From: Saprospiraceae bacterium | GTDB taxonomy: Bacteria > Bacteroidota > Bacteroidia > Chitinophagales > Saprospiraceae | Length of the DNA stretch: 40,740 bases | Direction of reading: 5' to 3' | Assembly: GCA_014379065.1 (NCBI GenBank) | Contig: JACMMM010000675.1 | Coordinates: 1-40,740 of the forward strand | Part shown: positions 1 to 40,740 of the stretch, in pieces | Layout: each line of letters starts with the position of its first letter | Numbering within the stretch: position 1 is the stretch's first letter | Notes under the pieces: generated by a model | Database searches by the model: none | The model's input: only the letters and a program-made list of their open reading frames with translations | What the model was told of the DNA's origin: nothing | Position numbers and translations under genes: made by a program

Positions 1-185
1 TACTTCTTCGTAATGGTGTCAACGAAGTCGTTGAATTTGCCTTCGAGGTCCCCAACATAATCTTTCCCTTTTTTGGAAATCTTATTCCTTGTGGAGGAAC
101 CTTTATCCGGGGCCAATAATACCCCTAAGGTAGCCCCAACAGCAACGCCAGCCAATAGGCCCAATAATGCTTTTCCAGTGCTCAT
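1..185 (-). CDS. YtxH domain-containing stress-type membrane protein (N-terminal part; gene continues past the left window edge)
   Basis: Reverse complement from the ATG (complement of 183-185) reads MSTGKALLGLLAGVAVGATLGVLLAPDKGSSTRNKISKKGKDYVGDLEGKFNDFVDTITKK. This is the Gly/Ala-rich N-terminal helix followed by APxKGxxTR that is typical of the YtxH family. The ORF is open to the window edge. Confidence 0.7.
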   Translation of the reverse strand, partial: MSTGKALLGLLAGVAVGATLGVLLAPDKGSSTRNKISKKGKDYVGDLEGKFNDFVDTITKK

Positions 186-281
186 GATTTTTATTTTTGA
201 ATGTGATTGTAATAATTTCAGTGTTCAAATTGACCCAAACTTGTTGTCAGTAATCTATTTGTACAACTGAATTGATTGTTT

Positions 282-467
282 TTAAATACGGATACTCGTC
301 AGTGAATCCAAAAGCCCAAAAGCTCGTAACAGCCATAATACAACAACGATAACGACCACCACATTGAGAATGTTTTTGATCTTGCGATCCATTGGTATGT
401 AGTTGTTTACGAGCCAAAGTAAGACACCGACTACAATTAGTACTAAAAGGACATTGAAAAGTGGCAT
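282..467 (-). CDS. Small two-TM membrane protein (resembles the Thivi_2564 family)
   Basis: 61-aa ORF MPLFNVLLVLIVVGVLLWLVNNYIPMDRKIKNILNVVVVIVVVLWLLRAFGLL with two hydrophobic helices. A TACCTTTG -7 box lies 24 nt upstream on the same strand. Confidence 0.6.
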   Translation of the reverse strand: MPLFNVLLVLIVVGVLLWLVNNYIPMDRKIKNILNVVVVIVVVLWLLRAFGLLDSLTSIRI

Positions 468-485
468 AACAAATATTTAATTGAT

Positions 486-556
486 GTTTACAAAGGTAGT
501 CGGCATTTTATTGCTTAAAATTACACAATTGCTAAAAAAAGTTACATAATTCACAC
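486..556 (-). promoter_or_regulatory. Operator copy A (521-556) plus -7 promoter box (complement of 491-498, TACCTTTG) for the 282-467 gene
   Basis: Plus strand 521-556 is TTACACAAT-tgctaaaaaaag-TTACATAAT-TCACAC. A conserved GTTTACAAAGGT box lies 23 nt away. The same arrangement is found at copies C and D. Confidence 0.5.
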
Positions 557-568
557 TTTAAATGTGTT

Positions 569-955
569 CTAAGGGTTTGGCTGAAAATAGTCTTTAACAA
601 AGGCGTGTTCTTGGTGCTCGGTCATTTTATCAGAGCTTTTAACGTCTATCTTGATTTTTGCAAAATGCTGGTCTGCTGATAGTAAGTTAAACAATTCGAC
701 TTTCGCATCTGTAGGCCCGAATAAGATGACCTCATCATATCCTTTGATCACTTCACCTAATTTTTTGTAATAATCCCCTTGTTGCTGTTGTTCCTTATTG
801 TGCATCAGGTTTTCACCTTTTCTCAAACTATGTTCCTTTTCCTGATGCGTAAATTTTGAGTCAAGGGTTTTTGTTTCGATCTGATTGTCTGAAAACTCCA
901 TTAAATGTGCACTGGAATGATCCATCCAGATACCTAGCCGCTTGATTGATTGCAT
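569..955 (-). CDS. Hypothetical protein, possibly a bacterial eRF1-like (baeRF / host-attachment-like) fold
   Basis: The ORF-track ORF is 569-1006. I prefer the internal ATG (MQSIKRLGIWMDHSSAHLMEF...) because it sits 1 nt after the upstream stop at 957-959. The GIWMDH..AHL start and the EVILFGPTDAKVELFNLL segment recall the eRF1 central domain. This is a weak, memory-based call. Confidence 0.45.
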   Translation of the reverse strand: MQSIKRLGIWMDHSSAHLMEFSDNQIETKTLDSKFTHQEKEHSLRKGENLMHNKEQQQQGDYYKKLGEVIKGYDEVILFGPTDAKVELFNLLSADQHFAKIKIDVKSSDKMTEHQEHAFVKDYFQPNP

Positions 956-956
956 T

Positions 957-1283
957 TTATTGTTGTTGATGATTGAAGTTAATGGCTTTGCGCTCTCTTG
1001 AGTCATGAATATTCAATATTTTTAACGATGTGATACAGGTATGATATAAAAGGCTTTTGGACAATGAGTTTTGGGTCTCCAGTAAATTTACGTTTGTCTT
1101 AAATTGAGAAAACATCATATTTAATATTTCATGAGATCGCTTTTCGTCGTTGATAACCCAAAGTATTGCAATATACAAGGTTGGTGCAAATTTGTCATGC
1201 AAATATTCCCATCCCAGAGAATCATTTTTCTGAATCAAGTAAATAATGTCGGTGTCAGTAATTGAGTTTTGAAAGTTAGCCAT
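957..1283 (-). CDS. Small sigma-70 region-2-like protein (no region 4)
   Basis: 108 aa. DTDIIYLIQKNDSLGWEYLHDKFAPTLYIAILWVINDEKRSHEILNMMFSQFKTN aligns with the usual ECF pattern (ELI..I..GD..A...LY.KY...LY...L.I..D...AEDILQ..F.K.W.N). The protein ends before any region-4 HTH. It is tightly coupled to the 569-955 ORF. Confidence 0.5.
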   Translation of the reverse strand: MANFQNSITDTDIIYLIQKNDSLGWEYLHDKFAPTLYIAILWVINDEKRSHEILNMMFSQFKTNVNLLETQNSLSKSLLYHTCITSLKILNIHDSRERKAINFNHQQQ

Positions 1284-1368
1284 TTTATTTTAGGTTCTAG
1301 TGCAGAAGCAGGGTTGCTTCAACTGAATTATTGCCTTGCAATTGTGTGCATCCTTCACAGGGTAAGCG

Positions 1369-1404
1369 TTACACAATTTTTGTGAATAGTTACAATATTC
1401 ACAC
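1369..1404 (-). promoter_or_regulatory. Operator copy B, upstream of the 957-1283 gene
   Basis: TTACACAAT-ttttgtgaatag-TTACAATAT-TCACAC. It has the same 36-nt length and register as copy A. No clean TAnnTTTG box is seen next to it. Confidence 0.4.
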
Positions 1405-1514
1405 CTTTCAGTTAGTCTAGTCGCTAAACACAAAAACCCGTCTCAAAAAAGAAACAGGCCTTGTGTAATAAAGCGTGATGAGGGTTTGGGCTGAGGTTAA
1501 AGAATCTGTGGGGT

Positions 1515-1586
1515 GTTTACAAAGGTCGGCGCTTAATCCGTGTATAATCATTACACAATTGTTGGAAATAGTTACATCATTCACAC
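1515..1586 (-). promoter_or_regulatory. Operator copy C (1551-1586) plus GTTTACAAAGGT box (1515-1526)
   Basis: TTACACAAT-tgttggaaatag-TTACATCAT-TCACAC, with a 24-nt gap to the GTTTACAAAGGT box, as in copy A. No ORF follows it directly on the minus strand. Its TCACACC end pairs with copy D as an inverted repeat. Confidence 0.4.
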
Positions 1587-1609
1587 CTGTAGTCTGGGTT
1601 TGATTGAAG

Positions 1610-1677
1610 GTGTGAATAATGTAACTTTATGATAAAATTTTGTAACACTTTCGGGAAAACGCGCCTGCACCTTTGTA
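1610..1677 (+). promoter_or_regulatory. Operator copy D (1610-1645, inverted orientation) plus CACCTTTG -7-like box (1668-1675) for the 1715-1870 gene
   Basis: The reverse complement of 1610-1645 is TTACAAAAT-tttatcataaag-TTACATTAT-TCACAC. It lies 23 nt from ACCTTTGTA, and the ATG is 40 nt further on. Confidence 0.45.
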
Positions 1678-1714
1678 CTGTTCAAAATTTAAAAACAATT
1701 AAACAATCACAATC

Positions 1715-1870
1715 ATGGGGAATTTACTTTATATCATTGCCGTAATCTTAATAATAGGTTGGGCCGTTGGATTCGTTGGTTTTAATGCAGGAGGTCTTAT
1801 TCACATATTATTGGTGATTGCAGTCATCGTGATATTACTGCGGGTTATAAGCGGGAGAAACGCAGTGTGA
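1715..1870 (+). CDS. lmo0937-family small membrane protein
   Basis: This 51-aa ORF is too short for the ORF track: MGNLLYIIAVILIIGWAVGFVGFNAGGLIHILLVIAVIVILLRVISGRNAV. The GGLIHxLLVIAVI...GR core is the family signature as I remember it. Confidence 0.6.
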   Translation: MGNLLYIIAVILIIGWAVGFVGFNAGGLIHILLVIAVIVILLRVISGRNAV

Positions 1871-1912
1871 CAGCTCGACCCGACCATCTATTGGCTTCAA
1901 CCTTATTTCGCT

Positions 1913-2530
1913 ATGAAAAGCAAAACATGTTACCTCGTTTTAGCAGCTCTTTGCTTCGCTATACTGGTTCTTGTTGCAGACGAAACGAGCGCACAGGCTG
2001 TAAAAGGCGAATCCTACAGAGCAGAGACTCCTTTCGGGGGCGATGTAAAATCCGTTTCTGCGCGGATTGCCGCTATGTATAGTGCCGATGCACCTACTGT
2101 TGAACGATTTGTGCAAGCCGCCATCAATCTTGAAGGTCGTATGGGCATCGCTGCGCCCGTGGTTATTGCCATTGCGATACACGAATCCAGTTTCAACAGC
2201 GAACTTTTTAAAAATGCAGGTAATCCCTTTGGTATCCAAGCGAGCAAACCTTGGGTTGGGCCAAGCTTCACAAAATTGGATAATGGTCAGCAGACTAAAT
2301 TTAGAAAGTACAGTTCTGCGGAAGAAGCAGTTTTGGACTTTGGCAATTTCGTCAAAAACCGCACTTGGTATGCTGATGTATTTACCTGTCCTGTGGACGA
2401 TTCTCGCTGTGTGGTAGACGGATTGAAGAAAACAGATTTGGAACTTGGGTATAGCATGAACCCCAATTGGGACGAGTCTGTCATGCAAATTATTCAAAAA
2501 GTGAGGCTTCAGGAGTTAGCCACTCGTTGA
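1913..2530 (+). CDS. Secreted glucosaminidase-domain protein (GH73 / FlgJ-like muramidase)
   Basis: Signal peptide MKSKTCYLVLAALCFAILVLVA. The segment AIAIHESSFNSELFKNAGNPFGIQ matches the GH73 catalytic Glu region, and the later YSS..EAV.DF and Y motifs fit the family. Confidence 0.75.
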   Translation: MKSKTCYLVLAALCFAILVLVADETSAQAVKGESYRAETPFGGDVKSVSARIAAMYSADAPTVERFVQAAINLEGRMGIAAPVVIAIAIHESSFNSELFKNAGNPFGIQASKPWVGPSFTKLDNGQQTKFRKYSSAEEAVLDFGNFVKNRTWYADVFTCPVDDSRCVVDGLKKTDLELGYSMNPNWDESVMQIIQKVRLQELATR

Positions 2531-2560
2531 ACATCCTGTTTGGCCGCCACCATTCGCAAA

Positions 2561-2592
2561 AAAGCCGCTCCGTGACCCGGGGCGGCTTTTTT
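2561..2592. terminator. Rho-independent-type hairpin between convergent genes
   Basis: The stem AAAGCCGC(tccgtgacccgg)GGCGGCTTTTTT has an A-run on one side and a T-run on the other, so it could work in both directions. Confidence 0.6.
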
Positions 2593-2634
2593 ATTGCTAT
2601 TTTCTGCTTAAATTGTTCGGGTTATTCTGAAAGC

Positions 2635-3195
2635 TTATACCTCATCAAGCCCGCCAAGGCGTTTTTGCTTCAGCTTTTTGAAGTGAGAAGGAGTAAGTCC
2701 TGTCACCTTTTTGAACTGGGTGGACAAATGCGCCACACTACTATAATTCAACAGGTAGGAGATCTCCGTAAGATTGAGTTCGTCATAAACGATCAATTCC
2801 TTGACGCGCTCGATCTTGTGCGCAATGATATAATGCTCTATGGTAGTGCCCACCACCTCCGAAAACAGGTTAGAAAGATAGGTGTAGTCGTGCTGTAGTT
2901 TTTCGGCGAGGAAAATAGAAAAGTTGACTTTGGGCGGTGCTTCACTGTAATGCACCATTTCGACAATCACGTTTTTTATTTTTTCAATCAGGATGGCTTT
3001 TTTGTCATCCATGAGCTCCAGCCCTGATTTTTGTAGCCCAAATTTTAGTTGTTCCCGTTGTGACTTCGAGAGATCCTCCAAGATTTCTATTTCACCCAAA
3101 TCCACAATCACATAGTGAAGCCCAAGTTTTTTCAACTCCTCCTTCACTACCATCTTGCAGCGAATGCTCACCATGAATTTGACATACAATTTCAT
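2635..3195 (-). CDS. AraC-family transcriptional regulator
   Basis: The C-terminal segment LAEKLQHDYTYLSNLFSEVVGTTIEHYIIAHKIERVKELIVYDELNLTEISYLLNYSSVAHLSTQFKKVTGLTPSHFK is a typical double HTH_AraC. Confidence 0.85.
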   Translation of the reverse strand: MKLYVKFMVSIRCKMVVKEELKKLGLHYVIVDLGEIEILEDLSKSQREQLKFGLQKSGLELMDDKKAILIEKIKNVIVEMVHYSEAPPKVNFSIFLAEKLQHDYTYLSNLFSEVVGTTIEHYIIAHKIERVKELIVYDELNLTEISYLLNYSSVAHLSTQFKKVTGLTPSHFKKLKQKRLGGLDEV

Positions 3196-3310
3196 CTCAT
3201 AGTTGGGACTTTAACATTCAAAGGTAAGAAAAATTAATGCGACTCTTTAATAATTACTCTAGCCGCGCTTACCTTAGTATGAGATTTGCAATTTTTTGCA
3301 ACAAGAACTG

Positions 3311-4231
3311 ATGACCGAAGTGCTCCCTTCTGCTGCTGAATGCCCGACTAAAAGTGCTGTGATCCAAGCACTCGCTTACTTCGAGGTTTTTTCCTACCCG
3401 CTCACGCCGGAAGAGATTTTTGCTTTTTGCGCCGAACCACGTTCAACACGGGAGGAAGTTTTTGACAGATTGCAAAGCCTTGTGGAACAAGGCAGTGCGT
3501 TCCAATTTGGTGGATTCTTCCAATTAAAAAAGGAGGCTTCGTGGGGGGGAAACCGCCGCGACTGCAACTGTCGCGCGGATAAATTTTTGCCCATTGCACG
3601 GCGCGTGGCGCGCTTCATTGGCTGTTTTCCATTTGTGCGCGGCGTGTTCGTGTCGGGTTCGCTCTCGAAGCATTGTATGAGGCCCGACAGTGACATTGAT
3701 TTTTTTGTGGTTACGGCGCCGGGCCGCTTGTGGCTCGCCCGAACCTTGCTGGTTCTTTTCAAAAAAATTTTCCTCCTAAATTCCCACAAATACTTCTGCG
3801 TCAACTACTTTGTGGATACGGAGCATCTGGAAATCGAAGAAAAGAATCGGTTCACCGCCACGGAATCCGTCACGTTATTGCCAATGTGGGGGCGTGAAAT
3901 TTACCTGGATTTTTGCCGAGCCAACGTTTGGGCATGGCAACGCTACCCGCATTTTGCCCAACGCCCAACAGTGGGAATTCCGGCCTATTCAAGAGGTTTT
4001 TTCAAAAAATTGTTGGAAAAAATGCTGACTGGAAAACTCGGTGACTGGCTCGACCGAAAAGCGATGCGACTTACCGTGTCCTTTTGGAAACGTAAATTCC
4101 AGGCAATGGACTCCGAGACGTTCGATCTTGCACTCAAATCGCGCCGGGGCGTGTCGAAACATCACCCGCTTCATTTTCAGCAAAAAGTGTTGGAGCGGTT
4201 TGAGGAGAATTTGCGCCGTTTAGGTCATTAG
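3311..4231 (+). CDS. Pol-beta-superfamily nucleotidyltransferase-domain protein
   Basis: VFVSGSLSKHCMRPDSDIDFFVV carries the GS-x(9-10)-DxD NTase motif. I chose the ATG at 3311 over the TTG at 3296 used by the ORF track. Confidence 0.65.
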   Translation: MTEVLPSAAECPTKSAVIQALAYFEVFSYPLTPEEIFAFCAEPRSTREEVFDRLQSLVEQGSAFQFGGFFQLKKEASWGGNRRDCNCRADKFLPIARRVARFIGCFPFVRGVFVSGSLSKHCMRPDSDIDFFVVTAPGRLWLARTLLVLFKKIFLLNSHKYFCVNYFVDTEHLEIEEKNRFTATESVTLLPMWGREIYLDFCRANVWAWQRYPHFAQRPTVGIPAYSRGFFKKLLEKMLTGKLGDWLDRKAMRLTVSFWKRKFQAMDSETFDLALKSRRGVSKHHPLHFQQKVLERFEENLRRLGH

Positions 4232-4304
4232 GTCATTTGTCGTCATTGGGGTCATTGCGTCATTTTCAATAGCGATAAATGACCCCAATGACGACAAATG
4301 ACCT
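4230..4304. repeat. Perfect 27-bp-stem palindrome built from GTCATT words (bidirectional terminator candidate)
   Basis: AGGTCATTTGTCGTCATTGGGGTCATT (4230-4256) is the exact reverse complement of 4278-4304, with a 21-nt loop. The left arm starts inside the last codons and stop of the NTase gene. The palindrome sits between convergent genes. Confidence 0.85.
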
Positions 4305-4320
4305 AAATGACGAATATCGT

Positions 4321-6819
4321 TCAACGCGCTCCCGTTTTTCTACTTCGGTCGTCAAACCCTTCCAATGGATATTGTTTTTCAAAAGCCTCCTCGCCAAGCA
4401 TCTCGCGCTGATAACTGATGAAGCGCAGGAAATTATCTGTAAAAACTTCAAAGTCATCCACTCGTTCCAGAGAACTTTCTGGATTTTGAAACTCCTCCAT
4501 ATTGATTTGGTCTTTCTCTCCAGCATCGGAAAGGAACAACTTGAACAATCGCGCTACCGCTCCACCAGCCGCTGCCGTCAACACTTTTCCTGATAACGAA
4601 ACAGGGGCGAGGGTCAATTCCACCACTTTTTTCACAGCTGCACTGTTGGCCTCGCTGGCAATTCCAGAATCTTGCGATGTGTTCACATAAGAGATGTAGA
4701 AGTAAAGAAGGTAAACGTCTTCGATGCTCAGACTGCCGCGCAGGTGGCAATATTCCACGAGCAAAAGTTTGGAGTTAGCATCTAATCGGCGACTGTCGCG
4801 AATGAGCGTTGCCACTTCTCGTGCCGCATGAGGCCAAGCCTCGCTTTTGGATTTAAAATCTTCAAAACCAAGGTATTGTGTGCCTTCCCACAAGTCGTGT
4901 TTCAGTTTTTGAGCGAAAGCGGTTTCCAAATGTTCGAGTGAATGGACGCCGCTACCGGACTGCACATTAGCCTTGAATTTTTCGAGCAGAGATTTGTTTA
5001 TTTCCGCCAAACGCTCCCGACGCAATAGCCAAGCCAGTTCCTTTTCGTCGTCTGGCTTCCAATAAAAGGCGTCCCACATTTCGTGATGCTCGAAAGACTC
5101 AGCAGGGTCGCGCACCTCAGCGATGGCTTGTGCGATTTCTCGGTAGTGCGCGTAGTGTAAAATGGGTGCGAGAAAATCTTCGCCTGGTTTTTCCAAGCGA
5201 AAAGGCCGCGTCGGGAAACCCTGCAAAAAGCCTTCGCCGGGTGTTAGATCTGCTTCTCGCTCGCGAATTTCAGCGATTTTGGCTTCCATATTATCTTCGT
5301 CTGCACTCATCATCGGCAAGGTCAGCAACTGCATATAGGCTGCGGGTAGGTAGTCGTCGGCCAGTTCAAAATACTCGTGGGCTTCTATTATTTGGTCATT
5401 TGCCCAGAGAATTTGCCCGGCGTAGTAGAGTTCGCGGAGAGCGTTGTTTTCGATAAGTTCTTCGCGGGTTTCTTCGATTTGCTCGATGGCATCTTCCAAA
5501 ATGACCGCATACTCCTGCCGGAATAACTTGGCCGATTCGATATAGTAGTACAAGCCCAGCAGGTTGAGCGGAACACCCTTCGCTTTTTCATCGCCCAGCA
5601 CTTCATCATAAATTCGGTAGGCTTCAATGCAGTCACCCATGTAGTGGTTCACAAGGGCAAGGGCATGGTAGTGGGCGAGGGGTTCGTGCTTTTCGCTGCC
5701 TGAGAGATTGCGCCATTCTTCCCAGCGTTTCCAAAGGCGGCATTGTTGGTAGGTGGTGTCTACGATGGGGTCGAGAGTGTTGAATTGATCGAAATCGTCG
5801 GTGAATTTTTCGAGGGTGCGGTGGAGGAGGTAAGGGGCGGGATTTTCGTGGTAGAAGTTGAAAATCGGCACAGGATTTTGAAAAAAGGATATTCGGTTAG
5901 CAAGATAGATAAAACGATTGACATCTAACTGCGATTGATAATAGTCCATGAGTAATCGATATGAAATACCACGAATTAAGTATGCCTCTTCATAGTTTGG
6001 GTCAATTTGAATTGCTTTTTCGCAGTCAGAAATCGCTGAATGGTAATCAGTTAAATTATAACGAGCAGCACTGCGATTGGCGTAAGCCATTGCAAGATTG
6101 GGGGCAATATTTAATGCATGACCATAATCAACTATCGCTGTATGATAACTTCCAAGGCTGGCTTTAGCAAGACCACGATTGTTAAACGCTAAGGCATTTG
6201 TTGAGCAAAATTCAATGGCACTGTCATAGTCTCTAATAGAAGCCTCTGTTTCTCCTGATTTATATTTGGCGAGGCCGCGATTGTTGTACGCATCAGAAAA
6301 TTTGGGGTCAATCTCTATTGCACGGTCATAGTCTTCGATAGCAAATGTTTTATAGCCTAAGCTATATTTTGCTTGGCCGCGATTACTATAGGATATCGCA
6401 TCTTTTGGGTCAAGATGGATGGCGTAGTCATAATCGGCAATTGCTGTTATATAATGCCCCAGGCGATATTTAACGAGGGCTCGGCATCCATATGCTTTTC
6501 CATAATTCGGATCAACCTTAATTGCTTGGTCATAGTCGGCTATGGATTCCTCATTGTTCGCCAATTCTAAATTAGCAATCCCACGACCAACATAAGCCGC
6601 TACGTACTTTGGGTCAAGATCAATTGCTTGATCAAAGTCATCAATGGCGCCTTCGTAATCTCCTAACCCTGATTTAGCTAGGCCGCGACCTATATATATG
6701 TTTACATAGGTTGGATCAACCTCAAAAGATTGTCCAAAAGCCTTGATTGCTTCTTCGTATTGGCCTTTTTCGTGTTTTTCATTGCCGATTCGAAACCATT
6801 CTTCTGCCGTATGTGCCAT
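4321..6819 (-). CDS. TPR-repeat protein with a ~530-aa C-terminal region of unknown function
   Basis: The N-terminal ~300 aa hold about 8 consecutive 34-aa units of the form Y.NRG.AK..LG.Y..AI.DYD.AI..DP. The remainder has no signature I recognise. Confidence 0.8.
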   Translation of the reverse strand: MAHTAEEWFRIGNEKHEKGQYEEAIKAFGQSFEVDPTYVNIYIGRGLAKSGLGDYEGAIDDFDQAIDLDPKYVAAYVGRGIANLELANNEESIADYDQAIKVDPNYGKAYGCRALVKYRLGHYITAIADYDYAIHLDPKDAISYSNRGQAKYSLGYKTFAIEDYDRAIEIDPKFSDAYNNRGLAKYKSGETEASIRDYDSAIEFCSTNALAFNNRGLAKASLGSYHTAIVDYGHALNIAPNLAMAYANRSAARYNLTDYHSAISDCEKAIQIDPNYEEAYLIRGISYRLLMDYYQSQLDVNRFIYLANRISFFQNPVPIFNFYHENPAPYLLHRTLEKFTDDFDQFNTLDPIVDTTYQQCRLWKRWEEWRNLSGSEKHEPLAHYHALALVNHYMGDCIEAYRIYDEVLGDEKAKGVPLNLLGLYYYIESAKLFRQEYAVILEDAIEQIEETREELIENNALRELYYAGQILWANDQIIEAHEYFELADDYLPAAYMQLLTLPMMSADEDNMEAKIAEIREREADLTPGEGFLQGFPTRPFRLEKPGEDFLAPILHYAHYREIAQAIAEVRDPAESFEHHEMWDAFYWKPDDEKELAWLLRRERLAEINKSLLEKFKANVQSGSGVHSLEHLETAFAQKLKHDLWEGTQYLGFEDFKSKSEAWPHAAREVATLIRDSRRLDANSKLLLVEYCHLRGSLSIEDVYLLYFYISYVNTSQDSGIASEANSAAVKKVVELTLAPVSLSGKVLTAAAGGAVARLFKLFLSDAGEKDQINMEEFQNPESSLERVDDFEVFTDNFLRFISYQREMLGEEAFEKQYPLEGFDDRSRKTGAR

Positions 6820-6861
6820 AAGGTATTGATAATGAGGGTAAAAATATGGTAGTATAAATTT

Positions 6862-7315
6862 CGGTGCTACGCACCTTGTGTCGTGTTCTTTGGGGGATTT
6901 CTACCGACGTTTTGGCTGCTCTGCAGCGTGGCCTTGGCTTGGCTTTCCCATTGCCGCAGAGCGGCTTAACGTCGGTAGAATTGCGATTTTCGGTTTGATC
7001 AGAAGGTGCGTAGCACCGGAACTCAGTCGCGCAATGTCCCGGTGCTACGCACCTTTCCACACCTTCCCACTATTTTTCTACCGACGTTTGGCTGCTACGC
7101 AGCAAGCGCCAATACCAAGCGGTAACGTTGCTGCATAGCAGCCAAAACGTCGGTAGAAATCGTCATTGCGAATTGTTTAGGAGGTGCGTAGCACCGGAAC
7201 CCGGCGGCGCTATGTTGCGGTGCTACGCACCTTGTCACCTACCTATGCTATATTTCTACCGACGTTTGGCTGCTACGCAGCGACGCCATGGCTTGGCATT
7301 GCGCCCTGTTGCGAA
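6862..7315. repeat. REP/REPIN-like cluster left of the RAYT gene (two full ~155-bp nested-hairpin units at 6862-7018 and 7040-7196, plus a half unit from 7218)
   Basis: Outer inverted repeat is GGTGCTACGCACCT / AGGTGCGTAGCACC. Inner inverted repeat is TTCTACCGACGTT(T)TGGCTGC / ..AACGTCGGTAGAA. In unit 2 the inner stem is about 30 bp and nearly perfect. Confidence 0.85.
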
Positions 7316-7326
7316 ACAAACAATCA

Positions 7327-7806
7327 TTATTCCCATTCCACCACATCTTCCCAAAAATCGAACAAATACTTTTCCTCAAACTCAATCTCTGCTTTTCTCA
7401 GCATTTCGAGATACTCCTCGCGGAATGATTTTTTGCGGTGATGCTCGTCTTGCCTTTCAATATATGTCGCTACGGCTGGCACTTGCGAACGGCTGTACGA
7501 AAACGCTCCATACCCAATCTGCCACGCAAATTTAAATGGCGACAATTTGTTGTCATTAATAAACTCATTGGAAGACGTTTTTATCTCTTCCACCAATTTT
7601 GGCAAAGGTTGAGAAGGTCGGTAGCCGATCAAGATATGAATATGATCGGGCCGGGAATTGATTTGCAGCATTTTATGTCCGTGGTTTTGGACAATCCCTG
7701 TGATATAAGCGTGCAAGCGTTCTCGCCATGATTTTTGAATCAGGGCCTGACGATGTTTTACAGCAAAAACTAATTGGAAATGAATTTGAGTGTAGGTGTT
7801 AGCCAT
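7327..7806 (-). CDS. REP-associated tyrosine transposase (RAYT; IS200/IS605 Y1 TnpA-like)
   Basis: 159 aa. HUH motif in RPDHIHILIGY and catalytic Tyr region VATYIERQDEHH. REP-like hairpin clusters flank it on both sides. Confidence 0.85.
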   Translation of the reverse strand: MANTYTQIHFQLVFAVKHRQALIQKSWRERLHAYITGIVQNHGHKMLQINSRPDHIHILIGYRPSQPLPKLVEEIKTSSNEFINDNKLSPFKFAWQIGYGAFSYSRSQVPAVATYIERQDEHHRKKSFREEYLEMLRKAEIEFEEKYLFDFWEDVVEWE

Positions 7807-7880
7807 TTGGCAGGATTTTGAAATGAATTGAACAAAAATAGGCCAAATCCTTTAAATAAACAACTCGCCGTGGCTAGGTT

Positions 7881-8201
7881 CGGTGCTACGCACCTTATGT
7901 CATTCCTCAATGGTCTTTCTACCGACGTTTTGGCTGCTACGCAGCGACACCTTGGTTGGCTTTCCTATTGCCGCAGAGCGGCTTAACGTCGGTAGAAATT
8001 GTGATTTTGGTTCGTTCAGAAGGTGCAGCGCACCGGAACTCTGCGCTTTGCTTTCCCAATTTCATTGCTTTTCCAAAATAGTTTACGCACTGCGTAAACT
8101 ATGAAGAAATTGTGGCTTTGATTTATTGAGTAGGTACAGCGCACCGCAACCTCGTATCGAAGGTTACTTTCCTAATAATTAGACGCACTGCGTCAATTAT
8201 T
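7881..8201. repeat. REP/REPIN-like cluster right of the RAYT gene
   Basis: One full unit at 7881-8036 has the same outer and inner arms, with the right arm variant AGGTGCAGCGCACC. It is followed by two copies of a second module: AGGT(G/A)CAGCGCACCG, then a hairpin with core ACGCACTGCGT (8078-8102 and 8174-8201). Confidence 0.8.
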
Positions 8202-8296
8202 GGAATCCGGAAGATTGGTACCTAGCAAACCACTATAAATTGCTTTCAAAACAAAACTGGCTGCCCAAGCATTCCGCTCGAACAGCCAGTTAAAAT

Positions 8297-8366
8297 CGTC
8301 ATTGGGTCATTTATCGTTATTGGGTCATTGAGAATGACGATAAATGACCCAATGACCTAAATGACG
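8297..8366. repeat. GTCATT-word palindrome immediately downstream of the aconitase stop (terminator candidate)
   Basis: GTCATTGGGTCATTTATCGT pairs with ACGATAAATGACCCAATGAC, a stem of about 20 bp. It uses the same word family as 4230-4304. Confidence 0.75.
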
Positions 8367-8368
8367 TC

Positions 8369-10642
8369 CTATTTCACCCCAAAATCCTTCCGAATCTTAT
8401 TCAACGCGCTCCCCGCATTCACCCACTCAATTTGAGCGTCATTATAGGTGTGGTTCACGTCAAATTTCTCGGTCGTGCCGTCTGAGTGCGAGAGCACGAT
8501 CTGAAGCGGCTTGCCGGGCGCGAATTTGTCGAATCCAAGAATGCTCACTTTGTCGTCCTGACGCACCTTATCGTAGTCTTCGATATTGGCGAAAGTGAGC
8601 GCCAACATCCCCTGCTTTTTCAAGTTGGTCTGGTGGATACGGGCGAATGATTTGACCACTACGGCTTTTACGCCAAGGTAGCGGGGTTCCATCGCGGCGT
8701 GTTCGCGGCTGCTGCCTTCGCCGAGGTTTTCCTCGCCAAAGATGATGGTGCCGATGCCTTTTTTCTGATAGAGTCGAGCCGAAGCGGGGACTTCCATGAA
8801 CTGGCCGTTCTCGGTGTTCAGCACTTTATTGCGCTCTCCGTTGAAGGCGTTTTCAGCCCCGATGTAGCAGTTGTTGGAAATGTTCTCCAAGTGACCGCGG
8901 TACTTGAGCCAAGGGCCAGCCATCGAAATATGGTCGGTGGTACATTTGCCTTTGGCTTTGATGAGCACACGCATGTCGCTCAACTCGCTGTTCGTGATGG
9001 GCTTGAACGGCTTGAGCAATTGTAGCCGGTTGCTGTCTTTGGCGACGGCAATTTTGATCGCGCCTTTGGCTGGAGCGATATATCCTGCGTCTCCTACGGC
9101 GAATCCTGCCTTGGGCAATTCAATACCTTTCGGCGCTGCCAGTTTAACTTGCTCCCCTTTTTTATTGGTTAAAGTTCCTTTTTTAGGGTTGAAAGTCAAG
9201 TCCCCCGCAATGGCAAAAGCAGTCACGATTTCTGGCGAGGCCACAAACGCATGGGTGTTTGCATTGCCGTCATTGCGCTTGGAAAAGTTGCGGTTGTACG
9301 AGGTCATGATGGAATTCGGGCGGTTCTCGTCGTCAATGTGCCGCGCCCATTGTCCGATGCAAGGGCCGCAAGCATTGGCGAGTACCATGCCGCCGATTTT
9401 TTCAAAATCGCTCAAAAGCCCGTCGCGCTCGGCGGTGAAGCGGATTTGCTCCGAGCCAGGCGTGATAGTAAATTCCGACTTGACTTCAATGCCTTGTTCA
9501 TACGCCTGACGCGCAACGGAAGCCGCACGCGTGAGATCTTCATAACTTGAGTTGGTGCAGGATCCAATGAGGCCAACTTCCAGTTTAGCCGGGTAATTGT
9601 TCTTCTTGACGGCTGCGGCGAACTTTGACAAGGGCCAAGCCAGATCTGGCGTGAACGGCCCGTTGATGTGCGGCTCGAGTTTGCTCAAATCAATCTCGAT
9701 CACTTGATCGAAGTATTTTTCCGGGTTGGCGTAGCACTCGGCATCGCCGGTGAGGTAGTCGGCCACCTTGTTGCACATCGAAGCCACTTTGCTGCGGCCG
9801 GTGGCTTTGAGGTAACGCGCCATGCTTTTGTCGTAGCCAAAAGTCGAGGTCGTGGCGCCGATTTCTGCGCCCATGTTGCAGATCGTGCCTTTTCCGGTAG
9901 CGCTCATGCTTTGTGCGCCGGGGCCAAAATATTCAACGATGGCACCCGTGCCGCCTTTTACAGTCAGGATGCCAGCTACTTTCAAAATCACGTCTTTGGG
10001 CGAAGACCAGCCGCGCAATTTGCCGGTGAGTTTCACGCCAATGAGTTTGGGCATTTGAAGTTCCCAAGCCATGCCGCTCATCGCGTCCACAGCATCTGCA
10101 CCGCCTACGCCGATGGCGACCATTCCGAGGCCGCCAGCGTTGACGGTATGGGAGTCCGTACCGATCATCATACCGCCCGGGAAGGCGTAGTTTTCGAGCA
10201 CAATTTGGTGAATGATGCCAGCGCCGGGTTTCCAGAATCCGATGCCGTATTTCTGAGAAACGGTGCTGAGGAAGTCAAAAACTTCTTTGTTTTTGTCCAA
10301 AGCCACCGCCATGTCCTTTACTGCGCCAACCTCGGCGGTAATCAGGTGATCGCAGTGAACAGTGCTGGGCACGGCGACCTTTTTGCGTCCGCAGGTCATA
10401 AATTGCAACAAGGCCATTTGGGCCGTTGCGTCCTGCATGGCTACACGGTCTACTTGGAAAAACACGTAATCACCACCGCGCTTGTAGTCCGTGAGCGGGT
10501 TATCGGGGTGAAGGTGAGCAAAAAGGATTTTTTCGGAAAGCGTGAGCGGGCGTTGCAGTTTGGTTTTGGCGGCGTCCACGCGGGAGGGGAGGGAGGCGTA
10601 GAACGCCTTGAGCATTTTAAGGTCGAATATAGTCGAGGCCAT
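8369..10642 (-). CDS. acnA: Aconitate hydratase (mitochondrial-type monomeric aconitase)
   Basis: The protein starts [15 protein letters not shown]. It carries [19 protein letters not shown] and [10 protein letters not shown] (cluster Cys ligands), and SYNRNF..RNDGN. I chose the ATG at 10642 (complement of 10640-10642). The 43-aa extension in the ORF track has no family support and overlaps the promoter box. Confidence 0.95.
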
Positions 10643-10669
10643 TTCTTGTGTTTTTGTCAAAAAAGTGCG

Positions 10670-10677
10670 CAAATGTA
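10670..10677 (-). promoter_or_regulatory. Bacteroidota-type -7 box TACATTTG for aconitase
   Basis: The reverse complement of CAAATGTA is TAcaTTTG, located 28 nt upstream of the chosen ATG. Confidence 0.45.
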
Positions 10678-10678
10678 G

Positions 10679-11323
10679 ATGTTTCGCGGCAAAAAAGGAA
10701 CGAGTGATGAAGGAAAAAGTTCGGGAACTTGTAATGTTTCGCATCATCTTGCGACTAATCTTTTTAAACAAAACTCTGTGGCTTTACCCGACGCAGCATT
10801 CGTTCAGTTATTGGTTCAACATCAGAACATCGTGCACAAAATCTGCCGGGCATATTGCCCATTGGTGGAAGACCAGCGCGACCTTTCTCAGGAAATCGCG
10901 CTTCAACTCTGGCGGGCCTATCCCAATTTTCGGAACGAGGCAAAAGAAAGCACTTGGATTTACCGCCTTCGTACCAATTTTTTTGCGCTCAAAAACCTGA
11001 ACAAAGGCATTTCCATGCATCAACCGCTTCGTCTGATGCTTAAGGAGTCCATCCAGTTTTGGCAATTAGGCCTGAAGGTTTACTTCTGGGGCGGAGTATT
11101 GTTGTTGCCCATTGTGTTTATGGCTGCAAGGTTGTGGCGGCAACAAACCATCGGCACTGACAGCCTCCAGTTTTTTACAGGCAGTACTCCCGTAGTTATG
11201 TTCAAGGCAGCGCTTGCCTGGGTATCTGTTTCAGCTTTGGTTTGGGTTTTAATCAAGTTTTCCTACGGGAAATATGTAGACAAACTGAAAACATGCCTCA
11301 ACGAAATGGACGCGGTGGTATGA
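10679..11323 (+). CDS. Sigma-70 region-2-like N-terminal domain fused to a two-TM C-terminal half (atypical; start uncertain)
   Basis: [56 protein letters not shown] is an ECF region 2. No region-4 HTH appears in any frame downstream. Instead there are two hydrophobic helices ([20 protein letters not shown] and [18 protein letters not shown]). An in-frame GTG at 10778 is an alternative start. Confidence 0.5.
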
Positions 11324-11336
11324 ACTGGCTCATGGT

Positions 11337-12119
11337 TCACTTCCTACGAAAAACATTTTCATCGGTTCGAATAGATGGAATGGTCAATTTGTCCTGTTCA
11401 ATATAATAGTGCCCATATTCCCGTGCATTGCCATTAACCCTATCTGTATAAAGCATTCCGCCTCCCGTACACCAAACTGTATAACTCAGGGATAATTCAT
11501 GCTCAGGTCGCTTTCCCCAAATGCGTTCCAATTTATCATCTCGGCTAAACATCATCATATTGCCGTCCGCATGAACGGAGAGATACATTGCCACACCTAC
11601 ATTTTCCCAGATGCCTATTAGGTTTGGGTCAAAATTGCAGGGGACTTGCAAGTTAGAGTCTGTTGCCTTTATGAAGGTGGAAGAGAGTGCAAACTTTTGT
11701 TTGTAATGCTCCATCCTTAGTAAATCGATTTTTTCTGGCCAGGACGATTTCCGCAATGTCACGGTTGTTCTTTCCGGGACAACTGCACTGGGGAATTGTT
11801 TAATTTCTTGTTCTGTCAAGCGGATTGAATCGCTGGCTGGATTCCCTGAAATGGTGAACCCAAAGGAGGGCTCGGCAAAAGTTTTCAAGCCGACAAAGCC
11901 AAATTTTACCTTACTGGCCGTAGTTTGGCTGTCAATTTGTACAAGGGCTACAGAATAACATTCCTTATCGTATACCAGATAGCCTTGCCAAGCATTCTTT
12001 CCAACAGATTCGATCTGAAGCGAAACCATATTACCATAGATCACCCCGGTGAAATATTGGGCGAAAAGTGGTTTTGACAACGCAAAGACAATGGTCAGGG
12101 CAATGAAAAATTTGGACAT
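11337..12119 (-). CDS. Secreted hypothetical protein
   Basis: The ATG at 12119 gives the signal peptide MSKFFIALTIVFALSKPLFAQ. The 19-aa extension in the ORF track (MKIAQKDNTFTKN..) is read-through from the M1-gene relic upstream. Confidence 0.6.
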   Translation of the reverse strand: MSKFFIALTIVFALSKPLFAQYFTGVIYGNMVSLQIESVGKNAWQGYLVYDKECYSVALVQIDSQTTASKVKFGFVGLKTFAEPSFGFTISGNPASDSIRLTEQEIKQFPSAVVPERTTVTLRKSSWPEKIDLLRMEHYKQKFALSSTFIKATDSNLQVPCNFDPNLIGIWENVGVAMYLSVHADGNMMMFSRDDKLERIWGKRPEHELSLSYTVWCTGGGMLYTDRVNGNAREYGHYYIEQDKLTIPSIRTDENVFRRK

Positions 12120-12136
12120 GGCGGACACAGCAGTTA

Positions 12137-12310
12137 GGTTTTTCGTAAACGTGTTGTCTTTCTGCGCAATCTTCACCCGCTGGCGGTAGAGTGTTTTGCC
12201 GTATTTTTTGTCGCCTTCCGGCTTAGAAAAAGCACCAATTTCTATACAGTCATTACAGGCACTTCGGTCTCTTTACCGAGTTCGTCGGCTTTGAGTTTGC
12301 GGCATTCACC
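12137..12310 (-). pseudogene. Frameshifted relic of the 3' end of an ABC-permease/M1-peptidase gene (copy of 17229-17415)
   Basis: It aligns by eye to 17253-17415 with about a dozen substitutions and a 1-nt deletion. It translates as ECRKLKADELGKETEVPVMTV-stop, then out of frame as IGAFSKPEGDKKYGKTLYRQRVKIAQKDNTFT. The intact gene reads ECRKLKADELGKETEVPVNDWIEIGAFAKPEGDKKYGKTLYRQRVKIAQKDNTFT. Confidence 0.75.
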
Positions 12311-12317
12311 TAAGTTG

Positions 12318-13913
12318 TTATTTGTTCCTAGCCACCCTAAAGCCTATAGAAGTTTGTTTGATTTCGGGGCTAAAAAAATTGCGGCAAAAGACGGTACAGC
12401 GTTTTTCCCGGTAGCTATATGCTCCGCCTCGAATAACCTTTGTGGTGCCTAAAAGCGGGCCTGGAACATTTTTAGCAGGGGTTCGGCTAGAAAAACCATC
12501 ATAATAATCTGCATGATACCAATCCCAGCACCACTCCATAACATTCCCGCTCATATCATATAACCCTAATTGATTTTTGTTTTTTAAAGAGCCCGTAGGC
12601 AATGTACGCAACCGGGCTTTATCGGCCTCAATGTTAATAAGCCCCACATCATAATTGACTGTTTCTTTAGTAATCACGTTATGCCCGTTGCCAAATTTTA
12701 CATCTTTGCCTCCTCCTCTTGCCGCATATTCCCATTCAGCTTCGGTAGGTAGCCGATAGCCATTTGCACCTGGATTTGTGGTTACTACGTTGTATTCATC
12801 TATTTTATACACTTCAGCAAATCCATCCTTTTTACTTCTCCAGTTGCAATAGTTGATGGCATCAAGCCAACTGATATTCATGACAGGACGATCACCTCGC
12901 CCCCAACCTTCATCTGGTGGTTTTGGATAATGCGTCTCCGAACAAAATGCATCATACTCCTTAAATTTCAATTCTTTTACTCCAATATAGAAGTCGGCAA
13001 CTTGTGCAGGATGAGGCGTTTCGTCTTTTTTTTCTCTATTTTTTTCTTTCTCAAATGTATTGCCCATTTCGAAAGACCCTCCAGATACCAAAGTCATCTG
13101 CGGCTTGGATTTGATTACAAGGGTATTAATCATGTCAATTGCATCCTTTTTATACCGGCAAGGCCATTGACAGGAATTAAGGTATTTTTGAATAGAGTCT
13201 AAATCTTCATAAGGGTTGACTGATAGCCAATGCAATTCATCCCTTTTTATCTGGTTTATTAGATTTGTTTTCCTGTCCAATGCCTTTCGCTTATATATGC
13301 ATAAACATATTGGGCCACAATATGGTGGATTGCAATATTTTAGATATTCTGAATCAATTTTATTAGGGTCATTTGTATTTTCTACGGATTTCCATCTGTT
13401 TAAATCAATACTGATTAGATTGTTAAGGGTGTCAATTCTTGCCAAGGCTTGCTTTGAATAGGCACAATTGGTTTCTTGTTTGCATTTATCAAGGTATTCC
13501 GATTGTATGTATGCCGGGTCAATGGATTTTTTTACTTTATTCCAAAGTTGTTCATCAAGCTCTGGGTTGGAGGGAAATTGATTTCTTTGATCCTCTCCTT
13601 TGAAATCATCCTTTTTATCATCATGATTCGGAATATATTTCTCAATTTCTTTTTGCGTTTCTTTAATTTTTAACTCCAAGCTATGGCAATCATCCTTGTT
13701 GATGGCAAGTTTATCCGGATTTGTGCAGCAACTTGAAGATAATCCATCCTTATATACCCTAAGAGCGGATTGTAATTTGCTTATTTTCTTGTCCCGAACG
13801 CCCATTTGATATAGGCTATCCCCATTGTTTAAAAAAGGATAGCAACATGGTTTACCCTGAGCGGATAACAATACAGGGAACACGAACAGAAATAGGTAGA
13901 AAAAATGTCTCAT
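12318..13913 (-). CDS. Secreted protein: Cys-rich helical repeats plus a C-terminal FGE-sulfatase (SUMF1/EgtB/PvdO-fold) domain
   Basis: Signal peptide MRHFFYLFLFVFPVLLSAQ. Three repeats follow the pattern W..V....D...I..EYL..C....C.YK..A...I..L. The C-terminal half has MTLVSGGSFEMGN, RPVMNISWLDAINYCNW, YRLPTEAEWEYAARGG, YDMSGNVMEWCWDWY, RGGAY and GFRVARN, which are classic FGE-sulfatase fold motifs. Confidence 0.8.
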   Translation of the reverse strand: MRHFFYLFLFVFPVLLSAQGKPCCYPFLNNGDSLYQMGVRDKKISKLQSALRVYKDGLSSSCCTNPDKLAINKDDCHSLELKIKETQKEIEKYIPNHDDKKDDFKGEDQRNQFPSNPELDEQLWNKVKKSIDPAYIQSEYLDKCKQETNCAYSKQALARIDTLNNLISIDLNRWKSVENTNDPNKIDSEYLKYCNPPYCGPICLCIYKRKALDRKTNLINQIKRDELHWLSVNPYEDLDSIQKYLNSCQWPCRYKKDAIDMINTLVIKSKPQMTLVSGGSFEMGNTFEKEKNREKKDETPHPAQVADFYIGVKELKFKEYDAFCSETHYPKPPDEGWGRGDRPVMNISWLDAINYCNWRSKKDGFAEVYKIDEYNVVTTNPGANGYRLPTEAEWEYAARGGGKDVKFGNGHNVITKETVNYDVGLINIEADKARLRTLPTGSLKNKNQLGLYDMSGNVMEWCWDWYHADYYDGFSSRTPAKNVPGPLLGTTKVIRGGAYSYREKRCTVFCRNFFSPEIKQTSIGFRVARNK

Positions 13914-13926
13914 TAATCAAGAATTG

Positions 13927-15354
13927 TTATTTTTTATAGTATTCATAAAGGTTTTTATAAAAAGTGGAATCCTTTGGATGATATATTATAGAAACCATAA
14001 TGTCTCCAAAAATATCCTCATAAGAATAAGAATGCTTAGCCCATTCAGCATAAGTATCAACCCGATCTTGGCGATACTCTAATCTTTTTATAGATTCATT
14101 AGCTTCACCTTTATAAGCACCGTTTGGGAACGCGCTATTGAAATTTTTCCAAACCGGAAGCGTGTCTAGCCGTCGTGCCTCTTGGATGGCCATGTCTTCT
14201 TTTTTTGATATAGGATTAGGTTTGGGGGGAATAATGCAAGTAATAAAAATCAGGAAGGCTAATGCAATTACAGCATAGGAAATCAATTTCCCGTGCCTCT
14301 CCCAAACATCAGACAATATTTGGTATATATTTGGGAGGCTGGGAGGTGCCTTAGTATTAGTTGAGTTTTTGTGGTTATTGGATGTTGTCGGAACTTCTTT
14401 TTGTATAGGCTTCTGCGACGTTCTCTGGCGACCCGACTGACTAGGTTTTATTTTATTTTTGATTTCTTTTTCGAGTACTTGAACAGGAGGTGCTGGAATC
14501 GGATTTATATCCGCTATGTTTTCAAGTTTTGCAATTTCCAATCCACATTCGGAAATTCGACTTTCCACTAAAACGCGATCTACTTCAAACCCTGACTCCC
14601 AATTTTCATGCGCCTTTTCATACATTTTTATGGCTTGGCTCCAATTTCTTTGATCCCTAAAGTCCTCAGCCACCTTCATTGAAGAAAGAAACATACTTTT
14701 CCTACTTTCAAATTGTCGCGCCTCATTTTCCTTGGCGATCTGCTCCTGGCATAGTATGATCTTTTGGTTAATCTCTTCTTTTTCAGGTTTCAAATCCAGT
14801 TGCCAGAAAGCGAGTGCAGATGTAAATTTCGAAAGCGATCCTTCCCATTGTTGCGTATTAAACAGATCATCGGCATCTTTAATTAGCCCTTCAAACGCTT
14901 TCTTGTTGCGGCGTTTTTTGGCAACCAGCTCAATTTGTTCTGTAACCTCGTATACCGCATCATCTAAATTCTTTTGCCTCATAGGTATCCCGTCTGTAGG
15001 CAAATATTTTATAGGTTTTAAAGGCGTATGCTCCAGACTACATGGGCCGATTTTAACGGGTATAACAATTGCCTCACCGTCTATATGCCTTTGGACAGCT
15101 TTGTCCATATAATCCGAATAAAAATAATCAGAACCTAAGGCATCTGTACTGACCAACAAAACAATTATTTCAGCACGTAAAAGTTGAGCGTTTAATATAT
15201 CCAAAGTTACATCTCCAGGGAGTATGTCATTCTCATCCCCTATTACAATAATTCCAGTCTTAGCCAAGGGAGTCAACCCTTTTCTAAGTTTATCCCTGAC
15301 CACTTTATCTTCGACTACACTAGCCAGAAGAACATTAATTGGCTTCATTTGCAC
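13927..15354 (-). CDS. Membrane-anchored TIR-like domain protein (cytoplasmic TIR_2-like N-terminus, helical region, low-complexity linker, one TM, extracytoplasmic C-terminal module)
   Basis: ILPGDVTLDILNAQLLRAEIIVLLVSTDALGSDYFYSDYMDKAVQRHIDGEAIVIPVKIGPC....LKPIKYLPTDGIPM tracks the bacterial TIR_2 pattern (ILPG..W...I...L..ADIILLLIS.DFLASDYCY..EM..A.ERH..GEARVIPI.LRPC......L.ALP.DGKP). The TM helix is LISYAVIALAFLIFITCIIPP. The gene is 13 nt from the FGE-domain gene, so they are probably co-transcribed. Confidence 0.65.
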   Translation of the reverse strand: MQMKPINVLLASVVEDKVVRDKLRKGLTPLAKTGIIVIGDENDILPGDVTLDILNAQLLRAEIIVLLVSTDALGSDYFYSDYMDKAVQRHIDGEAIVIPVKIGPCSLEHTPLKPIKYLPTDGIPMRQKNLDDAVYEVTEQIELVAKKRRNKKAFEGLIKDADDLFNTQQWEGSLSKFTSALAFWQLDLKPEKEEINQKIILCQEQIAKENEARQFESRKSMFLSSMKVAEDFRDQRNWSQAIKMYEKAHENWESGFEVDRVLVESRISECGLEIAKLENIADINPIPAPPVQVLEKEIKNKIKPSQSGRQRTSQKPIQKEVPTTSNNHKNSTNTKAPPSLPNIYQILSDVWERHGKLISYAVIALAFLIFITCIIPPKPNPISKKEDMAIQEARRLDTLPVWKNFNSAFPNGAYKGEANESIKRLEYRQDRVDTYAEWAKHSYSYEDIFGDIMVSIIYHPKDSTFYKNLYEYYKK

Positions 15355-15373
15355 TCTAAAGCTACGTTTTTAA

Positions 15374-15422
15374 CAAAGGTAGACATATTTGTTAAAATGC
15401 TGCTAGAAACATTTTATCTTTG
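15374..15422. promoter_or_regulatory. Divergent promoter region: TACCTTTG on the minus strand (15374-15381) and TATCTTTG on the plus strand (15415-15422)
   Basis: Both match TAnnTTTG. The minus box is 20 nt from the TIR-gene ATG (15354). The plus box is 55 nt from the ATG at 15477. Confidence 0.45.
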
Positions 15423-15476
15423 TCCCTGAATCACAAGATACCATCCTATACCTCACCCTATAACTTTTAGAATGTA

Positions 15477-17045
15477 ATGAAAAAACTCCTTACGTCCTCT
15501 TTTCGAATCACAATTCGAACCTTGGTTTTGCTGCTTGGCCTTTTGTCTTTTGAATGCCAAGGGCTAACACAGTCTTTGCCTGACAGTTTAACTTTTGTTC
15601 CCCAACCGGAAGCGTCCTTTTTTAAAGCATTTTTTGTTGATTTGACATCAGGCCCGGTTTACAGAAAAGAGAAACGAGCCATTAGAAAGTTCTTAAGAGA
15701 TGCTGATGATGAAAAACTTGAAGCTTATATACATCGGCTTGAAGTGGATGGAGAAGACAAAGAAATTATGTTGAGGAATTTCCCTTTTGTGTATTACGTT
15801 TTATTAAATTCATGGTATCGCTGTGCTAACCAGAAGCATTACAATAAAGATCTCGCTTATCGCTATGGTTCCATAGCAGCAGAATATGGCAGACAGAATA
15901 CATTTAGTGAGGACGATGCTGTTTTAGTGCGCAAGGTTACTAAATTCGCTAAAAAGTATGAAAGTGTATGTTTGCCTTATGGAAAAATAAAAAAACCTAG
16001 AGAGCTAGTTGTTTTCATGGCAGAAGAGCGACACAAATATATCTTAGAAAAAACGACTGCGGTTAAAGAAGTTGGTGAAGATAGTGAAAAAATAAGAGTG
16101 AAGTTGGAACCTCTCGAAAAAAAGTCACTCCAACTTGCGAAGGAGATTGCTGATTTAGAAAAACAATTAATCAGTACTAAATCAGAAATTAGAGGTCTTT
16201 CAATGCAAAACTATGAGGATGCTTTAAAGGACATTGATGCCTTGATCAAAAAAAACGAGATTAGTCGTGGAAGCGGTAATGTAACACTTGACACGACTTT
16301 GGCAGGAGGGGCCAGGTTCATAAACAGTTCTGAAATTACAAGTGACACGATTAGTTCCACGATATATAATACCGGGTATAAGAAAGGGGTTTTTTGCTCG
16401 CCAGAAATTCGATCTGCCACTAATAAGATCGTTTCAACTATCTTTAAAATAGCAGATTTCCAGAAGAAAACGGAAAGAGTTTCACCTGACTATTTAAAAA
16501 AAATACAATTTAATGTCACCATAACAGGAAAAGCAGACGGAGATAAAGTAAAGCGTAGAAATGGGGTTTGTACTTTGAAAAATAATGATTCATCTCCAAT
16601 AACAGGGGAATATTATACTGGAGGGGATATCGAGTTTAGAAACCCAATTAAAGTAAATATTGCACCTGGCGGTCCTATTTGCGACGAAGAACTGGCATTT
16701 TTGCGCGCTCATTGTGCCTATTCAGAATTAAAGATAATTTTACCAGAATTCGGAATCCCCGCTTCCAATATAAATCCAAAGATTATCGTAAGGGTATACG
16801 ACGAAATAGGCCCGGAGTACCGCGGGATTGATTTAGAATTTAATGTGGACAAGCTGTTCGTTCATTTAAGAAACGAGATTGACAAGAAATATGCTGAGAA
16901 GCAAATAGTTGATGAAAAAATCGCAGATTTAAGGCGTCAACTGCAAGAAAATGCAGAAAAAATTACCGATATCAAAAAACCCTGGGTTAAAGAAGACAAA
17001 ATTATAAAAGAGAAACTTGAGGAAATAAAATTATATAAAGCATGA
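15477..17045 (+). CDS. Secreted coiled-coil hypothetical protein, possibly with a degenerate OmpA/MotB-like module
   Basis: There is a signal peptide (TLVLLLGLLSFECQG). Coiled-coil segments are LEPLEKKSLQLAKEIADLEKQLISTKSEI and EKQIVDEKIADLRRQLQENAEKI. The segments VTITGKADGD ... EELAFLRAHCAYSELKIILPEFGI ... YRGIDLEFNV loosely recall the OmpA_C pattern I.GHTD..G ... N..LS..RA..V...L ... NRRVE. This is a weak call. Confidence 0.55.
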   Translation: MKKLLTSSFRITIRTLVLLLGLLSFECQGLTQSLPDSLTFVPQPEASFFKAFFVDLTSGPVYRKEKRAIRKFLRDADDEKLEAYIHRLEVDGEDKEIMLRNFPFVYYVLLNSWYRCANQKHYNKDLAYRYGSIAAEYGRQNTFSEDDAVLVRKVTKFAKKYESVCLPYGKIKKPRELVVFMAEERHKYILEKTTAVKEVGEDSEKIRVKLEPLEKKSLQLAKEIADLEKQLISTKSEIRGLSMQNYEDALKDIDALIKKNEISRGSGNVTLDTTLAGGARFINSSEITSDTISSTIYNTGYKKGVFCSPEIRSATNKIVSTIFKIADFQKKTERVSPDYLKKIQFNVTITGKADGDKVKRRNGVCTLKNNDSSPITGEYYTGGDIEFRNPIKVNIAPGGPICDEELAFLRAHCAYSELKIILPEFGIPASNINPKIIVRVYDEIGPEYRGIDLEFNVDKLFVHLRNEIDKKYAEKQIVDEKIADLRRQLQENAEKITDIKKPWVKEDKIIKEKLEEIKLYKA

Positions 17046-17073
17046 TAGCTGGGTAAAAAAATCTGAAAAAAAA

Positions 17074-17108
17074 CTGCCAACCGGGATAAACTCAGTTGGC
17101 AGTTTTTC
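17074..17108. terminator. Bidirectional rho-independent terminator between convergent genes
   Basis: AAAAAAAA-CTGCCAAC-cgggataaactca-GTTGGCAG-TTTTT. Confidence 0.65.
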
Positions 17109-17149
17109 AGGCTTGTGCGGTGAATCTCATTTAGGGAGGTCAAATTTAC

Positions 17150-20100
17150 TTACCTTTTCAGCTCCTTCACATTGTCCTTCGGCTCCCGGTCTATCAATAT
17201 CCTAAACGGATCAATGCCCGCCTTATCCGGTTTTTCATCTACCAGAAACGTGAACGTGTTGTCTTTCTGCGCAATCTTTACCCGCTGGCGGTAGAGTGTT
17301 TTGCCGTATTTTTTGTCCCCTTCCGGTTTTGCAAAAGCCCCGATTTCTATCCAGTCATTCACCGGCACCTCGGTCTCCTTGCCGAGTTCGTCGGCTTTGA
17401 GTTTGCGGCATTCCACTTGAATGGTTAACTCATATTTTCCATTGCCGAGTTCTTTCATCGAGGCCTCTTTGGTCTTGTTCTCAAACAGCGTGATGTCCCA
17501 GAACAAGTCCTGAATGATGTATTTCAGCGAATCCGGTGTCTGTGCCGCAAATTCATTCACCACATCAATGCTGGTCGGGTACGGCGGGGCCTTGTAGCGG
17601 AATTTTTCCAAAAACGCCTTTAAGCCAGCATTCACCTTGTCTTCGCCGATCATCTCCTTGAGGTAGTACATCACTGCCGAGCCTTTGTTGTAGTGGATGT
17701 AGCCCTGCCGTTCGCATTTCGCGAGCGGCATTTCGCGCAGGGTTTCGCGGCCTCGGTCTCGGAGGTATTTGTCCGTTTCATACTCCAAAAACTTGCGCAT
17801 CACATCGCGGCCATATTCGTGTTCCATCACCATAAGTGCGGAATATTGGGCGAAGGTCTCGGTGGTCATTTCCGCGCCCTGCATGTTCGCGCCGCATTCT
17901 TGGTGTGCCCACCATTGATGGCCCATCTCGTGCGCCACCACATAGTACACCATGTCGATATCGTCTTTTTCCTGTCGGAAATCTTCGATAAAACCAATGC
18001 CTTCAGAATACGGCATGGTGCCAGGGAAGGCCTGGGCAAATTCCGCATACCGGGGAAACTCTATGATGCGGCATTGTTTGTGGTAGTAAGGCCCGAAGTG
18101 GGCGGTATAATATTCTATGCTTTTTTGCATGGATTTCAGCATACGCGGCACGTTTCGGGCATGGTCGGCATGGTAGTACACCTCGTAAGTGATGCCTTCT
18201 TTTTGTTCCCGTGCCACCTCATAGTGTGCAGACAGGAAGGAGTAAAAATTCCAGGCTTTGTGGTCAAGTTTGTAGTGGAAAATGCGGCGATCCCCCTCCG
18301 TCTTTTCACTGAGGAGCGAACCCGGTGCGATGGCAATCTGATCGGCAGAAGTGCTGATCGTGGTTTCTACGGTGACCCAATCCGAGTCAATGCTGAGATA
18401 TTGGTTGCTGCGGGCGGCAAGGTTGGCCGTGTCGAGTGGCGGCATCCGTGTCTTTTCGGGCAGGCCATACTCGCGGCGTTTGTTTTTTTCGCTGAGCTCG
18501 CCGCCTTCGTGGTAGCCAAAGGTGGGCGAGATGTCACCGTTGTTGAAAAAGGTACCGTTTTGCATGATGCTTGTGTTCGACAGTTCGTTTTCAAAACCTT
18601 TGGCGCGATATACCGTGTTGAATTTCAACAACATAGAATCTCCCGGAGCAAGTGTGGGGTTGATTTTGTAAAAGCGCAAGTAAAGCGTCGAGTCGTTGAG
18701 CAAGAGGGCGAGGCGTGGATTATCAAATTGAAAATCGCCTTGCGAAGGAATGTGCATGAACAAGGTGTCGATCGGCTTTGCGTGTATGTTGCGCACCCAC
18801 ATTTGGCCATCGGCCTCGTAAGTACGAGTTTCGGGGAAAATGCGGATGTCGTATTTCAGGTCGTAAGTGCGTGGCTGCGGGAATCCTTGAAAATGCTTGT
18901 ACTCGTTTTCGTACCGCGCCATGCGTTTCTCCTGCGTGTTTTCGCTGACGGGTTTGTTCGAAATTTTGGTGTTGTAATAAACAAAGCCCGCACTGCAAAT
19001 CCATACCGCGAGTAGGCCCAATCCTACAATTCTGTACGTTTTCCATTCTTGCCTGGCCAGCGAGAGGCGTTTGCGCCAACCAGACTCTTTGCCGCGCGGC
19101 CAAAGGCAGATTGCCACGATCGCCAGCAAACCGCTGATCAACAGCCAGTAAGAATGAAACCATGTAAGTCCTTGTGCGTAAGGCAGATAGCCGTAAAGGT
19201 CGCTGACGGTGTACGAGGGGGTGCCACCGAGTTTCACCATGTTGCTCGAAATGTCGATAACGCCCCACACAAAAGAGTTGACCGCTACCAGAACAATGCA
19301 GATGAAAAACCCAAGGTACATGTTGGGCGACACCGCATGAATGAACATGAACAATGCGGCCAGAAAGGCAAAGCCCAGCACATCGAGCACCAGCAGTTCG
19401 CGGATATAAACACCTAGTTCAAAACGGTCGTAGCCATGCAAGGCTTGAGCGCACACGGCAGCGATTATGGCGACGAGATTCAGCAAGAACACCACCGAAA
19501 CGATGGTGCCGTATTTTGCCAAATAGCCCGTCCAAGTGCGGGTGGGCAACGCGTCATAGATTTCATTGACTTTGGCTGTGCGCTCTTTCCACACCAGTGC
19601 ACCCGTGAAATAAGTCAGGATAGAAATGGTGAACAGGTAAAACGCACCCCGCACGATGTCCACCATCGTGTAGGTTACGGGCAGGTTGTGGGTGCCGTAA
19701 CCATCGGTGGCGTATTGAAAACTGGGGATGCAATTGAGCAGCCCGATAAAAGTGAGCAGGATAAACGGGGTGCTTTTGATAACGCCATTGAAGTCGGTGC
19801 GCATTTGACTCCACAGTTGGCGGAGGGTGGTAGAAGTACCAACTCCCGGCGTGACACGGGGCAATTCACCGAGTTGCTTGAGACCGTATTCCTCTGGTTC
19901 TGAGATGGTTTTAGCCTTTTTGCCGCCCTTCATTTTTTCGGCAAAATCAAACTTAAAATACCCTGCAATAAGCACGGCCAAACCGACGGCCATCCAAAGC
20001 AAACGGTTCACCAAGATGCCGGGCGCAAAGAGGCTGACCGATTGGTGGTTCTTCTCGTCCACAGTCCAATACTTCGTAAGTATGGAAAAAGAGCGACTGC

Positions 20101-20746
20101 CAAAGGGATCCAGAAGGCTTGCCACTTGTTCATTCTGCATATCCCGCATCAGGTTGCCCGCTATGATGTACCCCACCAAAAGCACTACGGCTGCCACGAA
20201 GGAGTACATGGTGCTGCGGGTAAGCACGGCTACTGCGTAAAGAATCCCTCCGGCAAAAATCATGTTGGGGATCACCACGGTAATGTATGCGTTGAGGTGT
20301 CCCTGAAACTCAAAAGGCCCAAACCGCGATGCATCCACCCAACCCATTGCAGGCCCGATCACAGCCCCTATCCACATGCCCAAAGACACGCCCAACATCG
20401 GGATTAAAGCAACCAACAACGCCCCGGCGAAATGGCCAAAATAGTAGCCCGCCTTGCTGATCGGGGAGGAAAAAACGATTTGGGAAGTATTGCTCTCAAA
20501 ATCGCGGACAGCAGCGCCATTGAGGAACGCCACCACGAGCAACAAGGAGAGGATGGAAAACACGACATACCAGTTCTGCGCCACAAATGGGGCGTTTTTC
20601 CAGACGTTGCCGTAGGAGCCGCCGATTTGAATCTCGTCGCTGACAGTGGCCCCGAAGGTCATCAGAGCAAAGACGAAGAGGAAAATCCAAGGCATGGGCG
20701 AGCGCAACCATGCCTTTATTTCAAAAGAGAAAAAGGTGCTAAACAT
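17150..20746 (-). CDS. ABC-2-type transporter permease fused to an M1-family aminopeptidase domain
   Basis: 1198 aa. The N-terminal ~560 aa hold many TM helices, as in ABC-2 permeases. The C-terminal half carries the M1 zinc site VVAHEMGHQWW ... ETFAQY and an aminopeptidase-N-like C-terminus. It lies directly downstream of the ABC ATPase gene. Confidence 0.85.
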   Translation of the reverse strand: MFSTFFSFEIKAWLRSPMPWIFLFVFALMTFGATVSDEIQIGGSYGNVWKNAPFVAQNWYVVFSILSLLLVVAFLNGAAVRDFESNTSQIVFSSPISKAGYYFGHFAGALLVALIPMLGVSLGMWIGAVIGPAMGWVDASRFGPFEFQGHLNAYITVVIPNMIFAGGILYAVAVLTRSTMYSFVAAVVLLVGYIIAGNLMRDMQNEQVASLLDPFGSRSFSILTKYWTVDEKNHQSVSLFAPGILVNRLLWMAVGLAVLIAGYFKFDFAEKMKGGKKAKTISEPEEYGLKQLGELPRVTPGVGTSTTLRQLWSQMRTDFNGVIKSTPFILLTFIGLLNCIPSFQYATDGYGTHNLPVTYTMVDIVRGAFYLFTISILTYFTGALVWKERTAKVNEIYDALPTRTWTGYLAKYGTIVSVVFLLNLVAIIAAVCAQALHGYDRFELGVYIRELLVLDVLGFAFLAALFMFIHAVSPNMYLGFFICIVLVAVNSFVWGVIDISSNMVKLGGTPSYTVSDLYGYLPYAQGLTWFHSYWLLISGLLAIVAICLWPRGKESGWRKRLSLARQEWKTYRIVGLGLLAVWICSAGFVYYNTKISNKPVSENTQEKRMARYENEYKHFQGFPQPRTYDLKYDIRIFPETRTYEADGQMWVRNIHAKPIDTLFMHIPSQGDFQFDNPRLALLLNDSTLYLRFYKINPTLAPGDSMLLKFNTVYRAKGFENELSNTSIMQNGTFFNNGDISPTFGYHEGGELSEKNKRREYGLPEKTRMPPLDTANLAARSNQYLSIDSDWVTVETTISTSADQIAIAPGSLLSEKTEGDRRIFHYKLDHKAWNFYSFLSAHYEVAREQKEGITYEVYYHADHARNVPRMLKSMQKSIEYYTAHFGPYYHKQCRIIEFPRYAEFAQAFPGTMPYSEGIGFIEDFRQEKDDIDMVYYVVAHEMGHQWWAHQECGANMQGAEMTTETFAQYSALMVMEHEYGRDVMRKFLEYETDKYLRDRGRETLREMPLAKCERQGYIHYNKGSAVMYYLKEMIGEDKVNAGLKAFLEKFRYKAPPYPTSIDVVNEFAAQTPDSLKYIIQDLFWDITLFENKTKEASMKELGNGKYELTIQVECRKLKADELGKETEVPVNDWIEIGAFAKPEGDKKYGKTLYRQRVKIAQKDNTFTFLVDEKPDKAGIDPFRILIDREPKDNVKELKR

Positions 20747-20761
20747 AGGTCAGGTTTGGGG

Positions 20762-21652
20762 TTATGCGGCCATGATTTTTGAGAAAAACACATCCTCCAA
20801 TCCCGCTGCTGCCCGCCGGAAATCACCACCCGGATCCTCTTCGCTTAAAATATGAATGATCGGCTTGCCCGCCACGAGTTTGCTTGAAATCACCCTGAAT
20901 CGGCCCTGATAATCGTCAATTTCAGCCTTTGCGATGGCTTTTTCCCAGATTTTGCCTTCTAATTCTGTCAGTGCAGCCTCTGGCGAACCTGCATAGAGCA
21001 CCATTCCCCCGTTGATGATGGCCATGTTGGAACAAAGCTCCTTCACGTCTTCCACGATGTGTGTAGACAAGATCACGATCACATTTTCGCCAATTTCGGA
21101 AAGCAGATTGTAAAATCGGTTGCGCTCGCCGGGGTCGAGTCCGGCAGTGGGTTCGTCCACAATAATGAGTTTCGGGTCTCCGATCAGGGCTTGGGCGATG
21201 CCAAAGCGTTGGCGCATACCACCAGAATAGGAAGAAACGGATTTTTTGCGATGTTCCCACAAGTTGACGCGCTGGAGCAGTGCGTTGACTACCTCTTTAT
21301 TCTGTCCGCCCGGGATGCCTTTCAGCGTAGCAAGGTGACCGAGCATATCCACCGCCGAAATGCGCGGATAAATGCCAAATTCCTGCGGTAGGTAACCGAG
21401 GGTTCGGCGCACCGCATCCTTGTCTTTCAAAACATCTATGCCCCCTGCTGTCCCACCGTCAGATGGAAGAAGCCAGGCCGTGCCGCTGTCGGCTTCCTGC
21501 AAAGTAGCAAGGGTACGCATGAGGGTGCTTTTGCCCGCGCCGTTGGGGCCGAGCAGGCCGTACATTCCGGTAGGAATATCGAGCGAGACATCTTGCAGGG
21601 CTTTGACCCCATTGGAGTATGTTTTGGAGAGGTTGCGGATAGTTAATTGCAT
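20762..21652 (-). CDS. ABC transporter ATP-binding protein
   Basis: It starts MQLTIRNLSKTY. Walker A is GPNGAGKST, the signature is YSGGMRQR, and Walker B is LIIVDEPTAGLD. The upstream 37 codons in the ORF track lack support. Confidence 0.9.
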   Translation of the reverse strand: MQLTIRNLSKTYSNGVKALQDVSLDIPTGMYGLLGPNGAGKSTLMRTLATLQEADSGTAWLLPSDGGTAGGIDVLKDKDAVRRTLGYLPQEFGIYPRISAVDMLGHLATLKGIPGGQNKEVVNALLQRVNLWEHRKKSVSSYSGGMRQRFGIAQALIGDPKLIIVDEPTAGLDPGERNRFYNLLSEIGENVIVILSTHIVEDVKELCSNMAIINGGMVLYAGSPEAALTELEGKIWEKAIAKAEIDDYQGRFRVISSKLVAGKPIIHILSEEDPGGDFRRAAAGLEDVFFSKIMAA

Positions 21653-21781
21653 AGCTGAGCGGTAGGGATAGGTGGTAGTAGCCGATTTTTCGGCGGCAAA
21701 TATGACACGCCTCGTTCGCAGGGTGTTACAAGAATAGAAGAAAGAAGCGTTTTTGCGGTTCAATCCCTTGACAACATAAGC

Positions 21782-23626
21782 CTATTCCACCCGCAGCACT
21801 TTTTTCAGCAACACGGAAGCATTTTGGCTGGGTATTTCCAACGACAAAGAATAAATGCCCTTTGGCAAATTCGCCGTCGGAAGTTGGAGCGATTGCTTCC
21901 CAGCTACAATCTGTACGGACTGGGTCCCGGCAAGCACGCCCAAAATATCGCGCAGCACCAGGCGGCCTTCAAAATCGGATGCGCTTTCGAACGCAACATT
22001 CAAAACATTTTTGAACGGCACAGGCGACACTACCACCTTGTCAATCTTGTCAAGTTCGGTCGTGGCTACCACCACCTCGGGGCAAGTGAATCCACGGCGC
22101 ACTTGTCCCCGGATTTCTCCGCTAAGATTGCCAGGGGTGCTAATCAGTACATAAGTGCCGCTGTTTTCGATGATCGGGCCGAGCGCTGCCATAATTTCAT
22201 GCGAGCCGGCAATGATGGGCTCTGTAAGGGGCATTGAGTGAAAGGCAGTGCCATTAGCGCCAAAGCCAGCGGTTGCAAAGTAAGCATCCACAGGCGCCCC
22301 AGCCAAACCATCTGCAATAAGTTTGTAATTGAGGTAGCAGTTAGCCTGATCCACGGATGCAACGGCGATTCCAAGTGCATTGCTGTTGGTAGGAGGCACC
22401 ACTTGAACGCCACACAGATCAAAAGCATAAGCTTTTCGAAGGGTGTTTTTCATCACGCCTCTTATCTGTCCATTAGGGAAGGTGGGGGAAGTGACATTGA
22501 TGAACAGGCGACCTTGGGCAAAATCGGTCAGTTGCGCTGCTGTGATTTTGTATTTTTTCGCATAAAGCCCTGGGGCTGTTGAAAAGCCCATGTCCAACAG
22601 CTCAGTGCCAACTTCGTTTGGATTTCCAATGCGGATTTTTACAGAAGTTGGCAGAATGTCAGCGACATATATAGTAGTGGTAAGGCTGTCAAGCGTCCCA
22701 TTTAGAATGCTGCGGCTGAACCCAAAAGCTGCCGATGGCGGAAAAGGAGGGGGTAATTGTTGTACTTCGTTGATCGGGGCCAAAGAACCAAAATAGCCGA
22801 TGTGATTCACTTGGCCACGTATTTCTCCTGCGGGAAAATTGACCGTTTTGATTACGATGTAATATTTGCCTTCACGACATTTTAGGAGAAAATCAGGGTC
22901 AACAGTGTCCAGTTGAATAAGTCCCTGGAGAATATTGCCAAAACCTGAAATCTTGGAAACCAATGTCCCCGTCTGCCCGACAGCTCCTTCGTAAATACCC
23001 GCGCTGATAATCGCGCTGCTCAAACCGTGTACCACAAAAGCATACACCACGTCAGCAGCCCCTAATGGGTAGTGAATGCCGCCAAAAGCCCTGGCGGTTG
23101 AGTTGTTGGGTGGCTCCGCTTCGCTGCCTGCCAGCATACAACTAAAATCTTGGTCGGTTTCGCAGACAAATTGGCCGCGAATCTCGCCATTCGGGTGCGC
23201 TGTAGTGCGCACATCGGCATACACGCCATTGATCAACAAGTTTTGAAGGAGCTGAGGGGTAACGTTCAATTGACCGATCACGTGTCGCCCATTAATAAGC
23301 GGTAAAAAATCAAGCAGCACGGCACCCGTTTGGCCGGTAATGCCAAGGCGGATTTTGGCTTCCGTGACCGCTCCGTCCATTTTCACCAGCATCCCGCTTA
23401 CGTTCACTTTTGTACGGTCGGGGGTAAAAATAAAAGTGATAAGGCCCTTGGCATCCGTATTTACGGCCGGAATGGCTTCTGAGCCGCTTAACTCGACGTG
23501 GAAAACCAAGTGGGGGATAGGATTTTGCGCTTTGAGCGGCGTGGCCATAAGGCTGGCAATGATCAACCCCAGCGTCGTCAAAATTTTGAGATGCGAGGGG
23601 CGAAGAAGGTGGGCAGTTTTATTCAT
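21782..23626 (-). CDS. CHRD-domain repeat protein with a T9SS C-terminal sorting domain
   Basis: A signal peptide is present. A repeated pattern reads L.G..E.P....A.G......(Y).......G(E)IRGQ, for example PNGEIRGQF, PAGEIRGQV, PNGQIRGVM and LSGEIRGQV. The C-terminus VSPVPFKNVLNVAF...LPKGIYSLSL matches a T9SS type A CTD. Confidence 0.75.
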   Translation of the reverse strand: MNKTAHLLRPSHLKILTTLGLIIASLMATPLKAQNPIPHLVFHVELSGSEAIPAVNTDAKGLITFIFTPDRTKVNVSGMLVKMDGAVTEAKIRLGITGQTGAVLLDFLPLINGRHVIGQLNVTPQLLQNLLINGVYADVRTTAHPNGEIRGQFVCETDQDFSCMLAGSEAEPPNNSTARAFGGIHYPLGAADVVYAFVVHGLSSAIISAGIYEGAVGQTGTLVSKISGFGNILQGLIQLDTVDPDFLLKCREGKYYIVIKTVNFPAGEIRGQVNHIGYFGSLAPINEVQQLPPPFPPSAAFGFSRSILNGTLDSLTTTIYVADILPTSVKIRIGNPNEVGTELLDMGFSTAPGLYAKKYKITAAQLTDFAQGRLFINVTSPTFPNGQIRGVMKNTLRKAYAFDLCGVQVVPPTNSNALGIAVASVDQANCYLNYKLIADGLAGAPVDAYFATAGFGANGTAFHSMPLTEPIIAGSHEIMAALGPIIENSGTYVLISTPGNLSGEIRGQVRRGFTCPEVVVATTELDKIDKVVVSPVPFKNVLNVAFESASDFEGRLVLRDILGVLAGTQSVQIVAGKQSLQLPTANLPKGIYSLSLEIPSQNASVLLKKVLRVE

Positions 23627-23815
23627 GGTGAAAATTTGTTTGAGAATGTAAATTTCTATTGCAAACCTACTGCTTTCCGATTTTCATTTTTAAGGTATTT
23701 TGAAAGACGGCTCGACCAAATCCACATTTCGACCTTCCTTATGACGCATTCGCTCATTCTGGCCAAAATCATGCGGAGAAAAGGCGACCTTTTCAGCAAA
23801 ATCCATCGCCTCGTC

Positions 23816-25993
23816 ATGAAAATACAACTCTTTTTGGTCCTTGGCCTTAGCTTTCACTGCTCTTTTCTTTTAGCGCAAGTACCCCAATGGCAGCATATTC
23901 CCGGGCCCGATGGCGGCCACATAGAAAACTTTGACTTGGATGGTACGGCACTCTATGCGCTTACTCAGTCGGGAATCTACCGCTCCGAGGATGAGGGTTA
24001 TCATTGGGAGTTGCTTCCTCAATCGCTCGCTAATACTCGTTATATGTATCAACTTCGTGTAGAAAAAGGTGTATTCTATGCTATTAACAAAAATGGCGCG
24101 CTGGTTCGCAGTGACGACCAAGGCGCGTCCTGGAAGCCCGTGTTGCAAAAACCTTTTCCTTTTAATTTTGAAGAGGAGCATCTACAGCAACTTTTTGTCA
24201 AAGGCGACACCATACTCGTCGGAAGCCTGTTTACCATTTATCGTTCCACCAACCGAGGCGAAACCTGGACGACTACGGCAGATTTAGCGCCTGCTTCTTT
24301 TGTTTCTATATTTGAGTTCAAAAACGAGATTTTCGCTGCCCAAGACCGCTATATTTATCGCTCTTCAAATGGTGGGATGAGCTGGGAGTCCGTATTTTCC
24401 AATGCCGTAGGATTTGCTTCTGTGACAGCGACGGACTCTTTTTTGCTGGCATTTTATGATGATCGAACGCGTCTGGTGCGAAGTACCGATGGCCTCCGCA
24501 GCTGGAAGGCTATTGATACGGATACGATCTTACAACATTTTGAAGGGGACGATATAGATGGATATTATCCCTTCACATGGGTTTGTGGCTCGGGATCTGA
24601 ACTCTATTATTTCCAAAATAAGAGTACAAATTTTCTTTGCCCGATCAGATATTGCTATTCTTTAGACATGGGCAATACCTGGCACGGGGGGAACAATCGC
24701 AACGAGGTATTAATTGCTGGAGCAATTAACGATGGAATAAATTTTGGCAATCACATTGTACTTGGATGTGATCTGATACAACATTCTGTGGACAGTGCGC
24801 AGACTTTTTTCCCGAATCAGGAGGGACTAGGGTGTGCCGTGATCAGACACGTTATTCACCAGCACAACAGCGTTTTTTCGACCACTGACTGGGAACACGA
24901 CCACTATTCGAGAGACTTGGGAGCGACCTGGGAGCAATTCCCGCTTTCAAGCTATTGGGAAGATAAATGCTATTCATCTGTTTGGTTTACTAACACTGAT
25001 GAAAGACTATTCCGTTTTCAAATAGACGCTCATTATTCTGAAGTGTCTCATAGCATGGATGGGGGGCAGACATGGAGCGCATTTGGACCAGAATATCCTT
25101 ATCGTAACTTCGTCACAAATCACGGCTTTTGGTATATAAAATTGGTGGAGACACCCTCCGGTGATATAAATAAAGTTTGGAAGTTCGCAGACCAGGACAC
25201 TGCTTCAAAAGAGATACAACTTGTTAACTTTGATATAAATGAACATTATTCCTTTTCATTCATCGGGCTTGGCGACAGATTTGGGATTAAAGCGAAAGAC
25301 GATTTCTATATCTTTGATGAAGCAGGATACCTAATTCAAAAATTGCCCCCTACACCCTGTATATCCATTTCGGATCCTAATCCCACCAGACTCTATTTCG
25401 CCAACAACACCTACTACAATTTTTGCAGCCACCATTGCTTTATCCTTCCGCCCAACGCTGCGGACTGGCAAGAAATATATCCGCAAGATTGGACCACTGG
25501 CATACCACTTTACCACAACCGTATGACATTTGCTGCCGAGCACGATGGGGTTCTCTGGGTGGGGCTAGAAGGCAAAGGACTTTTTTATGCCACTGATAAT
25601 ACTGGCCGTTTTTACCCAGCGCTTCCACAAATGCCTTATCCTTATCCGACTGCGATATCTTTCTATGAAAACGAGCTTTGGGTAGGCACCGATGGGGGCG
25701 GAATTTGGACTTATCCAGTTCCTAAAACACTTAGCTACCCCGCTAAAAACACTGTTTTTAAAGTCTTCCCCAACCCTTCCAATGGGGCATTAAATCTACA
25801 ATCTGACGCATTCGTTAAAGAAGACCTCAGCTTCTCCATTTTGGATGCGGCTGGCAGGCGTATTGAAAAAAAAGTGCTTTCTCCCGGCCAATATTGGAGC
25901 TTAGATTTTCCAGGGCTGCCCAAGGGGCTTTATTTTTTACAAATGCGCACAGAATCGGGTGTATTTGGGCTGAAATGGGTGGTGGAGAATTGA
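23816..25993 (+). CDS. BNR/Asp-box repeat beta-propeller protein with a T9SS C-terminal sorting domain
   Basis: It starts MKIQLFLVLGLSFHCSFLLAQ. Asp-boxes are SDDQGASW, STNRGETW, SSNGGMSW, SLDMGNTW, SRDLGATW and SMDGGQTW. The C-terminus is FKVFPNPSNGALNL...LPKGLYFLQM. Confidence 0.8.
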   Translation: MKIQLFLVLGLSFHCSFLLAQVPQWQHIPGPDGGHIENFDLDGTALYALTQSGIYRSEDEGYHWELLPQSLANTRYMYQLRVEKGVFYAINKNGALVRSDDQGASWKPVLQKPFPFNFEEEHLQQLFVKGDTILVGSLFTIYRSTNRGETWTTTADLAPASFVSIFEFKNEIFAAQDRYIYRSSNGGMSWESVFSNAVGFASVTATDSFLLAFYDDRTRLVRSTDGLRSWKAIDTDTILQHFEGDDIDGYYPFTWVCGSGSELYYFQNKSTNFLCPIRYCYSLDMGNTWHGGNNRNEVLIAGAINDGINFGNHIVLGCDLIQHSVDSAQTFFPNQEGLGCAVIRHVIHQHNSVFSTTDWEHDHYSRDLGATWEQFPLSSYWEDKCYSSVWFTNTDERLFRFQIDAHYSEVSHSMDGGQTWSAFGPEYPYRNFVTNHGFWYIKLVETPSGDINKVWKFADQDTASKEIQLVNFDINEHYSFSFIGLGDRFGIKAKDDFYIFDEAGYLIQKLPPTPCISISDPNPTRLYFANNTYYNFCSHHCFILPPNAADWQEIYPQDWTTGIPLYHNRMTFAAEHDGVLWVGLEGKGLFYATDNTGRFYPALPQMPYPYPTAISFYENELWVGTDGGGIWTYPVPKTLSYPAKNTVFKVFPNPSNGALNLQSDAFVKEDLSFSILDAAGRRIEKKVLSPGQYWSLDFPGLPKGLYFLQMRTESGVFGLKWVVEN

Positions 25994-26110
25994 TGTGGGC
26001 AAACGCGCTATTTACACCCTCATTTTCCGCGCTCGTAGAGTTTTGAAATAGGATCGTAGTGGAATGTGCTGATTTGCACGGTTTTTCTCCTATAGAGAAA
26101 ATCCTATGCT

Positions 26111-28663
26111 ATGAAACTGAAACACCTCCTGTTTGCTTTACCCGCCAAAGTCTTGACGACGGTGGGTTTACCCGCCAAAGTCTTGATGACGTCTGGTTTA
26201 CCCGCCATAATCTTGACGACGGCGGGGCTTTTTTTGACGAACCAATTTGCTTTCGGCCAAATGGGCCCCACCAACGATTCCAACCGAAAAACCGCAAATG
26301 CTGTCCGCACCGAAAAGCCGCCCCGCTTGGACGGGGAGCTCGACGACGAATGCTGGGAAACGGCCCCTGTAATGACCGATTTTATCACCAACAGCCCTAA
26401 TTTTGGAAACCCCGCCGCTGAAAAAACTGAGGTACGCCTCGTCTATACCGATGAGGCGATTTACGTAGGCGCCTTTCTCTACCAACCCGGCAAAACCATT
26501 CGCCACGATCTCAGTGCCCGCGATGCTGAAAGCACTGCAGATGCGCTTCATGTGGCGTTCGATACTTACCTCGACCGTCAAAATGCTTTTCGATTCCAGA
26601 TTTCGGCGAGCAACGTTCAGAGCGACCTAAAAATGTCGCCCGAAAACGCGGACCCCACTTGGGATGCGGTTTGGGATTCCAAGACAAAAACCCATGCTGA
26701 CGGCTGGGTGGTCGAGTTGCGCATCCCTTTCAGTGCCATCCGTTTTGCCAAACAGCCCGAACAGCATTGGGGACTTCAAATTGCGCGACAAATCCAGTAC
26801 GTCAACGAGTTCAGCACCTGGAGTCCAGTGGATCCCAACGGCGGCGGCTCTCTGCCGCAATGGGGCGATCTGGAAGGCATCAAAGCCATTGACCCGCCCC
26901 TGCGCCTGGCTTTCTCGCCTTACTTGGCGGCCTCTCTGCAAAGAGACCCTTTGCTGAACGAAGACCCCGTCAAATACACCAACAGCCGTTCCCTAAGCGG
27001 GGGCTTGGACGTGAAATGGGGGCTTTCGGAAAGTTTTACCTTGGATGCCACTTTGGTGCCCAACTTTGGCGAAGCACAGAGCGACAACATCGTGCGAAAC
27101 CTATCTCCCTTCGAGGTACAGTACGAAGAGCGGCGACAGTTTTTTACTGAAGGAACGGAACTGTTCGGAAAGGGTGGACTGTTGTATTCGCGCCGTATTG
27201 GTGGGCGGCCACACCGATTTTTTGAGGCCATCCATGCCGTGGGCGACAGCGATGTTTTGGTTCAAAATCCTTCGCAGTCACAGCTTTACAATGCGACAAA
27301 GCTTTCCGGCAGGACAAAATCCAAGCTTGGCATTGGCATTTTGAACGCCGTGTCAGCACCATGCAACGCCATCATTCGGAACGAGTTGACGGGCGAGGAA
27401 CGCAAATACCAGACCTCAGAATTGACAAATTACAATGTGATAGTGCTCGATCAGGCTTTGCCCCATAATTCCGCCCTGAGTTTTACCAATACGAGCGTAA
27501 TGCGCGAAGGCGTGGCACGCGACGCCAATGTGTCGGCCATTGCATTTAACCTTCGTGACCAAGGAAATCGCTACGAAGTTTTTGGCAACGGCCTGTTCAG
27601 TGCGGTGTTTAACCCAGCACACGTCACCGCCGAAAAGCCCAGCACGGGATTTGGCTACAACATCGGTGCGCGCAAGGTTAGCGGAGCATGGACAGGGCAA
27701 TTGGCACATTGGGCTGTCAACGACACTTATGACCCTAGCGATCTCGGCTACATCGGCAGAGACAATTTTTATCGGTGGCTGGGTGTGATAAACCATTGCA
27801 ACTATACGCAGCGGGGCAACATCGCTTCTACGTTTTTCTTTATCAACGCCACCAACACTTGGCTTTATGCCCCGCGCCAGTGGGAATCGCTCGAAATCGA
27901 AGGGTTTTATGAATTAGTGAACTCCAAGCGGCAGTCGTTTTCCCTCTACATGACTACAAAACCTATCTGGTTCTATGATTATTTTGAACCGCGAGTCTGG
28001 GGCAAAAAATACTTCCATGCGCCTTATATCTTTTTTGCGCCTAGTTTTAGCACCAATTCTTCCAAGCGGCTTTTTGCAAGCTTCGAGCTGTTTTATGGAG
28101 AAAGTCCCATCCCTAACGACCCCTATATTGGCGTTGAGGTAGAACCGACTTGGGTAGTGAACGACCACCTGCGCCTATCGCTCGACCTTAACCTCACAAA
28201 AGACCACTCCAATTTTGGTGCGGTTAACTCGGATAACCCTGCCGACATCATCTTTGGCCGCCGCAATATCACGACATTCGACAATGCCTTTGCCGTGGAA
28301 TACCTCTTCGGCCCGCGCATGAACATCACGGCCCGCGCCCGTCACTACTGGGCCAATCTTTACTACCACCAATACTTACACCTCAACGATGATGGCACGT
28401 TCAACCCCAGCGATTGGCAAGGCTCGGCAGATGAGAATTTCAACCAATTCAATGTGGATTTTGTGTACACCTGGCAGTTTGCACCAGGTAGTTTCCTCAA
28501 TTTGATTTGGAAAGAATCGGCTTTTGCAGGAGACTATGATCGCGGCGGCACGTTTAGTAGGAATCTGGACAAAACCTTCCATGCTCCACAGAACAACTCG
28601 CTGACGCTCAAACTGATTTATTGGCTGGATGCGGGGAAATGGGGGGCACGGAAGAAGAAGTAG
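26111..28663 (+). CDS. CBM9-like / DUF5916-type outer-membrane-associated protein
   Basis: The segment PPRLDGELDDECWETAPVMTDF...EVRLVYTDEAIYVGAF recalls the CBM9/DOMON-like N-terminal domain, followed by a long aromatic-rich beta region. The signal peptide is unusually long and contains a 3 x 10-aa repeat. Confidence 0.6.
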   Translation: MKLKHLLFALPAKVLTTVGLPAKVLMTSGLPAIILTTAGLFLTNQFAFGQMGPTNDSNRKTANAVRTEKPPRLDGELDDECWETAPVMTDFITNSPNFGNPAAEKTEVRLVYTDEAIYVGAFLYQPGKTIRHDLSARDAESTADALHVAFDTYLDRQNAFRFQISASNVQSDLKMSPENADPTWDAVWDSKTKTHADGWVVELRIPFSAIRFAKQPEQHWGLQIARQIQYVNEFSTWSPVDPNGGGSLPQWGDLEGIKAIDPPLRLAFSPYLAASLQRDPLLNEDPVKYTNSRSLSGGLDVKWGLSESFTLDATLVPNFGEAQSDNIVRNLSPFEVQYEERRQFFTEGTELFGKGGLLYSRRIGGRPHRFFEAIHAVGDSDVLVQNPSQSQLYNATKLSGRTKSKLGIGILNAVSAPCNAIIRNELTGEERKYQTSELTNYNVIVLDQALPHNSALSFTNTSVMREGVARDANVSAIAFNLRDQGNRYEVFGNGLFSAVFNPAHVTAEKPSTGFGYNIGARKVSGAWTGQLAHWAVNDTYDPSDLGYIGRDNFYRWLGVINHCNYTQRGNIASTFFFINATNTWLYAPRQWESLEIEGFYELVNSKRQSFSLYMTTKPIWFYDYFEPRVWGKKYFHAPYIFFAPSFSTNSSKRLFASFELFYGESPIPNDPYIGVEVEPTWVVNDHLRLSLDLNLTKDHSNFGAVNSDNPADIIFGRRNITTFDNAFAVEYLFGPRMNITARARHYWANLYYHQYLHLNDDGTFNPSDWQGSADENFNQFNVDFVYTWQFAPGSFLNLIWKESAFAGDYDRGGTFSRNLDKTFHAPQNNSLTLKLIYWLDAGKWGARKKK
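26137..26226 (+). repeat. 3 x 30-bp tandem repeat (TTTACCCGCC-word hairpin unit) inside the predicted signal-peptide coding region
   Basis: The units are TTTACCCGCCAAAGTCTTGACGACGGTGGG, TTTACCCGCCAAAGTCTTGATGACGTCTGG and TTTACCCGCCATAATCTTGACGACGGCGGG. They translate as LPAKVLTTVG, LPAKVLMTSG and LPAIILTTAG. Confidence 0.85.
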
Positions 28664-28666
28664 TCC

Positions 28667-29848
28667 TTGCCGTACCTTGTGGCTTCATCTGCTGCTACGA
28701 CTTTGACCATCGCATTCGACGCAAAACGCTATTTCAACAACGCCACTGGCCTCGGCTTTTATAGCCGAACGTTGCTGGAGGGTCTGCGCCGTTTTTACCC
28801 GGAACACCAATACTTGCTCTATACGCCTTACAACCGAGGGCAATGGGCAAAGCCTGAGGACGATATGAAATTGCCCGATTCCTGGATGGGGAGAACCTTT
28901 CACCCGCTGTGGCGCAGCCGGGGCATTACAGCCCAATTACAGCGCGATGGTGTGAAGGTATTTCACGGACTGAGCCACGAACTCCCTACAGGCCTACGCC
29001 GGGCGGGTATTCGCAGCTTGGTGACGATGCACGACCTGATTTTCATGCGCTACCCGGACTTGTACCCAACCATTGACCGTTTTTTTTATGAAAAAAAATA
29101 CCGTCGCGCAGCGGAAGAGGCCGATAAAGTGGTGGCTATCAGTGAACAAACACGGTCTGATTTGGAGCAGTTTTTCGATATCCCGGCACAAAACGTGCAA
29201 GTCATCGGTCAATCCTGCGATGCCGTATTTGAACGACTAAGCCTCCGTGAGCGGCCAGATCGTTTGGCCTTGCCGCTACCCAATGGCTTGGATATTCCGG
29301 CTTCCGATTACATCATTTCAGTGGGAAGCCTCACGCCCCGAAAAAATTGGCATAGGTTGCTCGACGCGCTTTTTTTGCTCAAAAATCAGGGGCAAGAGCT
29401 GCCGCTTGTCGCGATAGGCGCGGGCAATAGCGCCTATTCTAAAGGTCTTCGCACACAAGCCGAACAGCTCGGCGTTCAAGTATATTGGCTCGATCAATTT
29501 GTGACGACGGAGGAACTAGCGCGGCTATACCGACGGGCAGCAGCACTCGTGTATCCTTCCGTATTTGAAGGTTTTGGTATCCCCATTCTGGAAGCCATGA
29601 CGGTGGGGATTCCTGTGGTGACAACGCGCGGCGGCTGCTTCGAGGAGGTAGGTGGCCCGGCGGCTTTATACGCCGACACGAATAATGCGGAGAATTTGGC
29701 GCATCAGATTTCTGCGGTTTTGGACAACAGTGTTCGCACTGAATTGATTTCAAAAATGCGGGCGCAAATTGAGCAATTTTCTCCTGAAAGGATATGCGCT
29801 GCGTGGATGGAGGTGTATAGCGGTCAGGTGACTTTGAGGCGTCTGTAA
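28667..29848 (+). CDS. Glycosyltransferase family 4 (GT-B, group 1)
   Basis: The segment LVYPSVFEGFGIPILEAMTVGIPVVTTRGGCFEEVGG is the EX7E region. The true start is probably the in-frame TTG at 28703, which gives MTIAFDAKRYF, a typical family N-terminus. Confidence 0.85.
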   Translation: MPYLVASSAATTLTIAFDAKRYFNNATGLGFYSRTLLEGLRRFYPEHQYLLYTPYNRGQWAKPEDDMKLPDSWMGRTFHPLWRSRGITAQLQRDGVKVFHGLSHELPTGLRRAGIRSLVTMHDLIFMRYPDLYPTIDRFFYEKKYRRAAEEADKVVAISEQTRSDLEQFFDIPAQNVQVIGQSCDAVFERLSLRERPDRLALPLPNGLDIPASDYIISVGSLTPRKNWHRLLDALFLLKNQGQELPLVAIGAGNSAYSKGLRTQAEQLGVQVYWLDQFVTTEELARLYRRAAALVYPSVFEGFGIPILEAMTVGIPVVTTRGGCFEEVGGPAALYADTNNAENLAHQISAVLDNSVRTELISKMRAQIEQFSPERICAAWMEVYSGQVTLRRL

Positions 29849-29870
29849 CGGGTAAACCTTGATAAGCCGC

Positions 29871-30947
29871 TCAGCTCTGTTTCTTTTTCGCCAATTCGCG
29901 GCGCACATACTCAACGAATTCTTCGGTCACGCCCACGAACTCGACCACCTCAGCATCACTCCAATCTGGAAATTTTTGGATGGTTTTGATGGTAATGGCA
30001 TGAGTCGTTTTTTCCATACCCTTTTCCATACCCTTTTCCATACCCTTTTCCATACCCTTTTCCATACCCTTTTCCATACCCTTTTCCATACCCTTTTCCA
30101 TACCCTTTTCCATGCCTTCTTCGTATCCTTTCCGAAGACCTTCTTCTTTCCATTTTCTCCCAAATATTTCAGGGATGGCGTCAATCCAGTCGCGCTCCGC
30201 TTTGGGCAATTGCATGTTTAGTTCTTTAACTTGAGCCTCTGTCATGTTGTAAAAATTGAAGACGTAAAGCGTTAGGGTTTCAAGTAGGATGCCTTCACGG
30301 TCATTCCGATAGAATGGCTTGCCAAAAGTAAGGATGTTTGGCCAGTTTTTCAGGGCGAATCTTTCGTTACGAGCAAATTTTAGCGCTAGAAACAGGTTTT
30401 TCAGGTATTCGGTGTCCACTTTTTCCTCAATTTCTTCGGGCGGTATCCTACTCAAGTCTGTGAGCAAGTAATGGAAGTTAGGAATAAATGCCTCCCAGTC
30501 TTTCGGCAAACCCAGGAAATAGCTGGAAAACGCCTTCTGTTTCCACGCATGCGCTCCGTGATACACGACAATCGGAATGATAAAAGAGAGCGGGCGCTCG
30601 TTTTTTAGGTCATCCTCCCAGATTTGTAACAAGTAGTCGAGTAGCTGCAAGTGTACTGGAAGGGAAGGTATATAACTTTTATGCTCAAAAAGGAAGAGCA
30701 GCCGAGCTGGAGCGCCACTTGTTAAACGGGTTTCATACAGCACGTCGCTGAAGGAAATCCCGAAGCGGCCACTGACAAAGGCAGTATCAATTTTCTGGAA
30801 AACAGCGAAATCTATACGCTGGTGTATGACCTCGGGGGTGTAATGAAGCAGGTAGTTCCTTGCAATTTTGGCATCGCTGAAAAAGGCCTTGAACACCGCA
30901 TCGTGGGATTCATGGTCTTTTCTGCCGGGATGTTTTCTATTAGGCAT
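29871..30947 (-). CDS. Rpn-family recombination-promoting nuclease / putative transposase (PD-(D/E)XK, YhgA-like)
   Basis: It carries HDAVFKAFFSD...ARNYL, then SFSDVLYE...LLFLFEHKSY, which is the PDDEXK_2 core. The C-terminal region holds (GMEK) x 9. Confidence 0.8.
   Translation of the reverse strand: MPNRKHPGRKDHESHDAVFKAFFSDAKIARNYLLHYTPEVIHQRIDFAVFQKIDTAFVSGRFGISFSDVLYETRLTSGAPARLLFLFEHKSYIPSLPVHLQLLDYLLQIWEDDLKNERPLSFIIPIVVYHGAHAWKQKAFSSYFLGLPKDWEAFIPNFHYLLTDLSRIPPEEIEEKVDTEYLKNLFLALKFARNERFALKNWPNILTFGKPFYRNDREGILLETLTLYVFNFYNMTEAQVKELNMQLPKAERDWIDAIPEIFGRKWKEEGLRKGYEEGMEKGMEKGMEKGMEKGMEKGMEKGMEKGMEKGMEKTTHAITIKTIQKFPDWSDAEVVEFVGVTEEFVEYVRRELAKKKQS
30008..30121. repeat. 12-bp tandem repeat, about 9 copies (TTTTCCATACCC on the plus strand), coding for (GMEK)n in the Rpn-family gene
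   Basis: CCATAC recurs at 30014, 30026, 30038, 30050, 30062, 30074, 30086 and 30098, with the variant CCATGC at 30110. Confidence 0.9.
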
Positions 30948-31008
30948 GGGCGCGGCTGATTAAGGCAGCGAAGATAAAGTGTTTTTTATTTTAAAACAAA
31001 ATGTTTTT

Positions 31009-31052
31009 AAAAAAAAACGCAAGCGGTGATCCCGAACGCTCGGAATCACCGC
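31009..31052 (-). terminator. Rho-independent terminator of the SPFH gene
   Basis: The stem GCGGTGATCCCGA / TCGGAATCACCGC is 13 bp with one mismatch. On the minus strand it is followed by a 9-nt U-run. It lies 44 nt after the stop. Confidence 0.7.
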
Positions 31053-31095
31053 TTTGCTAAATCTTATGATCGTTCCAATGGAGCGATCAATGGCA

Positions 31096-32025
31096 TTAAC
31101 CCTTCTGCTGCGCAGAAAAATCCATCCGGTTGAGTGCCATCAATTCCTTCATGGTTTTCTGCATCCCGTCTACGGATCCATCAAGGAAGATGATGTTGCC
31201 CTTGCCGTGCTCGGTGAAGTTCTTGATTGCCTCTGTCCACATTGAGAACAAGATAACGGAGGTATCGAGGTTGGCAGTTTGCATTTCTTTGGCCGCATGG
31301 CTCATACCGCGTGCCACTTCTTCACGGAAAAGGGCAACGGCTTGGCCACGCATTCTGGCGGCTTCGCGCTCGGCTTCGGCGGAGATTTTGATGGCGTTAC
31401 CTTCGGCTTCAGCGGCTTTGGTTTTGGTAATCAAGAGTGCTTGGCCTTCGTTTTCAGCAGCAGCTTTGAGGTTGTTGGCTGCCACGATTTTCGACATGGA
31501 ACGCATCACTTCTTCGTCGAAAGTGATGTCGTTTATCTGCAAATCAATGAGGTGGAAGCCCCAATCTTCGAGCATGTGGTCAATGTTGACCTTTACGGCA
31601 TCGGTGATTTCACGGCGCAACAAGAGCACTTCCTGCTGTTTTTTGGTCGCCACAAAAGAGCGGATGCTGCCTTCCACAGTGCGCGTCAGGCTGGCCATGA
31701 AATCGCGGTCGCCCACAAACCTGAAGGCTACTTTTTTCACGGTTTCTTCCGCATTGTCCATCACGGAGAATAGGAGCAGCGAGGTGAAATGAACGTTGGC
31801 CTGGTCAACCGTGACGGCTTGGAAATTAAGTTCCACAGCGCGGTTTTGTACCGAGATGCGCTTGAAAATCTGCTCAATAAATGGAATCCTAAAACTTAGG
31901 CCGGGATAAAGCGTGCGGTTGTATTTGCCAAAAATAGTCGTGATGGCTACTGTGCCTTGCTGCACGGTCACGAGGCTCAAAAAAATGAGTACAATGGCAA
32001 TTGGAATGTAATACATGGTGGGCAT
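31096..32025 (-). CDS. SPFH/Band-7 (stomatin/prohibitin-like) domain protein
   Basis: An N-terminal TM helix is followed by VQQGTVAITTIFGKYNRTLYPGLSFRIPFIEQI and an Ala/Glu-rich coiled C-terminal region (AAENEGQALLITKTKAAEAEG). Confidence 0.9.
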   Translation of the reverse strand: MPTMYYIPIAIVLIFLSLVTVQQGTVAITTIFGKYNRTLYPGLSFRIPFIEQIFKRISVQNRAVELNFQAVTVDQANVHFTSLLLFSVMDNAEETVKKVAFRFVGDRDFMASLTRTVEGSIRSFVATKKQQEVLLLRREITDAVKVNIDHMLEDWGFHLIDLQINDITFDEEVMRSMSKIVAANNLKAAAENEGQALLITKTKAAEAEGNAIKISAEAEREAARMRGQAVALFREEVARGMSHAAKEMQTANLDTSVILFSMWTEAIKNFTEHGKGNIIFLDGSVDGMQKTMKELMALNRMDFSAQQKG

Positions 32026-32234
32026 AATAGTGGGTTTTAAAGTTTGATTTTGAGCAACAAAGGTGAAGGTTCAAAGAATGCCTCGCTTTGATTCTCCGAC
32101 CAATCGCTGTTTTTACCGGCGTGAAAATCGGAAAAAATTCGGCGATGAGGGCAAATAAATAGTCATTCGTCATTAATCGGCATTGGTCATTGAGGCAATT
32201 GCCTGGCTTTCAATCTTTTCTGAGGGTGACAAAA

Positions 32235-32242
32235 TACCTTTG
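32235..32242 (+). promoter_or_regulatory. -7 box TACCTTTG for the M1 peptidase gene
   Basis: It matches TAnnTTTG exactly and lies 20 nt upstream of the ATG at 32262. Confidence 0.45.
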
Positions 32243-32261
32243 TTATAAAATTCTATATCCG

Positions 32262-33905
32262 ATGACTGCTGCCAAAACGCTCGTTTGTTTCACCCTATTC
32301 TTTTTCGCTCATTTGACCAATGCTCAATCGCTGACGTTTACCAAAGACGACACTTTGCGCGGCAGTATCACGCCACAGCGGGCCTGGTGGGACTTGACTT
32401 TTTATCATTTGAAGGTCAAGGTAAATCCTGCTGATAAAAGCATTTCAGGAAGCAATGAAATCCAATATACGGTGCTGTATCCCGGCAATGTTTTACAAAT
32501 TGACCTACAACCCCCGCTCCATCTCGAACGGGCAGAACAAGATGGCCAAATCCTTGAGGCTACCCAGCAAGGCAGAAATGCCTATTTTATAGCACTTAAA
32601 AAAGAACAGCCCAAGGGTTCGCGACAGAGCCTCACAGTATGGTATTCGGGCATTCCCCAAGCGGCGCGAAATGCGCCTTGGGACGGCGGGTTTAGTTGGG
32701 AAGTGGAGGATGCCGGACAGCCCTTCATTGCCACCTCTTGCCAAGGCTTGGGCGCAAGTGTTTGGTGGCCTTGCAAAGATCATGCTTACGACGAGCCTGA
32801 TTCTCAAGCAATTTCCGTCACAGTGCCCAATGATTTGACGGATGTGTCAAATGGAAGGCTGCGCCGAGTGACGAACAATGGCGATGGGACCCATACCTTC
32901 GACTGGTTTGTGGCGAACCCAATCAACAACTATGGCGTGAATGTCAATATCGCCCGATACGCCCATATTGCGGACACTTTTCAAGGCGAAAAGGGCTTGC
33001 TTTCACTCGATTATTACGTTTTGCCCCAAAACCTTGAAAAGGCAAAGCTGCAATTTCAGCAGGTGAAGTTGATGCTTACAGCATTTGAACACTGGTTTGG
33101 CCCCTATCCTTTTTATGAAGACGGATACAAATTGGTCCAGGTGCCGTATTTGGGCATGGAACACCAAAGTTCGGTGACTTATGGCAACCGTTTTATGAAC
33201 GGCTACCTCGGCAGGGATTTGTCGGGCACGGGCTGGGGGATGAAATGGGATTACATTATCGTGCATGAATCCGGCCATGAGTGGTTTGCCAACAACATCA
33301 CTTATCGCGACATAGCAGATATGTGGATTCACGAGGGCTTTACCAATTACAGCGAGGCACTTTATACCGAATACTACTTTGGCAAGCAGGCCGGAACGGA
33401 TTATATTAAGGGGTTGAGAGGGATTATAAGAAATACAAGCCCCATCGTCGGTACCCATGGGGTCAATTCAGAAGGTTCGCCCGATATGTATCCCAAGGGC
33501 GCGAACCTGCTGCACACCATCCGTCAAATCGTGGATGACGATGAAAAATGGCGCTCCATACTGCGTGGGCTGAACCGAGATTTTTACCACCAAACGGTGT
33601 ACGGCACACAAGTGGAAGACTATATCACCCAACATTCAGGCAAAAAACTTCAAAAGGTTTTTGATCAATACCTGCGCAATTCCAGCATCCCGATTTTGGA
33701 ATACACCATCAAAAAAGGAAGGTTGAAGTACCATTGGGTAAATTGCATAGATGGTTTTGATATGCCCGTCAAAGTGACCTTATCGCCGGGGAAAAATGAG
33801 TTTATATACCCTACTACTAAATGGAAGAGCAGTCGTTGTAAGTTGCCGAATAAGGACGACTTTCAGGTGGAGGAGAGCTTTTATGTGGTGGCGAGGAGGC
33901 TATAA
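32262..33905 (+). CDS. Secreted M1-family metallopeptidase
   Basis: It starts MTAAKTLVCFTLFFFAHLTNAQ. The zinc site is VHESGHEWFANNITYRDIADMWIHEGFTNY, which fits HEXXH-X18-E. Confidence 0.9.
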   Translation: MTAAKTLVCFTLFFFAHLTNAQSLTFTKDDTLRGSITPQRAWWDLTFYHLKVKVNPADKSISGSNEIQYTVLYPGNVLQIDLQPPLHLERAEQDGQILEATQQGRNAYFIALKKEQPKGSRQSLTVWYSGIPQAARNAPWDGGFSWEVEDAGQPFIATSCQGLGASVWWPCKDHAYDEPDSQAISVTVPNDLTDVSNGRLRRVTNNGDGTHTFDWFVANPINNYGVNVNIARYAHIADTFQGEKGLLSLDYYVLPQNLEKAKLQFQQVKLMLTAFEHWFGPYPFYEDGYKLVQVPYLGMEHQSSVTYGNRFMNGYLGRDLSGTGWGMKWDYIIVHESGHEWFANNITYRDIADMWIHEGFTNYSEALYTEYYFGKQAGTDYIKGLRGIIRNTSPIVGTHGVNSEGSPDMYPKGANLLHTIRQIVDDDEKWRSILRGLNRDFYHQTVYGTQVEDYITQHSGKKLQKVFDQYLRNSSIPILEYTIKKGRLKYHWVNCIDGFDMPVKVTLSPGKNEFIYPTTKWKSSRCKLPNKDDFQVEESFYVVARRL

Positions 33906-33967
33906 AATAAGGGACACAGGCTCGGCATGTCAAGTTACATTTGCTTCACAATCGAAAATTTTCAACC

Positions 33968-36487
33968 ATGACTATCGCAAATCATGTCTGCGCCCTTCCC
34001 TGCAATGTGAAACCTATAAGGTTTTCAAAGCCTTATAGGTTTGCGAGACAGATTTTATCGCTCGCGCTTTTATTTACCCGCCGATTTACCCGCCGAAGCC
34101 TTGGTGTAGGCGGGAGTGTAATCGGGCTTTTACTCCTCTCACTCCTCTCTCAAGCCCAAACCCTGCGCGGCACCCTCCGAGATGCCGACAACGGCGATGC
34201 GGTAACAGGTGCCACCGTTACCTTGCGCTTCAGTCTTGGTGGAGCTGTGCCCATTTCGTTAGCCAGCACCCCAACAGGTGAATTTGTTTTTGAAAAAATC
34301 CGCGCCGGATATTATTCGGTGGAAATAATGGCACAAGGGTTTGAGAACCAAACGATTGCCGAGGTAAATGTGACCGCGGGCAAAGAGCAAGTGCTCGACA
34401 TCGCGCTGCGCCGAACCACAGCACAACTGGCAGAAGTAACCATTTTGGCTGCCCAACCTGGCCGACGAGCACCACTGCCGCTTGGTGAAATCCCGCTTAC
34501 CCGCGACCAAACACAGCGTTTCCCGGCTATGTATTTCGACCCTGCGCGGCTCGCTGCTGCCTATCCCGGAGTTGCACAAGTAGATGATGGAACGAACATG
34601 CTTAGTATTCGGGGCAACAGCCCAAGCTCAGTGGGCTGGCGGCTCGAAGGTGTAGACATTGTGAACCCAAACCACCTGCCCAACGCGGGCACTTTCAGCG
34701 ACCGGCCCGCTGCTGCAAGCGGTGGCATTTTGATGTTCTCAGCACAACTGTTGGACAATTCTTCCCTGCTTTCGGGGCCTATGCCTGCTGGTTACGGGGG
34801 CGCACTGGGCGGCATCATGGATATGAATTTGCGACGTGGCAACAATCGGCAACATGAGTTTACGGCTCAAGCCGGGCTGATCGGGCTGGATTTGGCAGCG
34901 GAGGGCCCACTGTTTGGTCGAAAGTCACCCTCCTCCGGCGAGCCTTCTGCGGGTAAAACAGTTAACGGTCAACAGTCAACGGTCAACGGTCAAAAGTCTT
35001 CCTACCTCGTCAACTACCGCTACTCCACAGTGGGACTGCTGGGGCAATTGGGCGTGTCATTTGGCGATGAGCAGATCAATTTTCAGGACTTGTCATTCAG
35101 CCTCAATATGGAGGGGAAACGAGGCGGGCGTTGGTCGCTGTTCGGGCTGGCCGGATTCAGCGAAAATACGTTCAAGTACAAAAAGGACTCCACTGAAATT
35201 AAAGCGTACAAAGATTTCTTCGACATAGATTTTGAATCAAAAACGGGCGTTTTGGGGGCCTCCAATTGGTTGTCGTTTGGGAAAAATGCATGGGTAAAAA
35301 CCACGGTTGCTATTTCCCAGCAACTCACAGACCGTAGCTCCCATTCCTTTACATTTACAGATCGGTCTAGTCTCGACGATATAGAAGAGTCAAAGATCTC
35401 TGCCTCCAGCACCTATTCACAACGAATAAGTCAAAAATACCGGCTACAGGTTGGAGTTTTAGTAACCACTCAAAAATATAATGGCGTTTCCGGCATAGTC
35501 CACGCTCAGGAATGCCTTTTAGCGCAGCCCTGGACACAACTTAGTTGGCAAAGCCGCAATCAAAAAAACACCACTTCTTTGGGATTGCACACGATGATTT
35601 TTGACGTTGGAAATGACTATTATTCCAAAACAGACTTTTCTTTGGAACCCCGTTTTCTTTTTTCCCGAAAAATAGCCGAAAACCATCGGCTGTCGTTTTC
35701 AGCAGGGGGTTATTCTCAAGTTCCGTCGCCATGGCTCTTGGATTACCGTGTTAATGAATTGCTGCGCTCTGGGAAAATGGAAATGGCATATTCCTGGAAT
35801 TTTGCACCTTTCTGGCAATTCAAAACAGCCCTTTACCGTCAACGGATTAACAACGCTCCATACTTCGTTAATGAACATTTTGCACTTTTGAACGACAGCG
35901 AGTTTAACCTGGGAAATGATTTCTCTTCCTACAATACTGCTCGGGGTTTCAACCGGGGTATAGAGGCATCGGTGGAGCGGAATCTTTCAAATGGCTGGTT
36001 TATGTTGATCAACGGAAGTTTGTTTGGTTCAAAATTTTCAAAAACCAGCAGCCCTTCAGAAACTGACTGGCTATCCACGCGCTGGGATATTGGCCACATA
36101 GCCAACACTACTTTTGGGAAAGAATGGCAACGAGAAAAACGCCCCGGAAAAGAACGGACCATTGGCCTAAATGCACGGATAGTTTGGGCTGGAGGCGTAC
36201 GCGAGGCAGAAATTAATAGGGATGCTTCTGTGCTGGCAAACACGACCGTTGTGGACGAGCGCATCGGATACTCCAGACAGTATCCCGACTATTTCCGCTT
36301 GGACCTTCGCGTGTACTGGCGGAAAAATCTCGGCAACCGCCGTAACAGCACTTTTGCCCTCGACATCCAAAACCTGACTGCACAACAGAATTTAGCCTAC
36401 CATTATTACGACCCCTATACCGGACAAATTGAGAATAAATACCAACTGGGTCCGATTCCGAATTTTAGTTGGAGGGTCGAGTTCTAA
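33968..36487 (+). CDS. TonB-dependent-receptor-like outer membrane protein with an N-terminal CarboxypepD_reg domain
   Basis: The segment TLRGTLRDADNGDAVTGATVTLRF...GEFVFEKIRAGYYSVEIMAQGFENQT matches CarboxypepD_reg. It is followed by a plug-like region and a long beta-barrel ending in an aromatic residue (WRVEF). The start is uncertain because REP-like words lie within the first ~50 codons. Confidence 0.7.
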   Translation: MTIANHVCALPCNVKPIRFSKPYRFARQILSLALLFTRRFTRRSLGVGGSVIGLLLLSLLSQAQTLRGTLRDADNGDAVTGATVTLRFSLGGAVPISLASTPTGEFVFEKIRAGYYSVEIMAQGFENQTIAEVNVTAGKEQVLDIALRRTTAQLAEVTILAAQPGRRAPLPLGEIPLTRDQTQRFPAMYFDPARLAAAYPGVAQVDDGTNMLSIRGNSPSSVGWRLEGVDIVNPNHLPNAGTFSDRPAAASGGILMFSAQLLDNSSLLSGPMPAGYGGALGGIMDMNLRRGNNRQHEFTAQAGLIGLDLAAEGPLFGRKSPSSGEPSAGKTVNGQQSTVNGQKSSYLVNYRYSTVGLLGQLGVSFGDEQINFQDLSFSLNMEGKRGGRWSLFGLAGFSENTFKYKKDSTEIKAYKDFFDIDFESKTGVLGASNWLSFGKNAWVKTTVAISQQLTDRSSHSFTFTDRSSLDDIEESKISASSTYSQRISQKYRLQVGVLVTTQKYNGVSGIVHAQECLLAQPWTQLSWQSRNQKNTTSLGLHTMIFDVGNDYYSKTDFSLEPRFLFSRKIAENHRLSFSAGGYSQVPSPWLLDYRVNELLRSGKMEMAYSWNFAPFWQFKTALYRQRINNAPYFVNEHFALLNDSEFNLGNDFSSYNTARGFNRGIEASVERNLSNGWFMLINGSLFGSKFSKTSSPSETDWLSTRWDIGHIANTTFGKEWQREKRPGKERTIGLNARIVWAGGVREAEINRDASVLANTTVVDERIGYSRQYPDYFRLDLRVYWRKNLGNRRNSTFALDIQNLTAQQNLAYHYYDPYTGQIENKYQLGPIPNFSWRVEF
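34071..34114 (+). repeat. TTTACCCGCC-word element (1.4 copies) related to 26137-26226
   Basis: The sequence is ATTTACCCGCCG followed by ATTTACCCGCCGAAGCCTTGGTGTAGGCGGG. Compare TTTACCCGCCAAAGTCTTGACGACGGTGGG at 26137. Confidence 0.75.
34961..34994 (+). repeat. GTCAAC(G/A)-word microrepeat inside the TonB-receptor coding sequence
   Basis: The DNA GTTAACGGTCAACAGTCAACGGTCAACGGTCAAA translates as VNGQQSTVNGQ. Confidence 0.8.
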
Positions 36488-36499
36488 GGGCTCTGGCTC

Positions 36500-36540
36500 C
36501 TCAAATAACCAAATCCCCAAATAATCAAATCCCCAATCAT
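36500..36540. repeat. CAAATCCCC/CAAATAA-word element just downstream of the bamA stop
   Basis: The sequence CTCAAATAACCAAATCCCCAAATAATCAAATCCCCAATCAT shares CAAATAACCAAATCC(C/T)CAAATAA with 39219-39242 in the same orientation. Confidence 0.7.
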
Positions 36541-36542
36541 CC

Positions 36543-39104
36543 CTAATCCGGCTCAAAGCCAAGGATAATGCTGAATCGCGCGTAATCCGAGATTTTCTTA
36601 CTCGGGTAGAATTCTGGTTTGTCTATACCGATACCATAGTCAAAGCCAAGCGTACCGAACATCGGAAGGAACACACGCAAGCCCATGCCCACTGAACGTT
36701 TGATATCGAAGGGATTGAAATCCCGTGCGCGGCCCCAGGCATTGCCACCTTGTGCAAATGCCGTGACAAAAATCGTGCTTTGTGGGTTGAGTGAGATGGG
36801 GTATCGGAGTTCCACCGTATATTTATTGAATACACCCGCACCGCCAGGGTAGCGTGACATGATGTCGCTCGTATTGTAACCGCGCAAGCTGATGATGTCG
36901 CGTGCGTTGAGACCAAAGTTCTGGTTGTTCAGGCCGTCTCCACCCAGTTCGAAGCGTTCGAAGGGACTGAGGCTGGTCTTGTCGCTCCACCTTCCGAGTA
37001 AGCCGATTTTGGCTTGGGTTTTCAACACAAGTTTGCCCACCAAGGTGGTGTACCATTCTGCATCAACACGCCATTTGATGTATTCCACAAATTCATAGAG
37101 GTCGCCGACGGGTGCTGTGTTGTAGAAATTTTGGCTGTTGAACCACGAGTACGGCGGTGTGGCGTTCATTTTCAACGAAATGAGCGAGCCTTGCTTGGGG
37201 AAAATAGGGTCGTTGATGCTGTTGCGGGCGAGCGTGAGGCCGAGGCTGTAGTTGTGGAAAATACCGTCGGACACGGTGCGGCCTTCATCGTCGCGGAATG
37301 CAAAAGAAAGTGCGTTGCTCAGTTTTAAGGTTTGAATATCGGCATCCGCGCGGAACACAAAGTTGTCGTCAGGCCATTTCAAACGGGTGCCAAAACCCAC
37401 CGTCCCTTGCAGGATTTCAAGTTTCTGGAAACTTTCCGAACCGGAGAAGCCCGATGCAAAACGGTTGTAAAAACCCGCCACCGTAAGCGAATTGGGTTTT
37501 TTTCCGCCCATCCAAGGCTCCGTGAATGAGATATTGTAGGATTGGTAGCGGTCGCCAGCCGTCTGGCCGCGCAGGCTGAAACGTTGCCCATCGCCTTGCG
37601 GGAGCGGGTTCCAGGCCTCCCGGTTTTTGATGTTGCGGATGGAAAAGTTGTTGAATGTAACACCCAATGTACCGATCACACCACCCTTGCTGAATGCTGT
37701 TGCAGGTTGGTAGCCCGCCGAAAGTTCGAGCTGGTCTGAGGGTTTTTCTTCCACCGTATATTCAATGTCCACCGTGCCGCGGTCGGGGTTCACAGGGGTA
37801 TTTATGCCGAGGGCTTCTGGGTTGAAATAGCCGAGGTTGACAATTTCACGCTGTGAGCGGATAATGTCGGCCCGGCTGAATTTATCGCCGGGTCGAGTGA
37901 ATAGCTCGCGGCGGATGATGTGTTCGTGGGTGCGGTCATTACCTTTGATGACTACCCGATCAATGGTTGCCTGCGGGCCTTCGTAGATGCGCAATTCGAG
38001 ATCAATCGAGTCGTTTTCGATGGCTGTTTCCACGGGGTCAACCCGGAAAAACAAGTATCCGTTGTCGAGGTAGAGTGACGAAATGTCGCGCCCGTCTTGG
38101 CTGAACGAGAGCCTCGTATCTAAAAGGTCTTGGTTGAAAACGTCGCCTTTTTTGATGCCCAGCACCTGATCCAGGTATTTGGTCTCGTAGAGCGTGTTTC
38201 CTTTCCAGCGGATATTGCGGAAGTAATAGCGATGGCCTTCTTCGATGTCCATGTGGATCATGATTTGGCCTTTTTTTGTGCGCCAGATGCTGTCTTTCGC
38301 CACCCTTGCGTCGCGGAAGCCGAGGTTGTTGTAGTAGGATTCTATCTTGCGCTTGTCTTCCTCGTAAAGCTCGCGCACCAGTTTTGATTTTTTGAAAAGT
38401 TTGCGCTTCGTGTGGGTTTCCTTCATTTTTTTGCGCAACACCCGCGATTTCACGTGATCGTTGCCAGAAAAACGAATATCCTTGATTTTGACCTTTTTGC
38501 CGGGCGTTATTGTAAACTCCAATTTGGTGGCATTGGTGGCGCGTTCGTCTGGGGATGAATTGATTTTCACGCGAGCATTCAGGTAGCCTTTCTCCACATA
38601 ATATTCTTCCAACTCGTGTACCAGCGTAGCTTTGACATTGTCGGTCAGGATGGCGCCTTTTTGAAGGAATTTGTTGATGATGGCGTTCAGGTCGTCGTGC
38701 TTACTTTTTTTCACCCCCACAAAGGAGTGGCGCGTGTAGCGTGGCAGTTCCTTCACCGCAATCTCCAGGAAAATTTTATCACCCACCGTACGCTCTTGGT
38801 TGATGCGCACATCGGTGAAAAGTTTGAGGTTCCAGAGTATGCGTACAGCATTGCTAAAATCTGTTCCGGGCACCCGCACCTTGTTGCCCACGCGCAGGCC
38901 GGAGAGCGAAATGAGCGTGTTCGCGTCTGCATATTGTATGCCTGTGACGCGCACACCGCCGATCTCGTACTCTTTTTGCTGCGAGTAGTCGAGCGAAGGC
39001 AATAGGGTGTCGGGCGTTTGGGCCGAGAGAGAAAGCGGGATCGCTACAGCCATTATAGACAAGATGCCGAGCGCGAGGGGTTTTATTTTTTGCAAAAAAG
39101 TCAT
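36543..39104 (-). CDS. bamA: Outer membrane protein assembly factor BamA
   Basis: It starts MTFLQKIKPLALGILSIMAVAIPLSLSAQ. Repeated POTRA-type segments follow (I..I.(F/V).GN......). The C-terminal Bac_surface_Ag barrel ends in SIILGFEPD-type sequence. Confidence 0.9.
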   Translation of the reverse strand: MTFLQKIKPLALGILSIMAVAIPLSLSAQTPDTLLPSLDYSQQKEYEIGGVRVTGIQYADANTLISLSGLRVGNKVRVPGTDFSNAVRILWNLKLFTDVRINQERTVGDKIFLEIAVKELPRYTRHSFVGVKKSKHDDLNAIINKFLQKGAILTDNVKATLVHELEEYYVEKGYLNARVKINSSPDERATNATKLEFTITPGKKVKIKDIRFSGNDHVKSRVLRKKMKETHTKRKLFKKSKLVRELYEEDKRKIESYYNNLGFRDARVAKDSIWRTKKGQIMIHMDIEEGHRYYFRNIRWKGNTLYETKYLDQVLGIKKGDVFNQDLLDTRLSFSQDGRDISSLYLDNGYLFFRVDPVETAIENDSIDLELRIYEGPQATIDRVVIKGNDRTHEHIIRRELFTRPGDKFSRADIIRSQREIVNLGYFNPEALGINTPVNPDRGTVDIEYTVEEKPSDQLELSAGYQPATAFSKGGVIGTLGVTFNNFSIRNIKNREAWNPLPQGDGQRFSLRGQTAGDRYQSYNISFTEPWMGGKKPNSLTVAGFYNRFASGFSGSESFQKLEILQGTVGFGTRLKWPDDNFVFRADADIQTLKLSNALSFAFRDDEGRTVSDGIFHNYSLGLTLARNSINDPIFPKQGSLISLKMNATPPYSWFNSQNFYNTAPVGDLYEFVEYIKWRVDAEWYTTLVGKLVLKTQAKIGLLGRWSDKTSLSPFERFELGGDGLNNQNFGLNARDIISLRGYNTSDIMSRYPGGAGVFNKYTVELRYPISLNPQSTIFVTAFAQGGNAWGRARDFNPFDIKRSVGMGLRVFLPMFGTLGFDYGIGIDKPEFYPSKKISDYARFSIILGFEPD

Positions 39105-39170
39105 GGTCAAAATTGTATAGGGCAAGGTGGTTTGCACCTGAAAATCAATATGGTTGTGTATTTGTTTATG

Positions 39171-39245
39171 GGGGGATTTGGGGATTTGTTGGCTCCGCTC
39201 ATGGTATTCGTGTTTAACCAAATAACCAAATCCTCAAATAACCAG
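39171..39245. repeat. GGGGATTT-word imperfect hairpin in the surA-bamA intergenic region
   Basis: GGGGGGATTTGGGGATTTGTTGG (39171-39192) faces AACCAAATAACCAAATCCTCAAATAACC (39216-39245). Confidence 0.7.
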
Positions 39246-39248
39246 TTC

Positions 39249-40619
39249 TTATTGTCTTCGCGCTGCCGATATCCCGATCATTTCCTGCAGGTTGGGGCAG
39301 GTCGAGAACAAGTCGCTTATGCTTAGATAGGTAGTGTTCAGTTTTTCAAGCACCCACTTTTCGATGTATTCTCCTTTTTTTTGTTCGAGCGCGGCGACCT
39401 GGATTTTGCCGTAGTCAAGTTTCAAATCGGCTTTGTGTGGCTTCGAGCGGCTCACCAATTGCACGATGCGGAATTGGTCGCTGCCGTCCTGGCTTTTGAA
39501 CCTGAATGGCTCGGCTATATCGCCCTCTTTGAGGCCATCAACGGCGAAAAAAACGCTCGTTTCCAGGTCGGCCACTTCAAAATATGAATTGCCTGTGCGC
39601 GGGTTTGCCACGCGGCCATCATTGTTGAAGCTCTGTTGGTTTTTGTCACCGTATTTCTTTACGGCATCGGTAAAAGAGAGTTTGCCATCCCGGATGAGTT
39701 GGCGCACCGTGTCGAGTTTTGCCTTGGCCAGGTCCAAGTCGGCTTCTGTTATTTCTGGTTTGATAAGAATGTGCCGACAATGTATAAGGTTGCCCCGGCG
39801 CTCCAAAAGTTGGATGATGTGGAAGCCAAATTCCGTTTCAATTACTGGGCTTAACTGGTTGGGTTCCAATTTATAAGCCATCGCTTCAAACTCCGAAACA
39901 AAGGTGCCGCGCTTCTGAAAACCCAGGTCCCCGCCCTGCGCTCCAGAGCCTGCGTCGTCGCTGAATTTTTTGGCCAACTCTGCAAAATCCTCCCCTTTCT
40001 CAGAGATGCGCTTGTGCAAATCGTCAATGCGTTGTCGTGCCTTGGCGCGTTCTTCTGCGTTCACCTTGGGCTTGTACACGATTTCACGAATCTCCACCTC
40101 AGCATTGAAATAGGGCAATGAGTCTTTGGGGATATTGCTAAAAAAACGCTGCACTTCCAAAGGCGTAATCGTTGCTTTCTCTGTCACTTTTCCCTGCATG
40201 CGCTCCGCGAGGAGTTGGCTGCGCATGTCAGAATTGAGCTGCATTTTCATTTGGTCCACACTTTGGCCATAGAATTCTTCGATGGCTTTGTCGTCCTGGT
40301 TAAAATAGGCACGGAGACGTTCAATGCGTGCATCAATTTGCGCCTCTACCTCCTCGTCCTTCACTTCCACAGAGACTAGTTTGGCCTGGTTCACGAGCAG
40401 TTTTTGCACGATGAGGATTTGAAGTACCACGCATTGGTATTCTTCTGGCAAATCAGGCTTGTCTTTTTTTACAAAACCGTATTGCTCCTGTACCTCGCTC
40501 AACAAGATGATCTCGCCGCCCACAGTAGCCACAACCCGGTCAATCACTGCCCTGTCATTTTGGGCAAACAGCCCCAGCGGGAGCAGAAAAATTGGAATGA
40601 ATCGAATGATATTTTTCAT
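39249..40619 (-). CDS. surA: SurA-like periplasmic chaperone / PpiC-type peptidyl-prolyl isomerase
   Basis: The signal peptide is MKNIIRFIPIFLLPLGLFAQ. The SurA_N-like region is IDRVVATVGGEIILLSEV. The parvulin domains carry GGDLGF..RGTFVSEFE and FGFHIIQLLERRG. Confidence 0.8.
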   Translation of the reverse strand: MKNIIRFIPIFLLPLGLFAQNDRAVIDRVVATVGGEIILLSEVQEQYGFVKKDKPDLPEEYQCVVLQILIVQKLLVNQAKLVSVEVKDEEVEAQIDARIERLRAYFNQDDKAIEEFYGQSVDQMKMQLNSDMRSQLLAERMQGKVTEKATITPLEVQRFFSNIPKDSLPYFNAEVEIREIVYKPKVNAEERAKARQRIDDLHKRISEKGEDFAELAKKFSDDAGSGAQGGDLGFQKRGTFVSEFEAMAYKLEPNQLSPVIETEFGFHIIQLLERRGNLIHCRHILIKPEITEADLDLAKAKLDTVRQLIRDGKLSFTDAVKKYGDKNQQSFNNDGRVANPRTGNSYFEVADLETSVFFAVDGLKEGDIAEPFRFKSQDGSDQFRIVQLVSRSKPHKADLKLDYGKIQVAALEQKKGEYIEKWVLEKLNTTYLSISDLFSTCPNLQEMIGISAARRQ

Positions 40620-40640
40620 TGAAAATCAAGTGCGTAGGAT

Positions 40641-40740
40641 GGTTGAGAGTTTAGGGTTTAAAGTTTAGGGTTGAGAATTTAGGGTTTAGGGTTGAGAATG
40701 TTGAGCCGCTCGACCCTAAACCCTAAACTCTCAACCCTAA
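40641..40740. repeat. TTTAGGG/TTGAGA-word palindrome (truncated by the right window edge)
   Basis: The left side is GGTTGAGAGTTTAGGGTTTAAAGTTTAGGGTTGAGAATTTAGGGTTTAGGGTTGAGAATGTTGAG. The loop is ccgctcga. The right side is CCCTAAACCCTAAACTCTCAACCCTAA. Confidence 0.8.

Follow-up and report, generated by a model that had tools for sequence, protein, structure and literature searches.

A foreign three-gene TIR island at the 3′ end of a peptidase M1 gene in a Saprospiraceae bacterium, probably acquired by homology-anchored import

Insertion at the 3′ end of a gene is familiar from e14 and phage 21, which enter the 3′ end of icd and carry a substitute for the displaced end, as other elements do; the repeat at icd, 165 nt, is similar in length to the one described below. 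Displacement of gene ends is also known from T6SS effector–immunity arrays and the orphan tips of Rhs/CDI loci (Kirchberger et al. 2017, PMC5361080), a paper that cites work on homology-facilitated illegitimate recombination (HFIR; de Vries & Wackernagel 2002, Prudhomme et al. 2002). Among conflict systems, FGE-sulfatase/C-type-lectin-fold (FGS) domains serve as sensor or 'neutralising' domains (Kaur et al. 2020, PMC7159879) and occur in STAND sensors (PMC13581612), Zorya has a MotAB-like envelope sensor in ZorA/ZorB (PMC11890865), and Thoeris combines ThsA with the TIR protein ThsB. The locus analysed here touches on all of these, and lies in a stretch of 40,740 nt from a Saprospiraceae bacterium (contig JACMMM010000675.1), referred to as the window. 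Its features are as follows.

11337-12119, minus strand: 260-aa signal-peptide protein, the native downstream neighbour of M1 at the empty site
12144-12307, minus strand: stranded M1 3′-end remnant (codons 1112-1166)
12308-17149: island, 4.8 kb, low GC, three genes
12318-13913, minus strand: FGE/TvpA-like lectin-fold protein, 531 aa, secreted (Pfam PF03781, 8.8e-49)
13927-15354, minus strand: TIR protein, 475 aa (PADLOC ThsB1, 6e-23; Pfam TIR_2)
15349-15476, no strand: intergenic region from which the 522-aa gene and the TIR-FGE operon diverge, with presumed promoters (ORF map)
15477-17045, plus strand: secreted protein, 522 aa, whose family is rare (31 relatives in 1.84 billion representatives)
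17150-20746, minus strand: intact ABC-2 permease/peptidase M1 fusion, 1198 aa (Pfam Peptidase_M1, ABC2_membrane_3)
17249-17413, minus strand: upper repeat copy, within the functional M1 gene (codons 1112-1166 of 1198)

The island is a clear outlier in composition, as a sequence-only reading of this DNA had suspected: GC is 0.336-0.41 in 500-nt windows from 12501 to 17000 and 0.44-0.55 in the directly adjacent ones, and GC3 is 0.32-0.35 in the three island genes compared with 0.44-0.66 in 13 other genes of the window. The same reading had reported no integrase, transposase or tRNA inside the island, and this is borne out, with no match of the island proteins to integrase, transposase or excisionase families (Pfam, PADLOC, NCBIfam) and no tRNA found. 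A Pfam scan of 15 other large ORFs of the window, all but three at 33.9-40.6 kb, likewise returned no integrase or excisionase.

Repeat search and local alignment confirm two direct copies of the M1 3′ end, 3-4 nt away from the coordinates first given: 12144-12307 and 17249-17413 align end to end at 91.5-92% identity, the differences being 13 substitutions and a single 1-nt indel. Self-BLAST of the whole window finds no copy beyond this unique pair, so the repeat does not come from a dispersed family, an origin that would have counted against the insertion. The upper copy lies in the functional M1 gene, as proposed, but not at its extreme C-terminus, and the window's remnant contains nothing that corresponds to M1's last 33 codons (17248-17150). 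The repeat begins exactly on a codon boundary (M1 codon 1112), and over its first 32 nt the copies do not differ. The lower copy is separated from M1 by three ORFs (ORF map) and frameshifted by a 1-nt deletion, its reading meeting stop codons, all as first described; it carries two non-synonymous changes. Both copies are host-like in composition.

The positions of the differences are informative. Between remnant and functional copy in the window, 12 of 13 substitutions fall at third codon positions, and when the same comparison in a second species (L081, below) is pooled with it, the count is 18 of 19 (P = 3e-8 against a uniform distribution, P = 2e-5 against a model of in-situ decay); the copies therefore diverged as working genes and are, judged by this codon-position pattern, alleles of two genomes. 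The pattern disfavours the suggestion that M1 or its end was duplicated in tandem in situ and the second paralog largely replaced by foreign genes. Direct orientation and host-like composition of both copies would suit such a duplication, but the island holds no other M1-derived sequence (repeat search, self-BLAST), a duplicated M1 end occurs in 0/79 other species representatives and the island is demonstrably mobile between species (dS, below), so that we regard this origin as very improbable. Differences are unevenly spread along the window's remnant, with 2 sites in the last 68 nt and 11 in the first 96 nt, a contrast that is not significant (P = 0.075) and that hints at conversion or crossover within the repeat.

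The empty site that had been predicted exists in a relative, L003, with the order CHRD-ABC-M1, a 75-nt spacer, a signal-peptide gene, sigma and aconitase, and no island; the gene that follows M1 there (13670-14449) is the homologue of the 11337-12119 gene, the two proteins sharing 68% amino-acid identity. This supports the proposal that the block is foreign and inserted at the 3′ end of M1, the lower copy being the displaced M1 end. In principle, the empty site of L003 could also be a secondary loss through recombination between the repeats. L081, from a different species, has the same three island genes. Alignment of these loci defines the edges of the island.

12120-12149, minus strand: native upstream region of the next gene, meeting the remnant at a TTTACG microhomology (L003 empty-site alignment)
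12308-12317, minus strand: right island junction, a 10-nt spacer from the FGE stop codon to the remnant; illegitimate joint
17074-17102, no strand: bidirectional-terminator-like hairpin, 8-bp GC-rich stem with A-run and T-run flanks
17150-17157, minus strand: left island junction, within M1's last codon (window/L081/L003/L081-remnant alignment)

At the left junction, which is identical in the window and L081, the native end ...GAGCTGAAG followed by TGA/TAA has become ...GAGCTGAA joined to AAGGTAA, with one extra codon and a new stop. The hairpin just beyond is island DNA, as read from the sequence, and stands between the convergent M1 and 522-aa genes; the fold of 17050-17150 reaches -27.3 kcal/mol (z = -5.2). 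On the far side, some 145 nt of the inferred ancestor are absent at 12120-12149, namely what remained of the M1 end together with its stop, and ~45 nt of the spacer. The 'weaker similarity' once seen past the repeat (GGTTTTTC, ~12136 and 17228) is no continuation of it: 12120-12149 is native, as in L003, and shares GAAAAACC and the TTTACG microhomology with M1 by chance. The right joints differ between the two genomes (alignment), the M1 remnant of L081 being a different piece, from codon ~1153 to the native stop. Junction microhomologies are TTTACG in the window and, in L081, CAAC plus a GTTCC-like motif. At the right joint of the window, microhomology is weak. In the 41-nt segment common to both remnants, each is nearer to its own genome's functional copy than to the other remnant, which calls either for gene conversion between copies or for a donor close to the recipient in each case.

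In the comparison of the window with L081, dS is 0.18 for the 522-aa gene, 0.26 for TIR and 0.29 for FGE, against 1.20 for ABC, 0.70 for M1 and 1.26 for aconitase, and four-fold-site identity is 80-87% in island genes and 48-63% in host genes; the island thus moved after the hosts had diverged. The earlier option of an old, immobilised insertion does not survive this 3- to 6-fold lower synonymous divergence than in flanking genes of two species. dN/dS is 0.21-0.22 in the island and 0.03-0.05 in host genes. Sites informative among the three taxa group the window with L003 in ABC (84, vs 52 with L081) and aconitase (195 vs 134), but with L081 in M1 (339, vs 207 with L003), and the switch is located at the ABC/M1 boundary, which suggests that the M1 gene arrived together with the island. 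M1 dS is well above that of the island, pointing to at least two exchanges or to lineage-specific crossover points.

A single old insertion, passed on vertically from the common ancestor of window and L081, in which the island would seem young only because its alleles were later swapped through the flanking repeats by ordinary homologous recombination, and M1 copies were kept similar within each genome by conversion, would explain the identical left junction and the affinity of each remnant to its own functional copy, and three microhomology-flanked deletions suffice to derive both remnants from one ancestor. It would still demand horizontal exchange of the island to account for the dS values, and the restriction of differences to third codon positions is not what decay plus conversion predicts. 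Moreover, with ABC and aconitase placing the window nearer to island-free L003 than to L081, a shared ancestral insertion needs loss in L003 or another species tree. We hold this history to be unlikely.

Only slightly more credible, and still improbable, is a site-specific element mobilised in trans by an integrase encoded elsewhere, with its att core at M1 codon 1112, which would carry a substitute M1 end and leave the lower copy as the displaced native one. As with e14 and phage 21 at icd, the target gene is intact and a displaced, mostly synonymously diverged end lies on the insert's far side; the direct-repeat geometry, the hit on one gene in two species and the opening of the repeat at a codon boundary with 32 shared nucleotides all fit, as does a distant cassette relative (L084) that lies between direct repeats of ~238 nt, with the neighbouring gene kept intact by them. 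Unlike those elements, the island has no integrase, nor do the 15 scanned ORFs supply an integrase or excisionase, and its substitute end is not element-specific, having host-like GC and, between the two species, a host-level divergence of 11-13% rather than the island-level 6-10%. The discordant, apparently foreign ancestry covers the whole of M1, beyond its end, and the right joints are not the same in the two species. Related cassettes use unrelated sites, shared DNA stopping 6-22 nt past the terminal stop codons, and one (L096) is without repeats. Usual att cores are also far shorter than the 240-264-nt repeats. An att-type element with a short end of its own finds no support, on account of the host-like copies, the discordant ancestry of all of M1 and the cassettes elsewhere; of the initial idea of an element supplying a replacement 3′ end, the insertion at the M1 end is supported and the att-site element with its own short end is not.

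On balance, the island probably came from a related donor by homology-anchored import, apparently through ordinary recombination, with no mobility enzyme of its own involved. A donor fragment carrying M1 and the cassette would have recombined homologously near the M1 5′ end, while its far end, 10 nt past the stop of the FGE gene, formed an illegitimate joint with the recipient M1 at codon 1112. The donor M1 would then have taken over as the working gene, leaving the last 87 codons of the recipient's M1 stranded beyond the cassette. These would be the lower repeat copy, which later lost ~145 nt by a TTTACG-flanked deletion and gained the 1-nt frameshift; remnants in general would have been eroded by later microhomology-flanked deletions. 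The succession of these steps, and the way in which the DNA was taken up, are what we infer. Counting against this mechanism are the M1 dS above that of the island, the affinity of each remnant to its own functional copy in the shared 41 nt, the uneven spread of differences along the window's remnant, the weak microhomology at its right joint and a conceivable secondary loss in L003. A precedent by analogy is the HFIR-type displacement seen at T6SS and Rhs loci (PMC5361080), with a conserved upstream anchor gene, a foreign far end joined without homology, an old 3′ piece orphaned downstream and no dedicated recombinase. The differences are that the anchor is here a housekeeping-type transporter/peptidase and not a polymorphic toxin, that the cargo is a three-gene TIR module and that the process is deduced from sequence alone.

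The 522-aa protein begins with a signal peptide and a helical N-domain; a long coiled coil, an alpha/beta domain and a long helix at the C-terminus follow (AF2 model, pLDDT 87). It finds no match in Pfam, PADLOC or NCBIfam. Its top Foldseek match, a weak one, is to the periplasmic domain of MotB (2zvz; E 0.06, prob 0.96); together with a motif seen by eye, this suggests that the alpha/beta domain is possibly OmpA/MotB-like and perhaps binds peptidoglycan. The intergenic region upstream contains one promoter-like match (15370-15398), not above chance expectation. The TIR gene, whose true start is likely the ATG at 15348, encodes a protein with its TIR domain at the N-terminus, then a helical middle part and a low-complexity linker, and a single TM helix (aa 357-375, hydropathy) before a C-terminal tail of ~100 aa. 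The 531-aa protein carries a signal peptide and a Cys-rich repeat region ahead of its C-terminal FGE-sulfatase/C-type-lectin-fold domain, whose best PDB relative is TvpA (2y3c, 6e-27), true FGEs following at about 1e-18. The TIR domain has Tyr in place of the canonical catalytic Glu and the FGE domain is without its first catalytic Cys, two absences that speak against a role in conflict.

Comparison with known systems yields partial likenesses. The N-terminal TIR fits the PADLOC ThsB1 model; unlike in Thoeris, there is no ThsA-like effector, the residue replaced by Tyr is the signal-synthesis Glu, and the TIR protein is membrane-anchored with secreted partners. With FGS and diversity-generating (DGR) systems, the island shares an FGE domain nearest to a DGR variable protein, with an incomplete catalytic Cys pair, and a link to death-type domains, which are TIR in the island and caspase or CHAT among relatives and many FGE homologues. 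Unlike in vWA and STAND proteins, the domain belongs to a separate secreted protein in the envelope and not to a C-terminal fusion, and no NTPase, reverse transcriptase or template repeat is found in the island (Pfam, self-BLAST). Zorya may share the logic of a peptidoglycan-anchored MotB/OmpA-like long-helix envelope protein coupled to a cytoplasmic output; unlike Zorya, the island has no ZorA/MotA-like channel, no ZorC/D and no PADLOC Zor match, and its MotB-like fold match is weak. PADLOC matches the three cargo proteins to no complete known defence system, and no obvious effector enzyme is among them; both points, like the weak basis of the OmpA/MotB assignment, also speak against a role in conflict.

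The cargo is conserved. The 522-aa proteins of the window and L081 are ~92% identical, and next to the gene in these two and in five more distant homologues (26-37% identity) a TIR gene always lies divergently, with FGE gene(s) next in four of the five distant loci; the remaining two contigs stop at the TIR gene. Cassette relatives keep TIR and one TM helix, their partner proteins keep signal peptides, and a LamG gene is often present; more distant relatives have caspase or CHAT instead of TIR, or Fic, ResIII or DUF1016 as neighbours. As judged from gene order, the cargo is a conserved unit, found again at each locus of close family members that could be resolved, and this TIR-FGE-coiled-coil module appears to be rare and not described before. 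It is probably an envelope conflict module, which this Saprospiraceae genome would have imported from a related donor: an envelope-spanning sensor and signalling system against phage or other invaders, in which the periplasmic proteins may sense and the membrane-anchored TIR domain would provide the cytoplasmic output.

The host is an uncultured Saprospiraceae-like bacterium, known from a metagenome contig. Comparison of the M1 protein with species-representative genomes assigns the window to Saprospiraceae. The island it carries lies between an intact core gene and a stranded piece of the same gene. The features on which the argument turns are the following.

17150-20746, minus strand: M1, the ABC-2 permease/peptidase M1 gene, an intact ORF of 1198 aa
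17249-17413: upper copy of the direct repeat, within M1
12308-17149: the island, with a 522-aa gene (plus strand), a TIR gene (minus strand, 475 aa) and an FGE gene (minus strand, 531 aa)
12144-12307: lower copy of the direct repeat, the M1 remnant
11337-12119, minus strand: signal-peptide gene, the native downstream neighbour of M1

In 500-nt windows the GC content of the island is 0.336-0.41 as against 0.44-0.55 in the directly adjoining windows, and GC3 is 0.32-0.35 in its three genes versus 0.44-0.66 in 13 other genes; the AT-richness claimed by the sequence-only reading is thus borne out by computation. The empty site predicted by that reading exists in L003, a related locus whose M1 is 91% identical in amino acids to that of the window: the order there is CHRD, ABC ATPase, M1, a 75-nt spacer, signal-peptide gene, sigma factor and aconitase, with nothing between M1 and the signal-peptide gene. 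The occupied site recurs in a second species, on the 91-kb ENA contig L081, which is collinear with the window (88.5% over 9.4 kb) and carries the three island genes immediately behind M1, their order and orientation unchanged. The layout recurs on a third contig, which comes from another sample; as an independent ENA assembly and this further sample agree in island and junction, an assembly artefact is ruled out. L081 also holds a remnant, albeit a different piece of M1 from that in the window: it follows the FGE stop codon directly, spans codons ~1153 to the native stop, and is 92.9% identical to the end of its own M1. Since it runs straight into the upstream region of aconitase, the signal-peptide and sigma genes are missing in L081.

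Other relatives have other neighbours at this position. In L001 a gene for a T9SS-tail protein follows M1. In L002 (4197-6780), from a Lewinellaceae relative with an M1 79% identical, M1 is directly followed by Abi_2 (AbiD-like) and an HTH/SocA-Panacea antitoxin-like gene, a different defence/toxin-antitoxin cargo at the equivalent position, with no M1 remnant. The idea that the M1 end is a general hotspot marked by remnants is not supported: no second M1 end was found in 79 other species representatives; one extra match, in L055, looks like a paralog. In L081 a toxin-antitoxin-like UPF0175/DUF3368 pair (15486-16471) follows aconitase and is absent at that position in the window. The signal-peptide gene, which has no family assignment, evolves fast (dN/dS 0.25 against L003); because its original upstream spacer is mostly deleted, transcripts that read through from the island operon may now be what it relies on.

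The direct repeat bracketing the island, recovered by repeat search and local alignment, comprises 13 substitutions and one 1-nt indel (~92% identity). Self-BLAST of the whole 40.7-kb window yields this single pair of copies, which rules out a dispersed repeat family. The upper copy corresponds to M1 codons 1112-1166 and starts exactly on a codon boundary (1112); it does lie within the functional gene, as had been claimed, but it is not the extreme C-terminus, the last 33 codons having no counterpart in the lower copy. The lower copy is frameshifted and runs into stop codons, just as first read. Differences between the copies fall almost exclusively on third codon positions (12 of the 13 substitutions in the window, six of six in L081), a bias with P = 3e-8 against a uniform distribution and P = 2e-5 against a model of neutral decay in one copy. 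Both copies must therefore have belonged to working genes while they diverged, and so they are alleles that come from two genomes. Within the window the remnant differs from the gene at 2 positions in the distal 68 nt and at 11 in the first 96 nt (P = 0.075). Over the 41 nt common to both remnants, pairwise distances place each closest to its own genome's gene; the same approach was applied to donor-type and recipient-type tracts within the repeat copies, where the segments are too short to separate firmly.

In look, the mobility of the island resembles that of e14 and phage 21 in icd, in that direct repeats bracket the insert and the target gene is intact. However, the island encodes no tyrosine or serine recombinase, the substitute gene end is not element-specific (between the window and L081 the functional M1 ends diverge by 11-13%, as much as host genes do), and the cassette family has no common att site, related cassettes being located at unrelated sites. 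The island consequently fails as an integrase-borne element. One six-gene related cassette, for example, occurs in two unrelated contexts, L084 and Runella L096, with the shared DNA ending 6-22 nt past the terminal stop codons. The reported lack of an integrase, transposase or tRNA in the island is confirmed: Pfam, PADLOC and NCBIfam give no match to an integrase or transposase family for the three proteins, no tRNA is present, and Pfam detects no recombinase in the 15 other window ORFs that it covered, three large ones at 33.9-40.6 kb excepted. Within the island, Rfam and promoter/terminator searches gave nothing exceeding chance.

The sole transposase-family match, 13 kb off, is a Transposase_31 gene (YhgA/Rpn-like PD-(D/E)XK; 29871-30947, minus strand). 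The stretch around it, ~29819-31096, has no aligned counterpart in L003, in which ~180 nt separate the flanking genes; local GC dips to 0.43, and the stretch is a second indel relative to L003. Rpn-family nucleases are reported to promote RecA-independent recombination. Elsewhere in the window, positions 1-2000 have a GC content of 0.35-0.40 and, ahead of a gene with a glucosaminidase domain (1913-2530), no ORFs but small ones; this edge of the contig may likewise have been acquired. A non-coding region of ~1.5 kb between a TPR gene and aconitase (6860-8360) is dense in direct and palindromic repeats of 90-290 nt, such as 6860-7024 versus 7879-8041 (85%) and the self-complementary 7003-7233. 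Imperfect intergenic palindromes of 60-90 nt (81-85% self-complementary) are found at 4224-4311, 8298-8356 and 40665-40740, the last being the contig end.

Divergence between the window and L081 dates the island relative to its hosts. The host genes ABC, M1 and aconitase have dS values of 1.20, 0.70 and 1.26 (dN/dS 0.046, 0.042 and 0.031), whereas the 522-aa, TIR and FGE genes have dS values of 0.18, 0.26 and 0.29 (dN/dS 0.209, 0.214 and 0.221); identity at four-fold sites is 48-63% in host genes and 80-87% in island genes. The island is thus far more recent than the separation of its two hosts, which disposes of the idea of an old, immobilised insertion, and it evolves under relaxed or diversifying constraint. 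The informative sites tell a second story about M1. Its neighbours favour L003, with 84 sites uniting the window with L003 and 52 with L081 in ABC, and 195 and 134, respectively, in aconitase, whereas in M1 339 sites unite the window with L081 and 207 with L003. The switch in ancestry falls at the ABC/M1 border, and the dS values agree. Since the ancestry of M1 differs from that of both neighbours, M1 arrived with, or like, the island; since its dS (0.70) exceeds that of the island, more than one exchange is needed. Divergence does not fall off along the M1 3′ end towards the island, four-fold identity being 57-67% along the whole gene. The M1 dS, the likeness of each remnant to its own genome and the near-identical distal 68 nt suggest that donors were close to each recipient, or that some gene conversion took place.

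The junctions add detail to this history. The native end of M1, in L003 and in the L081 remnant, is ...GAGCTGAAG followed by TGA or TAA, while the functional gene in the window ends in ...GAGCTGAA|AAGGTAAGTAAATTTGAC, with homologous sequence in L081. The changed end in both island-bearing genomes places the left junction inside the last codon, common to the two; a strong terminator-like hairpin (17074-17102) with A and T runs on its sides comes next. The right junctions differ: in the window the FGE stop is followed by 10 nt and M1 codon 1112, in L081 by codon ~1153. At the right joint L081 is compatible with microhomology of CAAC and the window with only 2-3 nt. The window remnant ends at TTTACG, a hexamer that M1 (codon ~1166) shares with the DNA immediately ahead of the signal-peptide gene in L003, from which it follows that the window lost ~145 nt between two TTTACG copies; the weaker similarity once taken for an extension of the repeat is this microhomology. 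The joint between the L081 remnant and the DNA upstream of aconitase falls at a GTTCC-like motif.

Given the discordant ancestry of M1, the third-position differences, and the lack of both a recombinase and a common family target, the simplest account of how the island entered, as far as sequences can tell, is homology-anchored import by homology-facilitated illegitimate recombination (HFIR). A donor fragment with M1 and the island would have crossed over homologously near the M1 5′ end, while its far end would have been joined illegitimately to the recipient M1 at codon 1112, so that donor sequence took the place of the recipient codons up to 1111, while the last 87 recipient codons were stranded. 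The apparent 'duplication' would then be a donor end plus a recipient end. L081 could reflect either a second import of this kind, joined differently on the right, or the one event and a subsequent deletion. An HFIR-type mechanism is the proposed explanation of how effector, immunity and Rhs tips become displaced (PMC5361080); the mobility of the island would work in the same way, one flank being donor-type by the discordant ancestry of M1. Of the initial insertion reading, a real insertion at a gene 3′ end with an empty site and no mobility genes stands, but the site-specific element gives way to homology-anchored import, which fits better. The independent, distant cassette in L084 (10.1 kb, GC 0.35-0.40 versus 0.47-0.52 in its flanks) fits the same process: it is surrounded by 238-nt direct repeats (696-943 and 10843-11088, 94%) that consist of the first ~7 codons plus upstream region of the adjoining 426-aa gene, with mismatches concentrated in a central patch of ~40 nt. 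The divergent intergenic region of this cassette (L084/L085) also harbours an IS (6474-7841; DDE_Tnp_1/DUF772, GC ~0.46) that the Runella copy (L096/L097), collinear in all other respects, lacks.

Among the cargo, the TIR protein matches ThsB1 in PADLOC (6.2e-23 over aa 8-152). All eight TIR proteins examined combine an N-terminal TIR domain with one hydrophobic helix ~100 residues from the C-terminus, and their membrane topology is a prediction from hydropathy only. In the proteins of the window, L081, L082 and L084 a Tyr occupies the column of the catalytic Glu (Glu of 7uxr WTEYEL, Cat1 WDEL and TIR-STING). Although a ThsB-type TIR protein is present, the island has no ThsA effector (SIR2/SLOG, Macro or TM-SLOG) and the catalytic Glu is replaced, hence the system is not Thoeris. 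Plasmid matches to the TIR protein span the TIR domain only, and no similarity was seen between its periplasmic tail and the Cys-rich repeats of FGE.

The FGE domain is nearer to the diversity-generating retroelement (DGR) variable protein TvpA (2y3c, 6e-27) than to true formylglycine-generating enzymes, from which it also differs in lacking a complete catalytic Cys pair: in alignment to 6muj (pair C-x4-C before RYR) the first Cys position is Tyr. Unlike a TvpA-like target, it has no reverse transcriptase domain, template repeat or second copy of its variable region in the window (BLAST of the FGE 3′ end), which rejects DGR diversification; in its C-terminal block the window and L081 agree at 94% identity. 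The T9SS ring lipoprotein GldK/PorK was rejected as well (TIGR03525 of NCBIfam, 110 bits against a cut-off of 350). Lectin-fold 'FGS' binders are typical of conflict systems (PMC7159879; PMC13581612), and the island shares the FGS domain with the ternary vWA-MoxR/iSTAND systems (PMC7159879), but neither it nor the related loci have a vWA, MoxR or STAND domain; without an NTPase it is not such a system. Many FGE homologues are caspase fusions.

The 522-aa protein matches no family in Pfam, NCBIfam, PADLOC and PDB profile searches, coiled-coil noise apart, and is very rare, with 31 relatives among 1.84 billion representative proteins, no matches on plasmids or phages, and no new contig in a metagenome scan for further family loci. 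An AlphaFold model from a 30-sequence alignment (pLDDT 87; a 2-sequence AF2 model was unusable, pLDDT 52) consists of a helical N-domain, a 55-residue coiled coil, an alpha/beta domain and a 60-residue C-terminal helix. Its top PDB fold match is a weak one, to the periplasmic OmpA-like domain of MotB (E 0.06, prob 0.96), and by eye the motif ITGKADG...DEELAFLRAxCAY resembles OmpA-like signatures. This similarity to MotB comes from Foldseek, and the island differs from Zorya in having no ZorA/ZorB pair, no PADLOC match for the 522-aa protein and no multi-TM partner.

The neighbourhood of the family is conserved though rare, and absent from PADLOC 2.0.

Gene content of the loci of the 522-aa family (percentages are identities of the 522-aa homologue to the window protein).
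Window locus: divergent TIR gene, yes; FGE, yes; LamG, no
L081: 92%; divergent TIR, yes; FGE, yes; LamG, no
L084/85/96 (P0127): 37%; divergent TIR, yes; FGE, two; LamG, yes
L087 (P0128): 37%; TIR not divergent but co-directional, downstream of LamG; FGE, contig stops at the TIR gene; LamG, yes
L088/89 (P0129): 29%; divergent TIR, yes; FGE, yes; LamG, yes
L090/91 (P0131): 29%; divergent TIR, yes; FGE, yes; LamG, no
L092/93 (P0134): 26%; divergent TIR, yes; contig ends at the TIR gene; LamG, no

A TIR-FGE pair also occurs in L082 (44% and 56% identity to the window pair), on a contig that starts at the TIR gene. Hydropathy predicts that the FGE, 522-aa-family and LamG proteins all begin with a signal-peptide-like sequence. 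In L095 (4288-11089) the family member P0143 (782 aa) carries an N-terminal caspase (Peptidase_C14) and lies between CHAT-domain and LamG genes; this fusion makes the death-type domain partnered with the family interchangeable. Another distant member adjoins Fic, ResIII and DUF1016 genes.

The swapping of TIR, caspase and CHAT domains, the FGS binder, the low GC, the high dN/dS and the horizontal mobility are all typical of conflict systems, and on this basis we infer that the cargo is an envelope-spanning sensing and signalling module against phages or competitors. Its periplasmic proteins would act as sensors and the TIR domain as a non-enzymatic or non-canonical cytoplasmic output, no effector enzyme being evident in the cargo. 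A bolder proposal, to which we assign a low probability, is an undescribed immune receptor complex with the logic of Toll-like receptors. In it, invaders would be sensed at the envelope by a secreted lectin-fold binder (FGE/TvpA-like) together with a coiled-coil protein anchored in the wall, both signalling through a single-pass membrane protein whose cytoplasmic TIR domain, devoid of the NADase Glu, would serve as an assembly scaffold; the cassette would spread recombinase-free with a homology arm. Full-text literature searches for TIR with FGE-sulfatase or SUMF1 returned no description of such a module; the cargo appears to be an undescribed TIR-based envelope module, while the mobile island itself is a variant of a known process.

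The island provides a clean natural example of a recombinase-free cassette crossing species boundaries. The neighbouring core gene serves as homology arm, and what is left of the recipient's own gene end is a scar that can be dated. A systematic search for scars of this kind could reveal islands missed by integrase-based and tRNA-based finders. If the module is an immune sensor, bacterial TIR signalling would extend from cytoplasmic NADase systems to surveillance of the envelope, and would come nearer to animal Toll-like receptors than any system yet characterised.

Follow-up and report, generated by a model that had tools for sequence, protein, structure and literature searches.

A mobile three-gene TIR cassette of Bacteroidota as a probable new cell-envelope sensor with a possible defence role

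To our knowledge, the bacterial TIR proteins studied to date act as NAD+-consuming enzymes, and the sensors with lectin domains of the FGE-sulfatase fold (FGS) have so far been predicted to be mainly intracellular. The TIR NADases need a catalytic glutamate in αC within a W-x3-E motif, such as E208 of AbTir, E85 of Bacillus ThsB and E642 of SARM1. Few defence systems that sense at envelope crossing are known to us, namely Zorya and HXS.

The FGS domains have been proposed as invader sensors (PMC8195603, PMC7159879, PMC10907252), and for some of the DGR-diversified CLec sensors a periplasm-facing orientation is predicted (PMC10907252). In the conflict systems of Kaur, Burroughs, Iyer and Aravind (PMC7159879, PMC8195603), a non-enzymatic FGE fold is combined with TIR or caspase, and the FGS domain is fused to STAND, vWA or EAD within a single polypeptide, mostly cytoplasmic, together with NTPase regulators and often a DGR. 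Outside such intracellular STAND, vWA or EAD systems, no combination of FGS with TIR or caspase is described in the literature searched.

The locus studied here lies in a window of 40,740 nt, the whole stretch analysed, from a Saprospiraceae bacterium. Its three genes share with the above systems the FGE fold beside a TIR domain, the filamentous or complex bacterial hosts including Saprospiraceae and the predicted invader sensing. They differ in that the FGS protein is separate and exported, the TIR protein is separate and single-pass and a dedicated coiled-coil partner is added, while the NTPase, EAD and DGR are all missing.

The closest relatives of the FGE domain are often fused to caspases, and those in the caspase-FGE fusions of Bacteroidota (e.g. 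Haliscomenobacter; PMC3501461) are 45–48% identical to the cassette's. One such fusion, P0085, has the same hairpin repeats between the effector and the FGE domain, and caspase-coiled-coil fusions carry the α/β core of our coiled-coil protein on secreted caspases. However, the fusions hold an intact caspase in the same polypeptide, whereas the trio has a TIR without the catalytic glutamate on a separate membrane protein. The features are as follows.

12144–12307, no strand: left direct repeat and left island boundary, 92% identical to 17249–17413
12318–13913, minus: exported FGE-sulfatase-fold (FGS, C-type-lectin-like) protein of 531 aa, from Pfam (E = 9e-49) and a seven-homologue alignment
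12327–13106, minus: FGE-sulfatase-fold domain, residues 270–529 (Pfam E = 9e-49)
13927–15348, minus: TIR-TM protein of 473 aa from the ATG at 15348, from profiles, alignment, hydropathy and AF2/Foldseek
13930–14223, minus: extracytoplasmic tail with two BamD/CpoB-type TPR-like hairpins, from weak PDB profile matches
14230–14286, minus: single TM helix (LISYAVIALAFLIFITCII), hydropathy peak 2.81
14971–15342, minus: TIR domain with Tyr82 at the catalytic-Glu position, from a gap-free motif alignment to AbTir and BtTir
15355–15476, no strand: divergent control region of 122 nt with TAnnTTTG boxes on both strands
15477–17045, plus: exported coiled-coil protein of 522 aa, from the signal peptide, AF2 helices and homologue alignment
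16260–16862, plus: conserved α/β core, about residues 262–462, family-wide with shared motifs
17150–20746, minus: ABC2/M1-peptidase gene, holding the right direct repeat at its 3′ end
17249–17413, no strand: right direct repeat within that 3′ end, paired with 12144–12307

A mobile cassette of three genes

We recovered the three ORFs exactly where the preliminary description had placed them, at 12318–13913 (minus), 13927–15354 (minus) and 15477–17045 (plus), and its account of a three-gene cargo held for the ORFs, domains, topology, repeat module, promoter boxes and island character alike. For the TIR gene, the ATG at 15348 is a likelier start than the GTG at 15354, since the homologous proteins start with MKP or MEP. 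The TIR and FGE genes, proposed to form one operon, are 13 nt apart; in the homologues they are 5–7 nt apart or overlap by 4 nt, suggesting co-translation. The 122-nt spacer shared with the divergent gene holds the expected TAnnTTTG boxes at 15374–15381 (minus) and 15415–15422 (plus), a putative Bacteroidota-type −7 motif.

The trio is a horizontally mobile cassette with recent horizontal exchange. The suspected acquired island shows a foreign GC content, 0.377 inside and 0.483 outside, and is bracketed by direct repeats of ~165 nt (12144–12307 and 17249–17413), the left of which duplicates a stretch of the ABC2/M1-peptidase gene's 3′ end. Equivalent repeats lie at 8045–8185 and 13044–13181 of a second genome, L001, and in both genomes exactly the three genes stand between them. 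The cassette GC is below that of the flanks in all five lineages with informative flanks. Its dS is 0.18–0.29 versus 0.70–1.26 in the flanking genes, 3–5 times lower, and its dN/dS is about 0.21 for each of the three genes (0.14–0.27 in a second lineage pair), 5–7 times above that of the flanking core genes.

The three genes are one conserved and co-inherited unit. The order of a coiled-coil gene divergent from the TIR-TM and then the FGE-fold genes, whose recurrence elsewhere had been left for a check, is found in at least six lineages with 23–56% identity, including Runella and Saprospiraceae. It is complete in the window, L001, L003/L004, L005–L008, L010–L012 and L014, and partial in L002 and L009. 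The three proteins diverge in parallel, with identities of 23–45% for TIR, 34–56% for FGE and 30–44% for the coiled-coil protein.

The trio may nevertheless be two sub-modules, because the coiled-coil gene is paired with a LamG gene without TIR or FGE in L013 (cut upstream) and L015/L016. The TIR-TM and FGE pair would then merely sit beside a coiled-coil module, with or without LamG, that has its own function, as the divergent transcription of the two units and the missing LamG in the window lineage would allow. However, every sufficiently flanked TIR-TM/FGE locus, in at least five lineages, also has the divergent coiled-coil gene. Together with the parallel divergence and the two repeat-bounded cassettes of exactly these genes, this makes such independence quite improbable.

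In the window the block is adjoined by the housekeeping genes for aconitase and the ABC2/M1 peptidase, and the neighbours across the loci are aconitase, ABC transporter, KatG, Mur ligase and glycosyltransferases. No recognisable defence island was present at any locus examined, nor did known defence genes surround the block. The hosts are T9SS/gliding Bacteroidota.

The TIR-TM protein and its exported partners

The TIR-TM protein runs from a cytoplasmic TIR domain through a TPR-like helical domain, a basic S/T/P/K linker and a TM helix to a periplasmic two-hairpin tail. It has no signal peptide, and its single TM helix at about residues 357–375 is followed by 98 aa; the predicted helical region, linker, one TM helix and tail of ~90 aa are all in place. 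Hydropathy finds the corresponding segment in four lineages, while it is sub-threshold in L003. Residues 130–280 are helical in the AF2 model, mostly with high confidence, with a weak TPR_12 match and with TPR and BamD structures among the Foldseek matches of the full-length model, although the AF2 models are low in overall confidence (pLDDT 52 and 65).

The TIR_2-like domain named in the preliminary description is confirmed as a TIR fold, which is of the flavodoxin-like βαβαβ type. Pfam TIR_2 matches the window protein with E = 3e-5, under the gathering threshold that the homologue L012 clears with 38.6 bits, and the PADLOC ThsB1 TIR model matches residues 8–152 with E = 6e-23. The PDB profile matches include BtTir, AbTir, Cat1 and TIR-STING, and TIR domains make up nearly all of the best Foldseek matches to the AF2 model. 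The domain is among the most conserved parts of the protein, being 67% identical between the window and L002 versus 44% overall.

Its part as an effector or signal generator, also put forward at the outset, finds no support. Tyr82 occupies the glutamate position of the AbTir WTNYE motif in an alignment that is gap-free from the Trp (Phe here) to the conserved G....P motif. Across the family, five lineages have Tyr in this column, L005 has Thr and L010–L012 have Gln, whereas P0004, a cytoplasmic TIR-TPR relative, keeps Glu in the same register. The domain thus falls outside the NADase or signal-generating TIR enzymes, and NAD+ cleavage appears unlikely as its output, since the window protein and its homologues have all lost the catalytic Glu.

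A classical TIR system, in which periplasmic sensing by the FGE protein would activate the TIR to degrade NAD+ or make a cyclic-ADPR-type signal for abortive infection or signalling, is accordingly unlikely. The confirmed fold with its strong ThsB-type match speaks for it, as do the βA ED and BB-loop WDExD..G motifs, which resemble those of the NADases AbTir and BtTir, and Asp81 and Asp84 flanking the catalytic position. Besides the lost Glu, which P0004 retains, these acidic flanks are not conserved in the family (D/D/K/L/T/N/N at position −12 and D/D/D/E/E/K/S in the D84 column), and nothing encoded nearby resembles ThsA or another signal-activated effector.

The ThsB-type TIR model is the sole PADLOC match of the block, with none for the FGE or coiled-coil proteins, and with housekeeping flanks the trio fits no named defence system, as first judged. 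Neither ThsA nor ZorAB nor another named-system partner was found with it, and no enzymatic effector is recognisable within it. Thoeris shares the ThsB1-type TIR (E = 6e-23) but is rejected, since PADLOC detects no ThsA (SIR2/SLOG or Macro-TM) among the four island-region proteins scanned; the cassette TIR further differs in lacking the catalytic Glu and in being membrane-anchored with an external tail.

In line with its first description, the second protein carries a signal peptide, three TPR-like hairpin repeats with Cys residues (consensus W..YL..C..C.Y...A...L) and the FGE domain; it also has a conserved CCxP(F/Y)L motif. Pfam PF03781 scores 166.9 bits against a cut-off of 23.3 over profile positions 2–255 of 255 (E = 9e-49); among PDB entries the ligand-binding TvpA (2y3c) matches best. 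The FGE enzyme (SUMF1/FGE) is marked by a copper-binding catalytic Cys pair, C-x4-C in an RGGS..C..S.C motif. In alignment to S. coelicolor FGE (6muj) and TvpA, the first catalytic Cys is replaced by Tyr (RGGAYSYREKRC versus RGGSYLCHDSYC) and only the second is conserved in the family, which rejects a formylglycine-generating enzyme; by sequence the domain appears most like non-enzymatic lectin-type domains such as TvpA.

A TvpA-like variable protein of a DGR is rejected too. The window has no template-type repeat of the FGE gene 3′ end and no reverse transcriptase among its ORFs of 150 aa or more, and the FGE C-terminus is not hypervariable, being nearly identical between the window and L001 and conserved in the family. 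The top NCBIfam match is GldK/PorK, but a T9SS ring lipoprotein is likewise rejected: TIGR03525 reaches 110 bits where the cut-off is 350, and the cleavage site is SAQ|G-type, with no lipobox.

The third protein has the claimed signal peptide and two coiled coils, the latter as long helices at residues 174–258 and 458–521. Its order is signal peptide, helical N-domain, coiled coil, conserved α/β core with the motifs ITGKADG, (N/D)EELAFLRA and YRGVD, and C-terminal coiled coil. Among 1.84 billion representatives its family makes 45 clusters, 44 of which have the core, the exception being P0165 that matches only the N-terminal helical domain.

The core is possibly an OmpA-like peptidoglycan-binding fold (PF00691) with a ~40-aa insertion. 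The hallmark of such domains is a βαβαββ fold with conserved D and R residues contacting peptidoglycan. The order of GKADG, LAFLRA and YRGVD fits, with D354 and R410 invariant, and the AF2 secondary structure, βαβαββ in a poor model, is compatible. Neither Pfam nor PDB gives a sequence match to the core; hhalign against OmpA, Pal, OprF, P6 and RmpM (sequences entered by hand) scores 23.4 (P = 0.0026), with at most 15.7 in 40 shuffles.

The tail of the TIR-TM protein weakly matches the PDB profiles of BamD (9n2d) and CpoB (6g5s), with E of about 0.05–0.1. Its resemblance to the N-terminal FGE repeats, noted in the preliminary description, is real but weak, as the hhalign score of 20.1 exceeds the maximum of 17.1 in 60 column shuffles. 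This hairpin type is widespread, so the common hairpin does not prove that the tail binds the FGE protein.

These parts also suit a non-conflict module of envelope architecture, a periplasmic scaffold of the Tol-Pal/CpoB or GldJ/K kind that would link the inner membrane to the peptidoglycan and perhaps to the outer membrane, with TIR and TPR only as an oligomerisation platform. The CpoB/BamD-type hairpins, the possibly OmpA/Pal-like core, the GldK/PorK match, the T9SS/gliding hosts, the housekeeping or envelope genes alongside and an OMP β-barrel gene beside a caspase variant all point that way. However, the GldK score is far below its cut-off and the FGE protein is no lipoprotein, the spread is sporadic and rare, and relatives swap in caspase effectors. 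The foreign GC in all five informative lineages, the recent horizontal exchange and the raised dN/dS also argue against it, and we regard it as rather unlikely.

A candidate receptor across the inner membrane

The trio is probably a cell-envelope sensor that has not been described before, and a role in conflict or defence seems the most likely one. We tentatively favour a receptor complex that spans the inner membrane, senses in the periplasm and is assembled from domains of conflict systems, its TIR serving as a scaffold. The envelope-spanning topology proposed earlier agrees with the single TM helix and the signal peptides, which put the TIR inside and the tail with both partner proteins outside.

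In such a complex, the FGE-fold protein, exported as shown by its signal peptide and disulfide-type Cys motifs, would be a non-enzymatic lectin-type ligand binder, because the catalytic Cys is lost and the TvpA-type domains are closest. Its hairpin repeats may dock on the matching two-hairpin tail, as the shared repeat type and the adjacent or overlapping, presumably co-translated genes suggest. The coiled-coil protein would oligomerise and anchor or organise the complex in the periplasm, possibly on peptidoglycan if the OmpA-like score is a guide. Ligand binding or an envelope perturbation, for example by a phage or other invader, would alter the clustering of the TIR-TM protein. The cytoplasmic TIR and TPR-like module would then signal by assembly as a scaffold and not through NAD+ cleavage, for which the family lacks the catalytic Glu.

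Zorya (PMC11946911) resembles this favoured receptor in concept, by analogy only: it is a complex of the inner membrane that relays an envelope event to the cytoplasm, with long coiled coils and a periplasmic part that may bind peptidoglycan. The trio differs in having no MotAB-like ion channel, ZorC, ZorD or ZorE. Zorya itself is rejected with no PADLOC Zor match and no multi-pass membrane protein in the block; the Foldseek likeness to ZorB is non-significant (E = 0.8, poor model).

A bolder and improbable form of the receptor is a functional analogue of the Toll-like receptor, with a non-catalytic single-pass TIR, a lectin-fold subunit and a wall-anchored coiled-coil co-receptor. Its TIR/TPR assembly would carry the periplasmic recognition across the inner membrane and recruit a cytoplasmic partner. 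The animal Toll-like and IL-1 receptors are likewise single-pass with an extracytoplasmic ligand-recognition side, and their cytoplasmic TIR, without the NADase glutamate, acts in signalling as a scaffold. However, the trio's TIR is N-terminal (type II) and so reversed in orientation, its external part is a short TPR-like tail and a separate lectin subunit instead of LRR or Ig, no adaptor TIR is identified for it, and the homology is limited to the TIR fold.

In this cassette a Glu-less TIR lies behind a TM helix, and the lectin that partners it is exported to the periplasm. If the trio serves in defence, invaders would be recognised before or during envelope crossing, and the scaffold-type TIR signalling to which it points in bacteria would bear on the relation between animal TLR-style signalling and bacterial immunity. 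The Toll-like analogue, if true, would be the first transmembrane TIR signalling pathway of the scaffold type in bacteria.

Whatever the function, the coiled-coil/α-β-core proteins define a new and very rare family that also carries secreted caspases. Distant relatives of its core form fusions with secreted caspases, whose His/Cys dyad is intact, or pairs with LamG lectins, which have signal peptides as the FGE and coiled-coil proteins do. The caspase variant is accompanied by an OMP β-barrel gene.

Recurrence of the three-gene cassette

The ORF listing of the window bears out the three long reading frames that the preliminary description had proposed.

12318-13913, minus strand: FGE-sulfatase-fold protein (FGE), 531 aa
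13927-15354, minus strand: membrane-anchored TIR protein (TIR-TM), 475 aa
15477-17045, plus strand: exported coiled-coil protein (CC), 522 aa

The homologues of the TIR-TM protein start (MKP/MEP...) where the window protein has its third residue, so its true start is probably the ATG at 15348.

The word-indexed homologue searches gave 3 relatives for the TIR and 1 for the CC, and the gene context was reached via full-length FGE matches. Among these full-length relatives (35–56% identity), a TIR_2 gene lies directly upstream in every case with enough flank, the two genes overlapping by 4 nt or standing 5–13 nt apart, and a divergent gene of 490–560 aa lies beyond it wherever the upstream sequence exists. 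By local BLAST, the divergent genes are homologues of the window CC (30–37% identity, E 1e-72 to 1e-107) and the TIR proteins are homologous too, TM helix and tail included.

Seeded with the CC protein, the genome-collection scan gave 3 loci, with the same trio in two Saprospiraceae MAGs, and the metagenome scan gave 1, a further Runella-like trio. Two scans of viral contigs returned no loci. In all, the trio is found in six or more lineages that share less than 60% identity.

Lineages of the trio (L numbers, related loci in other genomes and metagenomes)
Window and L001, the closest related locus
L002: TIR and FGE present; upstream sequence cut off
L003/L004/L014: Runella sp.
L005-L008
L009: TIR, CC and LamG genes; FGE past the contig end
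L010-L012: Saprospiraceae

The TIR, FGE and CC proteins diverge in parallel and the trio is one unit. The main objection that the preliminary description had allowed for, non-co-occurrence of the three genes in other genomes, is rejected, as the trio order recurs across the lineages. Each trio gene is under purifying selection between the window and L001 (dN/dS ~0.21), and the values are 0.14–0.27 between L003 and L014 and 0.03–0.04 in the flanking aconitase and M1-peptidase genes.

The Runella-type loci additionally encode a secreted 172-aa paralogue of the CC N-terminal helical domain (L003 5939-6457, L014 5348-5866) and a second FGE paralogue. In L014, a 455-aa ORF (6330-7697), transposase-like by its N-terminal sequence alone, separates the 172-aa gene from the CC gene.

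The TIR and FGE proteins

The TIR-TM protein matches Pfam TIR_2 only below threshold (E=3e-5), but the PADLOC ThsB1 TIR model covers its residues 8-152 at E=6e-23 and a six-member family profile matches the solved bacterial TIRs BtTir, AbTir, Cat1 and TIR-STING. The best Foldseek matches of its AF2 model, which comes from a shallow alignment and is only of moderate confidence (pLDDT 65), are nearly all TIR domains at probability 1.0. Residues 130-280 form a helical region, mostly of high confidence in the model. TPR_12 matches weakly, and TPR/BamD structures are among the matches of the full-length model. The protein has no signal peptide and a single strong hydrophobic helix at about residues 357-375, with a K/R/S/T/P-rich linker before it and 98 residues after it.

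In the profile alignment, which runs without gaps from the Trp position (Phe in the window) through the conserved G....P motif, the catalytic Glu of AbTir and BtTir (WTNYE/WTEYE) falls on Tyr82 in the window. The family has Y, Y, Y, Y, Y, T and Q in this column, and the neighbouring acids are not conserved either (D81 is D/D/K/L/T/N/N and D84 is D/D/D/E/E/K/S). P0004, a cytoplasmic TIR-TPR relative, keeps the Glu in the same register. To our knowledge, this Glu is needed by all the characterised TIR NADases and cyclases.

Two TIR-TM lineages have no acid nearby, yet the whole system is kept under selection, so NAD+ chemistry is unlikely as its conserved output. A classical TIR NADase system, for which the match to the ThsB1 model would speak, is accordingly improbable, and judged from its residues the TIR of the window protein is probably not an enzyme. 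The effector or signal-generating role earlier proposed for it is thus not supported. Nevertheless, the domain is among the best-conserved parts, the window and L002 sharing 67% identity over it as against 44% over the full protein, which argues for a binding or assembly role.

The FGE protein has the fold previously named but not the enzyme. PF03781 spans its residues 270-529 (E=9e-49), and its best solved relative is TvpA, a variable protein of Treponema denticola (2y3c, 5.7e-27), with true FGEs (about 1e-18) and then PorK/GldK (about 1e-12) ranking lower. The first catalytic cysteine aligns to Tyr and the family conserves only the second of the two, so the domain is a lectin-type 'FGS' and FGE enzyme identity is ruled out. 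So is GldK/PorK orthology, as GldK, the top NCBIfam match, scores 110 bits against a cut-off of 350.

At its N-terminus the FGE protein has a signal peptide of the cleavable type (...LLSAQ|G), and this part also contains the CCxP(F/Y)L motif, which is conserved, as well as three W..YL..C..C.Y...A...L repeats. The likeness of the TIR tail to these repeats, noticed beforehand in the sequence, holds, though weakly, in profile comparison: hhalign places the tail on two consecutive repeats at a score of 20.1, which neither the 60 column shuffles (maximum 17.1) nor the reversed control reach. The tail also weakly resembles the TPR-like hairpin of BamD and CpoB(YbgF), 'F..(F/Y)P.S.Y...A...I..L', and in P0085, a Haliscomenobacter protein, a hairpin of the same type joins a caspase to FGE. 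As far as such alignments go, the shared hairpin is plausible as a candidate docking surface.

The trio matches no named defence system, as had been stated. PADLOC gives no match for the FGE or CC protein and neither ThsA nor Zor among four proteins, and the flanking genes of the window and L001 are housekeeping. Thoeris membership is ruled out, with no ThsA among these four and the catalytic Glu missing. The published FGS systems are linked to STAND, vWA or EAD, largely cytoplasmic and often DGR-diversified (PMC7159879, PMC8195603, PMC10907252), whereas here no NTPase or reverse transcriptase is recognised in the vicinity of the block or in any window ORF of at least 150 aa, no template-type repeat of the FGE gene is found in the window and the FGE C-terminus is conserved. 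A DGR target is likewise ruled out for the FGE gene, with no TR found in the window, no RT in its ORFs of that size and the C-terminus conserved. No description of the three-gene envelope arrangement was found in the literature searched.

The CC protein and its caspase relatives

The CC protein matches no curated family, and Pfam over six homologues gives only coiled-coil noise. Its AF2 model is poor (pLDDT 52, shallow alignment), and none of the Foldseek matches of this model reaches significance (ZorB E=0.8, Pal E=1.8), so that they carry no weight here. In the modelled secondary structure, a signal peptide and a helical N-domain come before a long helix at 174-258; a βαβαββ unit follows at about 262-456 and then another long helix at 458-521. 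This α/β unit holds ITGKADG, (N/D)EELAFLRA and YRGVD, the only motifs that are near-invariant in the family.

For the possibly OmpA-like module of the preliminary description, the evidence is mixed. A profile of 43 CC family members aligns to five classical OmpA-like domains, their sequences entered by hand, with an hhalign score of 23.4 (P=0.0026), against a shuffle maximum of 15.7 (n=40) and control scores of 15.3 reversed, 10.5 for TIR and 14.1 for FGE. GKADG, LAFLRA and YRGVD fall on GHTD..G, LS.RRA and NRRV of the OmpA-like domains. From a single CC sequence hhalign covers only the first motif. Pfam on six homologues detects no such relationship, nor do PDB profile searches that start from the CC protein or from its core.

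An exhaustive HMMER search over 1.84 billion representatives gave just 45 CC clusters at E<=1e-3, of which 14 pass E<=1e-30. The α/β core is common to 44 of the 45, the exception being P0165, which matches in the N-terminal helical domain only. A Peptidase_C14 caspase is present in 7 of 10 longer or more distant members scanned and in all five scanned members of 780-845 aa. Among three caspase-CC proteins inspected, P0140 and P0144 each combine an N-terminal signal peptide with a His/Cys dyad that is intact, and P0166 lacks the signal peptide.

The neighbours of the P0144 gene encode a LamG protein, secreted and 720 aa long, and an OMP β-barrel, TIR and FGE being absent. In four TIR/FGE lineages, too, the CC gene is followed by a LamG gene. 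Fusion to caspases is seen in many of the closest FGE domains, and such fusions were noted earlier, Haliscomenobacter included (PMC3501461). The trio is therefore part of a periplasm-facing module set where caspase and TIR can take each other's place. Swapping of this kind is typical of conflict systems (PMC7159879, PMC8195603). Two juxtaposed sub-modules, a reading with which the P0144 context would agree and the recurring trio order would not, are quite improbable.

The best explanation, still a tentative one, is that the trio is mobile and would form a sensor complex that spans the envelope, its TIR being of the scaffold type. Its nearest functional analogy is Zorya, with an envelope-anchored sensor, and its nearest architectural one is TLR/IL-1R, with a single pass and a non-catalytic TIR; neither is homologous. 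An accessory module for envelope architecture is somewhat unlikely; a possibly OmpA-like core and the BamD-like tail would suit it, and the exchange of TIR for caspase would suit a conflict role. The sensor complex would place the trio with the TIR/caspase and FGS conflict modules, an already known kind. Thus the earlier observation is confirmed and its interpretation is supported in part: the conservation and unusual design of the trio are solid, its function is wholly a matter of inference and the family is rare.

In L015 (8001-13320) and L016, an 804-aa secreted caspase-CC core fusion with the intact His/Cys dyad forms an apparent operon with two further genes, one for a LamG protein of 720 aa and one for an OMP β-barrel protein of 226 aa. 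This operon resembles a caspase module of the periplasm with a relationship to the CC gene of the window. In L013 (198-6494), of a MAG labelled Rikenella microfusus, three tandem CC paralogues are followed by a 723-aa LamG protein; this contig starts just upstream of the CC genes, where TIR and FGE would sit.

Mobility and neighbouring elements

The claim of an acquired island is upheld by low GC and flanking direct repeats. GC is 0.34–0.40 from ~13 to ~17 kb and roughly 0.5 on either side (0.377 for the block against 0.483 for the remaining window), and the cassette lies 10–17 points under its flanks in five lineages. Direct repeats of ~165 nt bound the block (12144-12307 and 17249-17413, 92% identity), the right one being the 3′ end of the ABC2/M1-peptidase gene and the left one a duplicated fragment of it. 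An equivalent pair directly flanks the trio in L001 (141 nt, 93% identity, 8045-8185 and 13044-13181). The cassette thus sits in the 3′ end of an ABC2-permease/M1-peptidase fusion gene, with 140–165 nt of the gene end duplicated.

No integrase or transposase lies inside the block, and a scan for sigma70-type promoters and terminators gave the counts expected from shuffling and so no information. The trio genes have a dS of 0.18–0.29 between the window and L001, and the core genes next to them have 0.70 and 1.26. This 3–5-fold lower value suggests cassette exchange after the host divergence. Alternatively, synonymous rates may be lower in the AT-rich cassette.

About 1.4 kb of the window (10772-12143) is absent from L001, which is 88%-related. 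This segment holds a truncated sigma-70 region-2 ORF (10679-11323) and a 279-aa ORF (11337-12176) that starts in-frame within the duplicated M1-peptidase fragment ('KIAQKDNTFT'). The probable explanation is that it was inserted secondarily or that the ORF is chimeric. In L001, a UPF0175/DUF3368 pair (toxin-antitoxin-like, 15486-16471) adjoins aconitase; it is not among the window ORFs of at least 150 aa scanned, a size that such short genes mostly fall below.

Elsewhere in the window, a cluster of REP-like repeats with GC-rich hairpins (families D2, D3, D6, D7, D9 and I1, I2) at 6898-8150 surrounds a transposase gene in a REPtron-like layout.

7327-7806: IS200-like Y1 transposase gene, within the REP-like repeat cluster

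The GT4 glycosyltransferase at 28667-29848 passes Pfam 'GT4-conflict' (29.1 bits against a cut-off of 26) but is probably an ordinary one, since its generic Glycos_transf_1 match is much stronger. At 29986-30157, a minus-strand YhgA-like (Transposase_31) gene contains about 10 copies of the 12-nt tandem repeat TTTTCCATACCC, which would probably encode (GYGK)n; Pfam calls the region Yae1_N-like.
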